From Rhodobiaceae bacterium (lineage in GTDB: Bacteria > Pseudomonadota > Alphaproteobacteria > MED-G09), in NCBI GenBank assembly GCA_002723035.1, contig PBNH01000021.1, positions 1,272-65,271 of the forward strand: a DNA stretch of 64,000 nt, written 5' to 3'. A program made the position numbers and the translations under genes. The notes beneath the pieces are model-generated. The model did not search any database, was not told where the DNA came from, and was given only the letters and a program-made list of their open reading frames with translations. Shown piece after piece: positions 1-64,000 of the stretch (positions are counted from its first letter, which is position 1; each line of letters begins with the position of its first letter).

Positions 1-283
1 TATCAGCTCTTAATGCTTGAGTTAAAAAGGCAACTGCAGGTGTTGGGATTGGACCAAATAGAAAAACATCCATTCCTACAGATGTAAAACCTGATGTTAA
101 GGCTGTTTCAAGCATATATCCAGATACTCTAGTATCTTTTCCTATAACAACCCTATGAATGTGCGGACCCCTTGTGAATACTTTACCAGCAGCAATTCCT
201 AATTTTAAAGCAGTATCAGCTGTTAAATATGATTCATTTACTGTCCCACGAATACCATCGGTACCAAAGAGTTTTTTATCCAA
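1..283 (-). CDS. glmM: Phosphoglucosamine mutase, N-terminal part. The gene runs off the window start; likely TTG start at 283-281.
   Basis: Reverse-complement translation gives [17 protein letters not shown]...[15 protein letters not shown], the classic GlmM/phosphohexomutase N-terminus. An in-frame stop lies just upstream of the TTG. Confidence 0.7.
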
Positions 284-305
284 TCAATCCCCCAAAAAAG
301 ATTTA

Positions 306-2225
306 TTAAGTACCTTGAAGGCCTGGTTCTGATTTTTGAGCTTTTCTACCTGTTTTCGGGACAGATCCTGATAACGTTTTTGAGCCTTCATCATCATCTG
401 ATGGATTCTCTCTTGTTGGATCAATACCTTTTAAAAGATTAATTATTTCATCACCGGTAAGTGTTTCATAATCAAGTAATCCTCTAGCAATAATATCTAA
501 ATCTTTTCTTTTATCTTTTATTATTTTTTCAGCATTTTTATATGACATATCAACTATTACTTTAACTTCGGAATCAACTTGTTTTTGTGTTTCTTCAGAC
601 ATACTCTGAGTTCTAGCAACGGATCTCCCAAGAAAAACTTCCTCTTCATTATCACCATAAGATAAAAAACCTAATTTTTCAGACATTCCGTACTGCATAA
701 CCATAGCTCTTGCCAAGTCAGTAGCTTGCTTAATATCTGATGATGCACCAGAAGTAACTTTATCATAACCAAACACTTCCTCTTCAGCAATTCTTCCGCC
801 CATTGCCACAGCAAGATTAGCAAACATTTTTTCTCTAGTTATAGAAATTTGATCTCTTTCAGGTAACCTCATCACCATACCTAAGGCGCGTCCTCTAGGT
901 ATAATAGTTGCCTTATGAATTGGATCAGAAGAAGAATAGTTCAAAGAAACCAATGCATGACCGGCTTCATGATAAGCAGTCAAGGTTCTTTCCTCCTCAG
1001 TCATAACCATAGATCTTCTCTCTGGGCCCATCATAACTTTATCTTTTGAGTCTTCGAATTCAGCATTAGAAACAAGTTTTAATCCTCTTCTTGCAGCAAG
1101 TAATGCAGCTTCATTTACAATATTGGCAAGATCAGCTCCCGAAAATCCTGGAGTGCCTCTAGCTATCGCTCTAATATCAACATCTGAAGATATGGGAACT
1201 TTTCGAATATGAACTTTTAATATTTTTTCTCTTCCTATAATATCTGGATTTGGAACTACGACTTGTCTATCAAATCTTCCAGGCCTCAATAATGCTGGGT
1301 CAAGAACATCTGGTCTATTTGTTGCAGCTATCAAAATAATTCCTTCATTAGTTTCAAATCCATCCATTTCAACTAAAAGCTGATTAAGAGTTTGCTCTCT
1401 TTCATCGTTACCACCGCCTAAACCAGCACCTCGGGATCTTCCTACAGCATCAATTTCATCAATAAATATTATGCAAGGAGCATTTTTTTTTGCTTGTTCA
1501 AACATATCCCTGACACGACTAGCACCAACACCAACAAACATTTCAACAAAATCAGAACCAGAAATAGTAAAAAATGGAACATTTGCTTCACCAGCAATAG
1601 CTCTTGCAAGCAGTGTTTTACCTGTACCCGGAGGTCCCACTAATAGAGCTCCCTTTGGTATGCGACCACCTAATCTTTGAAATTTTGAAGGATCTTTTAA
1701 AAATTCAACTATCTCTTGCAAGTCGTCTTTTGCTTCATCAACGCCAGCAACATCTTCGAATGTAACTTTACCGCTTTTTTCACTTAGAAGTTTAGCTTTT
1801 GACTTACCAAAGCCCATAGCTTTTCCGCCGCCACCTTGCATTTGACGCATAAAAAAGATCCACACAGCAATCAATAATAACATTGGGAACCAAGAAATAA
1901 GTATATTTAGAAAAATTGAACCACCTTCTTTTTCTGGTTTAGCTGAAATTGAAACACCTCTATTGTACAATCTATCAATTAAGGTTGGATCAGAAGGGGC
2001 AAAAGTTTTAAAAGATCTTCCATCTGAATAATGTCCAGAAATATTATCTCCAGAAATTTCAACATCTACAATGTTGCCCGCATCGACCTCAGCTAAGAGT
2101 TGAGAAAAAGTAATCTCTGACTGATTTTTTGAGACAACAGGGTTATCAATTAAGTTATACAAACCTAATAAAGAAAATGCCAATATTACCCAAACAATAA
2201 AATTTCTTAAATTTCCGTTATTCAC
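306..2225 (-). CDS. ftsH: ATP-dependent zinc metalloprotease FtsH
   Basis: 639 aa. N-terminal transmembrane segments, Walker [12 protein letters not shown] region, HEAGH zinc motif. Confidence 0.95.
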
Positions 2226-2313
2226 TTTTTACCTTCTTTCTAAATAATTAATTAATTATGACCTTATATAAATAGTTATTAAATAATGAATTACTAGTGC
2301 ATTTATATATTTT

Positions 2314-3600
2314 TTATATAATTTTATTAGATTTTATATAAATTTTTAAATCTTTTCTTTTACAATAACCCAAAGATGGCACTGAAATAAGTCTTTTTTT
2401 TGACCAAACTGCTGGAACAGTTTTCCATGCTGAAAGAGGAACATTTTGAAACCCTTGTCGTTTTAGTACTCTTTCTTCCTTAAGTATTGTTATCCCAATA
2501 TCACCAAGAGCTCTTATTTGGAGATTATTAGATTTATTAGCTTTCAAAAAAAATCTACCATCCCAACAACTGTATCTTGAAGTCATAGGTCTAATATTAA
2601 CTGATTTATAGCAGTCCTCTGGCTCTCTATAAAAAATAAATTCACTTTTTCTTTTTCTAACAACCACACCGGTTAAAGTTTTGGCTATACCATTATTGTC
2701 TTCTATAATCCAAGATAAAATATTTTCAAGTTTATTCCTCCTTGGAGGATAAATAGATCCGGCAATATGCATAAAAATTTTTTCTAAAACCCTCAGTAAT
2801 ATCTCTTTTTCTGTTGATTCTTTCAATAAATTTTTATCTAAAAAATATGCCACATTATCAACATTTGATAAGTATTTTTCTAATAAAATTCTAGTTTGAT
2901 TATTTAAAGCATCCTTTGCAGCTCGCATCCTTTTTATAACTAAACCAATTTGTTTGGAATTAATTCCCTCCTCAGATAAAATTGGTAAAATTTTTCTAAT
3001 TCTTGATCTTTTATAATTTATGCTAAAATTAGTTGGGTCCGAAATCCATTTAAGTTTCGAAATATCTAGTATTTTTATCAGGCTGCTCTTTGGTATTTCT
3101 AAAAAAGGTCTAACTAATTTAAGTGAGAATTTTTCTGTAACAAAATTCATAACAGCAAGGCCATCAACACCAGACCCCTTGCCAAGGCGCATAAAAAAAG
3201 TTTCAGATTGATCATCAAGATGATGGGCAAGAAAAAGCTTTTCGATTCCTTTTTTTTTGCACCAAGAAGTTATTAAATTATATCTTGTTTTTCTTGATAC
3301 TTCTTGAATACGAGTTTTTGGTTTAACACCATCCCATTTTAGAATTTTAGACTTAAAGCCTAATAGTTTTGCATTTTGAGAAACAATTTTTGCTTCATTT
3401 TTTGACTCTTTTCTTAGACCATGATCAACCACAATAACTGTAATATTTCTATTATTTATTTTTTTTGAAAAAGCTGCTATTTGCATCATTGCAGTTGAGT
3501 CCGGACCACCTGAAACAGCAAGAGCAATAGGTTTACCATCTATATATTTATTAAAAAGTTTTACCTCTGGTAAATCTTTCATTGATTTTTTATTTTTCAT
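2314..3600 (-). CDS. tilS: tRNA(Ile)-lysidine synthetase
   Basis: 428 aa. N-terminal PP-loop motif SGGPDS, typical TilS length and architecture. Confidence 0.85.
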   Translation of the reverse strand: MKNKKSMKDLPEVKLFNKYIDGKPIALAVSGGPDSTAMMQIAAFSKKINNRNITVIVVDHGLRKESKNEAKIVSQNAKLLGFKSKILKWDGVKPKTRIQEVSRKTRYNLITSWCKKKGIEKLFLAHHLDDQSETFFMRLGKGSGVDGLAVMNFVTEKFSLKLVRPFLEIPKSSLIKILDISKLKWISDPTNFSINYKRSRIRKILPILSEEGINSKQIGLVIKRMRAAKDALNNQTRILLEKYLSNVDNVAYFLDKNLLKESTEKEILLRVLEKIFMHIAGSIYPPRRNKLENILSWIIEDNNGIAKTLTGVVVRKRKSEFIFYREPEDCYKSVNIRPMTSRYSCWDGRFFLKANKSNNLQIRALGDIGITILKEERVLKRQGFQNVPLSAWKTVPAVWSKKRLISVPSLGYCKRKDLKIYIKSNKII

Positions 3601-3615
3601 AACATTATTTTAAGG

Positions 3616-4134
3616 TTATATTTTTTTTTGAAAGTTAATTCCCTTGGACCTATTTCTTATTTTACTAATATTGTAATCATTCCAAAAACTCTCATGAGAT
3701 GTAAAATTCCATCCCTTCGAATAACAGATAAAATTTTTAACTCTAAATTTTTCTCGCCTTTGATAAGCAACATACTCACCAATATTATTAAATTTCATAA
3801 AAATAATATTCAAGTCGTTTTCATCAGCCGTTGCTATAGTTTCATCAATCCAGCTATCTAAGACTTTAGATTCATTTAATAGTAAATGAAATTTAAAATC
3901 TTTATAAAATTTACACTCACAATTGAAATAAATCCAATCATCGGGAGGGATAATATCGCCTTTAAAAGCCATTATCTGACCTTGAGACATTGAATACCTT
4001 CTGTCATAATTTTGCCCACCTAAAAAGGCACCGGATGTTGGCACTCTAATAAATTTTTCACCAAAAATTTCTGTTAAAAATTTTGCTTTTGCGTTTTCAA
4101 ATGACTTTCCTTTGACTTTTTGTGGTGAAGGCAT
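3616..4134 (-). CDS. Hypothetical protein (172 aa), no family recognised
   Basis: Clean ORF packed between tilS and yebC on the same strand. Acidic clusters present (PPDDW, DETIATADEND). Confidence 0.5.
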   Translation of the reverse strand: MPSPQKVKGKSFENAKAKFLTEIFGEKFIRVPTSGAFLGGQNYDRRYSMSQGQIMAFKGDIIPPDDWIYFNCECKFYKDFKFHLLLNESKVLDSWIDETIATADENDLNIIFMKFNNIGEYVAYQRREKFRVKNFICYSKGWNFTSHESFWNDYNISKIRNRSKGINFQKKI

Positions 4135-4148
4135 TTTAAAAAATTTTC

Positions 4149-4892
4149 CTATTGTAATTCATTAAAAACCTCATCAGGTAAATCAAAATTAGCAAAAACT
4201 TCTTGAACATCTTCATGATCCTCTAAAACTTCAATCATCTCTATTATTTTAAGGGCTTTTTCTTTATTTAACGGTATTTGACTCGATGGTTTCCAGGTCA
4301 ACTGAGAGGTAATATCGTAACCAAGAATGTTTTCGATATTTTCTGAAACCTGATGTAAGTCATCAGTTGAACAAGATATTTCATAATTGTCTTCTATTAA
4401 ATCACAGTCAAGAGCTCCTGCATCAGTGGCAATCTCGAAAATATCATCAAAATTACCGGCTGATTTTGGAAATTTTACTATACCTAAATGATTAAACATG
4501 AAACTTACGGAACCAGTCTCCCCCAAATTACCTCCATGTTTTGAAAAAACTGATCTAATATCTCCTGCTGTCCTATTTCTATTATCTGTTAATGTTTCTA
4601 CTATTACTCCAATACCTTCAATGCCAAAGCCTTCATAACGAACAGATTCATAATTCTCACCATTCTCATCGTAGCTTTTTTTTATAGCCCTTTCTATATT
4701 GTCTTTTGGCATATTTTGAGATTTACCAAGAGCAATTGCAGAACGTAATCTTGGATTTGCATTTGGATCAGGTAAACCTAACTTAGCTGCAACAGTAATT
4801 TCTTTAGAAATTTTCGCAAAAATTTTAGCTCTCTTTTTATCTTGAGCCCCTTTTCTAAATTGTATGTTTTTAAATTTGGAATGTCCTGCCAT
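4149..4892 (-). CDS. yebC: YebC/PmpR-family DNA-binding transcriptional regulator
   Basis: 247 aa. N-terminus MAGHSKFKNIQFRKGAQDKKRAKIFAK is diagnostic for the YebC/TACO1 family. Confidence 0.9.
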   Translation of the reverse strand: MAGHSKFKNIQFRKGAQDKKRAKIFAKISKEITVAAKLGLPDPNANPRLRSAIALGKSQNMPKDNIERAIKKSYDENGENYESVRYEGFGIEGIGVIVETLTDNRNRTAGDIRSVFSKHGGNLGETGSVSFMFNHLGIVKFPKSAGNFDDIFEIATDAGALDCDLIEDNYEISCSTDDLHQVSENIENILGYDITSQLTWKPSSQIPLNKEKALKIIEMIEVLEDHEDVQEVFANFDLPDEVFNELQ

Positions 4893-4926
4893 TTTGTAAA
4901 CTCTTTTTAATTCTATCTTTAATTAA

Positions 4927-5733
4927 TTATTGTTTCATTGTTTGAGACAGAATACCTCCAATTCTAAACGGTTCAATTGATTCACTCAACCCATCACTTG
5001 AAGTTTCAATAATTACCCCGCAAAGAGTTGGATCACCTTGCGCAGGATTAAATCTTCCCCCAGGTGTTTTTTCAACAAACCTTCTTATAGGTTCAGTTTT
5101 TTCCATACCTATAACTGAGTCATAATCACCGCACATTCCTGCGTCAGTTTGATAAGCGGTTCCGTATGGTAAAATTTGATAATCAGCAGTAGGAATATGA
5201 GTATGGGTTCCTATAACTAAACTAACCTTTCCATCACAAAAATGACCCATAGCGGTTTTTTCAGAGGTAGTTTCTGCATGTATATCAATAATTATAGCCT
5301 CACAATTTTCACCCAAATGATTTTCAGATAGTACTTTCTCTATAGCTGAGAAAGGATCGTCTAATGACTCCATAAATAGCCTTCCCATAACATTTACAAC
5401 AAGGATGCGACCAAATTGATTATTATAAATATTTAATCCTTTACCAGGTGTTTCACTTGGAAAATTAATAGGTCGTAACAGTCTGTTTTCATTATCAATA
5501 TACTTTAACAGCTCTCTCTGATCCCAAACATGATTACCCGTTGTGATACAATCAACCCCTGAGGAAAAAAGTTTTTCACAAATATCTTCTGTTATTCCAA
5601 ATCCACCAGCAGCATTTTCACCATTAACAATTACAAAATCCAAAAAATAATCTCTTCTAATATCAGGCATTTTTTTTATAACCGAGTCTCTAGCTGATCT
5701 GCCAACAATATCGCCTAAAAATAATATTCTCAA
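4927..5733 (-). CDS. YmdB-like metallophosphoesterase (2',3'-cyclic-nucleotide phosphodiesterase family, TIGR00282-like)
   Basis: 268 aa. MRILFLGDIVG...VNGENAAGGFGIT...GNHVWD metallophosphoesterase motifs. Confidence 0.8.
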   Translation of the reverse strand: MRILFLGDIVGRSARDSVIKKMPDIRRDYFLDFVIVNGENAAGGFGITEDICEKLFSSGVDCITTGNHVWDQRELLKYIDNENRLLRPINFPSETPGKGLNIYNNQFGRILVVNVMGRLFMESLDDPFSAIEKVLSENHLGENCEAIIIDIHAETTSEKTAMGHFCDGKVSLVIGTHTHIPTADYQILPYGTAYQTDAGMCGDYDSVIGMEKTEPIRRFVEKTPGGRFNPAQGDPTLCGVIIETSSDGLSESIEPFRIGGILSQTMKQ

Positions 5734-5735
5734 TT

Positions 5736-6308
5736 TTAGTTCCTTTCAAAACTTAAAAAGTTTTTTTCTGTAATTACTCCGTCAATCAAAAAATCATGCT
5801 CCTCTCTAATAAGCGTGTCTGTCCTTTGATTGGAAAAAGCCAACCCATATTTATAACTTAATTCATAAAATGGAAGACTTCTATCATAAATACCTTGACC
5901 CATGCCAAGTCTAGTACCATTTAAGTCAAAACATAACAATGGAATTATAATAACATCGGGTACTACAATTTTTTTTGATGATGGTGATAAAATACCTAAT
6001 GTATCTTTTTTTAATTGGTCAACGAAATTCCACTCTCGAAATTCTAATATTTTATTTTTATTAGTATAAGGGAGAGCTATTTTTGATCCCTCTCTTGATG
6101 CAAAATTTAACAAACTTAAACAATTCGCTTCATAATTTATTGGATTATAGCCAGCAATTATTTTGTTCTTAAAAGTACCAACAGCTTTTTTAAAATTTTT
6201 TATGAAAGATTTTTCACAATCGTCACAAGAATTAAGATAAATATTTTTTCTTCTTTCTTTCCATAATGCTCTCAGTCTATGTTTTTCTCTGAATGGATCT
6301 TCTGGCAT
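5736..6308 (-). CDS. 5-formyltetrahydrofolate cyclo-ligase family protein
   Basis: 190 aa. C-terminal GMGQGIYDR motif typical of the MTHFS/YgfA family. Sits directly downstream of zapA, as in many bacteria. Confidence 0.75.
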   Translation of the reverse strand: MPEDPFREKHRLRALWKERRKNIYLNSCDDCEKSFIKNFKKAVGTFKNKIIAGYNPINYEANCLSLLNFASREGSKIALPYTNKNKILEFREWNFVDQLKKDTLGILSPSSKKIVVPDVIIIPLLCFDLNGTRLGMGQGIYDRSLPFYELSYKYGLAFSNQRTDTLIREEHDFLIDGVITEKNFLSFERN

Positions 6309-6335
6309 ATAATAGCTTTATTATTAGTACTTGAA

Positions 6336-6614
6336 TTATTTATCAATATTACTTTCTATTTTTTTTGTTATTCCTTTTAAAACTTTTGTCATTTCGTCAA
6401 TACTAAGATAGTCATTAAGCTCTTTATTTTCTTCTTCAGCTAAAATACCTGCCAACAAAAAAAGTCTTTGCTGATCAAGTTCTCCAACTCTATCTTTTAT
6501 ACTATTAACTCTACTAGCAAATTTTAAAGCAAGATTTTTGACCTTATCCTCATCACCATCAGTACAAGCAATTAAGAATTCTCTATTATTGATTTCAATA
6601 GATATATTTCCCAT
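6336..6614 (-). CDS. zapA: Cell division protein ZapA
   Basis: 92 aa. Length, coiled-coil C-terminus and conserved zapA/5-FCL neighbourhood. Confidence 0.75.
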   Translation of the reverse strand: MGNISIEINNREFLIACTDGDEDKVKNLALKFASRVNSIKDRVGELDQQRLFLLAGILAEEENKELNDYLSIDEMTKVLKGITKKIESNIDK

Positions 6615-6622
6615 TTCATGCC

Positions 6623-6838
6623 TTAATTATTTTTAACATAATAAATTAACGACTCAATTTCTTTTTTAGCTTCTCTATTGGTATTTTCAATCATTAATAA
6701 TTTTTTTGAAAGGTCTTCTGTAAGTTGATTAGCTTTTTCTAATTCTGCTGATTTTTCAATATAAAGATCCAATAACTCAGATATTCTTGTATCAGCTTCG
6801 TTAATATAATTTTTTAAATTTTCAAAAGTTTTATTCAT
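6623..6838 (-). CDS. Small coiled-coil protein immediately upstream of zapA (ZauP/ZapB-like?)
   Basis: 71 aa, almost entirely heptad-like charged coiled coil. 8-nt gap to zapA. Confidence 0.45.
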   Translation of the reverse strand: MNKTFENLKNYINEADTRISELLDLYIEKSAELEKANQLTEDLSKKLLMIENTNREAKKEIESLIYYVKNN

Positions 6839-6993
6839 AGAATTTCATAATTACATCAATATTAAATTGGTTCAATAGTATATTAAAAAAATGAATAATT
6901 TAAGATTAAGATTGACGTTTCAGAATTAGTTCTTCAAATTATATTATATATATTATTTCATAAAAATTAATCATATGACTCAGAGAAAAAAAA

Positions 6994-8976
6994 ATGGAAA
7001 ATAGCGATGTTAGTCAAAAAAAGATGGCTGATGCAGTAAGGTTTCTTGCAGTTGATGCTGTTAAAAATGCAAAATGTGGCCACCCAGGAATGCCAATGGG
7101 TGCAGCAGATTTTGCAACTGTTTTATTTTCTAAATTTTTGAAAATTGACCCTAAAGTTCCTGATTGGCAAGATAGGGATAGACTTGTTTTATCCGCAGGT
7201 CACGGTTCAATGTTATTGTATGCAATACACCATTTAATTGGCTATAAAGATATGACGCTCGATCAGATTAAAAACTTTAGACAATTAAACTCTGTAACAC
7301 CTGGACATCCTGAATATGGTCATACTCTTGGAATTGAAACAACTACAGGACCTCTAGGTCAAGGGATTTCAACAGCAGTTGGTATGGCTCTTGCAGAGAG
7401 GATTCTTAACTCTCGTTTTGGAGATGAAATAGTTGATCATAATACTTACGTTATAGCTTCTGATGGGGATTTAATGGAGGGCATAAGCCATGAGGCTATT
7501 GGTTTGGCTGGTCATCTGGGATTATCTAAACTTATCGTACTTTATGATAGCAATAACATTTCAATTGATGGGTCCCTAGATTTATCAGACTCAACTAATC
7601 AAAGTAAAAGATTTGAAGCATCTGGATGGAGTACCAGAGAAATAGATGGTCATGACCATGCTCAAATCGAAGAGGCTATTACCCAAGAATTAGAAACAGA
7701 CACCCCGTCTTTAATTGTATGTAAAACAACAATTGGTTATGGATCACCGGATAAGGCAGGAACGTCCGCTTCACATGGAGCACCTCTCAATCAAGAGGAA
7801 ATTGATAATATGAGAAATAATCTTCAATGGACCCATGATCCCTTTGAAATACCTACTGATCTTAAAGATGCCTGGAGACTTGTAGGACTAAAAAATACTA
7901 GCAACAGAAAAGAATGGGAAGAGAGGTTATCAAAAATTGATGATAAAAAGAAAGTTAAATTTCTTCATGCAATTAATGGTGATATTTCTGATTTACTTAG
8001 CAAGAGCATACAAGACTTAAAAGAGAAATATTCTGCTGAGAGTCCAAAACTTGCAACAAGGCAATCATCTCAACAAGTTTTAGAAATTATTAATCCAATT
8101 ATTGAAGAAATGATTGGTGGTTCCGCAGATCTTACGCCATCAAATAATACAAAAACTAAAGATATAAATCCAATTTCAAGGAACGACTTCAATGGTAGAT
8201 TTATTCATTATGGAATTAGAGAGCATGGAATGGCTGCTGCCATGAATGGTATGGCGCTTCATAAAGGAATAATTCCTTACTCCGGAACATTTTTAATTTT
8301 TTCTGATTATTGCAGACCGTCAATAAGACTCGCAGCTCTAATGGGCATAAAAGTTATCCATGTTATGACGCACGACTCTATAGGTGTGGGTGAAGATGGT
8401 CCTACACATCAACCAGTTGAGCAAATTCCAAGTCTTAGATCTATTCCTAATTTAAATGTTTTTAGACCTGGGGATGCCACTGAAGTTGCTGAATGTTGGG
8501 AAATTGCTATTAAATCAAATCAACCAACAGTAATTGCTTTAAGTAGACAAGGATGCGAACATTTCAGAGATACATATGAAAGCTCAAATAAATGTGAATT
8601 AGGCGGTTATGAAATTGGTTCAGTATCAAAAAAGCCTGATGTTTGTATAATTTCAACAGGAAGTGAAGTTTCTATTGCTTTAGATGTGAAAAAAGAATTG
8701 GAGAAGGAGGGAACAGTTTGCAAAGTTGTCTCAATGCCAAGTTTTGAATTATTTGATAAACAATCAGATGATTATAAAAAAACACTTTTAGAAACCAATG
8801 GAATCCGTATAGGAATCGAAGCATCAGTAGGTACAGGATGGGAGAAATATCTTGGGGATAAGGGTTTTTTCATTGGAATGAGAGGTTTTGGTGCAAGCGC
8901 TCCTGCCTCTGATTTGTATGAATATTTTGAGATTAATAAAGAAAATGTTCTTAGAGTTATTAAAGAAAATTTATAA
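6994..8976 (+). CDS. tkt: Transketolase
   Basis: 660 aa. TPP-binding GHPGMPMG and GDG motifs, full-length transketolase. Confidence 0.95.
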   Translation: MENSDVSQKKMADAVRFLAVDAVKNAKCGHPGMPMGAADFATVLFSKFLKIDPKVPDWQDRDRLVLSAGHGSMLLYAIHHLIGYKDMTLDQIKNFRQLNSVTPGHPEYGHTLGIETTTGPLGQGISTAVGMALAERILNSRFGDEIVDHNTYVIASDGDLMEGISHEAIGLAGHLGLSKLIVLYDSNNISIDGSLDLSDSTNQSKRFEASGWSTREIDGHDHAQIEEAITQELETDTPSLIVCKTTIGYGSPDKAGTSASHGAPLNQEEIDNMRNNLQWTHDPFEIPTDLKDAWRLVGLKNTSNRKEWEERLSKIDDKKKVKFLHAINGDISDLLSKSIQDLKEKYSAESPKLATRQSSQQVLEIINPIIEEMIGGSADLTPSNNTKTKDINPISRNDFNGRFIHYGIREHGMAAAMNGMALHKGIIPYSGTFLIFSDYCRPSIRLAALMGIKVIHVMTHDSIGVGEDGPTHQPVEQIPSLRSIPNLNVFRPGDATEVAECWEIAIKSNQPTVIALSRQGCEHFRDTYESSNKCELGGYEIGSVSKKPDVCIISTGSEVSIALDVKKELEKEGTVCKVVSMPSFELFDKQSDDYKKTLLETNGIRIGIEASVGTGWEKYLGDKGFFIGMRGFGASAPASDLYEYFEINKENVLRVIKENL

Positions 8977-8991
8977 ATAATAGGGGAGAAA

Positions 8992-9999
8992 ATGGTTACT
9001 AAAGTTGCAATAAATGGTTTTGGAAGGATTGGACGCTTAACCCTGAGGGCAATAGTTGAGTCAAAAAGAAAAGATATTTCGGTAGTTGCGATTAATGATT
9101 TAGGAACACCAGATTTTAATGCTCATTTACTTCAATATGATTCAATTCATGGAAAATTTCCTTATAAAGTTAAAAGTACAAAAACCTCAATAAATGCCGG
9201 ACTTGGTCCTATTAAAATTTACTCAAAGAGAAACCCTGAAGATCTTCCATGGGGAAAATTGGATGTTGATATTGTAATGGAATGTACAGGAATTTTCACT
9301 GATAAAGCTAAAGCATCGATGCATTTAAAAGCTGGTGCTAAAAGAGTACTTATAAGCGCTCCATCAAAAGACGCCGATATTACCGTGGTATATGGAGTAA
9401 ATCATAAAAAAATAAGAAAAAGTCATAAAGTGGTCTCAAACGCCTCCTGTACAACAAACTGTCTTGCCCCAGTGGCAATGGTTTTGGATAAACTTTGCGG
9501 TATTAACCAAGGTTATATGACGACTGTTCATGCTTTCACAGGTGACCAGGCTATACTTGATACTCTTCATTCTGATAAAAGAAGAGCTAGATCTGCATCA
9601 CAGTCAATAATTCCAACATCTACAGGAGCTGCAAAAGCTGTTGGCCTTGTATTACCCAAGCTATTAGGTAAATTAGATGGAACGGCTGTAAGAGTGCCAA
9701 CCCCAAATGTATCAATGATTGATTTGGTTTTTAATTCTAAGAAAAAAGTTACTGTAGATCAAATAAACAATGCTATGAAAAAAATTTCCTCTGGAGCATT
9801 AAAAGGTGTACTAAATGTCTCTGAAGAACCTCTAGTATCAATTGACTATAATCATAATCCTGCTAGCTCAACATTTGATCTAACACAAACTGAGGTAATT
9901 GGTGGAAGATTGGGAAGAGTTCTAAGTTGGTATGATAATGAATGGGGATTTGCAAATAGAATGAGTGACACCGCGTCAGTGATTGGTAAACTTATTTAA
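8992..9999 (+). CDS. gap: Glyceraldehyde-3-phosphate dehydrogenase
   Basis: 335 aa. INGFGRIGR NAD-binding N-terminus, catalytic SCTTNCLAP. Confidence 0.95.
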   Translation: MVTKVAINGFGRIGRLTLRAIVESKRKDISVVAINDLGTPDFNAHLLQYDSIHGKFPYKVKSTKTSINAGLGPIKIYSKRNPEDLPWGKLDVDIVMECTGIFTDKAKASMHLKAGAKRVLISAPSKDADITVVYGVNHKKIRKSHKVVSNASCTTNCLAPVAMVLDKLCGINQGYMTTVHAFTGDQAILDTLHSDKRRARSASQSIIPTSTGAAKAVGLVLPKLLGKLDGTAVRVPTPNVSMIDLVFNSKKKVTVDQINNAMKKISSGALKGVLNVSEEPLVSIDYNHNPASSTFDLTQTEVIGGRLGRVLSWYDNEWGFANRMSDTASVIGKLI

Positions 10000-10007
10000 A
10001 ATAAATA

Positions 10008-11210
10008 ATGTTAAATTTAAGAAACTTAGATCAACTTTTAAAAGAAAATTTAAAAGATAAAATAATCTTTATTCGAGTAGACCTTAATGTTCCTGTAAAA
10101 GACAATATTGTTTTAGATGATACAAGAATAGAGAGAATTACCCCAACAATTAATGAATTACTAGATAAAGGTTCAAAAATTTGTCTATTATCTCACTTTG
10201 GAAGACCTAATGGTTCCAATAACAAAGAATTTTCTCTCTCGAAAGTCATAGCACCATTGGAAAAATATTTAAAAAAAAATATCCTATTTATAGAAAATTC
10301 TTTTGAAGATAATGTAAAAAATAAGATACGATCATCCTCAATAGATGAGATAATTTTATATGAAAATACAAGGTTTCATAACGGTGAAGAAAAAAATGAT
10401 AAAGATTTAGCAATGAAGGTTGCTCAAAATGGCGATTATTTTGTAAATGATGCATTTTCAGTTTCACACAGATCTCATGTTTCGACAGTAGGTATTGCAG
10501 AATATCTCCCTTCTTTTTCTGGAAGATATTTAGAGAAAGAAATTTTAATGATTAATAAATCCTTAAATACCGGCTTAGGGAAAAGACTTGGTATTATTGG
10601 TGGCTCAAAAATATCTACAAAATTAAAAGTTCTTGAAAATCTTACAGAAAATGTTGATAAACTTTTCGTTGGAGGAGGAATGGCTAATACTTTTCTTCTC
10701 GCGCAAGGTTATAAGATTGGAAAATCTCTGTGCGAAAGATCGATGATTAATACAGCAAATAATATTTTGTTAAAGGCAGATAAAAATAATTGTGAAATAA
10801 TTTTACCTGCTGATGCATTGGTTGCAAAGGATATGGAAAAAGGAACATCATTTAACGAAACATCGGTTGATGAAATTCCCCCTGATGCTTTAATATTAGA
10901 CATAGGCTCTAAAACAATTAGTAAAATTATTAGCATTCTTCAAGAAATGTCGACTGTTGTTTGGTGTGGACCTCTTGGTTTATTTGAACTAAATCCCTTT
11001 CAGACAGGAACAGTTTCTATTGCAAAAGAAATAGCGATACTTACAAAAAATAAAAAAATTATTTCAGTGGCTGGTGGTGGCGATACTGTTGCTGCTTTAA
11101 GTCAATCAAATTATAATAAGGAATTTACATATATATCTACTGCTGGTGGAGCGTTTTTAGAATTATTAGCTGGTGAAATATTACCAGGATTAGAAATATT
11201 AAGAAAATAA
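10008..11210 (+). CDS. pgk: Phosphoglycerate kinase
   Basis: 400 aa. VRVDLNVP N-terminal motif, C-terminal GGGD motif. Confidence 0.95.
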   Translation: MLNLRNLDQLLKENLKDKIIFIRVDLNVPVKDNIVLDDTRIERITPTINELLDKGSKICLLSHFGRPNGSNNKEFSLSKVIAPLEKYLKKNILFIENSFEDNVKNKIRSSSIDEIILYENTRFHNGEEKNDKDLAMKVAQNGDYFVNDAFSVSHRSHVSTVGIAEYLPSFSGRYLEKEILMINKSLNTGLGKRLGIIGGSKISTKLKVLENLTENVDKLFVGGGMANTFLLAQGYKIGKSLCERSMINTANNILLKADKNNCEIILPADALVAKDMEKGTSFNETSVDEIPPDALILDIGSKTISKIISILQEMSTVVWCGPLGLFELNPFQTGTVSIAKEIAILTKNKKIISVAGGGDTVAALSQSNYNKEFTYISTAGGAFLELLAGEILPGLEILRK

Positions 11211-11221
11211 GGGAAAATGAA

Positions 11222-12232
11222 ATGACAGATATTAATGAGATAGCAAAACAAATGGTAGCTCCTGGAAAAGGAATCCTAGCTGCTGATGAGAGTTCAGGTA
11301 CTATTAAAAAAAGGTTTGATTCAATTAATGTTAAGTCAACAGAAGATAACAGAATGAATTACAGAAGAATTTTATTTGAGACTGAAGAAGCAATGAAAAA
11401 TTATATTTCTGGCGTAATTCTTTTTGATGAAACAATAAGACAATCAAATAAAGACGGTGAAAAGCTAATTGATATTATAAATAAAGCAGGTTCACTTCCT
11501 GGTATTAAAGTTGATATGGGAGCCAAGGAATTAGCAATGATGTCTGGTGAAACTGTAACCGAGGGTTTAGATGGATTAAGGGAAAGATTAGAAGAATACT
11601 CATGCTTGGGTGCTAAATTTGCGAAATGGAGAGCTGTCATAGCAATTTCAGATAGTCTTCCCTCTACTCTTTGTATTGATACAAACTCTCATGCTCTTGC
11701 AAGATATTCTGCTCTTTGCCAAGAGGCAGGCATAGTTCCTATTGTTGAACCAGAAGTATTAATGGACGGCTTTCATTCAATCGAGAGATGTTATGAAGTA
11801 ACAAAGAAAACCCTTATGAAAGTTTTTGATGATTTAGTTAAACATAAAGTTAATCTAGAGGGAATTTGCCTAAAACCTAATATGATCATAGATGGAAAAG
11901 ACTCCACTAAAAAATCTTCACCTGAAGAAATTGCACATATGACAGTCAATTGTTTTAGAGAAACTGTTCCATCTGAGGTTCCTGGAATAGTCTTTTTATC
12001 TGGTGGCCAATCTGAAGTTGAAGCAACTGAGAACCTTAATGCAATTAATAAGATCGAAGGAACTCCATGGAACTTAAGTTTTTCTTATGGTAGAGCTCTT
12101 CAAGCTTCAGCCTTGCAAGCATGGAGAGGCTTACAGGAAAATGAAGAGGAATGCTCAAAAGCTTTCTCTCATAGAGCAAAAATGAATTCACTTGCAACAA
12201 AGGGTATATGGACTAAAGACCAGGAAAATTAA
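11222..12232 (+). CDS. fba: Fructose-bisphosphate aldolase, class I
   Basis: 336 aa. GKGILAADES N-terminal motif of class I (Schiff-base) aldolases. Completes the tkt-gap-pgk-fba operon. Confidence 0.9.
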   Translation: MTDINEIAKQMVAPGKGILAADESSGTIKKRFDSINVKSTEDNRMNYRRILFETEEAMKNYISGVILFDETIRQSNKDGEKLIDIINKAGSLPGIKVDMGAKELAMMSGETVTEGLDGLRERLEEYSCLGAKFAKWRAVIAISDSLPSTLCIDTNSHALARYSALCQEAGIVPIVEPEVLMDGFHSIERCYEVTKKTLMKVFDDLVKHKVNLEGICLKPNMIIDGKDSTKKSSPEEIAHMTVNCFRETVPSEVPGIVFLSGGQSEVEATENLNAINKIEGTPWNLSFSYGRALQASALQAWRGLQENEEECSKAFSHRAKMNSLATKGIWTKDQEN

Positions 12233-12247
12233 TATTAAGGATTTCTA

Positions 12248-12811
12248 ATGAAGATTAATGGTAATGAGATTAAACCGGGTAATATAATTCAACACAACAA
12301 TGGAATTTGGGTTGCTGTAAAGACCTCGCATGTAAAACCTGGGAAAGGAGGAGCTTTTGCTCAAGTAGAATTGAAAAAAATACCAGATGGCACCAAGCTT
12401 AATGAGAGATTTCGTGCATCAGAAACAGTAGAGAGATTAAGGCTTGATAACAAATCTTATCAATACTTATATACTGAGGGAAACCTTGCCTCATTTATGG
12501 ATAAAGAAACATATGAGCAAATTGAATTATCTTTAGATTTTATAGGTGAAAAAACAGCATTACTTCAAGATGGAATGGATGTAGAAATCGAGAGTCATGA
12601 AGGAACACCTATTAATATTACCCTACCCGATCAAGTTACTTTAATTGTAAAAGAAACTGAACCAACTGTTAAAGGACAGACCGCAGCTGCATCATATAAA
12701 CCTGCAATATTGGATAATGGAATAAGAGTAATGGTACCACCATTCGTGCAGACTGATGAGAAAATTATTATTAATACAGAAGACTTATCTTATGTTAAAC
12801 GTGTTGATTAA
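12248..12811 (+). CDS. efp: Elongation factor P
   Basis: 187 aa. [14 protein letters not shown] motif around the modified lysine. Confidence 0.9.
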
Positions 12812-13593
12812 TGGACTCACCACTTATAAATATAATGAAAAAGGCTGCAAAAAAAGCCTCAAGAGGATTAAGGCGAGATTTTAATGAGCTTGAAAATCTC
12901 CAGGTTAAAACCAAAGGCCCTGCAAACTTTGTAACAGCTTCAGATATAAGAACTCAAAAAATAATTTATGATGAATTATCATATGCAAAACCAGATTGGT
13001 CCTTTGTAATGGAAGAGTCTAAGCCAATAGAAAATAAAAATACAAAAGCCAGATTTATAGTAGACCCAATTGATGGCACAACAAACTTTATGCATGGAAA
13101 TCCTAACTTTGCTATTTCAATTGCAGCTGAAATTGATAACCGATTAGAAGCAGCAATTATTTATTCCCCCATAACAGATGAAATGTTTGCTGCAGAAAGG
13201 GGCAAAGGATCTTTTTTAAATGATAAAAGAATAAGAGTAGCAACCAGAAAAAAACTATCTGAGTCAATTTTGATAACAGGAATTCCTCATTTAGGAAGGG
13301 GTAACAAAGAATTATTTATAAAAGAAATGGATATGATTATTCCGGAGGTTGCTGGTATAAGAAGATCTGGTTCCGCAGCCCTCGATCTAGCATGGATTGC
13401 CGCTGGTAGGTACGATATTTTTTGGGAAAGGGGTCTTTCTATTTGGGACATAGCAGCTGGGGTTCTATTGGTACGTGAAGCAGGTGGCTTTGCAAAAGGA
13501 ATTGATGGTAGTGATAAAGACCTTTGGAATGGAAATGTTATATCTGGTAATGATGATATAATCATAACTTTTAGTAAAAAATTAGGTTTTTAA
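12811..13593 (+). CDS. suhB: Inositol monophosphatase family protein (SuhB-like)
   Basis: 260 aa. DPIDGT and WDIAAG motifs of the IMPase family. Confidence 0.85.
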   Translation: MDSPLINIMKKAAKKASRGLRRDFNELENLQVKTKGPANFVTASDIRTQKIIYDELSYAKPDWSFVMEESKPIENKNTKARFIVDPIDGTTNFMHGNPNFAISIAAEIDNRLEAAIIYSPITDEMFAAERGKGSFLNDKRIRVATRKKLSESILITGIPHLGRGNKELFIKEMDMIIPEVAGIRRSGSAALDLAWIAAGRYDIFWERGLSIWDIAAGVLLVREAGGFAKGIDGSDKDLWNGNVISGNDDIIITFSKKLGF

Positions 13594-13646
13594 TACTTGC
13601 ATGAGATACAAATGCAATGTAGAACGTTCAAAAAAAAGGTAATTTA

Positions 13647-13937
13647 ATGAAAAAAGATACTCATCCTGACTATCATATGATTACGGTTAAAATGACCGAT
13701 GGCTCAAGCTTTCAAACACGCTCAACTTGGGGTGAAGCCAATAGTACCTTAGTTTTAGATATTGATCCTACAACACACCCTGCATGGACTGGCGGTGGTC
13801 AGAAAATCCTAGACCGTGATGGAAGAGTTGGTAAGTTTAATAAAAAATTTGAAGGTTTTCTTGGTGATTCATCAAAAAACGATAGTTCTGAAAAGAATAC
13901 CTCAGATAATCCAGCCCAAGAGGAAACTAAGTCCTAA
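13647..13937 (+). CDS. rpmE: 50S ribosomal protein L31 with C-terminal low-complexity extension
   Basis: [10 protein letters not shown] start, typical L31 core of about 70 aa plus an acidic tail. Confidence 0.85.
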
Positions 13938-13960
13938 TTTTATTATAGAATTAAATCAAT

Positions 13961-14149
13961 TTATTTTTTGAAAATACTCTCAGCATTGTTTTTAGATAGT
14001 TTTTTAAATTCTATTTTCTTTTCTATCCTATCTATTTCTTCTTTAAGAGATAAAATTCTTTCCTTAAGCTCATTAATACTTAATTCATCAAGATTTTCTC
14101 TTTTAAGCTCATCAATAATCGATTGTTTTATTAAAACTTTATCTTCCAT
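13961..14149 (-). CDS. DUF1192-like small coiled-coil protein
   Basis: 62 aa. The LSINELKERILSLKEEIDRIEKKI pattern resembles the alphaproteobacterial DUF1192 family. Confidence 0.5.
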   Translation of the reverse strand: MEDKVLIKQSIIDELKRENLDELSINELKERILSLKEEIDRIEKKIEFKKLSKNNAESIFKK

Positions 14150-14313
14150 TAATTAATCCATTGATTATTCTTACTTTTTCAACAATATTATTAATTCTAT
14201 AACCTTAGTTTATTATTTTATAGATTTTTATACAGAGTTTTTTACAAATTACATTTTATCTTATATAGATTGCCCTTAGTAATTTATAAAAATTATTACT
14301 TTTGGAGAAAAAT

Positions 14314-15093
14314 ATGAGTCAACCATTAATGCCTAAAGCTACAGCTGTTTGGCTAATAGATAATACAGCATTAACTTTTGAACAAATTGCTGACTTTTGC
14401 AGTTTACATATACTTGAAGTTAAAGGGATTGCTGATGGCGATGTGGATCATGGTATCAGAGGTGCTGATCCTATTGCGGCAGGTCAACTTACAAGATTAG
14501 AAATTGAAGATTGTCAAAAAGATAAAAATGCAAGGTTAAAGGCTATTCAAAAAAGAGGTGATCTACCTGAAGTTGCGAGAAGAGTTGGAAAGAAATATAC
14601 ACCTTTATCTAAAAGACAAGACAGACCAGACTCTATTTTTTGGTTAGTAAGAAATCATCCTGAGCTTTTAGATTCTCAAATTGGAAAACTTGTTGGAACT
14701 ACAAAATCTACAATTCAATCTATACGAGATAGAACACACTGGAACTCTGCAAACCTTACTCCTGTTGACCCCGTATCAGTTGGATTATGTACCCAAGTAG
14801 ACCTTGATAACGCTGTTCAGAAAGCCTTCAAAAGAATTGAAAAAAGAAAAGCTGAAGAAGCAAAAAAGTATGAGAGTGAGGGAATATCAGCTCCTGAAAA
14901 TATAAATAAAGAGCAAGTTAAAGAAATAAATGTTGAGCAAAATTTAGAGCCAGTTAATACCGAGTATGAAACAGCTACAGAAAAAAATGTTGAAGAAAAA
15001 ACATTGCTTGAAGACAATAACAATCAACAAGAAAAAGAATACACCTCAGATAGTGTTTTTGCAAAACTCAATGAATTAAAAAAAGAAGATTAA
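14314..15093 (+). CDS. DUF1013-family protein. The GGAGA Shine-Dalgarno favours an ATG start at 14314 over the ORF-track start at 14302.
   Basis: MSQPLMPKATAVWLIDNTALTFEQIADFC N-terminus, as in alphaproteobacterial DUF1013 proteins. C-terminal acidic/K-rich tail. Confidence 0.7.
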   Translation: MSQPLMPKATAVWLIDNTALTFEQIADFCSLHILEVKGIADGDVDHGIRGADPIAAGQLTRLEIEDCQKDKNARLKAIQKRGDLPEVARRVGKKYTPLSKRQDRPDSIFWLVRNHPELLDSQIGKLVGTTKSTIQSIRDRTHWNSANLTPVDPVSVGLCTQVDLDNAVQKAFKRIEKRKAEEAKKYESEGISAPENINKEQVKEINVEQNLEPVNTEYETATEKNVEEKTLLEDNNNQQEKEYTSDSVFAKLNELKKED

Positions 15094-15108
15094 AAATAGA
15101 GAGTTAGT

Positions 15109-15612
15109 GTGAATAAAAAATCTGATCAAAAAAACCTAGTTTCAGTAGTGATGGGAAGTAAGTCAGATTGGGAAACCATGCAAGATGCATGCGATATTTT
15201 AGATGAGCTTAAGATACCATATGAAACTAAAATAGTTTCTGCACATCGTACACCCAATAGACTCTTTGATTTCGCAAAAAAAGCTAAATCTAATGGCATT
15301 AGTGTAATCATAGCTGGAGCAGGTGGGGCGGCTCATCTACCAGGAATGATTGCTTCATTAACAACGCTTCCTGTTCTTGGTATCCCTATTGAGACTAAAT
15401 CTTTAAAAGGAATTGATAGTTTACTATCAATCCTTCAAATGCCCGCAGGTGTTCCGGTTGGAACACTAGCAATTGGATCAGCTGGAGCAAAAAATGCTGC
15501 TTTATTAGCTGCATCAATATTATCAAATAAAAATTCAAAAATTTCTAAAGGTTTAGATAATTGGCGCCAAAAACAAACAAAATCAGTATCTTCAAGTCCA
15601 ATTGATGACTAG
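15109..15612 (+). CDS. purE: N5-carboxyaminoimidazole ribonucleotide mutase
   Basis: VVMGSKSDW and GGAAHLPGM motifs. GTG start. Confidence 0.9.
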
Positions 15613-16666
15613 GCCTATCATTGGAATACTAGGCGGTGGTCAATTAGGAATGATGCTATGTGACGCAGCAAAAAAAATAGGCGTTGAAACTCATATTTTT
15701 TGCCCAGAATATGATTGTCCGTCTAAAGGAAGATCAACTTATTTTAGCGTTGGGGATTATACCAATAAAAAGGAAATAATTAAATTTTCAAATAATGTTG
15801 ATTATATTACCTATGAATTTGAAAATATACCTATTGAAACAATCGATTTCATAACAGATCAAAAAAAAATAAGACCAGGAAAAAAAAGCTTATTATTAAC
15901 CCAAGATAGATTGATTGAAAAACAATTTTTAGATGAATTAAAAGTGCCTATTGCTCCATATAAAAATTTAAGAACTATAGACGATATATCTTCCGCACAG
16001 GATGAGTTTATTAATGGTATAATTAAAACTAGAACTCTTGGTTATGATGGAAAGGGACAGTCTAGTCTTAAAGATACTGATAACCCACGTGAAGTTTTTA
16101 GTAAGATTCTCAATAATTCAATTATTGAAAAAAGAATACCTTTTGAATTTGAAGTATCTGTTATAATTGCAAGAGATATTAAAGGTAATACATCTTTTTT
16201 TCCTATAGGAAAAAATATTCATGAAAATCACATACTAAAACATACATACAATCCAATAAGTATATCTGAAAATCAAACCAAAAAACTTATTAATTATTCA
16301 GAAAAAATAATCACTGAACTTAATCACATAGGTGTTCTTGCAGTAGAATTCTTCATTACAAAAGATCAAATCTTAGTCAATGAAATTGCTCCAAGAGTTC
16401 ATAATTCCGGTCATTGGACTATTGATGCATGCAGCATAAGTCAATTTGAGCAACACATGATATGTGTATCAGGGAATATAGTTAGGGAACCAGTATTAAA
16501 AAATAGCGCCCATATGATTAATATTATAGGAGAAGAAATAGAAGATTGGTGTGATAAAAATAATACAGAAATGGTAAAAATTCATCTTTATAATAAAAAA
16601 GAAGCAAAAAAAGGTAGAAAAATGGGTCATGTAACAGAATTATTTAGTAAAGACAAAATTTTTTAA
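15602..16666 (+). CDS. purK: N5-carboxyaminoimidazole ribonucleotide synthase
   Basis: 354 aa ATP-grasp protein. 11-nt overlap with purE, as in classical purEK operons. Confidence 0.9.
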
Positions 16667-16754
16667 CTTTTTAAAAATATAAATTATTTGTTTACTAGAC
16701 ATTATTAATCACCTTTGGTAATCAAACTGAATAAATAACTAATATAGGATTTAA

Positions 16755-16997
16755 ATGGAAGTTTCAGTAAGAGATAACAACGTAGAACAAGCGTTGAGAG
16801 TTTTAAAAAAGAAAATGCAAAGAGAAGGTGTTTTTAGAGAGGTAAAACTAAGAAACTGTTACGAAAAACCATCTGAAAAGAAAGCTAGAGAGCATTCCGA
16901 GTCAATAAGAAGAGCAAGAAAATTAGCGAGAAAAAGAGCAATGCGTGAAGGTCTTATTCCAATGAAGAAGAGCTCTGATGAAAGAAAATCTTATTAA
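16755..16997 (+). CDS. rpsU: 30S ribosomal protein S21
   Basis: 80 aa, basic. VREGESLEQALRRFKRK-like N-terminus (here [16 protein letters not shown]). Confidence 0.9.
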
Positions 16998-17011
16998 ATA
17001 ATTACTAATCT

Positions 17012-18427
17012 TTATATACTGGCAGAAATATCCTCTGACATTTTTTTTGCATCATCAAGAAGCATCATGGTATTTTCTTGGTAGAATAAATCGTTATCGA
17101 TACCCGCATAACCAATTCCTAAGCTTCTTTTTACAAATAAGACTGTCTTGGCATTTTCAACCTCTAAAATAGGCATACCAAAAATAGGACTATTAGGATC
17201 AGATTTAGCTGCTGGATTAGTAACGTCATTAGCACCTATTACAAATGCAACATCAGCTTGAGCAAAGTCTGAATTAATTTCAGTTAATTCATATATATCG
17301 TCATATGGTACATCAGCCTCAGCCAATAATACGTTCATGTGACCAGGCATTCTTCCTGCCACAGGATGAATTGCATAAGTAACTTTAATACCCATTTCTT
17401 TTAGTTTATCTACCATCTCTTTTAGAGAATTTTGAGCTCTAGCAACTGCCATACCATAACCAGGGACTATTATTACTGAACTTGCATTTTTAAGAATAAA
17501 AGCAGCATCATCTGCCGAACCTATCTTAACAGGTCTAGTCTCTTTAACTTTCTCACCTCCAATTCCTTCCTCACCAAATCCACCCATAATAACTGAAAAG
17601 AAAGATCTATTCATTGCAACACACATAATATATGAAAGTATAGCTCCAGAGGATCCAACTAACGCTCCTGTTATTACAAGGGCTAGATTATTCAGCGTGA
17701 AACCAATAATTGCAGCTGCAAATCCTGAATATGAATTCAGAACCGCTATAACTACAGGCATATCTGCACCACCAATTGGTATTATTAAAAGAAGGCCCAA
17801 TGTTAAAGATAGAACACTGATAATTAAGAATAAAAGCTGATCATTTTGCGATCCAGCTAAAATTAGATATGAGCAAAATAAAATAACAAATAAAACACTA
17901 ATAGATATTACATGTCTTAGTGGAAGAATAACTGGAGCACTCTTCATTAAACCTTGTAATTTTAGAAAAGCTATAACAGAACCTGAAAATGTTATTGCAC
18001 CAACAAAAATTCCTAATAACATCTCAACCATACTGGCAGTAGCAATATACCCATTAATTTCTAAGCCAAAAGCCGCTGGTGATAAAAATGCCGCCCATGC
18101 AACCAAAACAGCGGACATGCCTCCCATAGAATTTAAAGCTGCTACCATTTGAGGCATATCAGTCATTGCAACTTTTTTGGATAGAAATGTACCTATCAAG
18201 CCACCAATTGTTATACCTGCAACTATTAGTAGTAGATTTGAAAGAGAATTATCTTCAAGATTTAATATTGTTACCGTAAATGCTATTAGCATACCTGACA
18301 TACCAAGATAATTGCCAATTCTAGCAGTTTCTGGAGATGATAAACCTCTTATAGCAAGAATAAAGAATACCCCCGATAAGAGATATAATGATGCTGTTAA
18401 ATCTACTGACATAAAATCACTCAACAT
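17012..18427 (-). CDS. pntB: NAD(P) transhydrogenase subunit beta
   Basis: 471 aa polytopic membrane protein with a C-terminal NADP-binding domain (GYGMAVAQAQ, KRSLGIGYAGIDN). Confidence 0.9.
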   Translation of the reverse strand: MLSDFMSVDLTASLYLLSGVFFILAIRGLSSPETARIGNYLGMSGMLIAFTVTILNLEDNSLSNLLLIVAGITIGGLIGTFLSKKVAMTDMPQMVAALNSMGGMSAVLVAWAAFLSPAAFGLEINGYIATASMVEMLLGIFVGAITFSGSVIAFLKLQGLMKSAPVILPLRHVISISVLFVILFCSYLILAGSQNDQLLFLIISVLSLTLGLLLIIPIGGADMPVVIAVLNSYSGFAAAIIGFTLNNLALVITGALVGSSGAILSYIMCVAMNRSFFSVIMGGFGEEGIGGEKVKETRPVKIGSADDAAFILKNASSVIIVPGYGMAVARAQNSLKEMVDKLKEMGIKVTYAIHPVAGRMPGHMNVLLAEADVPYDDIYELTEINSDFAQADVAFVIGANDVTNPAAKSDPNSPIFGMPILEVENAKTVLFVKRSLGIGYAGIDNDLFYQENTMMLLDDAKKMSEDISASI

Positions 18428-18731
18428 CTTTTTTCACCTTCTTTTTGTACATTTCCAGCATACGTTGAGTTACAAGGAATCCACCAAAAATATTAACTGA
18501 AGCAAAGATTAGTGCAAAAAAAGAAACAATTTTTGATATTGTTCCAGATGTACCTGAGCTCTCAGTGCCCATGGCAATGATAGCACCAACAATAATCACA
18601 GCTGAAATAGCATTAGTAACTGACATTAAAGGTGTATGAAGGGCAGGTGTTACAGACCAAACAACATAATAACCAACAAAAATAGCTAGAACAAAAATGC
18701 TTCCATAATAAACTAAAGGACTAATATCCAT
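18417..18731 (-). CDS. pntAB: NAD(P) transhydrogenase subunit alpha part 2 (membrane portion)
   Basis: 104 aa, three transmembrane helices, lies between pntAA and pntB (split alpha subunit, alphaproteobacterial type). Confidence 0.85.
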   Translation of the reverse strand: MDISPLVYYGSIFVLAIFVGYYVVWSVTPALHTPLMSVTNAISAVIIVGAIIAMGTESSGTSGTISKIVSFFALIFASVNIFGGFLVTQRMLEMYKKKVKKDVE

Positions 18732-18749
18732 ATTTTTTACCTATTAAAT

Positions 18750-19865
18750 TTATTTAACAAAACTTTCAGATATTTTACTATCTTTAACGATATTTACCGC
18801 CTCAACAATCTCATCTTCCCAATTTAATTTTTGATCAGCACTTAAATCAATAAATAAAGACAAAAATGAATGTAAATTTCTTGAATATAAATTAGAAGCA
18901 TCGGGCGCTAATCCCGCTATCATATTCATATCACCAATAATTGTTACACCTTCAATTTCAGCATTTTCATTAGGGACCGTTAATTCACAATTCCCACCTC
19001 TTTCAATCGCCATATCAACTATAACAGAGCCAGACTTCATGGATCTAACCATATGCTCTGTCAATAAAGTAGGTGCGGTTTTTCCAGGTATTAGAGCTGA
19101 ACAAATCACAATATCTTGAGATTTTATATGCTCAGAAATTAACTTATTTTGTCTTTCTTGATAATCTTTTGACATTTCTTTTGCATAACCACCTGAATCC
19201 TCTGAGTCCTCATCTTCATCAACCATTATAAAGGAAGCACCTAAGCTTTCACACTGTTCACCAGCAGCCCTTCTAACATCAGTGGCCGAAACTACAGCAC
19301 CAAGTCTCTTTGCAGTTGCAATCGCCTGTAAACCAGCAACACCAACTCCCATTATAAAGATTTTTGCAGGAGCAATTGTACCGGCTGCAGTCATCATCAT
19401 AGGCATCGCCTTATTATAAAGGGAGGCACTATTAATTACTGCTTTGTATCCGGCTAAATTAGACTGTGAGGATAAAACATCCATTGATTGTGCTCTTGGA
19501 GATCTAGGAATTAACTCCATTGAAAATGCATTTATACCTTTACTCGATAAAAGCTCTAATTTTTCCTTATTATCATAAGGATTCAAGAGGCCTACAATAC
19601 ATGCACCCGATTTAATCTTATTTATGAGATTATTTTCAGGAATTCTTACACAAAAAATTACATCAGCATCAGAAATATTGTCTTGGTTATTATCGATATT
19701 TACGCCTACAGAAATGTAATCTTTATCATTAAATTTACTCAAATGACCAGCATCTTTCTCCAAAAAAACTTCAAAACCATCTTTAATAAACTTCTTGGCT
19801 ACATCAGGAACCAATGCTACGCGCTTTTCATCAATTGCAGTTTCTTTAACAATATATATTTTCAT
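18750..19865 (-). CDS. pntAA: NAD(P) transhydrogenase subunit alpha part 1
   Basis: 371 aa. Alanine-dehydrogenase-like NAD(H)-binding domain (GVGVAGLQAI). Confidence 0.9.
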   Translation of the reverse strand: MKIYIVKETAIDEKRVALVPDVAKKFIKDGFEVFLEKDAGHLSKFNDKDYISVGVNIDNNQDNISDADVIFCVRIPENNLINKIKSGACIVGLLNPYDNKEKLELLSSKGINAFSMELIPRSPRAQSMDVLSSQSNLAGYKAVINSASLYNKAMPMMMTAAGTIAPAKIFIMGVGVAGLQAIATAKRLGAVVSATDVRRAAGEQCESLGASFIMVDEDEDSEDSGGYAKEMSKDYQERQNKLISEHIKSQDIVICSALIPGKTAPTLLTEHMVRSMKSGSVIVDMAIERGGNCELTVPNENAEIEGVTIIGDMNMIAGLAPDASNLYSRNLHSFLSLFIDLSADQKLNWEDEIVEAVNIVKDSKISESFVK

Positions 19866-19968
19866 TTTAATTTATCTTTTATAAATGCTGGGTAATATTA
19901 GTTACGTTAAAAAATTGAAGTTTTCTAGTCTTTTTTTTATTTATTATGAATAACTTAAAAAAATTGAA

Positions 19969-20211
19969 TTATTTCTGATATTTATCCCTCCAATCTTTAT
20001 AAGGCATACCATATATTAATTCCCTTGCCTCATCTTTTGAAATCTCTTCTCCCAGCTCTAAAGAGGATTCTTGATACCACCTAGATATGCAATTTCTGCA
20101 AAAGCCAGCTAAATTCATAATATCTGCATTTTGAATATCATTCCTTTCCTGAAGATGGTTAACAAGTTTTCTAAAAGCAGCAGCCTCTATTTCAATTTTT
20201 TTTTCAGTCAT
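19969..20211 (-). CDS. DUF1244-family protein
   Basis: 80 aa. FRKLVNHLQERNDIQNADIMNLAGFCRNCISRWY, a conserved alphaproteobacterial small protein. Confidence 0.6.
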   Translation of the reverse strand: MTEKKIEIEAAAFRKLVNHLQERNDIQNADIMNLAGFCRNCISRWYQESSLELGEEISKDEARELIYGMPYKDWRDKYQK

Positions 20212-20229
20212 TAAATGAACCTCCAGTTT

Positions 20230-21009
20230 TTATTTTGCTAATGATGGATAAAAAGATTTTTCAAATAAAATAGAGTTATCCTTATTTGATAATAAAGGTT
20301 TTGAAATTAAATTTGCAAAAAATTTCTGACCTTTTCTATCAACTATTAAATCTTGCCTAATTTCTATTAAAATATTTGAAAGGCCCTTTATGGTTGCATG
20401 TTTATATAAGGTATCATTCTTTAACCGACCAGAGTAAGGTTTGTTGTCTCCAATAATTAAATTTTTATGTTTTTTTTTAAAATAATCAAAAAATATTTTT
20501 GGTAGACGATTATCATTATCCCACAATATACCAATATCAATATCTCTTTTTTTATTTTTCCAAAAAGGTGTAAAGCTATGAATTGATATGATTGAGGGGC
20601 TTTTATTATTCTTTTCATACACGTTAATTAATTCAGATATTTTATCATGATAAAGGTCATAAAAGTTTTTTATTCTATCGTTTTTCTGATCTCCTTCTTG
20701 AAAATTTTTAATACCTATATTGCCTTCAATTATATTATTATCAGATATTTTCATTATTAACGTTGGATCATCTATTCCTCTATTTGGATCAATTAATAAT
20801 CTTGAAAAATCTGTCATTACTAATGGGCAGTCTAAAATGTTAGATAATTTAATTGCCACCTCTTTTGAGCCTATATCATAAGCAATATGAGTATTTAATA
20901 TATCTTGACTTAAACCTAGCTCGTTAAATTTAGGGGGGATCTTATTTGATGCATGGTCACAAATTATGATAAAATTACTTTCTTTTTTTATATTCCTAAC
21001 TTGTATCAT
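20230..21009 (-). CDS. N-formylglutamate amidohydrolase family protein
   Basis: 259 aa. IICDHASN...SIHSFTP motifs of the HutG-like zinc-amidase family. Confidence 0.65.
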   Translation of the reverse strand: MIQVRNIKKESNFIIICDHASNKIPPKFNELGLSQDILNTHIAYDIGSKEVAIKLSNILDCPLVMTDFSRLLIDPNRGIDDPTLIMKISDNNIIEGNIGIKNFQEGDQKNDRIKNFYDLYHDKISELINVYEKNNKSPSIISIHSFTPFWKNKKRDIDIGILWDNDNRLPKIFFDYFKKKHKNLIIGDNKPYSGRLKNDTLYKHATIKGLSNILIEIRQDLIVDRKGQKFFANLISKPLLSNKDNSILFEKSFYPSLAK

Positions 21010-21078
21010 TTTTAGTTTCTTAAAAATTATTTGTAAAAGATTTTAACAAAATTAAGATGAATCTGTTACAAGATAATC

Positions 21079-22506
21079 ATGAATAGTAAAAAATTTATAG
21101 AGAGAAAAACAAAAATTCTTGCAACTTTAGGACCTTCCTCAAATACAATAAAAAAGATAGTTGAGCTTTCAAGGGCAGGTTCAAATGCATTTAGATTAAA
21201 TTGTTCTCACTTGAGCGAATTAGATTTACAAGAGTACATCAAAAAAATTAGAAGAGCCGAGAGTCTTATTAATAAACCGATTGGTATCCTTGTTGACCTT
21301 CAAGGCCCAAAAATAAGAATTGGTAATATTTCAAAAGATCAAAATCTTTTAAAAAAAGGCGATATTTTTATTTTAGATAATTTAAAAGAAATTGGTAATA
21401 ACAAAAGAGTTTACTTATCCAATAAAAAAATTTTCAAATCTGTAAAAAAAGGGCATCTTATACTAATTGATGATGGCAACATTCATTTAAAGATAATTAG
21501 CATTAAAGAAAATTTAATTAAGACTAAAGTCCTTCAAGGTGGAATTCTTAAATCTAATAAAGGCTTAAATTTGCCTCAATCTGATTTTAAAACCTCAGCT
21601 TTGTCTAATTCAGATAAAAAATTTATAAAAATTGCTTCAAATTTAGATGTTGATTGGATTGCTTTATCATTTGTTCAAAAACCTTCGGATATCAAAGAAT
21701 TAAAAAAACTTTGTAATAATAAGATATCAGTAATGGCTAAAATTGAGAAGCCATCAGCTTTAAAATATATCAATGAAATATGTGAAATTGCAGATGGTAT
21801 TATGATAGCAAGGGGTGACTTAGGTGTTGAACTTCCAATTGAAAGTATACCTGGTTGGCAAAAAAAAATTATAAGAACATCAAGAATTAGGGGAAAGCCT
21901 GTGGTGGTTTCAACACAAATGCTAGAGTCCATGACTTCGTCACTAAGACCAACAAGAGCAGAGGTTTCTGATGTTGCTAATGCTGTTTTTGAGGGTGCTG
22001 ATGCCGTTATGTTATCAGCAGAGTCGGCCTCTGGTAGCTATCCAGTTGAAACTGTTAAAATGATGCATAAAATTGCATATAGCACTGAAAATGAGGAAAA
22101 TTATAACAAAATTTTAGAAAATCAAATTGAACAAACACCAAATACTATTCCTGATGCTATTGCTTCAGCAGCAAAATCCCTTGCAGATGATTTATCCTCA
22201 CCTATTATTGTTTGCTATACAGAGTCAGGTTCTACAGGCATAAAAGTATCAAGAGTAAGACCCGCTCAAACTATTCTAACAATTACCCCAATTATTGAAA
22301 CAGCAAGAAAACTATCTTTAGCTTGGGGTGTTCTATGTTTTCTTCAAAAAGGAGAAAAAAATCTTGAAAAAATGATTGAGTCTACAGAGAGCACTGTTAA
22401 AAAGAGTGGGTTAGCAAATATAGGTGATAAAGTAGTAATTACAGCAGGTTTACCTCTAAAAGTTCAGGGAACAACAAATTTAATAAGGGTTACTAGTATA
22501 AAATAA
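21079..22506 (+). CDS. pyk: Pyruvate kinase
   Basis: 475 aa. TKILATLGPS N-terminus, MIARGDLGVE active-site region. Confidence 0.9.
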   Translation: MNSKKFIERKTKILATLGPSSNTIKKIVELSRAGSNAFRLNCSHLSELDLQEYIKKIRRAESLINKPIGILVDLQGPKIRIGNISKDQNLLKKGDIFILDNLKEIGNNKRVYLSNKKIFKSVKKGHLILIDDGNIHLKIISIKENLIKTKVLQGGILKSNKGLNLPQSDFKTSALSNSDKKFIKIASNLDVDWIALSFVQKPSDIKELKKLCNNKISVMAKIEKPSALKYINEICEIADGIMIARGDLGVELPIESIPGWQKKIIRTSRIRGKPVVVSTQMLESMTSSLRPTRAEVSDVANAVFEGADAVMLSAESASGSYPVETVKMMHKIAYSTENEENYNKILENQIEQTPNTIPDAIASAAKSLADDLSSPIIVCYTESGSTGIKVSRVRPAQTILTITPIIETARKLSLAWGVLCFLQKGEKNLEKMIESTESTVKKSGLANIGDKVVITAGLPLKVQGTTNLIRVTSIK

Positions 22507-22632
22507 TTAACCTTGTCTTGCTTTAAAGCGAGGATTGGTTTTATTAATAATATACATACGTCCTTTTCTTTTAGCTACACGATTATCTCTGTGTCTACCT
22601 TTAAGGGATTTTAAAGAATTTCTAACTTTCAT
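22507..22632 (-). CDS. rpmJ: 50S ribosomal protein L36 (ykgO/type-B paralogue form)
   Basis: Not in the ORF track (41 aa). Reverse-complement translation is [41 protein letters not shown]. Abuts the pyk stop. Confidence 0.85.
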
Positions 22633-22741
22633 AACATTTCCGAATTTTTGAAGAGAAGCTAAATTGATAACACAAATAAGTCAATATTAGTTAGAGTTTT
22701 TAATTAAAATTTAATAACATGCTTTTGATTATGAGTGAAAA

Positions 22742-23521
22742 ATGAAAAAGAAATATGATTATGCCCTTGTAAGCGGAGGATTTGATCCTGTGCATGTTGG
22801 ACATTTGAGAATGTTTCAAGATGCGAAAAAATTATCTGATAATGTTATTGTTCTTCTAAATAATGACGATTGGCTAATTAAAAAAAAGGGAAAACCTTTT
22901 ATGAGTCAAAAACAAAGAAAGGAAATTTTGGAGGAATTTGCGAGTATTACACAAGTGATAATTCAAAAATTCAGCGAAGAAAGTAGTAACTTTGCAATTG
23001 AAGAATTCGCTAAAAATAATAAAAAAAAGAGTATTTGTTATTGTAACGGGGGAGATAGAAATAACACAGATAATATAAGAGAGGCAGTTATCTGTAAAAA
23101 ACTTGGTATAGATCTTTTATTTGGCGTTGGCGGTGACGAAAAAATAGAAAGTAGCAGCAAGTTATCTAAAAATTATCTAGGTAATATTGAAGAAAAACCT
23201 TGGGGAAATTACCATATTATTGCTAAAAATACTGGTTATCAAATTAAAGAAATTAGAGTCTATGAAAATTCAAAATTATCCCTTCAAAAACATAAAAGTA
23301 GGTCGGAATTTTGGCAAATTATTAAAGGTAAATGTAAAATAATAATTGAAGAAAAACTATTTTATTTAAAAGAAAAAGATCACATATACATTCCAGAAAA
23401 TACAGTTCATAGAATTGAAAATATTGGAAAAGGAGAACTTATATTTTTGGAAATCCAACTCGGTAAAGATTTAAAGGAGGAAGATATTATTAGGTTAGAG
23501 GATGACTATGGTAGAGCCTAA
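22742..23521 (+). CDS. Bifunctional-looking fusion: RfaE-domain-II-like (HIGH-class) nucleotidyltransferase plus mannose-6-phosphate-isomerase-type C-terminal cupin
   Basis: N-terminus GGFDPVHVGHLRMF...NNDDWLIKKKGKPFMSQKQR (cytidylyl/adenylyltransferase HxGH fold). C-terminus EKPWGNYHII...HRIENIGKGELIFLEIQ (PMI type II cupin). Confidence 0.65.
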   Translation: MKKKYDYALVSGGFDPVHVGHLRMFQDAKKLSDNVIVLLNNDDWLIKKKGKPFMSQKQRKEILEEFASITQVIIQKFSEESSNFAIEEFAKNNKKKSICYCNGGDRNNTDNIREAVICKKLGIDLLFGVGGDEKIESSSKLSKNYLGNIEEKPWGNYHIIAKNTGYQIKEIRVYENSKLSLQKHKSRSEFWQIIKGKCKIIIEEKLFYLKEKDHIYIPENTVHRIENIGKGELIFLEIQLGKDLKEEDIIRLEDDYGRA

Positions 23522-24470
23522 TTTTTCAAAATATGTAAAGGCCCCTTACCTAGAACTTGATAATTATAGAGCCCCAAAAGGAATTGAATCATATTTTGTT
23601 TCTATGGATGATGGTATAAAATTAAGAGTATGCCACTGGAAAAATGATAATAAATTATCGAAAGGTACAATTTTATTGCAGCAAGGCCATAATGAATTTA
23701 TTGAAAAATACTTTGAAACTATTCAAGAATTTCTAGACAGAAAGTTTTCTGTTATTGCTTTTGATTGGAGAGGACAAGGTATGTCCGACCATCAACTTGA
23801 AGATATTCATAAATCTTATATTGAAGACTATAGTAGGCATGACAGAGATTTAAAATATATTTTAGAAGAAATTGTTGAAAAAAATTTTCCCAAACCACTT
23901 ATTGGAATTGGTCACTCTATGGGCGGATGCTTAATGCTATCAGCATTTCACGATCATCCAAATAGATTTTCAAAAGGTATATTATCTGCGCCAATGTTAG
24001 GATTTAGAAATGAAAAATTCCTAAAAACAGCATCCTCAATAATGAATTTTTTTAAAAGAGACACTGATTATCTTCTAGGTTCAAAGCCAAATATGGGTAG
24101 AGAGACCCCTTTTGAAGAGAATGATCTCACAAGCGACCCTCAAAGATATAATCGAATAATTAACCTGGTTAGAAAACATCCAGAAATAAGATTGTGGGGA
24201 GTTACAAATTCATTTGCCAAGGCGGTAAATAAAAGATTTAAATTAATGCGTTCAAAGAATTGGGCTGAAAAAATAAAATTAGATATACTTATCATTAATA
24301 GTCTTGATGATAGCGTTGTTGACCCAAGTAAAACTAGAAAAATGTCTGATAGAATTCAAAATTCAAAAATTTTAGATTTTAAAGGTTGTATGCATGAAAT
24401 ATTCATGGAAAAAGATTTACATAGGACTACAATGTGGAAAGGAATAGATAACTTCCTTATAAATATCTAA
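23502..24470 (+). CDS. Alpha/beta hydrolase (lysophospholipase-like)
   Basis: 322 aa. GHSMGG nucleophile elbow. 20-nt overlap with the upstream gene. Confidence 0.75.
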   Translation: MTMVEPNFSKYVKAPYLELDNYRAPKGIESYFVSMDDGIKLRVCHWKNDNKLSKGTILLQQGHNEFIEKYFETIQEFLDRKFSVIAFDWRGQGMSDHQLEDIHKSYIEDYSRHDRDLKYILEEIVEKNFPKPLIGIGHSMGGCLMLSAFHDHPNRFSKGILSAPMLGFRNEKFLKTASSIMNFFKRDTDYLLGSKPNMGRETPFEENDLTSDPQRYNRIINLVRKHPEIRLWGVTNSFAKAVNKRFKLMRSKNWAEKIKLDILIINSLDDSVVDPSKTRKMSDRIQNSKILDFKGCMHEIFMEKDLHRTTMWKGIDNFLINI

Positions 24471-24476
24471 TAATCC

Positions 24477-25742
24477 TTAAATTGGTACTAAATCGAAAGC
24501 TATACTTATTCGATTTGAATTATTTTTAATTGGGATGGTCGAATGAAAAAGTGAGGAAGGAAAAAGTAGGATATCACCTGTCCTAGGGCCCAACCTTATT
24601 TCTGGGTATTTTTTATCCTCTTCTGGGTAATTGCCCCCGTGTAAACTGAATACTATATCGCCCTCTCCAGATATAATATTTTTTGGCATATCCAGATAAA
24701 TACTTCCACTTAGCCATCCATTTTCATGAATATGAGAGTCGAGATGACCTTCACTTTGAATTTTAATAACCCACCCATTTATAGAAAAATTCTCTGGAAA
24801 AAAATTAATCATATCGCAACCATCTCTAAAACTTTTTTTATAGATCTTTATCTCACTTTTAATAATTTCTAGGAGGGATTGGATACTTTTATTATTTCTT
24901 AGAAATAAATTACCAGAAGTCTGCTTACCATTTTTAAGCAGTTTTTGTTTTTTATAAATATTTGAATCTTTATTTATAATAATTAACAAATCATCTATTA
25001 AAGATTTATTTAAAAAATCATTTTGTAGTAAATTTTTTTTATAAATAAAATTCAGAGGATCTTTGCAAAAACTATAATTATCTATTTGATTATACCTAAT
25101 AGAAGCATGTGAACTTAAAGAGGCAATTTTTGGAGATAGAATAGATTGGTTAATAGCTATGTTTAACTTAGTAAAAAAATTATCTCTATCGTTCAAAAAA
25201 TATAAACATTCTAGTTGATCAGCCAAACTAGAATTATCTTTTATTTCTTGAAAAAGATTTAGCGCCTTTTTATATGATTTATTTTTTTTGTATATTAATG
25301 CAAGAAGATTCTTAGCATCGAAGAAATTTTTATCTAAATTTTTTGCCTTTTCCAATAAAAAAATAGCTTTTTTAAAATTATTCTCTCTCTCATAAACTTG
25401 ACTTAGGCCAAAAAGCGAAAAAACAAAATCTTGGTCAAGTTCAAGGCTTTTTTTGTACATAGTTTTTGCAGCATCATTCAGTCCTGTATTAAATAATAAT
25501 TCTCCATAAACACTATAGAAATACGGATTTTTAGGTTCTAAATTTATTAATTTTATAATCGACTTTTCAGCATCAGCAAACTTCATAAGTCGTCTACAGA
25601 CAATTGAATACAAAAGTAAGGCATCTGTATTTTCACTATTTTTCTCAAGGAATTTCTCTAAGGAAGTTTCTAAATCATTATATTTCTTATTTTTAAAAAG
25701 TAATTTAAATTCTTTAAATAGATCTTTACCTTTATAGTTCAT
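24477..25742 (-). CDS. TPR-repeat protein with C-terminal putative 2OG-Fe(II) oxygenase domain (PF13759-like)
   Basis: 421 aa. N-terminal TPR repeats. C-terminal HLDSH...LFPSSLFHSTIP...RISIAFD (HxD...H...R arrangement). Confidence 0.6.
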   Translation of the reverse strand: MNYKGKDLFKEFKLLFKNKKYNDLETSLEKFLEKNSENTDALLLYSIVCRRLMKFADAEKSIIKLINLEPKNPYFYSVYGELLFNTGLNDAAKTMYKKSLELDQDFVFSLFGLSQVYERENNFKKAIFLLEKAKNLDKNFFDAKNLLALIYKKNKSYKKALNLFQEIKDNSSLADQLECLYFLNDRDNFFTKLNIAINQSILSPKIASLSSHASIRYNQIDNYSFCKDPLNFIYKKNLLQNDFLNKSLIDDLLIIINKDSNIYKKQKLLKNGKQTSGNLFLRNNKSIQSLLEIIKSEIKIYKKSFRDGCDMINFFPENFSINGWVIKIQSEGHLDSHIHENGWLSGSIYLDMPKNIISGEGDIVFSLHGGNYPEEDKKYPEIRLGPRTGDILLFPSSLFHSTIPIKNNSNRISIAFDLVPI

Positions 25743-25768
25743 TTTCTTTGATTACCTATCGATACAAT

Positions 25769-27043
25769 TTATTCAATGGGAATTATATCGAATGCAAGCG
25801 TTATTCTTTGTTCCTTTAATTCAAATGGAACAGTCCCATGAAATATAGAAGATGGGAATAAGACCATATCACCTTTATTAACATCAACTACCCTTTGCTC
25901 ATAAAATTTTCCATCAGTAGGATAATTTGATCCATGCTTACTGAAAACAATATCGCCATCGTGTTTATCTAATTTTTCAGGCCTTTTAAGATAAAGACTT
26001 CCACTCATCCAACCTTCTTTATGCATATGAAAACCAAGTGATCCCCCCTCACTCATTACTATTAACCATCCATAAAGAAAAAAATCTTTAGGCCAATGTG
26101 TTATAAAATCTGATTTTTTTGAGGCCATTTTCTCTTTATAGACATCAATTTTACGCATAATTATTTTTTTTAATTTTTGAATAGGCTCCTCTTCAATTAG
26201 AAAAATATTACCGGTAGATTGAACTCCATTTTTAAGCAAAGATTGGGCTTTAGTAGAAATTTTTAACCGATTAAAGCAATTTAAAAGATCTTTAACAAGA
26301 GACTCATTATATTCGTTTACTTTATAAAGATTGGTTTTTTGAATAAAAGAAAAAGTATCATTGCAAAAATTATAATTATCTTTTTTATCAAATCTTATAG
26401 CAGCATGAGCACTCAATGTTGCCGCTAAAGGATGAGGAGATGATGTTGAAGAGAACTCATCGAGTTTTTTATAAAAATTTTCGTAATCTCCCAACATATA
26501 ATAGCATTCCAACTGTTGGCACTTAGATAATTTTTTTGATGAAAAATCGTAATATTTTGCGGCCTCAGAGTAATTCTCTAATGCTCTATAAGCATTTGCT
26601 AATGTTATATATATAGCCTCTTCCTTTGGATTAATACTAAGAGCTTTTTTATAATAATTTATTGCTTCTTCATTATTACCTTTATTTGAATAAATAACTC
26701 CAATCTGGTTGAGTGAGTTCCAATTTTTTGAATTCAATTTTACAGCATGTTCATGACACTGCAGAGCTTGTTCAACCTTACCTATATCAAAAAAGAAATT
26801 ACCAGCGTTTGAATAAATAAAATCTTTTTTTGGATTTAAATTTACCAAGTGCGTAAAGACTTCTACTGCTTTATTTGTATTACCAAGATTTTTATATGCA
26901 ACAGCAAGAGAATTTAAGGCATCAAAATTTTTTTCATCTTTTTCAAGAATAAATGATGAAGCAGTTTTTAATTCCTCATAATTCTTATTCCTAAAGAAAA
27001 CTGGTAAATCATCTAAACTATATTTTTTAGAACTTTTTATCAT
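25769..27043 (-). CDS. TPR-repeat protein with C-terminal putative 2OG-Fe(II) oxygenase domain (paralogue of 24477..25742)
   Basis: 424 aa. Same architecture; C-terminal FHMHKEGW...LFPSSIFHGTVP...RITLAFD. Confidence 0.6.
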   Translation of the reverse strand: MIKSSKKYSLDDLPVFFRNKNYEELKTASSFILEKDEKNFDALNSLAVAYKNLGNTNKAVEVFTHLVNLNPKKDFIYSNAGNFFFDIGKVEQALQCHEHAVKLNSKNWNSLNQIGVIYSNKGNNEEAINYYKKALSINPKEEAIYITLANAYRALENYSEAAKYYDFSSKKLSKCQQLECYYMLGDYENFYKKLDEFSSTSSPHPLAATLSAHAAIRFDKKDNYNFCNDTFSFIQKTNLYKVNEYNESLVKDLLNCFNRLKISTKAQSLLKNGVQSTGNIFLIEEEPIQKLKKIIMRKIDVYKEKMASKKSDFITHWPKDFFLYGWLIVMSEGGSLGFHMHKEGWMSGSLYLKRPEKLDKHDGDIVFSKHGSNYPTDGKFYEQRVVDVNKGDMVLFPSSIFHGTVPFELKEQRITLAFDIIPIE

Positions 27044-27153
27044 TTTATCGAACCATATAGTTTAAAAAAATTAAATTTAATATAATTATTTGTTTATATC
27101 TATTATTATCATATATAAAATTAACTTATAACTTTATAATAATCATTAAAGTT

Positions 27154-27228
27154 GGGCGCGTAGCTCAGCGGTAGAGCACTACGGTGACATCGTAGGGGTC
27201 GCTGGTTCAAACCCAGCCGCGCCCACCA
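27154..27228 (+). tRNA. tRNA-Val (anticodon GAC), including 3' CCA
   Basis: Manual fold. 7-bp acceptor GGGCGCG/CGCGCCC, D-arm GCTC..GAGC, anticodon stem CTACG/CGTAG with loop GUGACAU (U33, anticodon GAC, A37), T-arm GCTGG-TTCAAAC-CCAGC, encoded CCA. Confidence 0.9.
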
Positions 27229-27250
27229 TTAATAGGATATTAGTAAAAAA

Positions 27251-27904
27251 ATGGAAAAGAGTAACTATAAAAAACTATCGAAAGAAATTGAAAATATTAG
27301 AAAAAATTCAACCATTTCAGAATTTCCAGAGAATCTTATTAATCTTGAAAAGAAATTTCCAAACAACACACTTATTCTACAGACCATAAGTAAAGCTTTT
27401 CTGAATGTTGGAGAAAATACAAAAGCATTGGATTACCTATTAAAAGCAAAAGAGGAGGAGCCAGATAATTTTTCTATCTACTTTAATTTAGGAATCTTGT
27501 TCAAAAAATTTAAAAAAGATGATGAAGCCATAATTAATTTTCAAAAATCCATATTCCTTAACAAAAATTTTGTACAAAGCTTAAATATACTAGCTGATAT
27601 CTATATTAATAAGGGAGAATTGACAAAAGCCTTAGAATGCCTAAAAAAGTCAGTAAAACTAGATATGTCAAAAAAAAATATTAAAGCAATTAATAGCTTG
27701 GGAATGGTTATTACAAGTATTTTCTTAAAAGATAAAGATGTTGAAAAATTACGTGAAGCAAAAAAATATTTTGAAAAGACTTATGAATTAGACAAGGATA
27801 ATGATATTTTTTACAATCAATTGATAAATTTTTATCATTTATCAGGAATGAAAAATGAAGCAATTTATCATTCGAAAAATAGGACTGGTGTTTTCATAAT
27901 TTAA
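27251..27904 (+). CDS. Stand-alone TPR-repeat protein
   Basis: 217 aa of TPR-like repeats. Resembles the N-terminal halves of the two fused TPR-oxygenase proteins. Confidence 0.55.
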   Translation: MEKSNYKKLSKEIENIRKNSTISEFPENLINLEKKFPNNTLILQTISKAFLNVGENTKALDYLLKAKEEEPDNFSIYFNLGILFKKFKKDDEAIINFQKSIFLNKNFVQSLNILADIYINKGELTKALECLKKSVKLDMSKKNIKAINSLGMVITSIFLKDKDVEKLREAKKYFEKTYELDKDNDIFYNQLINFYHLSGMKNEAIYHSKNRTGVFII

Positions 27905-27946
27905 AAAAAATGAATTAATTATGATTAATGGATTGTAAATTTTATC

Positions 27947-28561
27947 ATGGAAAAAATTGATATAAAAAATAGCGATATAAAAAATTTTATTGGATCATGG
28001 AAATTTGATAACGATGATTTAATAAATCAAACAATAAGTTTTTTTAATAAAAATCATGAACGACAAAATCCAAGTTTAGATTTAAAAGGTAAAATTAATA
28101 AAAAAGAAAAGGATTTCATAGAATTAATTATTACACCAAATGAAATTAAAGAGAAGAAACTAGAATTTTTTTCTGCCTATGTTGGTATTTTAAAAGCATG
28201 CTTTAAAGAATATAAAAAAAATTGGAATTTTCTCCAAAGTTGGAAAAAAATGTATTTAGGAGAATTCAAAATTGAGAAACATTTAATTGCTGGGCATCAC
28301 CTTGCATACCACTGTGATATAAATAACATTAACTCATCTCATAAGATTTTTTCATGGGCAATATATTTAAATGATTTTCATGAAGATGAGGGAAGTATTG
28401 ATTTTTTATATCAAGGTCTTTCAATCAGGCCAAAAAAAGGTTCTATTATTATTTTTCCTTCTGATTGGACCCATATCAACAGAGAGAATAAAATGAAAAA
28501 AAACGAAAAATTAGTATTAAGAGGGTGTTTTCATTTTCCGGATACTTTGAATGAGGGTTAA
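27947..28561 (+). CDS. Stand-alone putative 2OG-Fe(II) oxygenase (PF13759-like) without TPR
   Basis: 204 aa. HCD...FSWAIYLND...IIIFPSDWTHINR...LVLRG aligns with the catalytic halves of the fused paralogues. Confidence 0.5.
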   Translation: MEKIDIKNSDIKNFIGSWKFDNDDLINQTISFFNKNHERQNPSLDLKGKINKKEKDFIELIITPNEIKEKKLEFFSAYVGILKACFKEYKKNWNFLQSWKKMYLGEFKIEKHLIAGHHLAYHCDINNINSSHKIFSWAIYLNDFHEDEGSIDFLYQGLSIRPKKGSIIIFPSDWTHINRENKMKKNEKLVLRGCFHFPDTLNEG

Positions 28562-28697
28562 TGGACCTATTTATATTAGAACTTTTATAAGTAAAAAAAC
28601 TAATAACACACGAATCAAATTACTCTAGCCTTGAAAAATTTTAATTAATAACCAATTAAATAAAAATCAATATTTTTAATCAACGGAGGTGGATAAA

Positions 28698-28952
28698 ATG
28701 TTATTAGAAGGATTAGGAAAAGTTTCTTTTGTTAATGGTGTTTTAAGAATACAAGCATTAGCAATTGCTGCAGATGGAACTATGAAAGAGTCAGGAAGTA
28801 TAGAAATTCCTGGAAATATGGTTGCCGATGTCATCAATGGACTAAGCGCAGGTGCGACTGGCATATCTGAAAAATTAAATGAAAGCGCCCCATCTAATAA
28901 AAATGATAAATCTAGCAAAAAAGAAAAATCATCTAAAAATAAAAAGAAATAG
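28698..28952 (+). CDS. Small hypothetical protein (84 aa) with lysine-rich C-terminal tail. First gene of the T1SS operon.
   Basis: Strong Shine-Dalgarno GGAGGTGG 5 nt upstream of the ATG at 28698 (the ORF track began at GTG 28689). 3-nt gap to the tolC-like gene. Confidence 0.4.
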   Translation: MLLEGLGKVSFVNGVLRIQALAIAADGTMKESGSIEIPGNMVADVINGLSAGATGISEKLNESAPSNKNDKSSKKEKSSKNKKK

Positions 28953-28955
28953 TTA

Positions 28956-30317
28956 ATGAATAAAACTTTATTACATTCACTATACGTAATAAAAATAACT
29001 TTTATTGCTGCTCTGATAATACTGCCAGTTCATGCAAAAGATAGTATTGAAAATTCTATTGTAGAAAATTCACAATTATCATTTTCAAAAATTATCATGA
29101 AAACAAAAACAATTGGTGAAGATGATTACTTTGATTTCATTCGGAGTAGCATTATTGAACAACCAGAATTTTTATATGCAAACTCTAATTATACTGAAAA
29201 AAGGGAGTCTTTAAAATTTGCCAAAAGACAAAGATGGCCAGAATTATCAACTAGAATAATTAATGATCAAGTCCTAGAGAGAGATGTTAGTGAGCAAAAT
29301 TCTCTTAGAAAGAGACAAGATGATAGTTTTGATGCCGCTATAGAATTATCACAACCAATTTACTCTGGTGGAACTATTAATGCACAAATAAGAAAATCAA
29401 TTACAGATAAAAACTTATCCGAGGTTGAAAGAGAAAATGCATTATCAATACTTATTTTAGACGCTAACAGAATTTATCTAAATGCTGTAAAATCATACAC
29501 AATGTTTAATTATGCTGATAAAATTGTTGAGGAAATTCAACCTTATCTTAATAAAGTAAAAGAAAGAGTAAATTTAGGAATTTCTGATCCAATTGAGTTA
29601 GCTTTATTTTCAATTAAATACAACTCTCTTAAATCAAAAACACAAATTCTCAAAACAGAGATGAACAGAGATATTGGTATATTTGAATATTTCTTTGGCA
29701 AGAAATTTAATTCTATTTATTTTCCTAATATTTTTGTTCCCGAAATTGAAATGGATAGAAAAAATGAGGCCTATGAGGTTAAAGCTTCAAAACTAAGTTT
29801 TGAGGGATCAAAAGAAGACACAAACATCGTAAGAGGTGAGTTTAGACCAAAATTTGGTTTTAATACCAGATACACGATTTATGATTTAAAAGATAATGAT
29901 AATGATACAGATATTAGAGGTGGTATTTTCTTTTCCATGCCAATATTTACTTTTGGAAGGTCAACTGCAAAAATTGCTGCATCAAAGGCAAAAGAAAATG
30001 CACTTGAAATGTCAATCGATGTTGAGAGAAAAAATGATGATGTTGCAGAAAATGAAGTTGTAAACCTTGTTAAAAGTGCTTTTAATACAAGAGAAGATAT
30101 TATTAATTCACTTAATGATACAAAAAATCAAAGGAGGATTATAAAAAATAGACTCGATTCTACAAACTTTTCACCAGAGAGTTTTGTTACAAGTAGTATT
30201 GAGGAGATTGATTTACTGAATCAAGCTTTATCGATAGAAATGAATATGCTGCATGGGTATTTTACTTTTCTTCACCAAAATCAGTCTCTAACCTCACATT
30301 TAAGGATTAAACCATGA
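28956..30317 (+). CDS. TolC-family type I secretion outer-membrane protein
   Basis: 453 aa. N-terminal signal peptide (IAALIILPVHA). Helical-repeat TolC-like architecture and operon context with ABC/MFP. Confidence 0.75.
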   Translation: MNKTLLHSLYVIKITFIAALIILPVHAKDSIENSIVENSQLSFSKIIMKTKTIGEDDYFDFIRSSIIEQPEFLYANSNYTEKRESLKFAKRQRWPELSTRIINDQVLERDVSEQNSLRKRQDDSFDAAIELSQPIYSGGTINAQIRKSITDKNLSEVERENALSILILDANRIYLNAVKSYTMFNYADKIVEEIQPYLNKVKERVNLGISDPIELALFSIKYNSLKSKTQILKTEMNRDIGIFEYFFGKKFNSIYFPNIFVPEIEMDRKNEAYEVKASKLSFEGSKEDTNIVRGEFRPKFGFNTRYTIYDLKDNDNDTDIRGGIFFSMPIFTFGRSTAKIAASKAKENALEMSIDVERKNDDVAENEVVNLVKSAFNTREDIINSLNDTKNQRRIIKNRLDSTNFSPESFVTSSIEEIDLLNQALSIEMNMLHGYFTFLHQNQSLTSHLRIKP

Positions 30318-32026
30318 GTGAACCTTTGAAAAAACAAACTTTAAGCGAACACTGGTTTTGGGGTTCTCTATTTAAGAATAAAGGAACGTATGTTCAAATC
30401 GCACTTGCTTCAATTTTTATTAATCTATTTGGGTTAGCTAGTGCTTTTTATATCATGACTGTTTATGACAGGGTTATGCCAAATTCAGCCTATAATACTC
30501 TTATAGCTCTAACTATTGGTATGGCAGTAGTTATTTTATTTGATTTTTTAGTTAAACTTTTAAGAGCTTTTTTTGTTGATATGGCTGGCAACAGTATGGA
30601 AAAAGATATTAATGACTCTCTTTTTAAAAAAATAACTAGCCATGATCATAAATTTCTAAATAAAACATCAGGCGTAGCTCATACAGTAAGAGAGTTTGAG
30701 GGAGTAAGAGATTTCTTTACTTCTGCGAGTATGGTTGCATTTATTGATCTTCCATTTATGTTCTTATTTTTGTTTGTTATTTATACAATTGCAGGACCAT
30801 TAGCAATTGTTCCTATTCTTATTGTACCTTTAGTTTTAGGCGTATCAGCCATTATTCAACCAATTTTAAAAAGATCTAGCGATAAGAATCTGGTTAATCA
30901 ACAAGGTAAAATGATTGTTTTGCATGAATTATTGAATAATGTTGAAACTGTAAGAACCATAGCGGGTGGAAAATTTTTACATAATAAATGGAATTCTAGT
31001 GTTGAAAATCAAAGTAAAAATGCAACGACTGCAAGAGGTATTTCAAACTTTGCAGTTACGTTTTCTCAAACTAGTTTACAGATAGCTCAAGCAGGTATCG
31101 TTTGCTATGGAGTTGTACTAGTAGGATCATTGGATATAACATCGGGAGCATTAATTGCATGTGTTATTTTATCTGGAAGAGTATTATCACCTCTAGTTCA
31201 AGCCGGTCAATTACTTACCAAATTTAATCATGCCCTTTCAGCCTTCAAAAAAATTAATGAATTAATGCAGATTGAGTCAAGAGATGATCTTACTAAAGAC
31301 TTTAAAGCAACCTCTCTTACTAGTGGGAATATAAAAATAAAAGATTTATCATATGATATAAATGAGGTTGCTATTTTGAAAAATATTACCTTGGACATAA
31401 GTGATGGAGAAAAAGTAGGCTTTGTTGGTAATATTGGAAGTGGAAAAACATCGCTACTAAGAAATATAATTGGTTTTTATTTGCCTACTAAAGGAAATAT
31501 AACTTTGAGTGGGTATGATTTAAAAAATATCCCATCCAAAGAATTAAGAGACTATATTGGATATTGCCCGCAAAAGATTGATTTATTTACTGGTAGTATT
31601 TTAGAAAATATTAGCACAGGTATCCAGGGTATTACTGAAGATGATGTGATTGAAGCAGCAAAATTATCCTGCGCTCATGATTTTATCACAAAGATGCAGG
31701 GTGGTTATAATTATATTTTAAATGATAATGGTTCAAATTTATCAGGAGGTCAAAGACAGGCAATAGCTCTGGCGAGATGCTTGGTGAGAAAACCAAAGGT
31801 ATTAGTGTTAGATGAGCCTACCAGCTCTATGGATGGGAATACTGAAGAAAAGATAATTAATAACCTTCTATCTTTACCATACAAGCCAACCGTAATTATT
31901 TCAACACACCGAACAAACCATTTAGTAAGAGTTGATAAAATAGGTATCTTGATAGATGGCCAACTGGTTCAGTATGGACCAAGAGAGAGAATATTAAGAC
32001 AAGATAGTGAAAAGGTTGAAAATTAA
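30314..32026 (+). CDS. Type I secretion system ABC transporter (permease/ATPase fusion, PrtD/AprD-type, no C39 peptidase domain)
   Basis: 570 aa. N-terminal transmembrane domain, Walker A GNIGSGKTS, signature LSGGQRQ, Walker B VLVLDEPTS. Confidence 0.9.
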   Translation: MSEPLKKQTLSEHWFWGSLFKNKGTYVQIALASIFINLFGLASAFYIMTVYDRVMPNSAYNTLIALTIGMAVVILFDFLVKLLRAFFVDMAGNSMEKDINDSLFKKITSHDHKFLNKTSGVAHTVREFEGVRDFFTSASMVAFIDLPFMFLFLFVIYTIAGPLAIVPILIVPLVLGVSAIIQPILKRSSDKNLVNQQGKMIVLHELLNNVETVRTIAGGKFLHNKWNSSVENQSKNATTARGISNFAVTFSQTSLQIAQAGIVCYGVVLVGSLDITSGALIACVILSGRVLSPLVQAGQLLTKFNHALSAFKKINELMQIESRDDLTKDFKATSLTSGNIKIKDLSYDINEVAILKNITLDISDGEKVGFVGNIGSGKTSLLRNIIGFYLPTKGNITLSGYDLKNIPSKELRDYIGYCPQKIDLFTGSILENISTGIQGITEDDVIEAAKLSCAHDFITKMQGGYNYILNDNGSNLSGGQRQAIALARCLVRKPKVLVLDEPTSSMDGNTEEKIINNLLSLPYKPTVIISTHRTNHLVRVDKIGILIDGQLVQYGPRERILRQDSEKVEN

Positions 32027-33004
32027 ATGAAGAAATTTTTAGAAAAAATAAAGCTATCTAGTAATAATCTTTTTACCAACTTTAATAGAGAAAAGTTAGA
32101 AAATCTAATACCTTATTTGGTTCCAGAGTTTTGGGCATCAAATAGAAAATCTTTTTTACTATTTTGGTTTATTGGCATATTTACAATATTTTTTATAATT
32201 TGGGCATCTTTTGCAGAAGTAAACCAAGTGGTTAGAGCACAAGGAACTGTTGTTCCAGACTCTAAAGTACATCTTGTTCAGTCAGGTATTTCTGGTCCGA
32301 TACAAAAAATAAACATTAAACTTGATGATAGGGTTGAAAAAGGAGATATACTCTATTTAGTTGATCAAGCTAATACACAAAAGTTTTATGATTTAGCTAA
32401 GAAAGAATATGAAACTCGTTTAAGAAAAGTAGAAATATTGAAAAACCTTGTTAGAAGTGGATCAGATTCTGAATTTAGACTTTTAGATGAAGAGCTCTTA
32501 CTAGTAGATGCTGAGGGAAGGTACAATTCAGCAAAAAAAAATCTAGAATTCTCTACTGTAAGAGCTCCTATATCAGGAAGTATTAGCAACCAAAATGTTA
32601 CAAATATTGGACAGCTAGTATCCTCTGGTGATTTATTATCTGAAATTGTTCCAAAAGATGATTTCTTAAAAATTGAAGCTTTTATAAACCCTAAAGATAT
32701 TGCTTATGTTAGACAGGGGCAAAAGGCAAAAATAGCTTTCTCAGCTTATGATTTAGCAATATACGGACAATTTGAAGGTATTGTAAAGAAAGTAGCAGCC
32801 AATACAACTTCAAATCAAGAGGGAGAAACTTATTATCCTGCCATTATAGATTTAAATTATGATGACATAAAAAACTCCGATCGAAAAGTCATTCTACAAT
32901 CTGGAATGATTTCTGATGTATCCATCATTGGAGAGGAAAGAACAGTAATTAGCTACGTTCTCAACCCTATTACAAAACTCTCAAAAACAGCCTTACAAGA
33001 GTAA
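32027..33004 (+). CDS. HlyD-family type I secretion membrane fusion protein
   Basis: 325 aa. Single N-terminal transmembrane segment, coiled-coil region and beta-barrel MFP features. Start overlaps the ABC stop. Confidence 0.8.
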   Translation: MKKFLEKIKLSSNNLFTNFNREKLENLIPYLVPEFWASNRKSFLLFWFIGIFTIFFIIWASFAEVNQVVRAQGTVVPDSKVHLVQSGISGPIQKINIKLDDRVEKGDILYLVDQANTQKFYDLAKKEYETRLRKVEILKNLVRSGSDSEFRLLDEELLLVDAEGRYNSAKKNLEFSTVRAPISGSISNQNVTNIGQLVSSGDLLSEIVPKDDFLKIEAFINPKDIAYVRQGQKAKIAFSAYDLAIYGQFEGIVKKVAANTTSNQEGETYYPAIIDLNYDDIKNSDRKVILQSGMISDVSIIGEERTVISYVLNPITKLSKTALQE

Positions 33005-33005
33005 T

Positions 33006-33761
33006 TTATTTTTTTTCTAAATTTTTAACGTAATTAGATGCTTCCAATAAGGTATCAAACGTTCCTGTATCAAGCCACGAATAATTTGAGTCTAGCTTTT
33101 TTACATTTAATTTATTGTTATTTAAATAGATCATATTTAAATCAGTAATTTCATACTCACCCCTAGTCGATTTTTTTAGAGTATCAGCTAGTGATGAGGC
33201 GTTATTATCATATATATACAAACCAGTAACGATCAAATTCGATTTAGGTTCCTCTGGTTTTTCTTCAATTGATAAAATATTCGATTTTTCATCAAATTCT
33301 AAAACACCAAATCTTTCAGGTGTATTGGATTCTATGCAAAAAATTGTTGCACCTTGATTTTTATATATGGCATCAATTATTAACTCATTAAAATCTGGTC
33401 CGAAAAAGAGATTATCGCCCAGAATAAGGGCGACACTTGAGTCATTAATCCAGTCCTCACAAATTATTAATGACTGGGCAATACCTTCAGGCTTTTTTTG
33501 AATAATATAGTCAATGTTTATGCCCCATTCGTCCCCATATCCCAAAAGTTTTTTAAAATTTTCTTGATCTTCTTTTGTTGTAATAATCATTACATCTTTT
33601 ATTCCAGTATCAATTAAAACTGAAAGAGGATAAAAAATCATTGGTTTATTATATACTGGTAAAAGTTGCTTTGAAGTAATTTTGGTTAAGGGATATAAGC
33701 GCGTACCCGCTCCACCAGCAAGAATTATTCCTTTTATATTTTGATTATCATTTATACTCAT
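33006..33761 (-). CDS. rfbA: Glucose-1-phosphate thymidylyltransferase
   Basis: 251 aa. GIILAGGAGTRLYPLT N-terminal motif. Confidence 0.9.
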   Translation of the reverse strand: MSINDNQNIKGIILAGGAGTRLYPLTKITSKQLLPVYNKPMIFYPLSVLIDTGIKDVMIITTKEDQENFKKLLGYGDEWGINIDYIIQKKPEGIAQSLIICEDWINDSSVALILGDNLFFGPDFNELIIDAIYKNQGATIFCIESNTPERFGVLEFDEKSNILSIEEKPEEPKSNLIVTGLYIYDNNASSLADTLKKSTRGEYEITDLNMIYLNNNKLNVKKLDSNYSWLDTGTFDTLLEASNYVKNLEKK

Positions 33762-34712
33762 TTAAATCTCATCTAAAATTTGAGGCAATGCTTTTCTTAC
33801 AACTAATCTAACAGAGTCTTCCCATGAGGAAAATTTTATATTATTTTTTAAATAATAATCAAAATCGGTATAAAGCCTTGTATCAATAGATCTCTTAGCA
33901 TCAGATTTCCATTCACTTAATGTTATTGGTATTAATTCTGAATCTAAAGATTTTTGTAAAACAGTTTCTAATTCAGTAAAAATTATTTTAGCCACTAAGT
34001 ACCAAGTTGAAAAGCCAGGTGAACAAAAATGAAATATCCTTTCATTAGTATTTATATTTTTTTTATATAAATCAATTATTTGTACAATATTTCTTGAAAA
34101 ATCTTGAGCAAATGTCAAAGAAATTTTTTGATCAGAAACTACTCTTACACGACGATTTGTAAGTAACAATTTTATCATACTCTTAACGAAATTAGTTCCA
34201 TACTGGCTAAATACTGATGAAAAACGAATTATAATTCCCGATTTGTGATTTGTTAAAACAGCATCCTCACCTTCAGATTTAGTTAGGCCATAAAAATTAA
34301 TTGGTGCTTTTTTATCACCTGGGTAAAAAGGAGCATTCAAGGTTTTCCCAAAAACATAATCTGTTGAAATATGAATAAGTTTGATATTTTTAGTATCAGC
34401 CTCCTTTGATAAAATATCAACACCTGTATGATTAACCCTTTTAGTAATATCTTTTTTCTTTTCTGCGCCATTTACATCAGTAAATGCACCTAAATTAATA
34501 ATGTAATCAAAATTATCATTATTAAGGAAATTCTTAATTGATGCTTGATTAGTCAAATTAAGTGCTTTAGATGAAGGAAATGAAAAATTTAAATTTAATT
34601 TATGCTTTTGATTTTTTATTTCAGTCCCAACCTGACCTGATCCACCGATAACTAAAACTTTTAAATTTTTGTTATAGTTTTCCAAGTCTTTCACCCGAAT
34701 ATTTTTTTTCAT
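33762..34712 (-). CDS. rfbD: dTDP-4-dehydrorhamnose reductase
   Basis: 316 aa. STDYVF...YGLTKSEGE motifs. ORF-track start overlaps rfbB by 41 nt. Confidence 0.8.
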   Translation of the reverse strand: MKKNIRVKDLENYNKNLKVLVIGGSGQVGTEIKNQKHKLNLNFSFPSSKALNLTNQASIKNFLNNDNFDYIINLGAFTDVNGAEKKKDITKRVNHTGVDILSKEADTKNIKLIHISTDYVFGKTLNAPFYPGDKKAPINFYGLTKSEGEDAVLTNHKSGIIIRFSSVFSQYGTNFVKSMIKLLLTNRRVRVVSDQKISLTFAQDFSRNIVQIIDLYKKNINTNERIFHFCSPGFSTWYLVAKIIFTELETVLQKSLDSELIPITLSEWKSDAKRSIDTRLYTDFDYYLKNNIKFSSWEDSVRLVVRKALPQILDEI

Positions 34713-35721
34713 TTAAATTTAAATAATTTTTGTTATCTAAATACCATTTAACTGTATCCTCTATACCCTTTTCCCAAGAAAATTTTGGTTTCCAGCCTAA
34801 ATCTTTTATTTTATTATTATCAAGTGAATATCTAAAATCGTGCCCAGGGCGATCTTTGACAAAATTGATTAATTTATTGTATGAAAAATTCTCTAAAGGA
34901 AGTTTTTCATTTAAAATATTACAAATACTTTTTATAACCTCAAGATTCTCAATTTCACAATTACTACCGATATTATATTTTTCACCAACTTTTCCTTTAT
35001 CCAAAACTTTTAATAATCCACTTACATGATCCTCAACCCTAATCCAATCTCGTATCTGTTTACCATCACCAAAAACTGGAATTTTCTCCTTTTTTAGACA
35101 TTTATTTATAGTTAAAGGAATTAATTTTTCTGGAAATTGCCAAGGTCCATAATTGTTAGAAGTATTTGTTATTATTAGAGGTAATTGATAAGTTTTATAC
35201 CAAGATCTTACTAAATGATCCGCTGAGGCTTTTGAAGCTGAGTAAGGGCTGTTTGGCTTATAATTACTCTCTTCATTAAATGGTGAATCATGCTGACCAA
35301 GAGAACCATAAACCTCGTCGGTAGAGATATGAACAAATCTAAATTTTTTTTTATTTATGGTATTTAAATTTTTCCAGTACGAAAGGCTTTCACGTAGTAA
35401 ATTATATGTTCCTAATATATTAGTTTCAATAAAAGAACTTGGACCATCTATTGATCTATCAACGTGAGTTTCTGCAGCTAGATGAAAAACAGCATCAGGC
35501 TGAAAATTTGTAAAAATATCCATTATCTCTTTGCTTTTAGAAATATCGGCTTTGATTAACTTATAGTTATTTTTATTTGTAACTTGAGTAGCATTAATAT
35601 TTGCTGCATAAGTAAGATTATCAATATTCAGAATTTCAATATTATGATTTTTTGCTAGAGATCTAATTAGACAAGACCCTATAAAACCACAACCTCCAGT
35701 AATTAGTATTTTATTGTACAA
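34672..35721 (-). CDS. rfbB: dTDP-glucose 4,6-dehydratase
   Basis: 349 aa. ITGGCGFIGS...HLAAETHVDRS...YSASKASADHLV. Confidence 0.9.
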   Translation of the reverse strand: MYNKILITGGCGFIGSCLIRSLAKNHNIEILNIDNLTYAANINATQVTNKNNYKLIKADISKSKEIMDIFTNFQPDAVFHLAAETHVDRSIDGPSSFIETNILGTYNLLRESLSYWKNLNTINKKKFRFVHISTDEVYGSLGQHDSPFNEESNYKPNSPYSASKASADHLVRSWYKTYQLPLIITNTSNNYGPWQFPEKLIPLTINKCLKKEKIPVFGDGKQIRDWIRVEDHVSGLLKVLDKGKVGEKYNIGSNCEIENLEVIKSICNILNEKLPLENFSYNKLINFVKDRPGHDFRYSLDNNKIKDLGWKPKFSWEKGIEDTVKWYLDNKNYLNLNEKKYSGERLGKL

Positions 35722-35731
35722 AAAATTCCCC

Positions 35732-36283
35732 TTAAAAATCTATCTTCTCACGAATTTCATCCCAAAAAGGTAAGTTTAAATCTTTTTCAGATATAATTAA
35801 TCTCTTTTTATCAACGGGCCAATTTATTTCAAAAAAAGGGTCATCCCATTTTAAACCTTGTTCAAATTCTTTATTATAGTAATTATCAACTTTATAAATA
35901 ACTTTTGTATCGTTTTCTAATGTACAAAAACCGTGAGCGTAACCTCTGGGTATGTATAGCCAACCATCTTTTGGAGTTAGAACATATGAGGAATGAGTTT
36001 CAAAATTACTAGAATTTCTTCTGAGATCAATAAAAACGTCAAATATTTTACCTTTATCAACTTTTATTAATTTGGATTGGGCATAAGGATTTATTTGAAA
36101 ATGAATACCTCTTAAGGTATTTGAATAAATAGAAAAAGAGGAGTTATCTTGAATAAAATCATCCAATATTCCTAATTCTGCCATCTTTTTTTTGTTATAT
36201 ACTTCAGTGAAAGAACCTCTATTATCCTCAATAATATCGGGCAAAATATTTATAACATCATTAAAAATAACTTTCTTTCTCAT
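35732..36283 (-). CDS. rfbC: dTDP-4-dehydrorhamnose 3,5-epimerase
   Basis: 183 aa. RGIHFQ...KLIKV...RGYAHGF cupin motifs of RmlC. Confidence 0.9.
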   Translation of the reverse strand: MRKKVIFNDVINILPDIIEDNRGSFTEVYNKKKMAELGILDDFIQDNSSFSIYSNTLRGIHFQINPYAQSKLIKVDKGKIFDVFIDLRRNSSNFETHSSYVLTPKDGWLYIPRGYAHGFCTLENDTKVIYKVDNYYNKEFEQGLKWDDPFFEINWPVDKKRLIISEKDLNLPFWDEIREKIDF

Positions 36284-37566
36284 TTTAGCAAACTCTCAAC
36301 TAATTCTAGCTGTTTGGGTAAACTTATAGATTTCAAATCATAATTATTAACAATTGTTTTTCGTGCATTTTTTTTCATTAATTTATATTTTTTGGGATTA
36401 TCTAAAACATCGATAACTAACTTTGATAAACCCTCAACATCAAAGAAATCAACAAGCAAGCCATTTTTATTATTTTTTATAACCTCTTCTACTGGAGCAG
36501 TTTTTGAACCAATAATTAAAGCTTCAAGAGCCATTGCTTCAAGCATTGACCAAGAAAGTACAAATGGATAGGTCAAATAAACATGAACACTTGATATGGC
36601 TATAATCTTTAAAAAATTGCCATAATTAATTCTCCCAAGAAATAGAATTTTTTCTGGGTCAACTAAGTCGTTCTTAACTTCATTAAAATAAATATCCTTA
36701 AAACTTTCACCGGTATTTGAATTAGAGCCATAACTTACTTTATCACCGCCAATGATTAACACATAAGCATCAGGATGTTTTTTTTGTATCTTGGGTAGTG
36801 ACCTCATAAATGAATGATATCCTCTATAAGGCTCTAAATTCCTATTAACAAATGTGATTATTTTATTATCCTTTGATAACTTTATCTTTTCTTCTGATGG
36901 TAATGTCAGAGTAATGTCACCAGTACTTACAGGACGAATAATATCTGTATCGATACCATCATGAATAACATTAATTTTTTTATGAAGAATTTTTGGGGCT
37001 GTTGATTTTTGAAATTTTGTAGGACTTATTAGTAAATCGGAATCTAAATATGACATCATTCCAGGTGCATTTCTTGCCCTTAATCTAGAAAATAACTCCA
37101 GACTAGGTTTTGGATAGTGTGGTTCATTTGTATCAAAGTCTACATCTGAATTAATGGTATTATAATAGAATTCAAAATAGGATAAAAGTTTTACATTAGG
37201 CCATATTTCTTTTACTAAAAAAGTTTCTCCCCAACCTGGATGATCAATTATTAAATCTGGACTAAAACCATTATTTTTTAACTCCAGGCATTTTAAAGAT
37301 ACGGCTTCAGCCCTTATCATTTTTGTTTCAAATTCAGTAGCCAGTGTGTGAATATTTTTGGATGTTCCTTTTTTTATATCATATAAATGATTTGTAATAT
37401 CGCTAAAATTACTCAACCTTTCTTCAGTTTCAACTGGATCTTTATTGCTGACAGATAAACTGTGAATTTCATATTTTTTTTTACTACTCAGAAATGGTGC
37501 CAGTGACTTATACTGTCCAGGAAAATTTTGATGAATAAATAATATTTTCTTTTTAGCCATCGTCAT
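36280..37566 (-). CDS. Glycosyltransferase (GT4-like)
   Basis: 428 aa. C-terminal SMLEAMALEALIIGS...GLLVD (E-x7-E-like GT-B motif). ATGA overlap with rfbC. Confidence 0.65.
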   Translation of the reverse strand: MTMAKKKILFIHQNFPGQYKSLAPFLSSKKKYEIHSLSVSNKDPVETEERLSNFSDITNHLYDIKKGTSKNIHTLATEFETKMIRAEAVSLKCLELKNNGFSPDLIIDHPGWGETFLVKEIWPNVKLLSYFEFYYNTINSDVDFDTNEPHYPKPSLELFSRLRARNAPGMMSYLDSDLLISPTKFQKSTAPKILHKKINVIHDGIDTDIIRPVSTGDITLTLPSEEKIKLSKDNKIITFVNRNLEPYRGYHSFMRSLPKIQKKHPDAYVLIIGGDKVSYGSNSNTGESFKDIYFNEVKNDLVDPEKILFLGRINYGNFLKIIAISSVHVYLTYPFVLSWSMLEAMALEALIIGSKTAPVEEVIKNNKNGLLVDFFDVEGLSKLVIDVLDNPKKYKLMKKNARKTIVNNYDLKSISLPKQLELVESLLK

Positions 37567-39253
37567 TGCCTCTTGTAGTTAAATATCCAAACTTAATAAG
37601 CCAAATAATAGTTTCAAAAACTTTAGTTTCTTCTATATTTGTACTATTAATAACTTGATTAACATTTAATTTATTATTTGTAGAAAATAATTCATAGATA
37701 GATTTAATATTATCCTCCGTCGGTAAATCTCTTTGAGCATATTCAACACTTTTAAATTTTAAAAGCTCATTAAATGATAAACTATTAATATTATCTAATT
37801 TGTATAATACAGTTTTTTTGCTCAGAATATTTGAGGGATACGATGAAAAAGTAAAAAATGGATCTTGTCTATCACTGGGTAAACTCTTTAAACAGAACGT
37901 TTTGTAGTTTAATGATACTGTTTCCCTAATTTTATTTAATTCAGATGATAAATTCCTATACATTGATAGGATTACAGGCCAATTAAAATCTTCTTTAGCT
38001 CTTATTTTTGCAGATTCACCAAATTTCTTTCTTTGTTCATCATTCGTAACTAAAATTCTCAACTTTTCAATACAATCTTTTATATCCACACTAACCTTTT
38101 GAACTGACAGACCAACATAAAGATCATAATTAATATCATTCATCATATATCTATAAGCAATATCTTCTCCATAACCATCAGGCAAGGAAATAGTCTTTGC
38201 TCTAAAACCATCTACACTATCTCTTGCTGTTGATTTATAACCATCCCAATCCGACACTAAAACTGGAAGACCAGCAGCCATACCCTCCAAAGGCGTTAGA
38301 CCAAATGTCTCTTGAATATTATCGCTTAACGAAACAAAAATATCCCCTGCAGCCAAGGTTTTATGTTTATTATCCTGATCTTTACCATCCAAAAAATGAA
38401 ATTTAATTGATGGGCATATTTTTATACCTTCCTCAACAAAGGATTCCTTTACGAAATCATTTGCAAACCAACCAGTTTGAATAATATGAATTTTTTGACC
38501 ATCTTTCAGCTCTTTAGAAATCTCTTCAATAGCTAAATACATAGGCAGATGATGAGCCTTAGCATGAAAGCTTAATCGCCCAACATAAGCTATAACAATA
38601 TCTTCATCATTTATATCAAGTGATAATCTGGATTTTTTCTTAAAATCCTCCGAATAATTAAATTCATCAACATCTAATCCCAATGGAATAACAGGTAATA
38701 AGGGTAGCTCAGGTTTGGAAATATTAAATTTAGATTTTAACCTTTGATATCTATGATCGATTATTTTTTCAACAGTATCTAATACACAACTTGAAGTACA
38801 GATTATTGCATCCCAGGGCATAATATCTGACATTATAATATTTGATATACCAGACATAACCGCATGAGAGGCTGTGGTATGAGTAATTCCAACTAAACTA
38901 TATTTATTATGTCCATGAATACTTCTTTTACTTGCAAAATCATTAATTCCAGGCCCTGGTAGAAATATCCCACCATATGGTTCAGACTTATGGGGTTGAT
39001 TATAAGGAATAAAATCAACTTCCAATTGTTGGTCCTTCTTCATAAGTGGTTTAACTTTTTTGAGTAAAAGTTCTTTTTGTTCCTGATTTTTGATATAAGC
39101 ACTTATTCTTTTAGGATCATCCTTAATTAAAGCCTTCAAAAAAGACCAGCCAGCAGCTTGACGACCCATTATTCTATTACCTTTTATATCATAACCCTCG
39201 TCATCATAATAAATGGACCAATACGGAAATTCACTTTGATAATCATCAGCCAT
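37553..39253 (-). CDS. Glycosyltransferase family 4 protein with about 150-aa C-terminal extension of unknown function
   Basis: 566 aa. ETFGLTPLEGMAAGLPVLVSDWDG canonical GT4 motif. Confidence 0.7.
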   Translation of the reverse strand: MADDYQSEFPYWSIYYDDEGYDIKGNRIMGRQAAGWSFLKALIKDDPKRISAYIKNQEQKELLLKKVKPLMKKDQQLEVDFIPYNQPHKSEPYGGIFLPGPGINDFASKRSIHGHNKYSLVGITHTTASHAVMSGISNIIMSDIMPWDAIICTSSCVLDTVEKIIDHRYQRLKSKFNISKPELPLLPVIPLGLDVDEFNYSEDFKKKSRLSLDINDEDIVIAYVGRLSFHAKAHHLPMYLAIEEISKELKDGQKIHIIQTGWFANDFVKESFVEEGIKICPSIKFHFLDGKDQDNKHKTLAAGDIFVSLSDNIQETFGLTPLEGMAAGLPVLVSDWDGYKSTARDSVDGFRAKTISLPDGYGEDIAYRYMMNDINYDLYVGLSVQKVSVDIKDCIEKLRILVTNDEQRKKFGESAKIRAKEDFNWPVILSMYRNLSSELNKIRETVSLNYKTFCLKSLPSDRQDPFFTFSSYPSNILSKKTVLYKLDNINSLSFNELLKFKSVEYAQRDLPTEDNIKSIYELFSTNNKLNVNQVINSTNIEETKVFETIIWLIKFGYLTTRGNDDG

Positions 39254-39869
39254 TACTAGATCTCTTTTTATTTACATGTTCTGTAATTTTAGCTGATAAT
39301 TCTTCTTTGGTTAATGATTTTGACTTATAAGCTAAAGCCCATAAAGCATAAGCGTTCTTATCTTCGCCAATAATAAAACTCTTAAAACCTGACTGATTTA
39401 ATATATCATTCATGCTCTCAGAGGTAAAACCGTTACGGTGAGCCATATGCTCATTCCCAGCTGCCATTGAAGGTCTATGCCCATAGAGAATATCTAGAGG
39501 GTAAATATCACCTGATGGTGCAGTGTAGAGTTTTCTTCTGATATTACCCTCTCCAATTAGTTTGCAAACCGACTTAATATCAGGACAAGTAAGTACCAAA
39601 AAACCTTCATCGTTTAAAACTCTTTTAAATTCTCGCAATGTTTGGATAACCTCATGAGCAAAAACATGCTCGATATTATGCGAAGAGTAAACAGCATCGA
39701 AGGTAGAATCTTCAACACTGGACATATCTTGAATTGAACTAATAATATCAGGATTAACATCTGGATTAATATCTAAACGAACTTCATTCCAATCATCAGA
39801 ATTAAAGACAGAAGTAGTATTATCTTTATAATACATACCAGGACCTACATGCAAAAAAGTTTTAGTCAT
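39246..39869 (-). CDS. Putative class I SAM-dependent methyltransferase (first gene of the glycosylation operon)
   Basis: 207 aa. FLHVGPG motif-I-like and LVLTCPD motif-II-like segments. 8-nt overlap with the downstream GT4. Confidence 0.5.
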   Translation of the reverse strand: MTKTFLHVGPGMYYKDNTTSVFNSDDWNEVRLDINPDVNPDIISSIQDMSSVEDSTFDAVYSSHNIEHVFAHEVIQTLREFKRVLNDEGFLVLTCPDIKSVCKLIGEGNIRRKLYTAPSGDIYPLDILYGHRPSMAAGNEHMAHRNGFTSESMNDILNQSGFKSFIIGEDKNAYALWALAYKSKSLTKEELSAKITEHVNKKRSSNG

Positions 39870-39903
39870 AGTACTTATTATAAATTAAAGAAATTATTTT
39901 GCA

Positions 39904-39930
39904 TAAAAAAAAGGGAAGCCGAAGCTTCCC
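39904..39930 (-). terminator. Rho-independent terminator of the giant RTX gene
   Basis: On the minus strand, 21 nt after the stop: GGGAAGC-UUCG-GCUUCCC (7-bp GC-rich stem, UUCG tetraloop) followed by U9. Confidence 0.85.
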
Positions 39931-39951
39931 TTAATTTCAATAAGTTATTGA

Positions 39952-42900
39952 TTAGACCATTAAGAAGTCTGCGGCAACAAATGCACCGTCAGTAATAGTC
40001 TGATCAAACATAACAACCGGTATTAAGTCAGCTGCAACGTTTGGATTAGTTGTTCCATCAACATGATAAATAACAGTTACATTTGTATCATAAGCAATCA
40101 AATAATAATCATCATCGGCACCATCAGATGTAATACTTGCCGCAGTAGCTCCAGATGATAAAGTTTTAAGTAATTCAACACCTGTTCCTGCTGCAAAGTC
40201 AGTAGCAAGGTTACCATCAGCAACTGTAATACCTGTAAGCTCAACAATATCAATAGCCGCAGTATTAATATTAATACCATCAGTATCAGTAGCACTTCCA
40301 ATATTAAAGGTAGCACCGTTATCAACAGCAGTTACTGCTAGAGTTACCAATACTGGAGCAACATTATCACTACCAGCTAACTCTGAAGCTGTATTCTCAA
40401 GATGAACAACGTCACCAACAGTTGTACCAGCATCCTCGAAATCATTGATTTCTGTTCTGTTAGCTGTAGCAACACCAAGAGCTAAGAAAGTATCATCTCC
40501 TGTACCACCTGTAAGAACATCAACACCTGTACTTGAAACAATTGTATCGTTACCAGCACCAGCATCAATAATATCAGCACCTGCACCTGAAGTAATGCTA
40601 TCAGCACCTGCACCGGATGTAATAGTATTAGCACCAGCACCGGCTGTAATAATATCAGCACCAGCACCAGAAGTAATAGTATCATCACCTGAACCAGTAG
40701 TGATTATGTCATTACCATCAAGAGTTGTAATTGTAGTAGCAGTATCGTCATCACCGGATACAGTAACGTCAATATCAGCACCATGGAAACTGTCTAGGCC
40801 AGAAAGTGTGATTGCATAGTCATCAGAGTTAAGAGTTGAGTCACCATCCATGTCGATGTAAAGAACATCGTTATCTTTAGCAAATACAAAACTACCACTT
40901 GAATTATTCATTGCATTAACTGCTTCACCAGCATTAGACACGTCACCTTTATCAGCTAGGATAAAGGATGTTGTATTACCATTTGCAACCGCACCTGAAG
41001 AAACTACAAGACTAATTGAGTCACCGTTTGTAACTTGAGCGCCTGTAGTAGCATTTAGTGTTGATTGCGTAAAGTCTGTGATTGTATCTTTGGTATTACC
41101 AGATGAGTCTGCGATAGTGTCATACTTAAAGATATCATTACCAGCACCACCAGTAAGATTATCGGCACCTGCGTCACCTTCAATGGTATCAGTTCCATCA
41201 CCACCACTAAGAACATCATTTCCAGCAGCACCGTTGATAATATCATTACCAGCACCACCGTTTACAATATCATTACCAGCGCCGCCATTTAATGTATCAG
41301 CACCAGAGTTACCAGTAATTGAGTCATTACCTGAACCACCTGTTAATGTATCACCTACAGTAGTACCACCACCTGTAATGGTGTCATCACCTTTTGAACC
41401 AATAAGTTGGTCAGATGCAGTACCACCAGTAATAGTAAAGTCAATATCTACTGTATCAACAGAAGTATTAACATTGAAAGTTGCAGATCCAACAGTTTTA
41501 TTGGATAAATCAATCGTCATAGTTCCTGTATTTAAGGAAGCTGTACTATTAACTACGATTTGGATATCAGCAGCACCACTTGTAACTGCATCAACTGTAT
41601 ATATTTCAACTTTTTCAATTCCAGTAACAACATTGAAGTTTATAACACCAGTTACAGCAGCATCATTTTCAAGTTGGATGGTATCAGTACCAGCACCACC
41701 AGCGATAGTATCATTTGTTGCTAGATGTGTTGTACCATCAAACCTGAAAGTATCATCACCGGAACCACCAGTGAAACTATCAGCATTGACATTACTACCA
41801 TTATCAATAATTAAGAATGCACCATTGGATACAGCAGAACCGTCAATAGTTGTCACATTATCAGTTGTTGTACTTGTTATTGTTAAGGTATCTAAGCCAA
41901 GATTAGTAAATGTTTCGTTACCAAAGGTAAGGCTTGTTGTATTACTTCCAAGAGTAATTTTTTCAATACCAATTAATTGAGAAAGTTCAGGAGCGGTAAG
42001 TGTAAGATCAGCCGCTTCTGTAAATGATAATGTATCTGTACCAGCACCACCATCAACAGTTTCAACACCACCAGCAACTTTAAAGTGTACGTCATCTGCA
42101 ACGATAATAATATCATTACCATCACCAGCAGTAATGTGATCAACACCAGCTCCACCTGTTATGCTGTCAATACCAGTACCACCTTCAATGGTATCATTAG
42201 CAGCACCACCTATTAGTGTATCATTACCACCATTACCAGTTAACGAGTCAGTACCTGAACCACCTGTTAGACTATCACCAAATCCACCACCAATAGCTGT
42301 CAATTTAGTGTTGTCACTATTTGTAACAGATAGTAATTCACCATTTGTAAGTGTTGTAACATTAGCATCCAGAGCTGAACCATCAACTGTGATTGCTGCT
42401 CCTAAGAAACCAGAGGCAATAGTAACAGTAACATCACCAGCACTTTGATCGACAGCAAGGTCAGTAACTACAATCTTTTCAACATTAGTTACATTTGCAC
42501 CAATAGCACCAGTAGTTGAGTCACCAGTTGTATCAGCATCATCATCATTTTCAAGATAAATAATATCAGAACCAGCATTACCATCAATAGTATCATCAGC
42601 AGTTAAGCTCTCAGTAGCTTGGAAAGTAAATGTATCATCTGAGGATGAACCAACTAATTTTAGATTACCAGCTGCAGTTGCTTTAACGCTAATAGCTGTG
42701 CTCATTAATGAAGCACCAGCTGTGTCTTCACCACTAGACAAAGTACCAGCTCCAGCAAAATTAAATGCAAGGCCAGGGTTATTGGCAATAACAGTATCAC
42801 TTATTGTGAAGTCACTACCTTCTGGGATTGTCCAATTTTCAGTATTAGTAATAGTAGAAAGTTGAGCTGCAGTTAGATTTTGAGCACCTGTGAAGGTAAC

Positions 42901-45900
42901 AGTATCATTACCAGCACCACCGTCGATGATATCAGTACCAGATGCTGTTGAATATTCAGTTTTAGCATTAAGTGTAAAGGTATCATTACCTGCTCCACCT
43001 AACATACTGTCTAAGCCTTCATTACCGTCAATAGTATCAGCACCTTCACCACCTAAGATAGTATCATTAGTTGTACCACCATCAAGAATATCAGCACCAC
43101 CACCAGAAGTTACGCTTAGTGAAATCTGTGAACCATCACCAATTAGAGTGAACACTTCATCAGCTGATGTTGAACCATCAAGTTCGGTAGCATCGATAGT
43201 AAGAAGTGACTCAGTAGCAGTTGTTATATTTTCATTCACTGTAAGTTTTGCATCTGTACCAGCACTTGTAGAATCTTTAATAATAACTTTTTCTACTTTG
43301 GTAACGTCATCAAGATCTGCAGTTGTAGCGCCATCAGCAGTAAGCTCAAGAGTATCAGTTCCTGAACCACCTGTAATTGTAAAGCCGTCAACAACATCGG
43401 TTGTATTACCTTTAACAGTTAAACCAACATTTGCTGAGTTGATAATTGCTTTATTATTAGTAGCACCAACATCGGTAACTGTAACAGTTGTATCTGCAGT
43501 CCATGTTTTACCTGTACCACCAAGTGTTAGAATTTGAGCAGATGCTGAATCAATTTTAAACGTAGTAGCACCACCCATACCACCATCAGCAGTAATGTTA
43601 ATAGCACCAATTGGATTAATTATTTCAATATTACTTACACCGCCCATAACTGATGAATTTGAAATACCAGCAGTTGTTGTAAGGGTATCAGTTCCTGCTC
43701 CACCATCAATTATATCAGTATTAGCAAGGCTTGATTCTGCAGTAATAATATCATTACCGTCGCCTGCTGTAATGTTATCAGCACCAGTACCTAGAGTAAT
43801 GGTATCGTTACCAGCACCTGAATCAATTGTGTTAACACCAGCATTAGCGTCGATAATATCATTACCAGCACCAGATGTTAGTGTATCGTTTTTCGTACCA
43901 AGTGTAACAATATCACTAGCAGCACCTGTTTTAACATCAAGAGGTGTTGCAGCGCTTGTACCTGTAATAGTAACAGCATTAAGAGCTGTAAGTGTATCAG
44001 CGTTAATTGTTAAAACACCAGTTCCAGCAGGAGTACCAATAGAGTAAGCTCCGGTAACAATTGTTGGAGCAGCAGTTGCACCAAATGCTACTAAATTAAT
44101 TGTTTCGAAAACATCATTGTTGGTATCAAAAGTTGTTGTACCAGTTGCAGTATTCACGATATTTAATACATCGCTAGTACCTGTACTACCTGTAATATCA
44201 GTATCAGTTCCAAATGAACCATTATTAGCTTGAACAGTAAGTTGAACATTTGCATTATTGTTAATTACATCTGCAGATGCAGCATCTGATCCAATTTTAA
44301 CTGTTGTCGCATTTGTATAACCATCATTAAGATTGATTGTTTGAACTGAGTCATGTTGCACATCAATAGTAGTTGCTGAAATGTTTGATTCAAGTGTTAA
44401 TGTATGTGCAGTGTCGATCGCAACAACTTCAACATTACTTAATCCACCAAAAACAGTAGATGAAGCACCAGCATTTGTATAGGTACCATCTAATCTTAAG
44501 GTATCTGTTCCATCACCACCATCATATGTATCGGTTCCAGCCCATGTTCCATCAAAGTCAGCAGTATCATTACCACCACCCATTGAAAGTGTATTTTTAC
44601 CAGTAGCTACAGCAGTTAATGTATCTGCAGCAGAACTACCAGTAATTGTTACATTTGAAGCACCAGGAGCATTTGTTAATGTAAGACCACCAGTATTTGC
44701 AGAAGCGTCAACTGTTGTAACATTTGAGTCTAAAGCAGCAGTAATTGTTAATGCTGAACCACCGGTTACAGTTAATGTAGGAGTTAAAACACCATCAATT
44801 TGAAGATCTGCAAGAGTATTTGCAACAGAAACACTATCAATAGTTAAAGACTCAAGAGCACTTGATGTTGAAGTGCTGTCGTCTGTAATAGCTACAGTGG
44901 TTGAGTTTGTTCCAGAGAGTTTCAATGTCATTGAGTCTGCAGCACCTGTTAAAGCTGTCGAGGCATAATTAACAGTAGTTGTATTTGGAGCTGATTTAAC
45001 TGTTAAATCAACTGGATTTGCTAAGTCATTAAAAGTAACACCATCACCACCAGCTATATTAGCTAATGAAGTAATACCTGAAATACCAGCAAGAGCGATA
45101 GTTAATGTATCATCATCGGCAATAGTATCATCTGCGATGCTATTAGTAGCTTGGATAACTTCTATGTTAGATAATTGAGGAATTAGAGTTAATCCATCAG
45201 CTGCTGATGCACTTTTCACAGTTAATGTATCTGTACCAGCACCACCATCTAGAACATCATAGTCATTAAGACTATCGGCTGTAGTTCCATCAAAAGAGTC
45301 ATTACCACTTCTACCTGTGAATGTATCAACACCGGTTGTGAGTGTGAATGCAGCTGTAGTAGCTGATGAACCATCATTATTAATAAGAATTATATCGCTA
45401 GAAATTGAATTTGAATTAGAATCAAAAACACTAACTTTCATACCTTCAATACCCTCAACAGTTGAGTCAGTTGTTGGAGTTACAGAGAAGGTTGTTGAAG
45501 TTGAGCCAGCGGCTATTGTTGCTGTACCGGATAAAAGATCAACATCAGTTGTTCCAGCTTTATCGACAGTACCACCATTATCGTCACCAATTACAGTCCA
45601 GGAGAAAGAAGTGTCAGCAGTCACAGCGACACTAGATGTAATTGTAAATACGGCGGCATCACCTTCTGTTACGCTAGTAGCAGATTTTGCTACAGAGTAT
45701 GAAGCACCACCACCACTTGACCATGCAGTACCTTGAACTGTTACGTCAGAAGCACCAGCCACAGATCCAGAAGTTGGAAGTGAAGCAACACCAGCTCCAG
45801 CGGCAAAGGCTGCAAATGAGCTTACTGAACCAGATGTTCCTGCAGTTGCATTACCACCTAAGTCATAAGTAAAATTACTTGCACCATTAATCGTTACAAC

Positions 45901-46140
45901 AGCACCGTTGCTTAATGTTAATTGCACAGCATCAGCTGCAAATTTAGTTGAAGAAACAGATAAACCGTTTACTAACTGAATTTTATTCGCACCACTTGTA
46001 TCAACAATTGTAATTGCTGCATTAGCTTCGATTGAATTTGATAATATGTATGTATCATCTCCACCTAGGCCTCTGTATGTGGTTCCATTATTTGAAGGTA
46101 CGATGATGTCCGCACCAGAACTGTGATTAATAGTCGCCAT
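39952..46140 (-). CDS. Giant (2062 aa) RTX calcium-binding-repeat protein, cysteine-free and highly acidic, no signal peptide. Putative T1SS-secreted adhesin or S-layer-like protein.
   Basis: At least 6 blocks of tandem GGxGxDxUx nonapeptides (for example GGAGNDIVNGGAGNDIINGAAGNDVLSGGDGTDTIEGDAGADNLTGGAGNDIF). Thr/Gly/Ala/Ser/Asp-dominated. Acidic C-terminal segment (candidate secretion signal). Strong Shine-Dalgarno GGGAG 7 nt upstream of the ATG. Confidence 0.85.
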   Translation of the reverse strand: MATINHSSGADIIVPSNNGTTYRGLGGDDTYILSNSIEANAAITIVDTSGANKIQLVNGLSVSSTKFAADAVQLTLSNGAVVTINGASNFTYDLGGNATAGTSGSVSSFAAFAAGAGVASLPTSGSVAGASDVTVQGTAWSSGGGASYSVAKSATSVTEGDAAVFTITSSVAVTADTSFSWTVIGDDNGGTVDKAGTTDVDLLSGTATIAAGSTSTTFSVTPTTDSTVEGIEGMKVSVFDSNSNSISSDIILINNDGSSATTAAFTLTTGVDTFTGRSGNDSFDGTTADSLNDYDVLDGGAGTDTLTVKSASAADGLTLIPQLSNIEVIQATNSIADDTIADDDTLTIALAGISGITSLANIAGGDGVTFNDLANPVDLTVKSAPNTTTVNYASTALTGAADSMTLKLSGTNSTTVAITDDSTSTSSALESLTIDSVSVANTLADLQIDGVLTPTLTVTGGSALTITAALDSNVTTVDASANTGGLTLTNAPGASNVTITGSSAADTLTAVATGKNTLSMGGGNDTADFDGTWAGTDTYDGGDGTDTLRLDGTYTNAGASSTVFGGLSNVEVVAIDTAHTLTLESNISATTIDVQHDSVQTINLNDGYTNATTVKIGSDAASADVINNNANVQLTVQANNGSFGTDTDITGSTGTSDVLNIVNTATGTTTFDTNNDVFETINLVAFGATAAPTIVTGAYSIGTPAGTGVLTINADTLTALNAVTITGTSAATPLDVKTGAASDIVTLGTKNDTLTSGAGNDIIDANAGVNTIDSGAGNDTITLGTGADNITAGDGNDIITAESSLANTDIIDGGAGTDTLTTTAGISNSSVMGGVSNIEIINPIGAINITADGGMGGATTFKIDSASAQILTLGGTGKTWTADTTVTVTDVGATNNKAIINSANVGLTVKGNTTDVVDGFTITGGSGTDTLELTADGATTADLDDVTKVEKVIIKDSTSAGTDAKLTVNENITTATESLLTIDATELDGSTSADEVFTLIGDGSQISLSVTSGGGADILDGGTTNDTILGGEGADTIDGNEGLDSMLGGAGNDTFTLNAKTEYSTASGTDIIDGGAGNDTVTFTGAQNLTAAQLSTITNTENWTIPEGSDFTISDTVIANNPGLAFNFAGAGTLSSGEDTAGASLMSTAISVKATAAGNLKLVGSSSDDTFTFQATESLTADDTIDGNAGSDIIYLENDDDADTTGDSTTGAIGANVTNVEKIVVTDLAVDQSAGDVTVTIASGFLGAAITVDGSALDANVTTLTNGELLSVTNSDNTKLTAIGGGFGDSLTGGSGTDSLTGNGGNDTLIGGAANDTIEGGTGIDSITGGAGVDHITAGDGNDIIIVADDVHFKVAGGVETVDGGAGTDTLSFTEAADLTLTAPELSQLIGIEKITLGSNTTSLTFGNETFTNLGLDTLTITSTTTDNVTTIDGSAVSNGAFLIIDNGSNVNADSFTGGSGDDTFRFDGTTHLATNDTIAGGAGTDTIQLENDAAVTGVINFNVVTGIEKVEIYTVDAVTSGAADIQIVVNSTASLNTGTMTIDLSNKTVGSATFNVNTSVDTVDIDFTITGGTASDQLIGSKGDDTITGGGTTVGDTLTGGSGNDSITGNSGADTLNGGAGNDIVNGGAGNDIINGAAGNDVLSGGDGTDTIEGDAGADNLTGGAGNDIFKYDTIADSSGNTKDTITDFTQSTLNATTGAQVTNGDSISLVVSSGAVANGNTTSFILADKGDVSNAGEAVNAMNNSSGSFVFAKDNDVLYIDMDGDSTLNSDDYAITLSGLDSFHGADIDVTVSGDDDTATTITTLDGNDIITTGSGDDTITSGAGADIITAGAGANTITSGAGADSITSGAGADIIDAGAGNDTIVSSTGVDVLTGGTGDDTFLALGVATANRTEINDFEDAGTTVGDVVHLENTASELAGSDNVAPVLVTLAVTAVDNGATFNIGSATDTDGININTAAIDIVELTGITVADGNLATDFAAGTGVELLKTLSSGATAASITSDGADDDYYLIAYDTNVTVIYHVDGTTNPNVAADLIPVVMFDQTITDGAFVAADFLMV

Positions 46141-46371
46141 TTATTTTCTCCCTAAAATAACAACAAGTCGTTGTACTCATAAAAATTTCGATAGCAAAAA
46201 TCTGCTAACGAATCACAAAATCCTACATTTCGTCAAAAACGTCAATATAAAATAATTTATATTGTAACCAAATGTAACAAACTTTATCAACCTTTTTTTA
46301 AATTTTAATTATGTCTTAAATAAGGCGGTTGATAAAAAAACATTAACCTTATTAAATTGTTTCAAATTTCC

Positions 46372-48348
46372 TTACGTTAAATTTGAGTCAGTAACGATTT
46401 CAACTGTATATGTAGTTGCAGTCCAATCAGTATCAAATGACTCTTCAATATTAGGTAAAACTAACTTACCACTTTGTGCATTACTATCAGGTGCAAATAA
46501 TATTTGTGTTCCTGAAATACCATCTGATGTAACTTCAACATTTGTTAACTGGTCAAATTCTTGAGTGGTTAAATTTGAAGTTCCATTAACTACAACAAGT
46601 GTTAATTTATCAGTAGCAGCGTCAAAGCCATCTATAGTTACTGTATATGCACCTTCCTCAGAGACACCCGAACTAGAAACTTCATACCTAAATTCTTCAG
46701 CTGCAGAAGTTGCTGTTACAGTTGTATCTTCTGAAACTGAAATATTTACAATTGTATATGATGCAGCTGGAGTTTCCTCAGCTGGAGTTTCTTCTGCTGG
46801 AGTTTCTTCTGCTGGAGTTTCCTCGGCTGGAGTTTCCTCAGCTGGAGTTTCTTCTGCTGGAGTTTCTTCTGCTGGAGTTTCCTCGGCTGGAGTTTCCTCG
46901 GCTGGAGTTTCTTCGGCTGGAGTTTCCTCAGCTGGAGTTTCTTCAGCTGGAGCTTCTGTAGCTGGAGCTGGAGCAGCTTCATCTCCGATTGATGAACCAA
47001 AAACAATATTTAAGGCTTTATCTTTATCGGTAACGCCATCAAGGGTTAAAGTTGTGCTGCTTCCATCAGCATCAGGAGCAAAATATATAACTGTCTTATT
47101 ATTAATTTCATCAATAGAATAATCATGTGACGCATTTGCTTCAAATCTGCTTAAGTCATAACCGCTAGCTATACCAGCACCAAGAACAATTATTTTATCT
47201 GTAGATAAGTCAAAACCAGAAATTGTAACATTACCATCAGCACCGACAACATTTGATCCGCTTGAGGTCGCATCGTAAACAAAAGTCTCAGAATCTGCAC
47301 TCGCGGTTACACTTGAGGAGTCAATATCTACACGACTACCAGAAATTGCTGGGGATGAAATTGAAAAAGTAAGATCTATTGAGGATAAGTCTGCATCAGC
47401 AATTCCATCAATATCAATAGAACCACTATTGCCATCTGCGTTAACTCCAAAATCAATTCTTGTTGAGTTAATACCTGTGGTTACATCAACACCTAATGTT
47501 GACAAAAGATCTTCTTTTGAATATCCGGCTGGTAAAGTTTCTGTTTTAATTATAATTCTATCAATTGCAGCGTCAAAATTTGTGATAGAAGTATTTCCAT
47601 CAATTGCAACAGGCACACCATTTAAAAACTTTACAGAAAATTCAAAAATTTCACCCGCAGATGAACTTGCAACGCTTCCGCTTGATAAATCTATAACTGG
47701 CGAACCGGCATCAGCAACTTCATCAGCGGTATTGATAACAACAGTTGATGAGTCAGAAACACCTTTTAAAGTAATAGTACCGGTTGCATCATTATCACTT
47801 CCAAGGTTAACAATAGTATCGCCGTTAATATCAGATGCGACATCAACATTCGATGATCCACCAGAAGTAAATGATGAAGGAGCACCAGTTCCTCTAAGAA
47901 CAAGCACATCATTGCTTGCATCAAAATCAGATATTATAACATTACCATCTTGAGCAGAAGTAACGGACCCACTTGCTGCAAAAGTAACATCATATAAATA
48001 AGTGTCTGCATCAGCTGTTGCAGTATAACGGCCAGCATTAGCATTAATCCCAACAGTTGAAGAACCATCTCCACCTGAGCTCGAACCACCAGAGCCTGAG
48101 TCTGATCCACTAGAACCTGAGTCTGATCCACCAGAACCTGAGTCTGGAGTTGGACTTACAGGTCCATCATAACCTCCACCTCCACCACCTCCACAAGCGG
48201 CAAGGATCATTGGAAGTGTAATTGCACTAAAGTATCCTAATTTACTACGAGAAATTTTGATTAGATTTTTATCTTCTAAAGCAAGATTTTTATCTTTAAC
48301 ATTTTTGGGTGATAGTAAATTTTGTCCGTTCATTATAAATACTCCCAT
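46372..48348 (-). CDS. Putative surface lipoprotein with Gly7, Ser/Gly linker and (PAEET)n repeat
   Basis: Lipobox-like ...ITLPMILAAC followed by GGGGGGG and (DSGSxGS)3. Internal ATG at 48333 with a GGGAG Shine-Dalgarno is a likelier start. Mid-protein EETPA x ~13. Confidence 0.65.
   Translation of the reverse strand: MGVFIMNGQNLLSPKNVKDKNLALEDKNLIKISRSKLGYFSAITLPMILAACGGGGGGGYDGPVSPTPDSGSGGSDSGSSGSDSGSGGSSSGGDGSSTVGINANAGRYTATADADTYLYDVTFAASGSVTSAQDGNVIISDFDASNDVLVLRGTGAPSSFTSGGSSNVDVASDINGDTIVNLGSDNDATGTITLKGVSDSSTVVINTADEVADAGSPVIDLSSGSVASSSAGEIFEFSVKFLNGVPVAIDGNTSITNFDAAIDRIIIKTETLPAGYSKEDLLSTLGVDVTTGINSTRIDFGVNADGNSGSIDIDGIADADLSSIDLTFSISSPAISGSRVDIDSSSVTASADSETFVYDATSSGSNVVGADGNVTISGFDLSTDKIIVLGAGIASGYDLSRFEANASHDYSIDEINNKTVIYFAPDADGSSTTLTLDGVTDKDKALNIVFGSSIGDEAAPAPATEAPAEETPAEETPAEETPAEETPAEETPAEETPAEETPAEETPAEETPAEETPAEETPAEETPAASYTIVNISVSEDTTVTATSAAEEFRYEVSSSGVSEEGAYTVTIDGFDAATDKLTLVVVNGTSNLTTQEFDQLTNVEVTSDGISGTQILFAPDSNAQSGKLVLPNIEESFDTDWTATTYTVEIVTDSNLT
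46766..46975. repeat. 15-bp tandem repeat x 14 (12 near-perfect plus 2 degenerate) encoding (PAEET)n. Contains a duplicated 60-bp higher-order block.
   Basis: gctggagttt(c/t)(c/t)tc(a/t/g) units. Third-position pattern a,t,t,g of units 1-4 repeats exactly in units 5-8. Confidence 0.95.
48083..48145. repeat. 21-bp tandem repeat x 3 encoding (DSGS[G/S]GS)3 linker in the lipoprotein gene
   Basis: gaaccaccagagcctgagtct / gatccactagaacctgagtct / gatccaccagaacctgagtct. Confidence 0.8.
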
Positions 48349-48613
48349 ATTAATGCTCTCTTAAAAAGCAGAATGTGACAATTTTTTAGTTTAAATTAAT
48401 ACTGTAATTATAATATTCAAACTAAAAAAGATACAATAAATTTTATTTTATCTTTTTATAGGGATTTTTTTAAAATCTCAAACTTTAAATTAAAAAGAAT
48501 TATTTTTTTATTTATCCTAGTAGATATTATATAGGATAAAAAATTTAATACTTATAGAGAATATTATATGTGCACTACTTATAATGTAAATAATAAAGAC
48601 TCTTCATTTATGA

Positions 48614-49417
48614 CTAATAAGATTTTTTATGCGCTAATAACCAAGGAGTTGGATAAGATCTCCACTCCCATGCAGCTAGAAGAATATCCAAATGTGAAAT
48701 TTTATGAATAACTTCTGGAACAGAAAAATTTTTACCATTTTGATAAATAATATCTACATCATGATACTGCTCAAATAGTTTTGGCATAACTTCAATATTA
48801 TGTATGTCATTATACATGTGAAGCTCCATAAAAATATCACAATCTTTAAACAATCCAATATTATTTTCGTTGAATAATTCTGACTCAAAACCCTCAATGT
48901 CACACATAAGAAAAATGCTCTTACCGCTAAACTCTTTTATAAAATCTACATCAAACTCTCCCTCAATTGAGACATTCACAGAATTTTTTTCTGATAGAAT
49001 TTTACATTTTTTTTGAGCATCAGGATTTGAGTCAAAAGCAAATACCTCTGTATCAGGTAGAAGTCTTTTAAGGCCAACTGAATAATAGCCCTCAGCAGAT
49101 CCTATATTTATAAAAATATCAGGTTTTTTTTCTACCATTGATAAAACATAATTATGAATTTCAGATTCATAAATTCCAAGTAACTTTGGAAGATAACATC
49201 CTTCAGATACCTCATCCAAAAATTCCATTCCTTGAAAAGGTCCACTAAAAATTTTTGTTCCATATCTCTCTTTGAAAGTATTCGCTAGAAGGGCACTTCG
49301 GTATTTTGCTAAAAATCTTAATGCCTGATTTGCATTATCAACATAAAAATTATCATCGTTTTCAAAAAAAGATTTTACAGTTTCTTTCAATGAAATATTA
49401 ATTTTCTGAGTAGTCAA
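48614..49417 (-). CDS. Putative SAM-dependent methyltransferase (FkbM-like?)
   Basis: 267 aa. DIFINIGSAEGYYSV glycine-rich segment plus acidic motif FAFDSNPD. Weak call from motifs only. Confidence 0.45.
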   Translation of the reverse strand: MTTQKINISLKETVKSFFENDDNFYVDNANQALRFLAKYRSALLANTFKERYGTKIFSGPFQGMEFLDEVSEGCYLPKLLGIYESEIHNYVLSMVEKKPDIFINIGSAEGYYSVGLKRLLPDTEVFAFDSNPDAQKKCKILSEKNSVNVSIEGEFDVDFIKEFSGKSIFLMCDIEGFESELFNENNIGLFKDCDIFMELHMYNDIHNIEVMPKLFEQYHDVDIIYQNGKNFSVPEVIHKISHLDILLAAWEWRSYPTPWLLAHKKSY

Positions 49418-49604
49418 AGCTCAAATAAATCATTTGCAATTATAGTCAAATAAATTCCCCCCGAAAGATATATGCTAAATTTCATTCTAGTAGATTATAA
49501 GTGTAATTGACAATTAAATAAAAGAATATTTATTATTTCATTAGGAATTCTCTAATTTTAATATTAATTATTATTTCGAAACTAATTAAAAGGGTTGATA
49601 TAGA

Positions 49605-51065
49605 ATGATTGAAAATAAACACCCTTCAGGTTTAAGAACATTGTTTTTCACAGAAATGTGGGAGAGAATGTCATACTACGGAATGAGAGGGATACTTGTT
49701 CTTTTCATGACTGCTTCAATTACCAATGGCGGATTAGATTTTAGCAATGCTTCCGCAAGTGCTATTTATGGTATTTATGCTGCTGCAGTTTATTTAATGG
49801 CCTTACCAGGCGGATGGATAGCTGATAATCTTTTTGGTCAACAAAAAACAGTTCTTTTAGGTGGAATTATAATTATGTTTGGCCATCTATCACTGGCAGT
49901 GCCAAATATGAATTTTTTTTATCTTGGTTTAATCCTAATTGTATTGGGTACTGGTCTATTAAAACCAAATATATCAGCAATAGTTGGCGGTTTGTATGAA
50001 AATAATCCCTCGATGAAAGAGTCAGGTTTTACCATTTTTTACATGTCAATAAATATTGGAAGTATTCTAGGTTTCTTTATATGTGGGTATTTGGGTGAAA
50101 ATATAGGTTGGCATTATGGGTTTGGTGCAGCTGGCATTGGAATGTTGCTGGGAGTTTTACAATATAAATTTAATTTAAATTCACTTGGGGATGTAGGACT
50201 TCATCCAGCAAACCTTGTTAGTGAAGTAAAAAAAAAGCAATACAAAAAAATTACACTTACAATTTCAATATTAATTTTGATCTTCATTTCTTCTGGATTA
50301 ACCGGCTTATGGTCAATAAATCCTATACCACTAGCAAATATTTTAACTTTAATAATTGCATCAATTAGTCTCATTTATTTTTTATATATTTATTTTCTTG
50401 GTCAATTAAATAAGAATGAGAAAAAGAAAGTTGTAATGATTTTTATCCTTTTTATTGGAGCTGCATTATTTTGGTCAGGGTTTGATCAAGGTGGAAGTTC
50501 TTTTAATATTTTTGCAAAAGAATACACTAATAGAATTATATTTGGCTGGGAATATCCTGCAAGCTGGATACAGATTTTAAATCCTTTGTTTGTAGTAATT
50601 CTAGCCCCATTCATGTCTTACCTTTGGATTTTTTTAGGTAAAAAGATGCTCGATCCAAGTTTGCCTTTTAAATTTGGATTGGGTTTAATTTTTATGGCTA
50701 TCGGTTTTGTTATAATATCTATAGGAGCCCAAGTAGCTCTAAGTGAAGGGCTTGCTGGAGCAAAATGGTTATTATTAACTTATCTTTTTCATACAGTTGG
50801 AGAGCTTATTTTAAGCCCTATTGGTTTGGCAGCAATATCGTCACTATCGCCAAAAAGATTCATTGGACAAATGATGGGTGTCTGGTTTTTAGCATCTTCT
50901 CTAGGTGCAATTTTAGCAGGTTTAATATCCGGTCAGGCAACTAACGATGGGTTGTCCTCGATGCCTGGTTTGTTTAATCAAATAGCTATAATTGGATCAT
51001 GTTTTGGTTTGTTATTGCTTTTGGTTGCAAGACCAATACAAAACTGGGTTTTCAAAAAGAGTTAA
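49605..51065 (+). CDS. POT/PTR2-family proton-dependent di/tripeptide transporter
   Basis: 486 aa, 12-14 transmembrane segments. PTR2 signature FTEMWERMSYYGMRGILVLF. Confidence 0.85.
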   Translation: MIENKHPSGLRTLFFTEMWERMSYYGMRGILVLFMTASITNGGLDFSNASASAIYGIYAAAVYLMALPGGWIADNLFGQQKTVLLGGIIIMFGHLSLAVPNMNFFYLGLILIVLGTGLLKPNISAIVGGLYENNPSMKESGFTIFYMSINIGSILGFFICGYLGENIGWHYGFGAAGIGMLLGVLQYKFNLNSLGDVGLHPANLVSEVKKKQYKKITLTISILILIFISSGLTGLWSINPIPLANILTLIIASISLIYFLYIYFLGQLNKNEKKKVVMIFILFIGAALFWSGFDQGGSSFNIFAKEYTNRIIFGWEYPASWIQILNPLFVVILAPFMSYLWIFLGKKMLDPSLPFKFGLGLIFMAIGFVIISIGAQVALSEGLAGAKWLLLTYLFHTVGELILSPIGLAAISSLSPKRFIGQMMGVWFLASSLGAILAGLISGQATNDGLSSMPGLFNQIAIIGSCFGLLLLLVARPIQNWVFKKS

Positions 51066-51067
51066 TT

Positions 51068-52615
51068 ATGAGCTGGAAAAATGAAATAGATGAATTAAAA
51101 AAAAGAGAAGCTCTTGCAGAAAAAATGGGTGGGGCTAAAAAATTAGAAAAACAAAAAGAAAATAATCGATTAAATGTTAGAGAGAGAATTGACAAACTTT
51201 TAGATGATAATAGTTTTCATGAGATTGGAAAAATTGCTGGTAATGCCCAATATAATGAAGAAGGTGATTTAGAAAATTTTACACCTACAAATTTTATTGT
51301 TGGAAGAGGAAAAATTAATAAAAAAAGTGTTGTTATTGGGGGTGACGATTTCACTGTCCGTGGAGGGGCTGCTGATGCTTCTATTAGAGAAAAACAAATA
51401 ATGGCGGAGCAAATGGCTAATGAACTTCAGCTTCCATTGATTAGATTAATTGAAGGAACCGGCGGAGGGGGATCAGTAAAATCAATTGATACTGACTCAA
51501 GAACCTATATACCCGCCAATCCTGGCTGGGAATGGGTGATCAATAATCTTTCAACAGTTCCAGTAATTGCATTAGGTCTTGGTCCCGTAGCTGGATTGGG
51601 AGCAGCAAGATTAGTTACTAGTCATTTTTCTATTATGGTTGAAAATATTTCACAATTATTTGTTGCAGGGCCACCAGTAGTTAAAAGATTGGGTCAGGAC
51701 CTTACAAAAGAAGAATTAGGTGGCTCAGAAATTCATTCAAAGAATGGTGCAGTAGATATTTTCGTAAAAAGTGAAGATGAAGCATTTGAAGTAACAAAGA
51801 AAATTTTATCCTATCTACCGCAGTCGGTTTATGAGCTCCCTCAAAGAGGACAAATAACTGATGATCCGGGTAGAAAAGATGAATGGCTTTTGGAGGCAAT
51901 ACCAAAGGATAGAAGAAAAACATATAAAATGAGGAAGATAATAAATGCTCTTGTAGACAAAAGGAGTTTTATTGAAGTAGGAAAAAATTATGGTAAATCA
52001 GTGATTACCGGCCTTGCTAGAATTGACGGTTGGCCAGTGGCATTATTAGCAGGAGATCCATATTATTATGGTGGAGGCTGGACGGCTGACTCATCAAACA
52101 AAGTAACTCGTTTTATTGATATAGCAGAGACCTTTCATCTGCCTGTTATTAATTTAGTTGATAATCCAGGTTTTCTAATTGGTCTTCAATCAGAAAAACA
52201 AGGGACAATTCGCCATGGCGCAAGAGCATTAGCAGCAGTTTATCAAGCAACTGTCCCTTGGTGTTCAGTAATAATTAGAAAAGTTTTCGGAGTTGCAGGT
52301 GCTGCACATATGAATGCATCGAGATACCACTACAGATTTGCTTGGCCATCTGGTGACTGGGGATCCCTTCCTGTTGAGGGTGGCATAGAGGCAGCTTACA
52401 AAGCTGAACTGGAAAAATCTGATAATCCAGAATTATTAATGAAGGAAATAGAAGAAAAAATGGAGAAGGTTCGATCACCTTTTAGAACTGCAGAATCTTT
52501 TATTGCAGAAGAAATAATTGACCCAAGAGATACCAGAAAATATCTATCAGAATTTGTAAATTTAACCTCGAAATTAAGAAAATCAGGTAAAACTAAATTT
52601 GGATTAAGACCTTAA
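51068..52615 (+). CDS. Acyl-CoA carboxylase carboxyltransferase (beta) subunit, PccB/AccD5 family
   Basis: 515 aa. N-terminal WKNEIDELKKREALAEKMGG...RERIDKLLD and two crotonase-like carboxyltransferase halves. ATG at 51068 preferred over the ORF-track start inside the POT gene. Confidence 0.75.
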   Translation: MSWKNEIDELKKREALAEKMGGAKKLEKQKENNRLNVRERIDKLLDDNSFHEIGKIAGNAQYNEEGDLENFTPTNFIVGRGKINKKSVVIGGDDFTVRGGAADASIREKQIMAEQMANELQLPLIRLIEGTGGGGSVKSIDTDSRTYIPANPGWEWVINNLSTVPVIALGLGPVAGLGAARLVTSHFSIMVENISQLFVAGPPVVKRLGQDLTKEELGGSEIHSKNGAVDIFVKSEDEAFEVTKKILSYLPQSVYELPQRGQITDDPGRKDEWLLEAIPKDRRKTYKMRKIINALVDKRSFIEVGKNYGKSVITGLARIDGWPVALLAGDPYYYGGGWTADSSNKVTRFIDIAETFHLPVINLVDNPGFLIGLQSEKQGTIRHGARALAAVYQATVPWCSVIIRKVFGVAGAAHMNASRYHYRFAWPSGDWGSLPVEGGIEAAYKAELEKSDNPELLMKEIEEKMEKVRSPFRTAESFIAEEIIDPRDTRKYLSEFVNLTSKLRKSGKTKFGLRP

Positions 52616-52818
52616 AAAAATAAAATAAATAATTTGATCTAATAAATTCAATAAGTTATTTTGATAATCATTCTCAATAGTTGTAATTTTACAACACATA
52701 CTTGCATTCTTTGTATCTTTTGTATATAAAAATACTTCTTAGAAATTTTTTTCTTTACCTAAATAATAATAATTAACATTTTTATTTTGAAAAAGAGTAA
52801 GCAACGGCGATTTATTTT

Positions 52819-55800
52819 ATGTCTGAAAAAAAAACAAAATTTAAAATAGCAGGACTCCCAAAAGCCCAAGGTCTTTACAATCCTGTTAATGAGCACGATG
52901 CTTGTGGTGTCGGTATGGTTCTTGACATTAAAAATAGAGCTTCATTTGATATCGTTGAAAAAGGCCTCGCTATGCTTTGCAATCTCGAACATAGGGGTGC
53001 CGTTGGGGCTGATCCAAAAGCCGGCGATGGTTCCGGATTACTTATACAAATACCTCATAAATTTTTAGAAAAAAAAGTTTCTAAAAACTTCTCCCTGCCA
53101 GAGCCTGGTAATTATGCTGTTGGTGTAATGTTTTTACCTGATAATAATAATGACGATGAAAAAATTAAAAAATTAGTTGAAGATGTTTGTACAAAAGAAG
53201 GGGTTAAGATTCTAGGTTGGAGACTCTGCCCAACCTATACTAAAGAACTAGGTTGGTCTGTTTTACCATCAACGCCAATTGTATATCAATTATTTCTAGA
53301 GAAACCAGAAACTGAAAAATCACAAGATGATTTTGAGAGAAAACTATACATTCTAAGACGATGCATTGAAAAAGCAGTTTTGGAAATATCAAATGATATT
53401 AAAGAAGGATTTTACATACCGTCCTTTTCATCTCGAACAATTTTATACAAAGGTATGGTTTTAGCCGATCAAGTTGGTGGGCTTGGTGAAAAATTAGGCT
53501 TTTATGAAGATCTCACAGATAATGATATAGAATCTTCATTTGCTTTAATACATCAGAGGTTTTCTACAAATACATTCCCAACTTGGAGTTTATCTCAACC
53601 TTTTAGAATGCTTTGTCATAATGGAGAAATAAATACTGTCAGAGGTAATATTAACTGGATGAATGCTCGTCAAAAGAATCTGGCTTCTCCAGCTTTTTCA
53701 GAAAAAGATCTAAATAAGTTATGGCCAATTATTGAAGAAGGACAGTCTGATACAGCGTCATTTGACAATGCACTAGAGCTTCTTGTTCAAGGGGGATACT
53801 CTATAGCCGAAGCAATGCTAATTATGGTCCCTGAAGCTTGGCAAAATAATGACATTATGGATAAAAAACTCAAAAGTTTTTATGAATATCATGCTCCAAT
53901 AATGGAGCCTTGGGATGGTCCAGCCAATATTGCCTTTACCGATGGTAAACAAATTGGTGCATTACTTGATAGAAATGGTCTTAGGCCTGCAAGATATTTA
54001 ATTACAGATGACGACAAGGTAATCTTTGCATCTGAAATGGGTTTAATTCCTGTTGATGAGTCAAAGGTTAAATCTAAATGGAGATTAGAACCTGGTAAAA
54101 TGCTCTTAATCGATCTTGAAAAAGGCGCCATGGTCAAAGATCATGAAATAAAGGAATTTGTTGCCAATAAAAGACCTTGGAAAAAGCTTTTAGATTTAAA
54201 TCAACTTAATATTGAAGAAATCCCGAGTTCAGATGATAATTTTAAGAGTAAATTTTCCACCAAAGATCTTCAAAAAGCTTTTGGATATACTCAAGAAGAT
54301 GAAAAATTTCTTATAAATCCTATGATTGCAAATGGTATGGAGGCCACTGGTTCTATGGGGACGGATACTCCAATAGCTCCATTATCACTTAAAAATAAAC
54401 CACTCTTTACATATTTTAAACAAAAGTTCGCGCAAGTTACCAATCCTCCTATCGACCCGATCCGAGAAGAAATGGTCATGTCTGTCAATAATTACATTGG
54501 ACCTAGACCAAATGTTTTAAACCTCGACCAAAAAGAAGTCTCAAAATTTATAAAAATTGATACGCCAATTTTAAATGAAAAAGATGCAAATAAAATTAGA
54601 AGTTTATCAAAAGAGAATAACTCTTTCATGTCATCAACTGAAATAGACATCACCTTTAATTCTGAAAAAGAAAACATAAAAACTGTCTTAAAGAAAGTTT
54701 GCAAAAAAGCTGAAAGTGAAATTAATAATGGTAAAACAATTATTATTTTAACAGATAAATATATTTCTGAAGAAAAGATACCAATCCCCTCTCTTCTTGT
54801 AACCTCAAAAGTTCATCAATATTTAATTGAAAAAGGTCTAAGAACATCTGCAGGTTTAATTATTGAGACTGGAGAAGCTAGAGAGATACATCATTTTTGT
54901 TGTTTAGCTGGTTACGGAGCAGATGCAATTCACCCTTGGCTTGCGCACCAAGTTGTCAGAGCTTTGTCTGGAATAAATGATGACGAAAAAGCTATCGAAA
55001 ATTATATTAAAGCTATTGGCAAGGGAATAAAAAAAGTAATGTCAAAAATGGGTATATGCACATACCAGTCTTATTGTGGTGCTCAGATATTTGACGCAAT
55101 AGGTCTTTCAACTCAATTTATTGATGAGTTTTTTACAGGCACTTCTAGCCTGGTAGAGGGTCTAGGTATTTCTGAAATTGAAGAAGAAACAATTTCTAGG
55201 CATAAAGGAGCATTTTCACAAGTTCCAGGTTTAGAAAATTTACTTGATGTTGGCGGAGAATACGCTGTTCGTTTAAGAGGTGAAAGACATTCCTGGGAGA
55301 GTGATACTGTAAGAGATCTTCAACATGCAGCTCGCGCAAATAATCCAGAGACTTATCAAAAATATGCTGACTCTATGAATATTCAGAATGAAAAATTAAT
55401 GACTCTGCGAGGACTTTTTAAAATTAAAAATGCTGAAGACATTGCTAGAAAGTCAATACCAATTGAAGAGGTAGAAGAAGCTAAGGAAATTGTCAAACGC
55501 TTCGCAACCGGTGCAATGTCATTTGGTTCAATAAGCAGAGAGGCACACACCACTCTTGCGATAGCGATGAACAGGATTGGTGGTCGTTCAAATACAGGTG
55601 AAGGTGGGGAAGAAGCCGATCGTTTCCTTGCTTTAGAAAATGGCGATTCGATGCGCTCTTCAATAAAACAAGTTGCATCTGGACGTTTCGGTGTAACTGC
55701 GGAATACCTTGCAAACTCTGATATGATACAAATAAAAATGGCACAAGGTGCCAAGCCCGGTGAAGGTGGCCAGCTTCCTGGTCACAAAGTTGATCAAACC

Positions 55801-57432
55801 ATTGCAAATGTTAGATTTTCCACTCCTGGTGTCGGTTTAATTTCACCACCTCCTCACCATGATATCTATTCAATAGAAGATTTAGCACAATTAATTTACG
55901 ATTTAAAAAATACAAATCCATCCGCGGATATTTCAGTAAAATTAGTCTCGGAAGTCGGTGTTGGTACCGTTGCAGCAGGGGTATCAAAAGCTAAAGCAGA
56001 CCATGTTACAATTTCTGGATTTGAAGGCGGTACAGGAGCAAGCCCTCTTACATCGATTAAGCATGCTGGCAGTCCATGGGAATTAGGACTAGCAGAAACC
56101 CATCAAACATTAGTGATTAACGGATTGCGCTCAAGAATAACAGTTCAAGCCGATGGTGGTTTAAAAACTGGCCGCGACGTTGTTATAGCAGCTCTACTTG
56201 GTGCCGATGAATTTGGTTTTTCTACAGCACCACTTATAGCAACAGGGTGTATAATGATGAGAAAATGTCATCTGAATACCTGTCCTGTTGGAATTGCTAC
56301 ACAAGATCCAGAGCTAAGAAAATTATTTAATGGTCAACCGGAGGATGTAATTAACTTCTTTTTCTTTGTAGCCGAAGAAGCAAGGTCATATATGAGTAAA
56401 ATGGGTTTTAAAACCTTTGATGAAATGATTGGACAAACACAATTTTTAGATACAAACGAAGCAGTTAAGCATTGGAAAACAAAAGGTATGGATTTTGAAA
56501 AATTATTTTATAAACCTGAACCTTGGAAAGGAGATACCCTTTATAGAAGTCAAGAACAAGATCACGACATACATGAAATTTTAGATAGAAAATTAATTAA
56601 GCAATCCGAACAAGCAATAAATAAATTTCAACCAGTTCAAATAAAATCAGAAATTAAAAATACTGATCGTTCAACGGGAGCAATGCTATCAGGAGCAATA
56701 GCAAAAATTCATGGTCATAAAGGTCTTGCCGATGACACAATAAATATTAAATTAAAAGGAACTGCTGGTCAGAGTTTCGGGGTTTTCTTAGCAAAAGGTG
56801 TTTCACTTAATTTAGAGGGTGAAGGGAATGACTACGTCGGTAAAGGAATTTCTGGAGGTCGTATATCTATATACCCTCCAAGTAATTCAAAAATAATACC
56901 TGAAGAAAATATTATTGTTGGAAATACTGTTCTTTATGGAGGTATTACTGGAGAGTGTTACTTTAACGGTATTGCAGGAGAGAGATTCGCTGTAAGAAAT
57001 TCTGGTGCAACCGCAATAGTTGAAGGTTCAGGTGATCATTGCTGCGAATACATGACTGGCGGTGTTGTTGTTGTCTTGGGTAAGGTTGGAAGAAACTTTG
57101 GCGCTGGCATGTCTGGAGGTATTGCCTACGTTTTAGATGAAGATGATAAATTTAAAAGTCTATATAATCCTGAAATGATTGAACTCGAAGACATTAATAT
57201 AAGTGATAATGAAGCACATACAGAAAACCTTCTCATCAATGATAAAGATAGATTAAAAAGTTTAATTGAAAATCATTACCGTTATACCAAGAGTCCTAAA
57301 GCTAAAAGAATTTTAGATAATTTTGAAAATTATCTGCCAAAATTTACTAAAGTAATGCCAACAGAATATAAAAGAGTGCTTATGGAAATGTATTCAAATT
57401 TAGAAAAATCTAAAAGTTCAGTAAAAGGATAA
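52819..57432 (+). CDS. gltB: Glutamate synthase large subunit
   Basis: 1537 aa. N-terminal amidotransferase Cys (…CGVGMV), FMN/Fe-S central domain, C-terminal GXGXG beta-helix. Confidence 0.95.
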   Translation: MSEKKTKFKIAGLPKAQGLYNPVNEHDACGVGMVLDIKNRASFDIVEKGLAMLCNLEHRGAVGADPKAGDGSGLLIQIPHKFLEKKVSKNFSLPEPGNYAVGVMFLPDNNNDDEKIKKLVEDVCTKEGVKILGWRLCPTYTKELGWSVLPSTPIVYQLFLEKPETEKSQDDFERKLYILRRCIEKAVLEISNDIKEGFYIPSFSSRTILYKGMVLADQVGGLGEKLGFYEDLTDNDIESSFALIHQRFSTNTFPTWSLSQPFRMLCHNGEINTVRGNINWMNARQKNLASPAFSEKDLNKLWPIIEEGQSDTASFDNALELLVQGGYSIAEAMLIMVPEAWQNNDIMDKKLKSFYEYHAPIMEPWDGPANIAFTDGKQIGALLDRNGLRPARYLITDDDKVIFASEMGLIPVDESKVKSKWRLEPGKMLLIDLEKGAMVKDHEIKEFVANKRPWKKLLDLNQLNIEEIPSSDDNFKSKFSTKDLQKAFGYTQEDEKFLINPMIANGMEATGSMGTDTPIAPLSLKNKPLFTYFKQKFAQVTNPPIDPIREEMVMSVNNYIGPRPNVLNLDQKEVSKFIKIDTPILNEKDANKIRSLSKENNSFMSSTEIDITFNSEKENIKTVLKKVCKKAESEINNGKTIIILTDKYISEEKIPIPSLLVTSKVHQYLIEKGLRTSAGLIIETGEAREIHHFCCLAGYGADAIHPWLAHQVVRALSGINDDEKAIENYIKAIGKGIKKVMSKMGICTYQSYCGAQIFDAIGLSTQFIDEFFTGTSSLVEGLGISEIEEETISRHKGAFSQVPGLENLLDVGGEYAVRLRGERHSWESDTVRDLQHAARANNPETYQKYADSMNIQNEKLMTLRGLFKIKNAEDIARKSIPIEEVEEAKEIVKRFATGAMSFGSISREAHTTLAIAMNRIGGRSNTGEGGEEADRFLALENGDSMRSSIKQVASGRFGVTAEYLANSDMIQIKMAQGAKPGEGGQLPGHKVDQTIANVRFSTPGVGLISPPPHHDIYSIEDLAQLIYDLKNTNPSADISVKLVSEVGVGTVAAGVSKAKADHVTISGFEGGTGASPLTSIKHAGSPWELGLAETHQTLVINGLRSRITVQADGGLKTGRDVVIAALLGADEFGFSTAPLIATGCIMMRKCHLNTCPVGIATQDPELRKLFNGQPEDVINFFFFVAEEARSYMSKMGFKTFDEMIGQTQFLDTNEAVKHWKTKGMDFEKLFYKPEPWKGDTLYRSQEQDHDIHEILDRKLIKQSEQAINKFQPVQIKSEIKNTDRSTGAMLSGAIAKIHGHKGLADDTINIKLKGTAGQSFGVFLAKGVSLNLEGEGNDYVGKGISGGRISIYPPSNSKIIPEENIIVGNTVLYGGITGECYFNGIAGERFAVRNSGATAIVEGSGDHCCEYMTGGVVVVLGKVGRNFGAGMSGGIAYVLDEDDKFKSLYNPEMIELEDINISDNEAHTENLLINDKDRLKSLIENHYRYTKSPKAKRILDNFENYLPKFTKVMPTEYKRVLMEMYSNLEKSKSSVKG

Positions 57433-57435
57433 GAA

Positions 57436-58857
57436 ATGGGCAAACCTACAGGATTTATGGATATAGAAAAAATTGATAGAGGGTATAAGCCTGTATCTGA
57501 AAGAATTTCAAATTATAAAGAGTTTGTTGTTCCTTTATCAAAAGAAGAAACTATAGGTCAAGCTGCGAGATGCATGGACTGCGGTGTCCCTTATTGTCAT
57601 AATGGATGTCCAGTAAATAACCAAATTCCAGATTGGAATGATTTAGTTTATTCAAATGATTGGAAAAATGCACTTGAAAATTTACACTCTACAAATAATT
57701 TTCCAGAGTTTACCGGAAGAATTTGCCCTGCCCCTTGTGAAGCAGCTTGTACTTTAAATTTATATGAAGAACCGGTCTCAATTAAAACAATTGAATGCGC
57801 AATTATTGATAGAGGTTTTGAGGAAGGCTGGATTAAACCAAAAATTATTAATATTAAATCAGGAAAAAAAGTAGCTATTATTGGCGCAGGCCCAGCAGGA
57901 CTTGCTTGTGCTCAACAACTTACAAGAGCCGGCCATGAAGTAACTGTTTATGAAAAAAATAATAAAGCTGGTGGTCTCTTAAGGTATGGTATTCCTGATT
58001 TTAAAATGGAAAAACATGTAATTGATAGGCGTATAAATCAATTAGAAGGTGAAGGAACAATTTTTAAATATGGAGTCAATATTGGTATAGATATATCGAT
58101 TGAAGATCTTGAGAATGAATATGATGCTATTGTATTATCAGGTGGATCTGAACACCCTAGGGATTTACCGGTTGAGGGCAGAGATTTAGATGGTATTCAT
58201 TTTGCAATGGAATTTTTACCTCAACAAAACAAAAGAGTTTCTAATGAAGGAGTTCCTTCATCAACCAAAGAAATACTTGCCACTAATAAAAATGTTATAG
58301 TTATTGGTGGTGGCGATACAGGCTCTGACTGCATAGGAACTTCTATAAGGCAAGGAGCAGAGTCAGTTACTCAACTTGAAATTATGCCTATACCGCCTGA
58401 GCAGGAAAATAAATCTTTAACTTGGCCAAATTGGCCTCTGAAATTAAGGACATCCTCAAGTCAATCCGAGGGTGCCCTCAGGGATTTCTCTGTTATGACA
58501 CAGAGTGTTTCTGGAGAAAATGGAAAAGTTGAAAGTATAAATTGTGTTAAAGTTGATGAAAAAATGAAACCAATACCAAAAACAGAGTTTAGTCTAAAAG
58601 CCGATCTTATATTATTGGCTATGGGTTTTGTTCATCCTATACACGAAGGTTTAATTGAAAATTCAAAAACAGAACTCGATGAAAGAGGTAATGTAAAAGC
58701 TAACACATATGACTATAAAACTTCTGCTAATAAAATTTTTACAGCTGGTGATATGAGACGAGGACAGTCTCTTGTTGTTTGGGCTATTAGAGAAGGAAGG
58801 CAATGTGCAAGTTCTGTTGATTATTTCCTAACAGGTGAAAAAAATCTTCCAACCTAA
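57436..58857 (+). CDS. gltD: Glutamate synthase small subunit (NADPH)
   Basis: 473 aa. Cys-cluster N-terminus and two Rossmann dinucleotide sites (GAGPAGL, GGGDTG). Confidence 0.95.
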
Positions 58858-60206
58858 ATACTCGACCTCAACATGTCATCTACAACTCTCTCAAGATCAA
58901 ACAAAGAACTACAAACTTTTGATTTAGAGCAATATGGTACAAACCTTAGCATTTCAGAATCTCCAGTACCCCACACTGATTTTGGTTCAGGGTTTAAAAA
59001 TAAAATTCTTTTTGATTTTTCTTGAATTGTTTTGAGAACATCACATCTTGGATCTCCATAATTAGAGCGTGCATCTCCCAATATTATAACAGTTGTTTTT
59101 CTATCAATGTTATTTTCCAAATACCCCTCAAGATCAACAAAGGCTTGTCCATAATCTGTAGATCCACCACCATTAAGTAATAGGGTTTCGGCTGCAGCAA
59201 TATTAATATCCTTATTTTCAAAAAGATCAGTAACCTCTCCAGCTTTATTTGAAAATGCAAATGTTCTGACATTTGGAAGTATTTCAGTAAGACTATGAAG
59301 GAACATCAAAAAAAACCTTGATACATTAGCTACTGATCCAGAAACGTCACAAAGAGCAACAATTTTTGGTCTATCAACTTTTGTTTTTTTCCAAACAGTT
59401 TCGAATAAAATACCTTCATATTCTTGATTTGCTCTTATTGTTGAACGAATATCCAGCAAGCCCCTTTGTGATTTTCTTTTTCTCCTTGAATGGACAGATA
59501 TTAATTTTTTTGCCATTTTTTTTATTATTCCTGACATAATTTTATAGTCAGATTTATCGGCTTGTGTTAATCGCATTTGCGATAATGCATCTTCTCTTAA
59601 TTGTTTGCCAGTATTTGATGTTCTCAGCTTTACTTGATTTTCAATATAATCTCTGATCTCAATACGAAGATTTTCTCTTATATTTTTTAATTCTTCCTCT
59701 CTTTGTGTCTTTCCATCTCTAGAAGCCTGAAAAATATCATTGTTAAGAGTTTCAAGCCCCATTTCATCAAATATTTTACGTGTAAACATTCCTACTTGTG
59801 TAAAAAGTTTTATATCTTGAAGATTTGCATCTCTTGCCGCCAATGCCATAGCAGTCATAAGAGATGTTTTGTCAGAATTTTTATAAAGTTCCTCAAGATT
59901 ATTTTGGAAATTATCTGAATCCTTTATATCCCCAAGTTTAATATTTTTATCATCAAATATTTTGGGCAACTTCTCATCATTAAAATTCATATAATTTTCT
60001 TCAAAAAAATTATCAAAACATTCGCTAAATATTTCTTTCTCTCTTAAAGTTTTTGCTAATGAAAAAGAAAGAGAGTCCTTTAATAAAGACCTGTCATTGA
60101 GGCCGATTTTGGAAACAACATTCATAGCATCAATACTCTCTGATGTTGAAACTCTTAAATCAGATGATCTGAGAATATGAATAAAATCTCTTAAGAAATC
60201 CACCAT
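58854..60206 (-). CDS. VWA domain-containing protein (CoxE-like), partner of the MoxR ATPase
   Basis: 450 aa. C-terminal VWA/MIDAS-like region (DVSGS...). Operon with the upstream AAA+ gene. 4-nt convergent overlap with gltD. Confidence 0.7.
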
Positions 60207-61157
60207 TTATTTTTTTGATTGCTCTATTAAATTATCTATTTCAGGGTCAGAAACATCTATATCTGTTTGAAATTTTAACAAAATGTTGAGAGTTTCTCTT
60301 GCTAAATCAGGCTCAAGAGTTTTTATATTCAATAAAACAAGTGACCTTGCCCAGTCAATTGTCTCAGATACAGAAGGAAGTTTCTTTAAATCTAAGCTTC
60401 TTAACCCTTGAACAAAACTTACTAATTGTTTTTTTAAATTTTCATCAATTTCAGGAACTCTCGAACTGATAATTTTCTCTTCTAAAAAAGGGTCAGGAAA
60501 AGGGATGTATAAATGCAAGCAACGTCTTTTAAGAGCATCCCCTATTTCTCTAGTATTGTTTGAAGTTAGAAATACAATCGGTTTTACTTTTCCTTTTATA
60601 GTACCTATTTCTGGAATTGATACTTGATAATCTGACAATATCTCAAGAAGAAATGCTTCAAATTCGTCATCTGATTTATCAATTTCATCAATTAATAAAA
60701 CTGAACCATTTTCACTTTCAATTGCTTTTAAAAGTGGCCTAGGTTCTAAAAATTTCTCGGAGAAAAATATGTCATCAAAATTATTTAAATTGTCAATTGA
60801 TGATTCAAGGCTATCAGATTTTGAAACAATTTGATTCAATTTATCTTTTAGAACCTGAGTATAAAGTAACTGCTTACCATACTTCCATTCATATAATGCT
60901 TTTGCCTCATCAAGACCCTCATAACATTGAAGTCTTATAAGAGGTTTTTCCATCCACTCGGCTGTTGCCTTTGCTAGCTCTGTTTTACCAACTCCAGGAG
61001 GACCCTCTACTAAAATAGGCTTTCCTAATGATTGGCTTAAAAATATCGCAGTAGCAATATGAGTATTACAAATATAACCTTGTTTTTCAAAATTAGACTG
61101 AATATTCTCTATTAAATCTTTTGCTGAAACATCGGATGATGTTTTATTATTAGACAA
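60207..61157 (-). CDS. MoxR/CoxD-like AAA+ ATPase
   Basis: 316 aa. Walker A GPPGVGKT, Walker B LLIDEID. Confidence 0.8.
   Translation of the reverse strand: MSNNKTSSDVSAKDLIENIQSNFEKQGYICNTHIATAIFLSQSLGKPILVEGPPGVGKTELAKATAEWMEKPLIRLQCYEGLDEAKALYEWKYGKQLLYTQVLKDKLNQIVSKSDSLESSIDNLNNFDDIFFSEKFLEPRPLLKAIESENGSVLLIDEIDKSDDEFEAFLLEILSDYQVSIPEIGTIKGKVKPIVFLTSNNTREIGDALKRRCLHLYIPFPDPFLEEKIISSRVPEIDENLKKQLVSFVQGLRSLDLKKLPSVSETIDWARSLVLLNIKTLEPDLARETLNILLKFQTDIDVSDPEIDNLIEQSKK

Positions 61158-64000: not shown

Follow-up and report, generated by a model that had tools for sequence, protein, structure and literature searches.

A copy-number-variable, in-frame (PAEET)n tandem repeat in a putative lipoprotein gene of a PS1/OCS116-clade marine alphaproteobacterium

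The number of repeats in the lip gene differs among gonococcal strains and has been used for typing. The Neisseria lipoproteins Lip (H.8 antigen) and Laz carry tandem Ala/Pro/Glu-rich pentapeptides in a low-complexity, non-globular region, and this AAEAP-repeat region is O-glycosylated (PMC9239064; PMC3916388). In-frame coding minisatellites are also found in the staphylococcal Clf/Sdr surface proteins, where the copy number of the SD repeats is unstable and varies without shifting the reading frame (PMC3324548) and are glycosylated by dedicated glycosyltransferases (PMC3794999). Repeat-number change has been reviewed as a fast and reversible source of variation in cell-surface proteins (PMC3899988). 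Variable coding tandem repeats constitute a general class rather than a family, and a surface-protein VNTR of the kind described here is a biologically ordinary form of familiar bacterial variation.

The lipoprotein gene analyzed here is an analogue of Neisseria Lip/Laz and not a member of that family, as the proteins share no sequence homology, the unit is PAEET instead of AAEAP, and NCBIfam and Pfam searches gave sub-threshold, low-complexity matches only. The Neisseria repeats directly follow the lipid anchor, whereas the PAEET repeats lie between the third and fourth domains of a protein that has a separate Gly/Ser repeat at its anchor, and the host is a free-living marine oligotroph in contrast to the pathogenic Neisseria. 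Comparison with the SD repeats revealed the same copy-number polymorphism of an in-frame surface-protein minisatellite and a close resemblance to the S/T/D-rich units of distant homologs of the lipoprotein. However, the proteins are non-homologous and have units of another sequence and period, and the SD-repeat proteins belong to the LPXTG proteins of Gram-positive bacteria, in which the SD region spans the cell wall from the anchor to the ligand-binding domain. The string PAEETPAEET was present in no paper of the literature searched, and the literature searched on the repeat sequence and on PS1-clade genomics contained nothing on this lipoprotein; as far as that literature shows, both the protein and its host are apparently undescribed as a case of variable repeats.

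The host is a marine alphaproteobacterium of the PS1/OCS116 clade, a group of widespread marine bacterioplankton. Assemblies recovered for related loci were ~1.48 Mb, i.e., small genomes in which few repeats are expected, making those present informative. Within the window, defined as the whole 64-kb stretch of DNA analyzed, the repeat is contained in a 658-aa ORF on the minus strand (46372..48348) for which 279 homologs were identified. Most homologs start at MNGQ (window position 48333), and an exact-protein look-up of the window ORF gave no match because gene callers begin at this MNGQ, five residues downstream; homolog P0001 and locus L007 were then identified as the same sequence. A K/R-rich n-region and a hydrophobic stretch precede the lipobox L-A-A-C (aa 49-52; 48193..48204, minus strand), in agreement with the signal peptidase II pattern [LVI][ASTVI][GAS]C after a hydrophobic h-region and basic n-region. 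The signal region reads ...KISRSKLGYFSAITLPMILAAC followed by GGGG, and residues I43-P46 and I48-C52 were invariant in a 28-sequence alignment (A1). As read from the sequence, the product is a putative bacterial lipoprotein that would be lipidated.

The predicted anchor is followed by a Gly/Ser-rich tether (48052..48192, minus strand; pLDDT <50) that leads to the first domain and contains a second variable tandem repeat (Tandem Repeats Finder, 48073..48146, period 21). Structure modeling and domain homology delimited three homologous beta domains of ~115 aa on the minus strand, namely D1 (aa 100-214; 47707..48051), D2 (aa 215-336; 47341..47706), and D3 (aa 337-455; 46984..47340), followed by the (PAEET)12 spacer and a fourth beta domain, D4 (aa 528-658; 46375..46767, minus strand), which was placed by alignment and domain homology and shows the highest conservation of the four. 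Across the full length of alignment A1, column identity averaged 83% with linker columns included, and many columns were invariant. The spacer was predicted to be disordered by AlphaFold, with pLDDT <50 at residues 460-527 compared to 70-90 in the four domains, and it has a net charge of ~-27 over 74 residues. D3 modeled in isolation gave a poorer result (mean pLDDT 56.6). The ~115-aa domain is not covered by any curated Pfam or NCBIfam model, and Pfam, NCBIfam, and PDB sequence searches with the lipoprotein returned low-complexity matches to the repeat only. Extensin_1 (PF02095; 26 bits, cut-off 105) and the NCBIfam Rv3852 family (23.8 bits, cut-off 100) matched the repeat alone, and these two families along with VHL and histone tails were rejected as relatives on the grounds of compositional similarity.

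The array was the strongest tandem repeat of the window according to Tandem Repeats Finder (46764..46967, period 15, 13.6 copies, 91% matches, score 289). In the reading frame of the 658-aa ORF it comprises 12 perfect 15-bp PAEET units (aa 467-526; 46771..46950, minus strand) bounded at the spacer start by the degenerate 5' units EAAPA (46966..46980) and PATEA (46951..46965), together spanning 46951..46980 on the minus strand, and at the other end by a degenerate 3' unit PAASY (46756..46770, minus strand) that runs into D4, such that the whole array occupies 46756..46980. The original prediction of 14 units with 12 near-identical copies was therefore matched by the in-frame count of 12 perfect units plus degenerate ends. 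Variation among the 12 units was confined to unit positions 6 and 9, the synonymous third codon positions of Ala (GCN) and Glu (GAR), respectively. Lag-15 self-identity of 46766..46975 was 0.897 compared to a mean of 0.314 (sd 0.038, maximum 0.451) for 210-bp tiles elsewhere in the window (z ~15). The array thereby fits the definition of a coding minisatellite, in which units of 6 bp or more follow one another head to tail with an identity far above chance, and its period is a multiple of three and in frame within a real gene. A higher-order duplication of four units (60 bp) was also present (46766..46899), as the blocks 46771..46830 and 46831..46890 showed no difference and exact identity at lag 60 extended over 74 bp (46766..46839 and 46826..46899), reproducing the predicted recurrence of the tca/tct/tct/tcg pattern of units 1-4 in units 5-8. 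CAGCTG palindromes in the array yielded terminator-like matches, and the fold of the array DNA was no better than that of shuffled sequence (z = -1.1), on which basis hairpin-driven instability was rejected.

Copy number differed between closely related loci. Homolog spacers contained 2 to 14 (E/D)(E/D)(T/A/P) units (113 proteins) and up to 17 in DNA loci. Alleles of 2 (L006), 8 (L005), and 12 units (window) were located on 99.4-100% identical flanks; L006 is identical to the window over 6.4 kb of flank and 99.9% identical over a further 5.4 kb, and L005 lacks exactly one 60-bp block. Arrays differed in 10 of the 14 locus pairs with 100% identical 1,280-nt flanks, and the order of units differed in several close pairs (L002/L014, L016/L017, and L018/L019), for instance 'dcfgfd' in L002 against 'dgfdccdgcgfd' in L014 as strings of unit variants. 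Four contigs derived from long reads, three of ~1.48 Mb each (L008, L009, and L010) and one of 25 kb from a different reef sample (L011), had 11, 12, 12, and 13 units with differing unit types. These data support the prediction of a strain-variable VNTR and cover the comparison of copy number in related genomes that had been proposed for checking it, with the limit that short-read assemblies may collapse repeats among the close genomes compared. One 12-unit TTEET allele was common to L010 and L011, and identical alleles also recurred in independent samples for L013/L021 and L052/L058, so the array is not hypermutable on very short time scales. With two VNTRs, this one gene could serve as a fine-scale strain marker.

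The slot for the spacer was conserved while its content was not. A repeat spacer of 20 to ~95 aa was located at the D3/D4 junction in all ~170 homologs, with folded domains of constant length; among 114 homologs the core measured 357-359 aa and D4 125-129 aa, compared to 20-76 aa for the spacer and 13-34 aa for the N-terminal tether. At ~60% identity, homologs filled this junction with other units, 3, 4, or 6 aa long, such as (TDTA)n, (TDTS)n, (STDDTT)n, and (TDTTTA)n, and in the lineage of P0121 both linkers were replaced by Calx-beta domains. The median spacer length was 57-80 aa in the six repeat-unit classes with at least two members, and the single locus classed as (STD)n had a spacer of 36 aa. 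Unit variants were lineage-specific, indicating concerted evolution. Replacement of the unit on several occasions, in one case by folded domains, makes the family a clear natural experiment showing that no more than a disordered spacer of rough length is conserved. The original prediction of a length-variable spacer held, but the tract is not a membrane-proximal stalk, as it lies between D3 and D4, ~400 residues from the anchor, and the anchor-proximal element is the separate and likewise variable Gly/Ser repeat.

Taken together, the tract is very probably an in-frame coding VNTR (minisatellite) that encodes a disordered, strongly acidic Pro/Ala/Glu/Thr spacer between D1-D3 and D4. Because the 15-bp units are near-identical, misalignment during replication (slippage) or recombination (unequal exchange) would add or remove whole units or multi-unit blocks and alter copy number without breaking the frame, and the same processes could homogenize units within lineages. 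The data are consistent with the predicted origin of the 60-bp block by slippage or misaligned recombination, and similar multi-unit blocks occur in other strains (lrlg-lrlg in L032, acca-acca in L027). What selection appears to maintain is a flexible spacer and its approximate length rather than its sequence.

A stable array whose differences stem from short-read collapse or chimeric de Bruijn graph walks is unlikely, although it merits weighing since most alleles came from short-read metagenome assemblies, which may mis-walk or collapse tandem arrays, and tandem repeats are known to cause assembly errors (PMC6868369). Assemblers do struggle at this site, as the array cuts off 11 of the 62 related contigs. 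All alleles of 2-5 units, the shortest observed, come from short-read assemblies, the loss of exactly one 60-bp block in L005 is the product expected of a collapse at k ≤74, and some short alleles may be collapses of this kind. The protein database was moreover clustered at 90% identity, which makes differing spacer lengths over-represented among protein pairs with identical flanks. Against this stand the disagreement among the long-read-derived contigs, differences in unit order and composition beyond collapse (L002 versus L014 and L016 versus L017), replacement of PAEET by TTEET or units of other periods across whole lineages, and a Sanger-era GOS contig (L061) spanning a complete array. In addition, the 2-unit allele is on a k = 119 contig and, by reasoning, its junction k-mers are absent from the 12-unit allele for any k ≥29. 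Contigs of PS1/OCS116-clade organisms should nevertheless be treated with caution at the array, where they break or collapse.

A coding VNTR is also preferred over readings that alter what the tract does. A sequence this repetitive within the gene for a surface protein could suggest a contingency locus switched on and off by frameshifts, but the array lies inside the coding region, its 15-bp unit is a multiple of three, and the reading frame was kept in 47 of 47 junction-spanning loci with D3 and D4 joined without stop codons, which contradicts phase variation and renders it highly improbable. The chance that the real gene is instead the plus-strand ORF 46565..47122 encoding (AGVSS)n is negligible. 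Its length of 185 aa is in its favor, and the variable sites of the repeat are by reasoning third codon positions in that frame also; as both frames share third positions the codon-position test is uninformative, and the ORF was judged by stop codons in relatives and by synonymous to non-synonymous counts. The plus frame contained stop codons in L001, L008, L009, L010, and L013 and had a ratio of 164:99 compared to 189:67 in the minus frame, whose product is matched by hundreds of homologs sharing conserved domains. The additional ORFs opened by the repeat, 46565..47122 and 46710..46961 on the plus strand and 46746..47006 on the minus strand, were found at their predicted positions and are spurious, as had been predicted.

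The causes of length variation allow further readings. Diversifying selection, for example through evasion of phages or grazers that recognize the surface complex, as opposed to drift within functional bounds, is doubtful. The gene lies in a cell-surface cluster with a T1SS, dTDP-rhamnose genes, glycosyltransferases, and the giant RTX protein, two separate variable linkers occur in one protein, and unit types turn over among lineages. However, high conservation of the folded domains (the 83% identity in A1) is unusual for a target of diversifying selection, and the similar median lengths in the six multi-member unit classes indicate stabilizing selection on length. Equally doubtful is that the spacer is mainly a mucin-like O-glycosylation platform with as many glycan sites as the copy number dictates. 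Consistent with such a role, every spacer variant is Thr- or Ser-rich (TTEET, TDTA, and STDDTT), two GT4 glycosyltransferases and rmlABCD genes are within 13 kb, the Ala/Pro-rich low-complexity regions of Neisseria Lip and Laz are O-glycosylated (PMC9239064), and staphylococcal SD repeats are glycosylated by SdgA and SdgB (PMC3794999). Polysaccharide synthesis accounts equally well for the neighboring glycosyltransferases, though, no oligosaccharyltransferase was identified within the window, and the Calx-beta domains filling the slot in one lineage favor a pure spacer role, which the tract probably has.

The next gene downstream encodes a 2062-aa RTX protein (39952..46140, minus strand) that was present in every related locus examined that includes downstream DNA, i.e., 12 of 12 loci extending past the lipoprotein gene among 15 examined. 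The two proteins may act together, and the pair is flagged as a probable, uncharacterized cell-surface complex in a lineage with an uncultured majority. Tentatively, the lipoprotein could be a dedicated lipid-anchored partner in which D4, carried at the tip of the acidic spacer, binds the conserved RTX N-terminal domain and the VNTR linkers act as adjustable tethers, a possible though not favored reading supported by the adjacency in 12 loci, natural fusion proteins that join an RTX N-terminal domain to a D4-like domain, and the exchange of both linkers for rigid Calx-beta domains. In that case, the two VNTR linkers would set the distance of an RTX layer or adhesin from the membrane. Searches with hmmsearch and hhalign detected no homology between the lipoprotein domains and the neighboring RTX protein. 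RTX/type I secretion substrates share the ~115-aa domain, yet the lipoprotein is not among them, lacking GGxGxD nonapeptide repeats and any HemolysinCabind match, with 0-4 G.G.D motifs per lipoprotein in the related loci checked and a signal peptide with a lipobox where such substrates have a C-terminal secretion signal. Foldseek matches of the full lipoprotein model were weak, with that to the serralysin PrtC (E ~3e-3, rmsd 18 Å) treated as a hint, and AlgE R-modules were also among them. Proteins of 1000-2900 aa with RTX repeats or serralysin domains carry the ~115-aa domain at their extreme C-terminus.

The 15-bp repeat is a genuine, well-behaved coding VNTR lying within a 658-aa lipoprotein ORF identified by ORF calling at 46372..48348 on the reverse strand. 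Read in the frame of this ORF, the head-to-tail array (46756..46980, -) includes 12 perfect PAEET units (46771..46950, -) bordered by the degenerate units EAAPA and PATEA upstream and PAASY downstream. Tandem Repeats Finder delimited 13.6 copies with 91% matches at 46764..46967 and gave its score of 289, the highest in the window, while the lag-15 self-identity of the array was 0.897 compared to 0.314 ± 0.038 (maximum 0.451) elsewhere in the window. The 12 units varied only at unit positions 6 and 9, which are third codon positions (Ala and the first Glu), and the 60-bp blocks 46771..46830 and 46831..46890 were identical, with an exact lag-60 match between 46766..46839 and 46826..46899. The original prediction of a 15-bp repeat with a duplicated 60-bp block was confirmed in every detail, including period, units, and ORF coordinates, and the three further ORFs that it had named in other frames were also present. 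The antisense ORF (AGVSS)n (46565..47122, +) has its third codon positions in common with the true frame, so that the repeat variation appears synonymous whichever strand is read and the two frames cannot be told apart by a codon-position test. Hairpin-driven instability was rejected, hairpin formation by the array being not unusual (z = -1.1).

The lipoprotein had 279 homologs (E<=1e-3) in a collection of 5.8 billion proteins, the best 120 of which shared 64% to 100% identity. GC content is ~31%. In a genome scan, the gene fell in single-cell genomes carrying the names "uncultured PS1 clade bacterium" and "OCS116 cluster bacterium"; it also occurred on long-read-derived contigs of about 1.48 Mb, and TARA contig L007 was 100% identical to the window across 12 kb. 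The 3.5-kb contig L004 (CAZYIL010000167.1), which bears a 63%-identical copy, sits in a MAG under the name Marinoscillum sp. (Bacteroidota) and is probably mis-binned. At the N-terminus, a basic n-region is followed by a hydrophobic stretch that leads to L-A-A-C, the predicted lipobox, and residues I43-P46 and I48-C52 were invariant in a 28-sequence homolog alignment. The hydrophobic core is preceded by an unusually long, conserved extension (aa 1-37, 48238..48348; MNGQNLLSPKNVKD...KISRSK) in which several columns were invariant among homologs. AlphaFold2 predicted four beta-rich domains (D1-D4; aa 100-214, 215-336, 337-455, and 528-640; pLDDT 70-90) and disordered segments at aa 53-99 and 460-527 (pLDDT<50), and the domains were mutually homologous by hhalign (probability 89-98%), hmmsearch, and alignment. 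The protein thus runs from the lipobox through a Gly/Ser tether, D1, D2, D3, and the (PAEET)n spacer to D4, placing the repeat between D3 and D4 and not in an anchor-proximal stalk.

Length variation was concentrated in the two linkers, with the D1-D3 core (357-359 aa) and D4 (125-129 aa) constant in 114 homologs while the spacer ranged over 20-76 aa and the N-terminal tether over 13-34 aa. The proteins carried 2 to 14 units (mode 12; 113 proteins) and DNA loci reached 17. Locus L006 shared 100% identity with the window across 6.4 kb and 99.9% across 5.4 kb, yet retained only units 1-2, a state equivalent to loss of the stretch between units 2 and 12, which are identical, and L005 (99.4-99.9% identical) carried the window array less exactly one 60-bp block. 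Arrays differed in 25 of 30 locus pairs with at least 98.5% identity over ~1.3 kb flanks and in 10 of the 14 pairs with 100% identical 1,280-nt flanks, in agreement with the suggested strain variability, subject to the caveat of assembly collapse. Identical alleles were found in independent samples (L010 and L011, L013 and L021, L052 and L058); the array thus changes much faster than point substitution, yet not on very short time scales. A second variable tandem repeat was identified in the Gly/Ser-rich tether directly after the lipobox (48052..48192; Tandem Repeats Finder 48073..48146), where L002 and L014 were one GGSGS unit apart on 99.9% identical flanks and other lineages carried GGSTD or GGTTD units.

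Short-read assemblers can, as described in one report, collapse arrays of this sort (PMC6868369), and the evidence on a purely artefactual origin of the copy-number differences points in both directions. The L005 array is the exact product expected of collapse at k<=74, and 11 of the 62 related metagenome contigs stop within the array (L020, L025, L026, L029, L037, L038, L042, L044, L046, L051, and L057, ending 75-200 nt into the spacer), so assemblies from this clade repeatedly break at the repeat. However, long-read-derived contigs carried 11, 12, 12, and 13 units of differing types, the near-identical pairs L002/L014, L016/L017, and L018/L019 differed in unit order or composition beyond what collapse produces, and the 2-unit allele occurred in a k=119 contig with junction k-mers that are missing from the 12-unit allele at k>=29. 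In the polished long-read broomfield contig L008 (1,476,981 bp), the upstream peptide-transporter gene was broken into three ORFs and the final lipoprotein residues were frameshifted (protein P0022 ends ...RNYSRC), probably by indel errors left after polishing, so copy numbers from long reads likewise deserve verification.

Unit variants were lineage specific, with "a/e" prevailing in L008, L009, and L013, "h/p" in L033 and L034, and the TTEET unit "b" in L010 and L018, and multi-unit blocks recurred as ceed-ceed (window), lrlg-lrlg (L032), and acca-acca (L027). This combination is a signature of concerted evolution, which may proceed through units misaligning during replication or recombining unequally. 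Every repeat event stays in frame because the unit is 15 bp, and D3 and D4 shared one frame in 47 of 47 junction-spanning loci, excluding on/off phase variation.

The window spacer comprises 74 A/E/P/T residues plus one D, carries a net charge of -27, and is predicted by AlphaFold2 to be disordered. Homologs of ~60% identity carried other repeats at the D3-D4 junction, including (TDT[AT])n, (TDTS)n, (STDDTx)n, (TDTTTA)n, and (STD)n, and median spacer length was 57-80 aa across the six classes of unit with two or more members, against 36 aa in the sole locus classed as (STD)n. The 980-aa ortholog P0121 from one lineage has Calx-beta domains at the usual sites of both disordered linkers, supporting a pure spacer role of the repeats; Pfam Calx-beta matched two stretches at aa 685-735 in its D3-D4 segment, and a reading of the sequence suggests two such domains per linker position. 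The varied units, similar median lengths, and Calx-beta replacement thus indicate that what is conserved is the flexible or extended nature of the spacer and its roughly constant reach, not its sequence. With regard to possible glycosylation of the spacer, all its versions were Thr/Ser-rich, and glycosyltransferase genes lie nearby. The closest analogues, both non-homologous, are the pentapeptide repeats (AAEAP) found in Lip and Laz, two lipoproteins of Neisseria (PMC9239064, PMC3916388), and the SD-repeat regions that staphylococcal surface proteins carry (PMC3324548, PMC3794999). The repeat sequence did not occur in the literature searched, and Extensin_1 and Rv3852 matches were rejected as sub-threshold and compositional.

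A more interesting lead than the VNTR is a possible lipoprotein-RTX partnership with adjustable tethers. The gene for a 2062-aa RTX protein (39952..46140, -) lies 231 bp downstream, and all 12 loci that include DNA past the lipoprotein gene, among 15 related loci examined, continued with an ORF starting with its conserved N-terminus (MATINHSSGADIIVPS...), also where the upstream genes differed, an adjacency that persists even at ~60% identity. A four-domain profile matched 202 proteins among 1.84 billion representatives, many of them large RTX or serralysin proteins with the domain at their extreme C-terminus. Among these matches, the RTX N-terminal domain and a D4-like domain were joined in the single proteins P0147, P0126, P0135, P0128, and P0154, P0147 showing 64% identity to the former (129 aa, E 4e-54) and 55% to D4 (121 aa, E 2e-45). 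Adjacency plus these Rosetta-stone fusions suggest that the two proteins may act together or interact. Farther along, the genes form a series that, read from a tRNA-Val (27154..27228), runs through TPR and 2OG-Fe(II) oxygenase genes, a TolC-like/ABC/HlyD type I secretion system (28956..33004), rmlA/D/B/C, two genes for GT4 glycosyltransferases, and one for a methyltransferase to the RTX and lipoprotein genes. The region 27154..48348 resembles a single cell-surface gene cluster and may be an island adjoining the tRNA. Three 27-bp-period arrays within the RTX gene (40552..40731, 41126..41306, and 42111..42229) were the DNA image of its 9-residue calcium-binding repeats (15 HemolysinCabind stretches).
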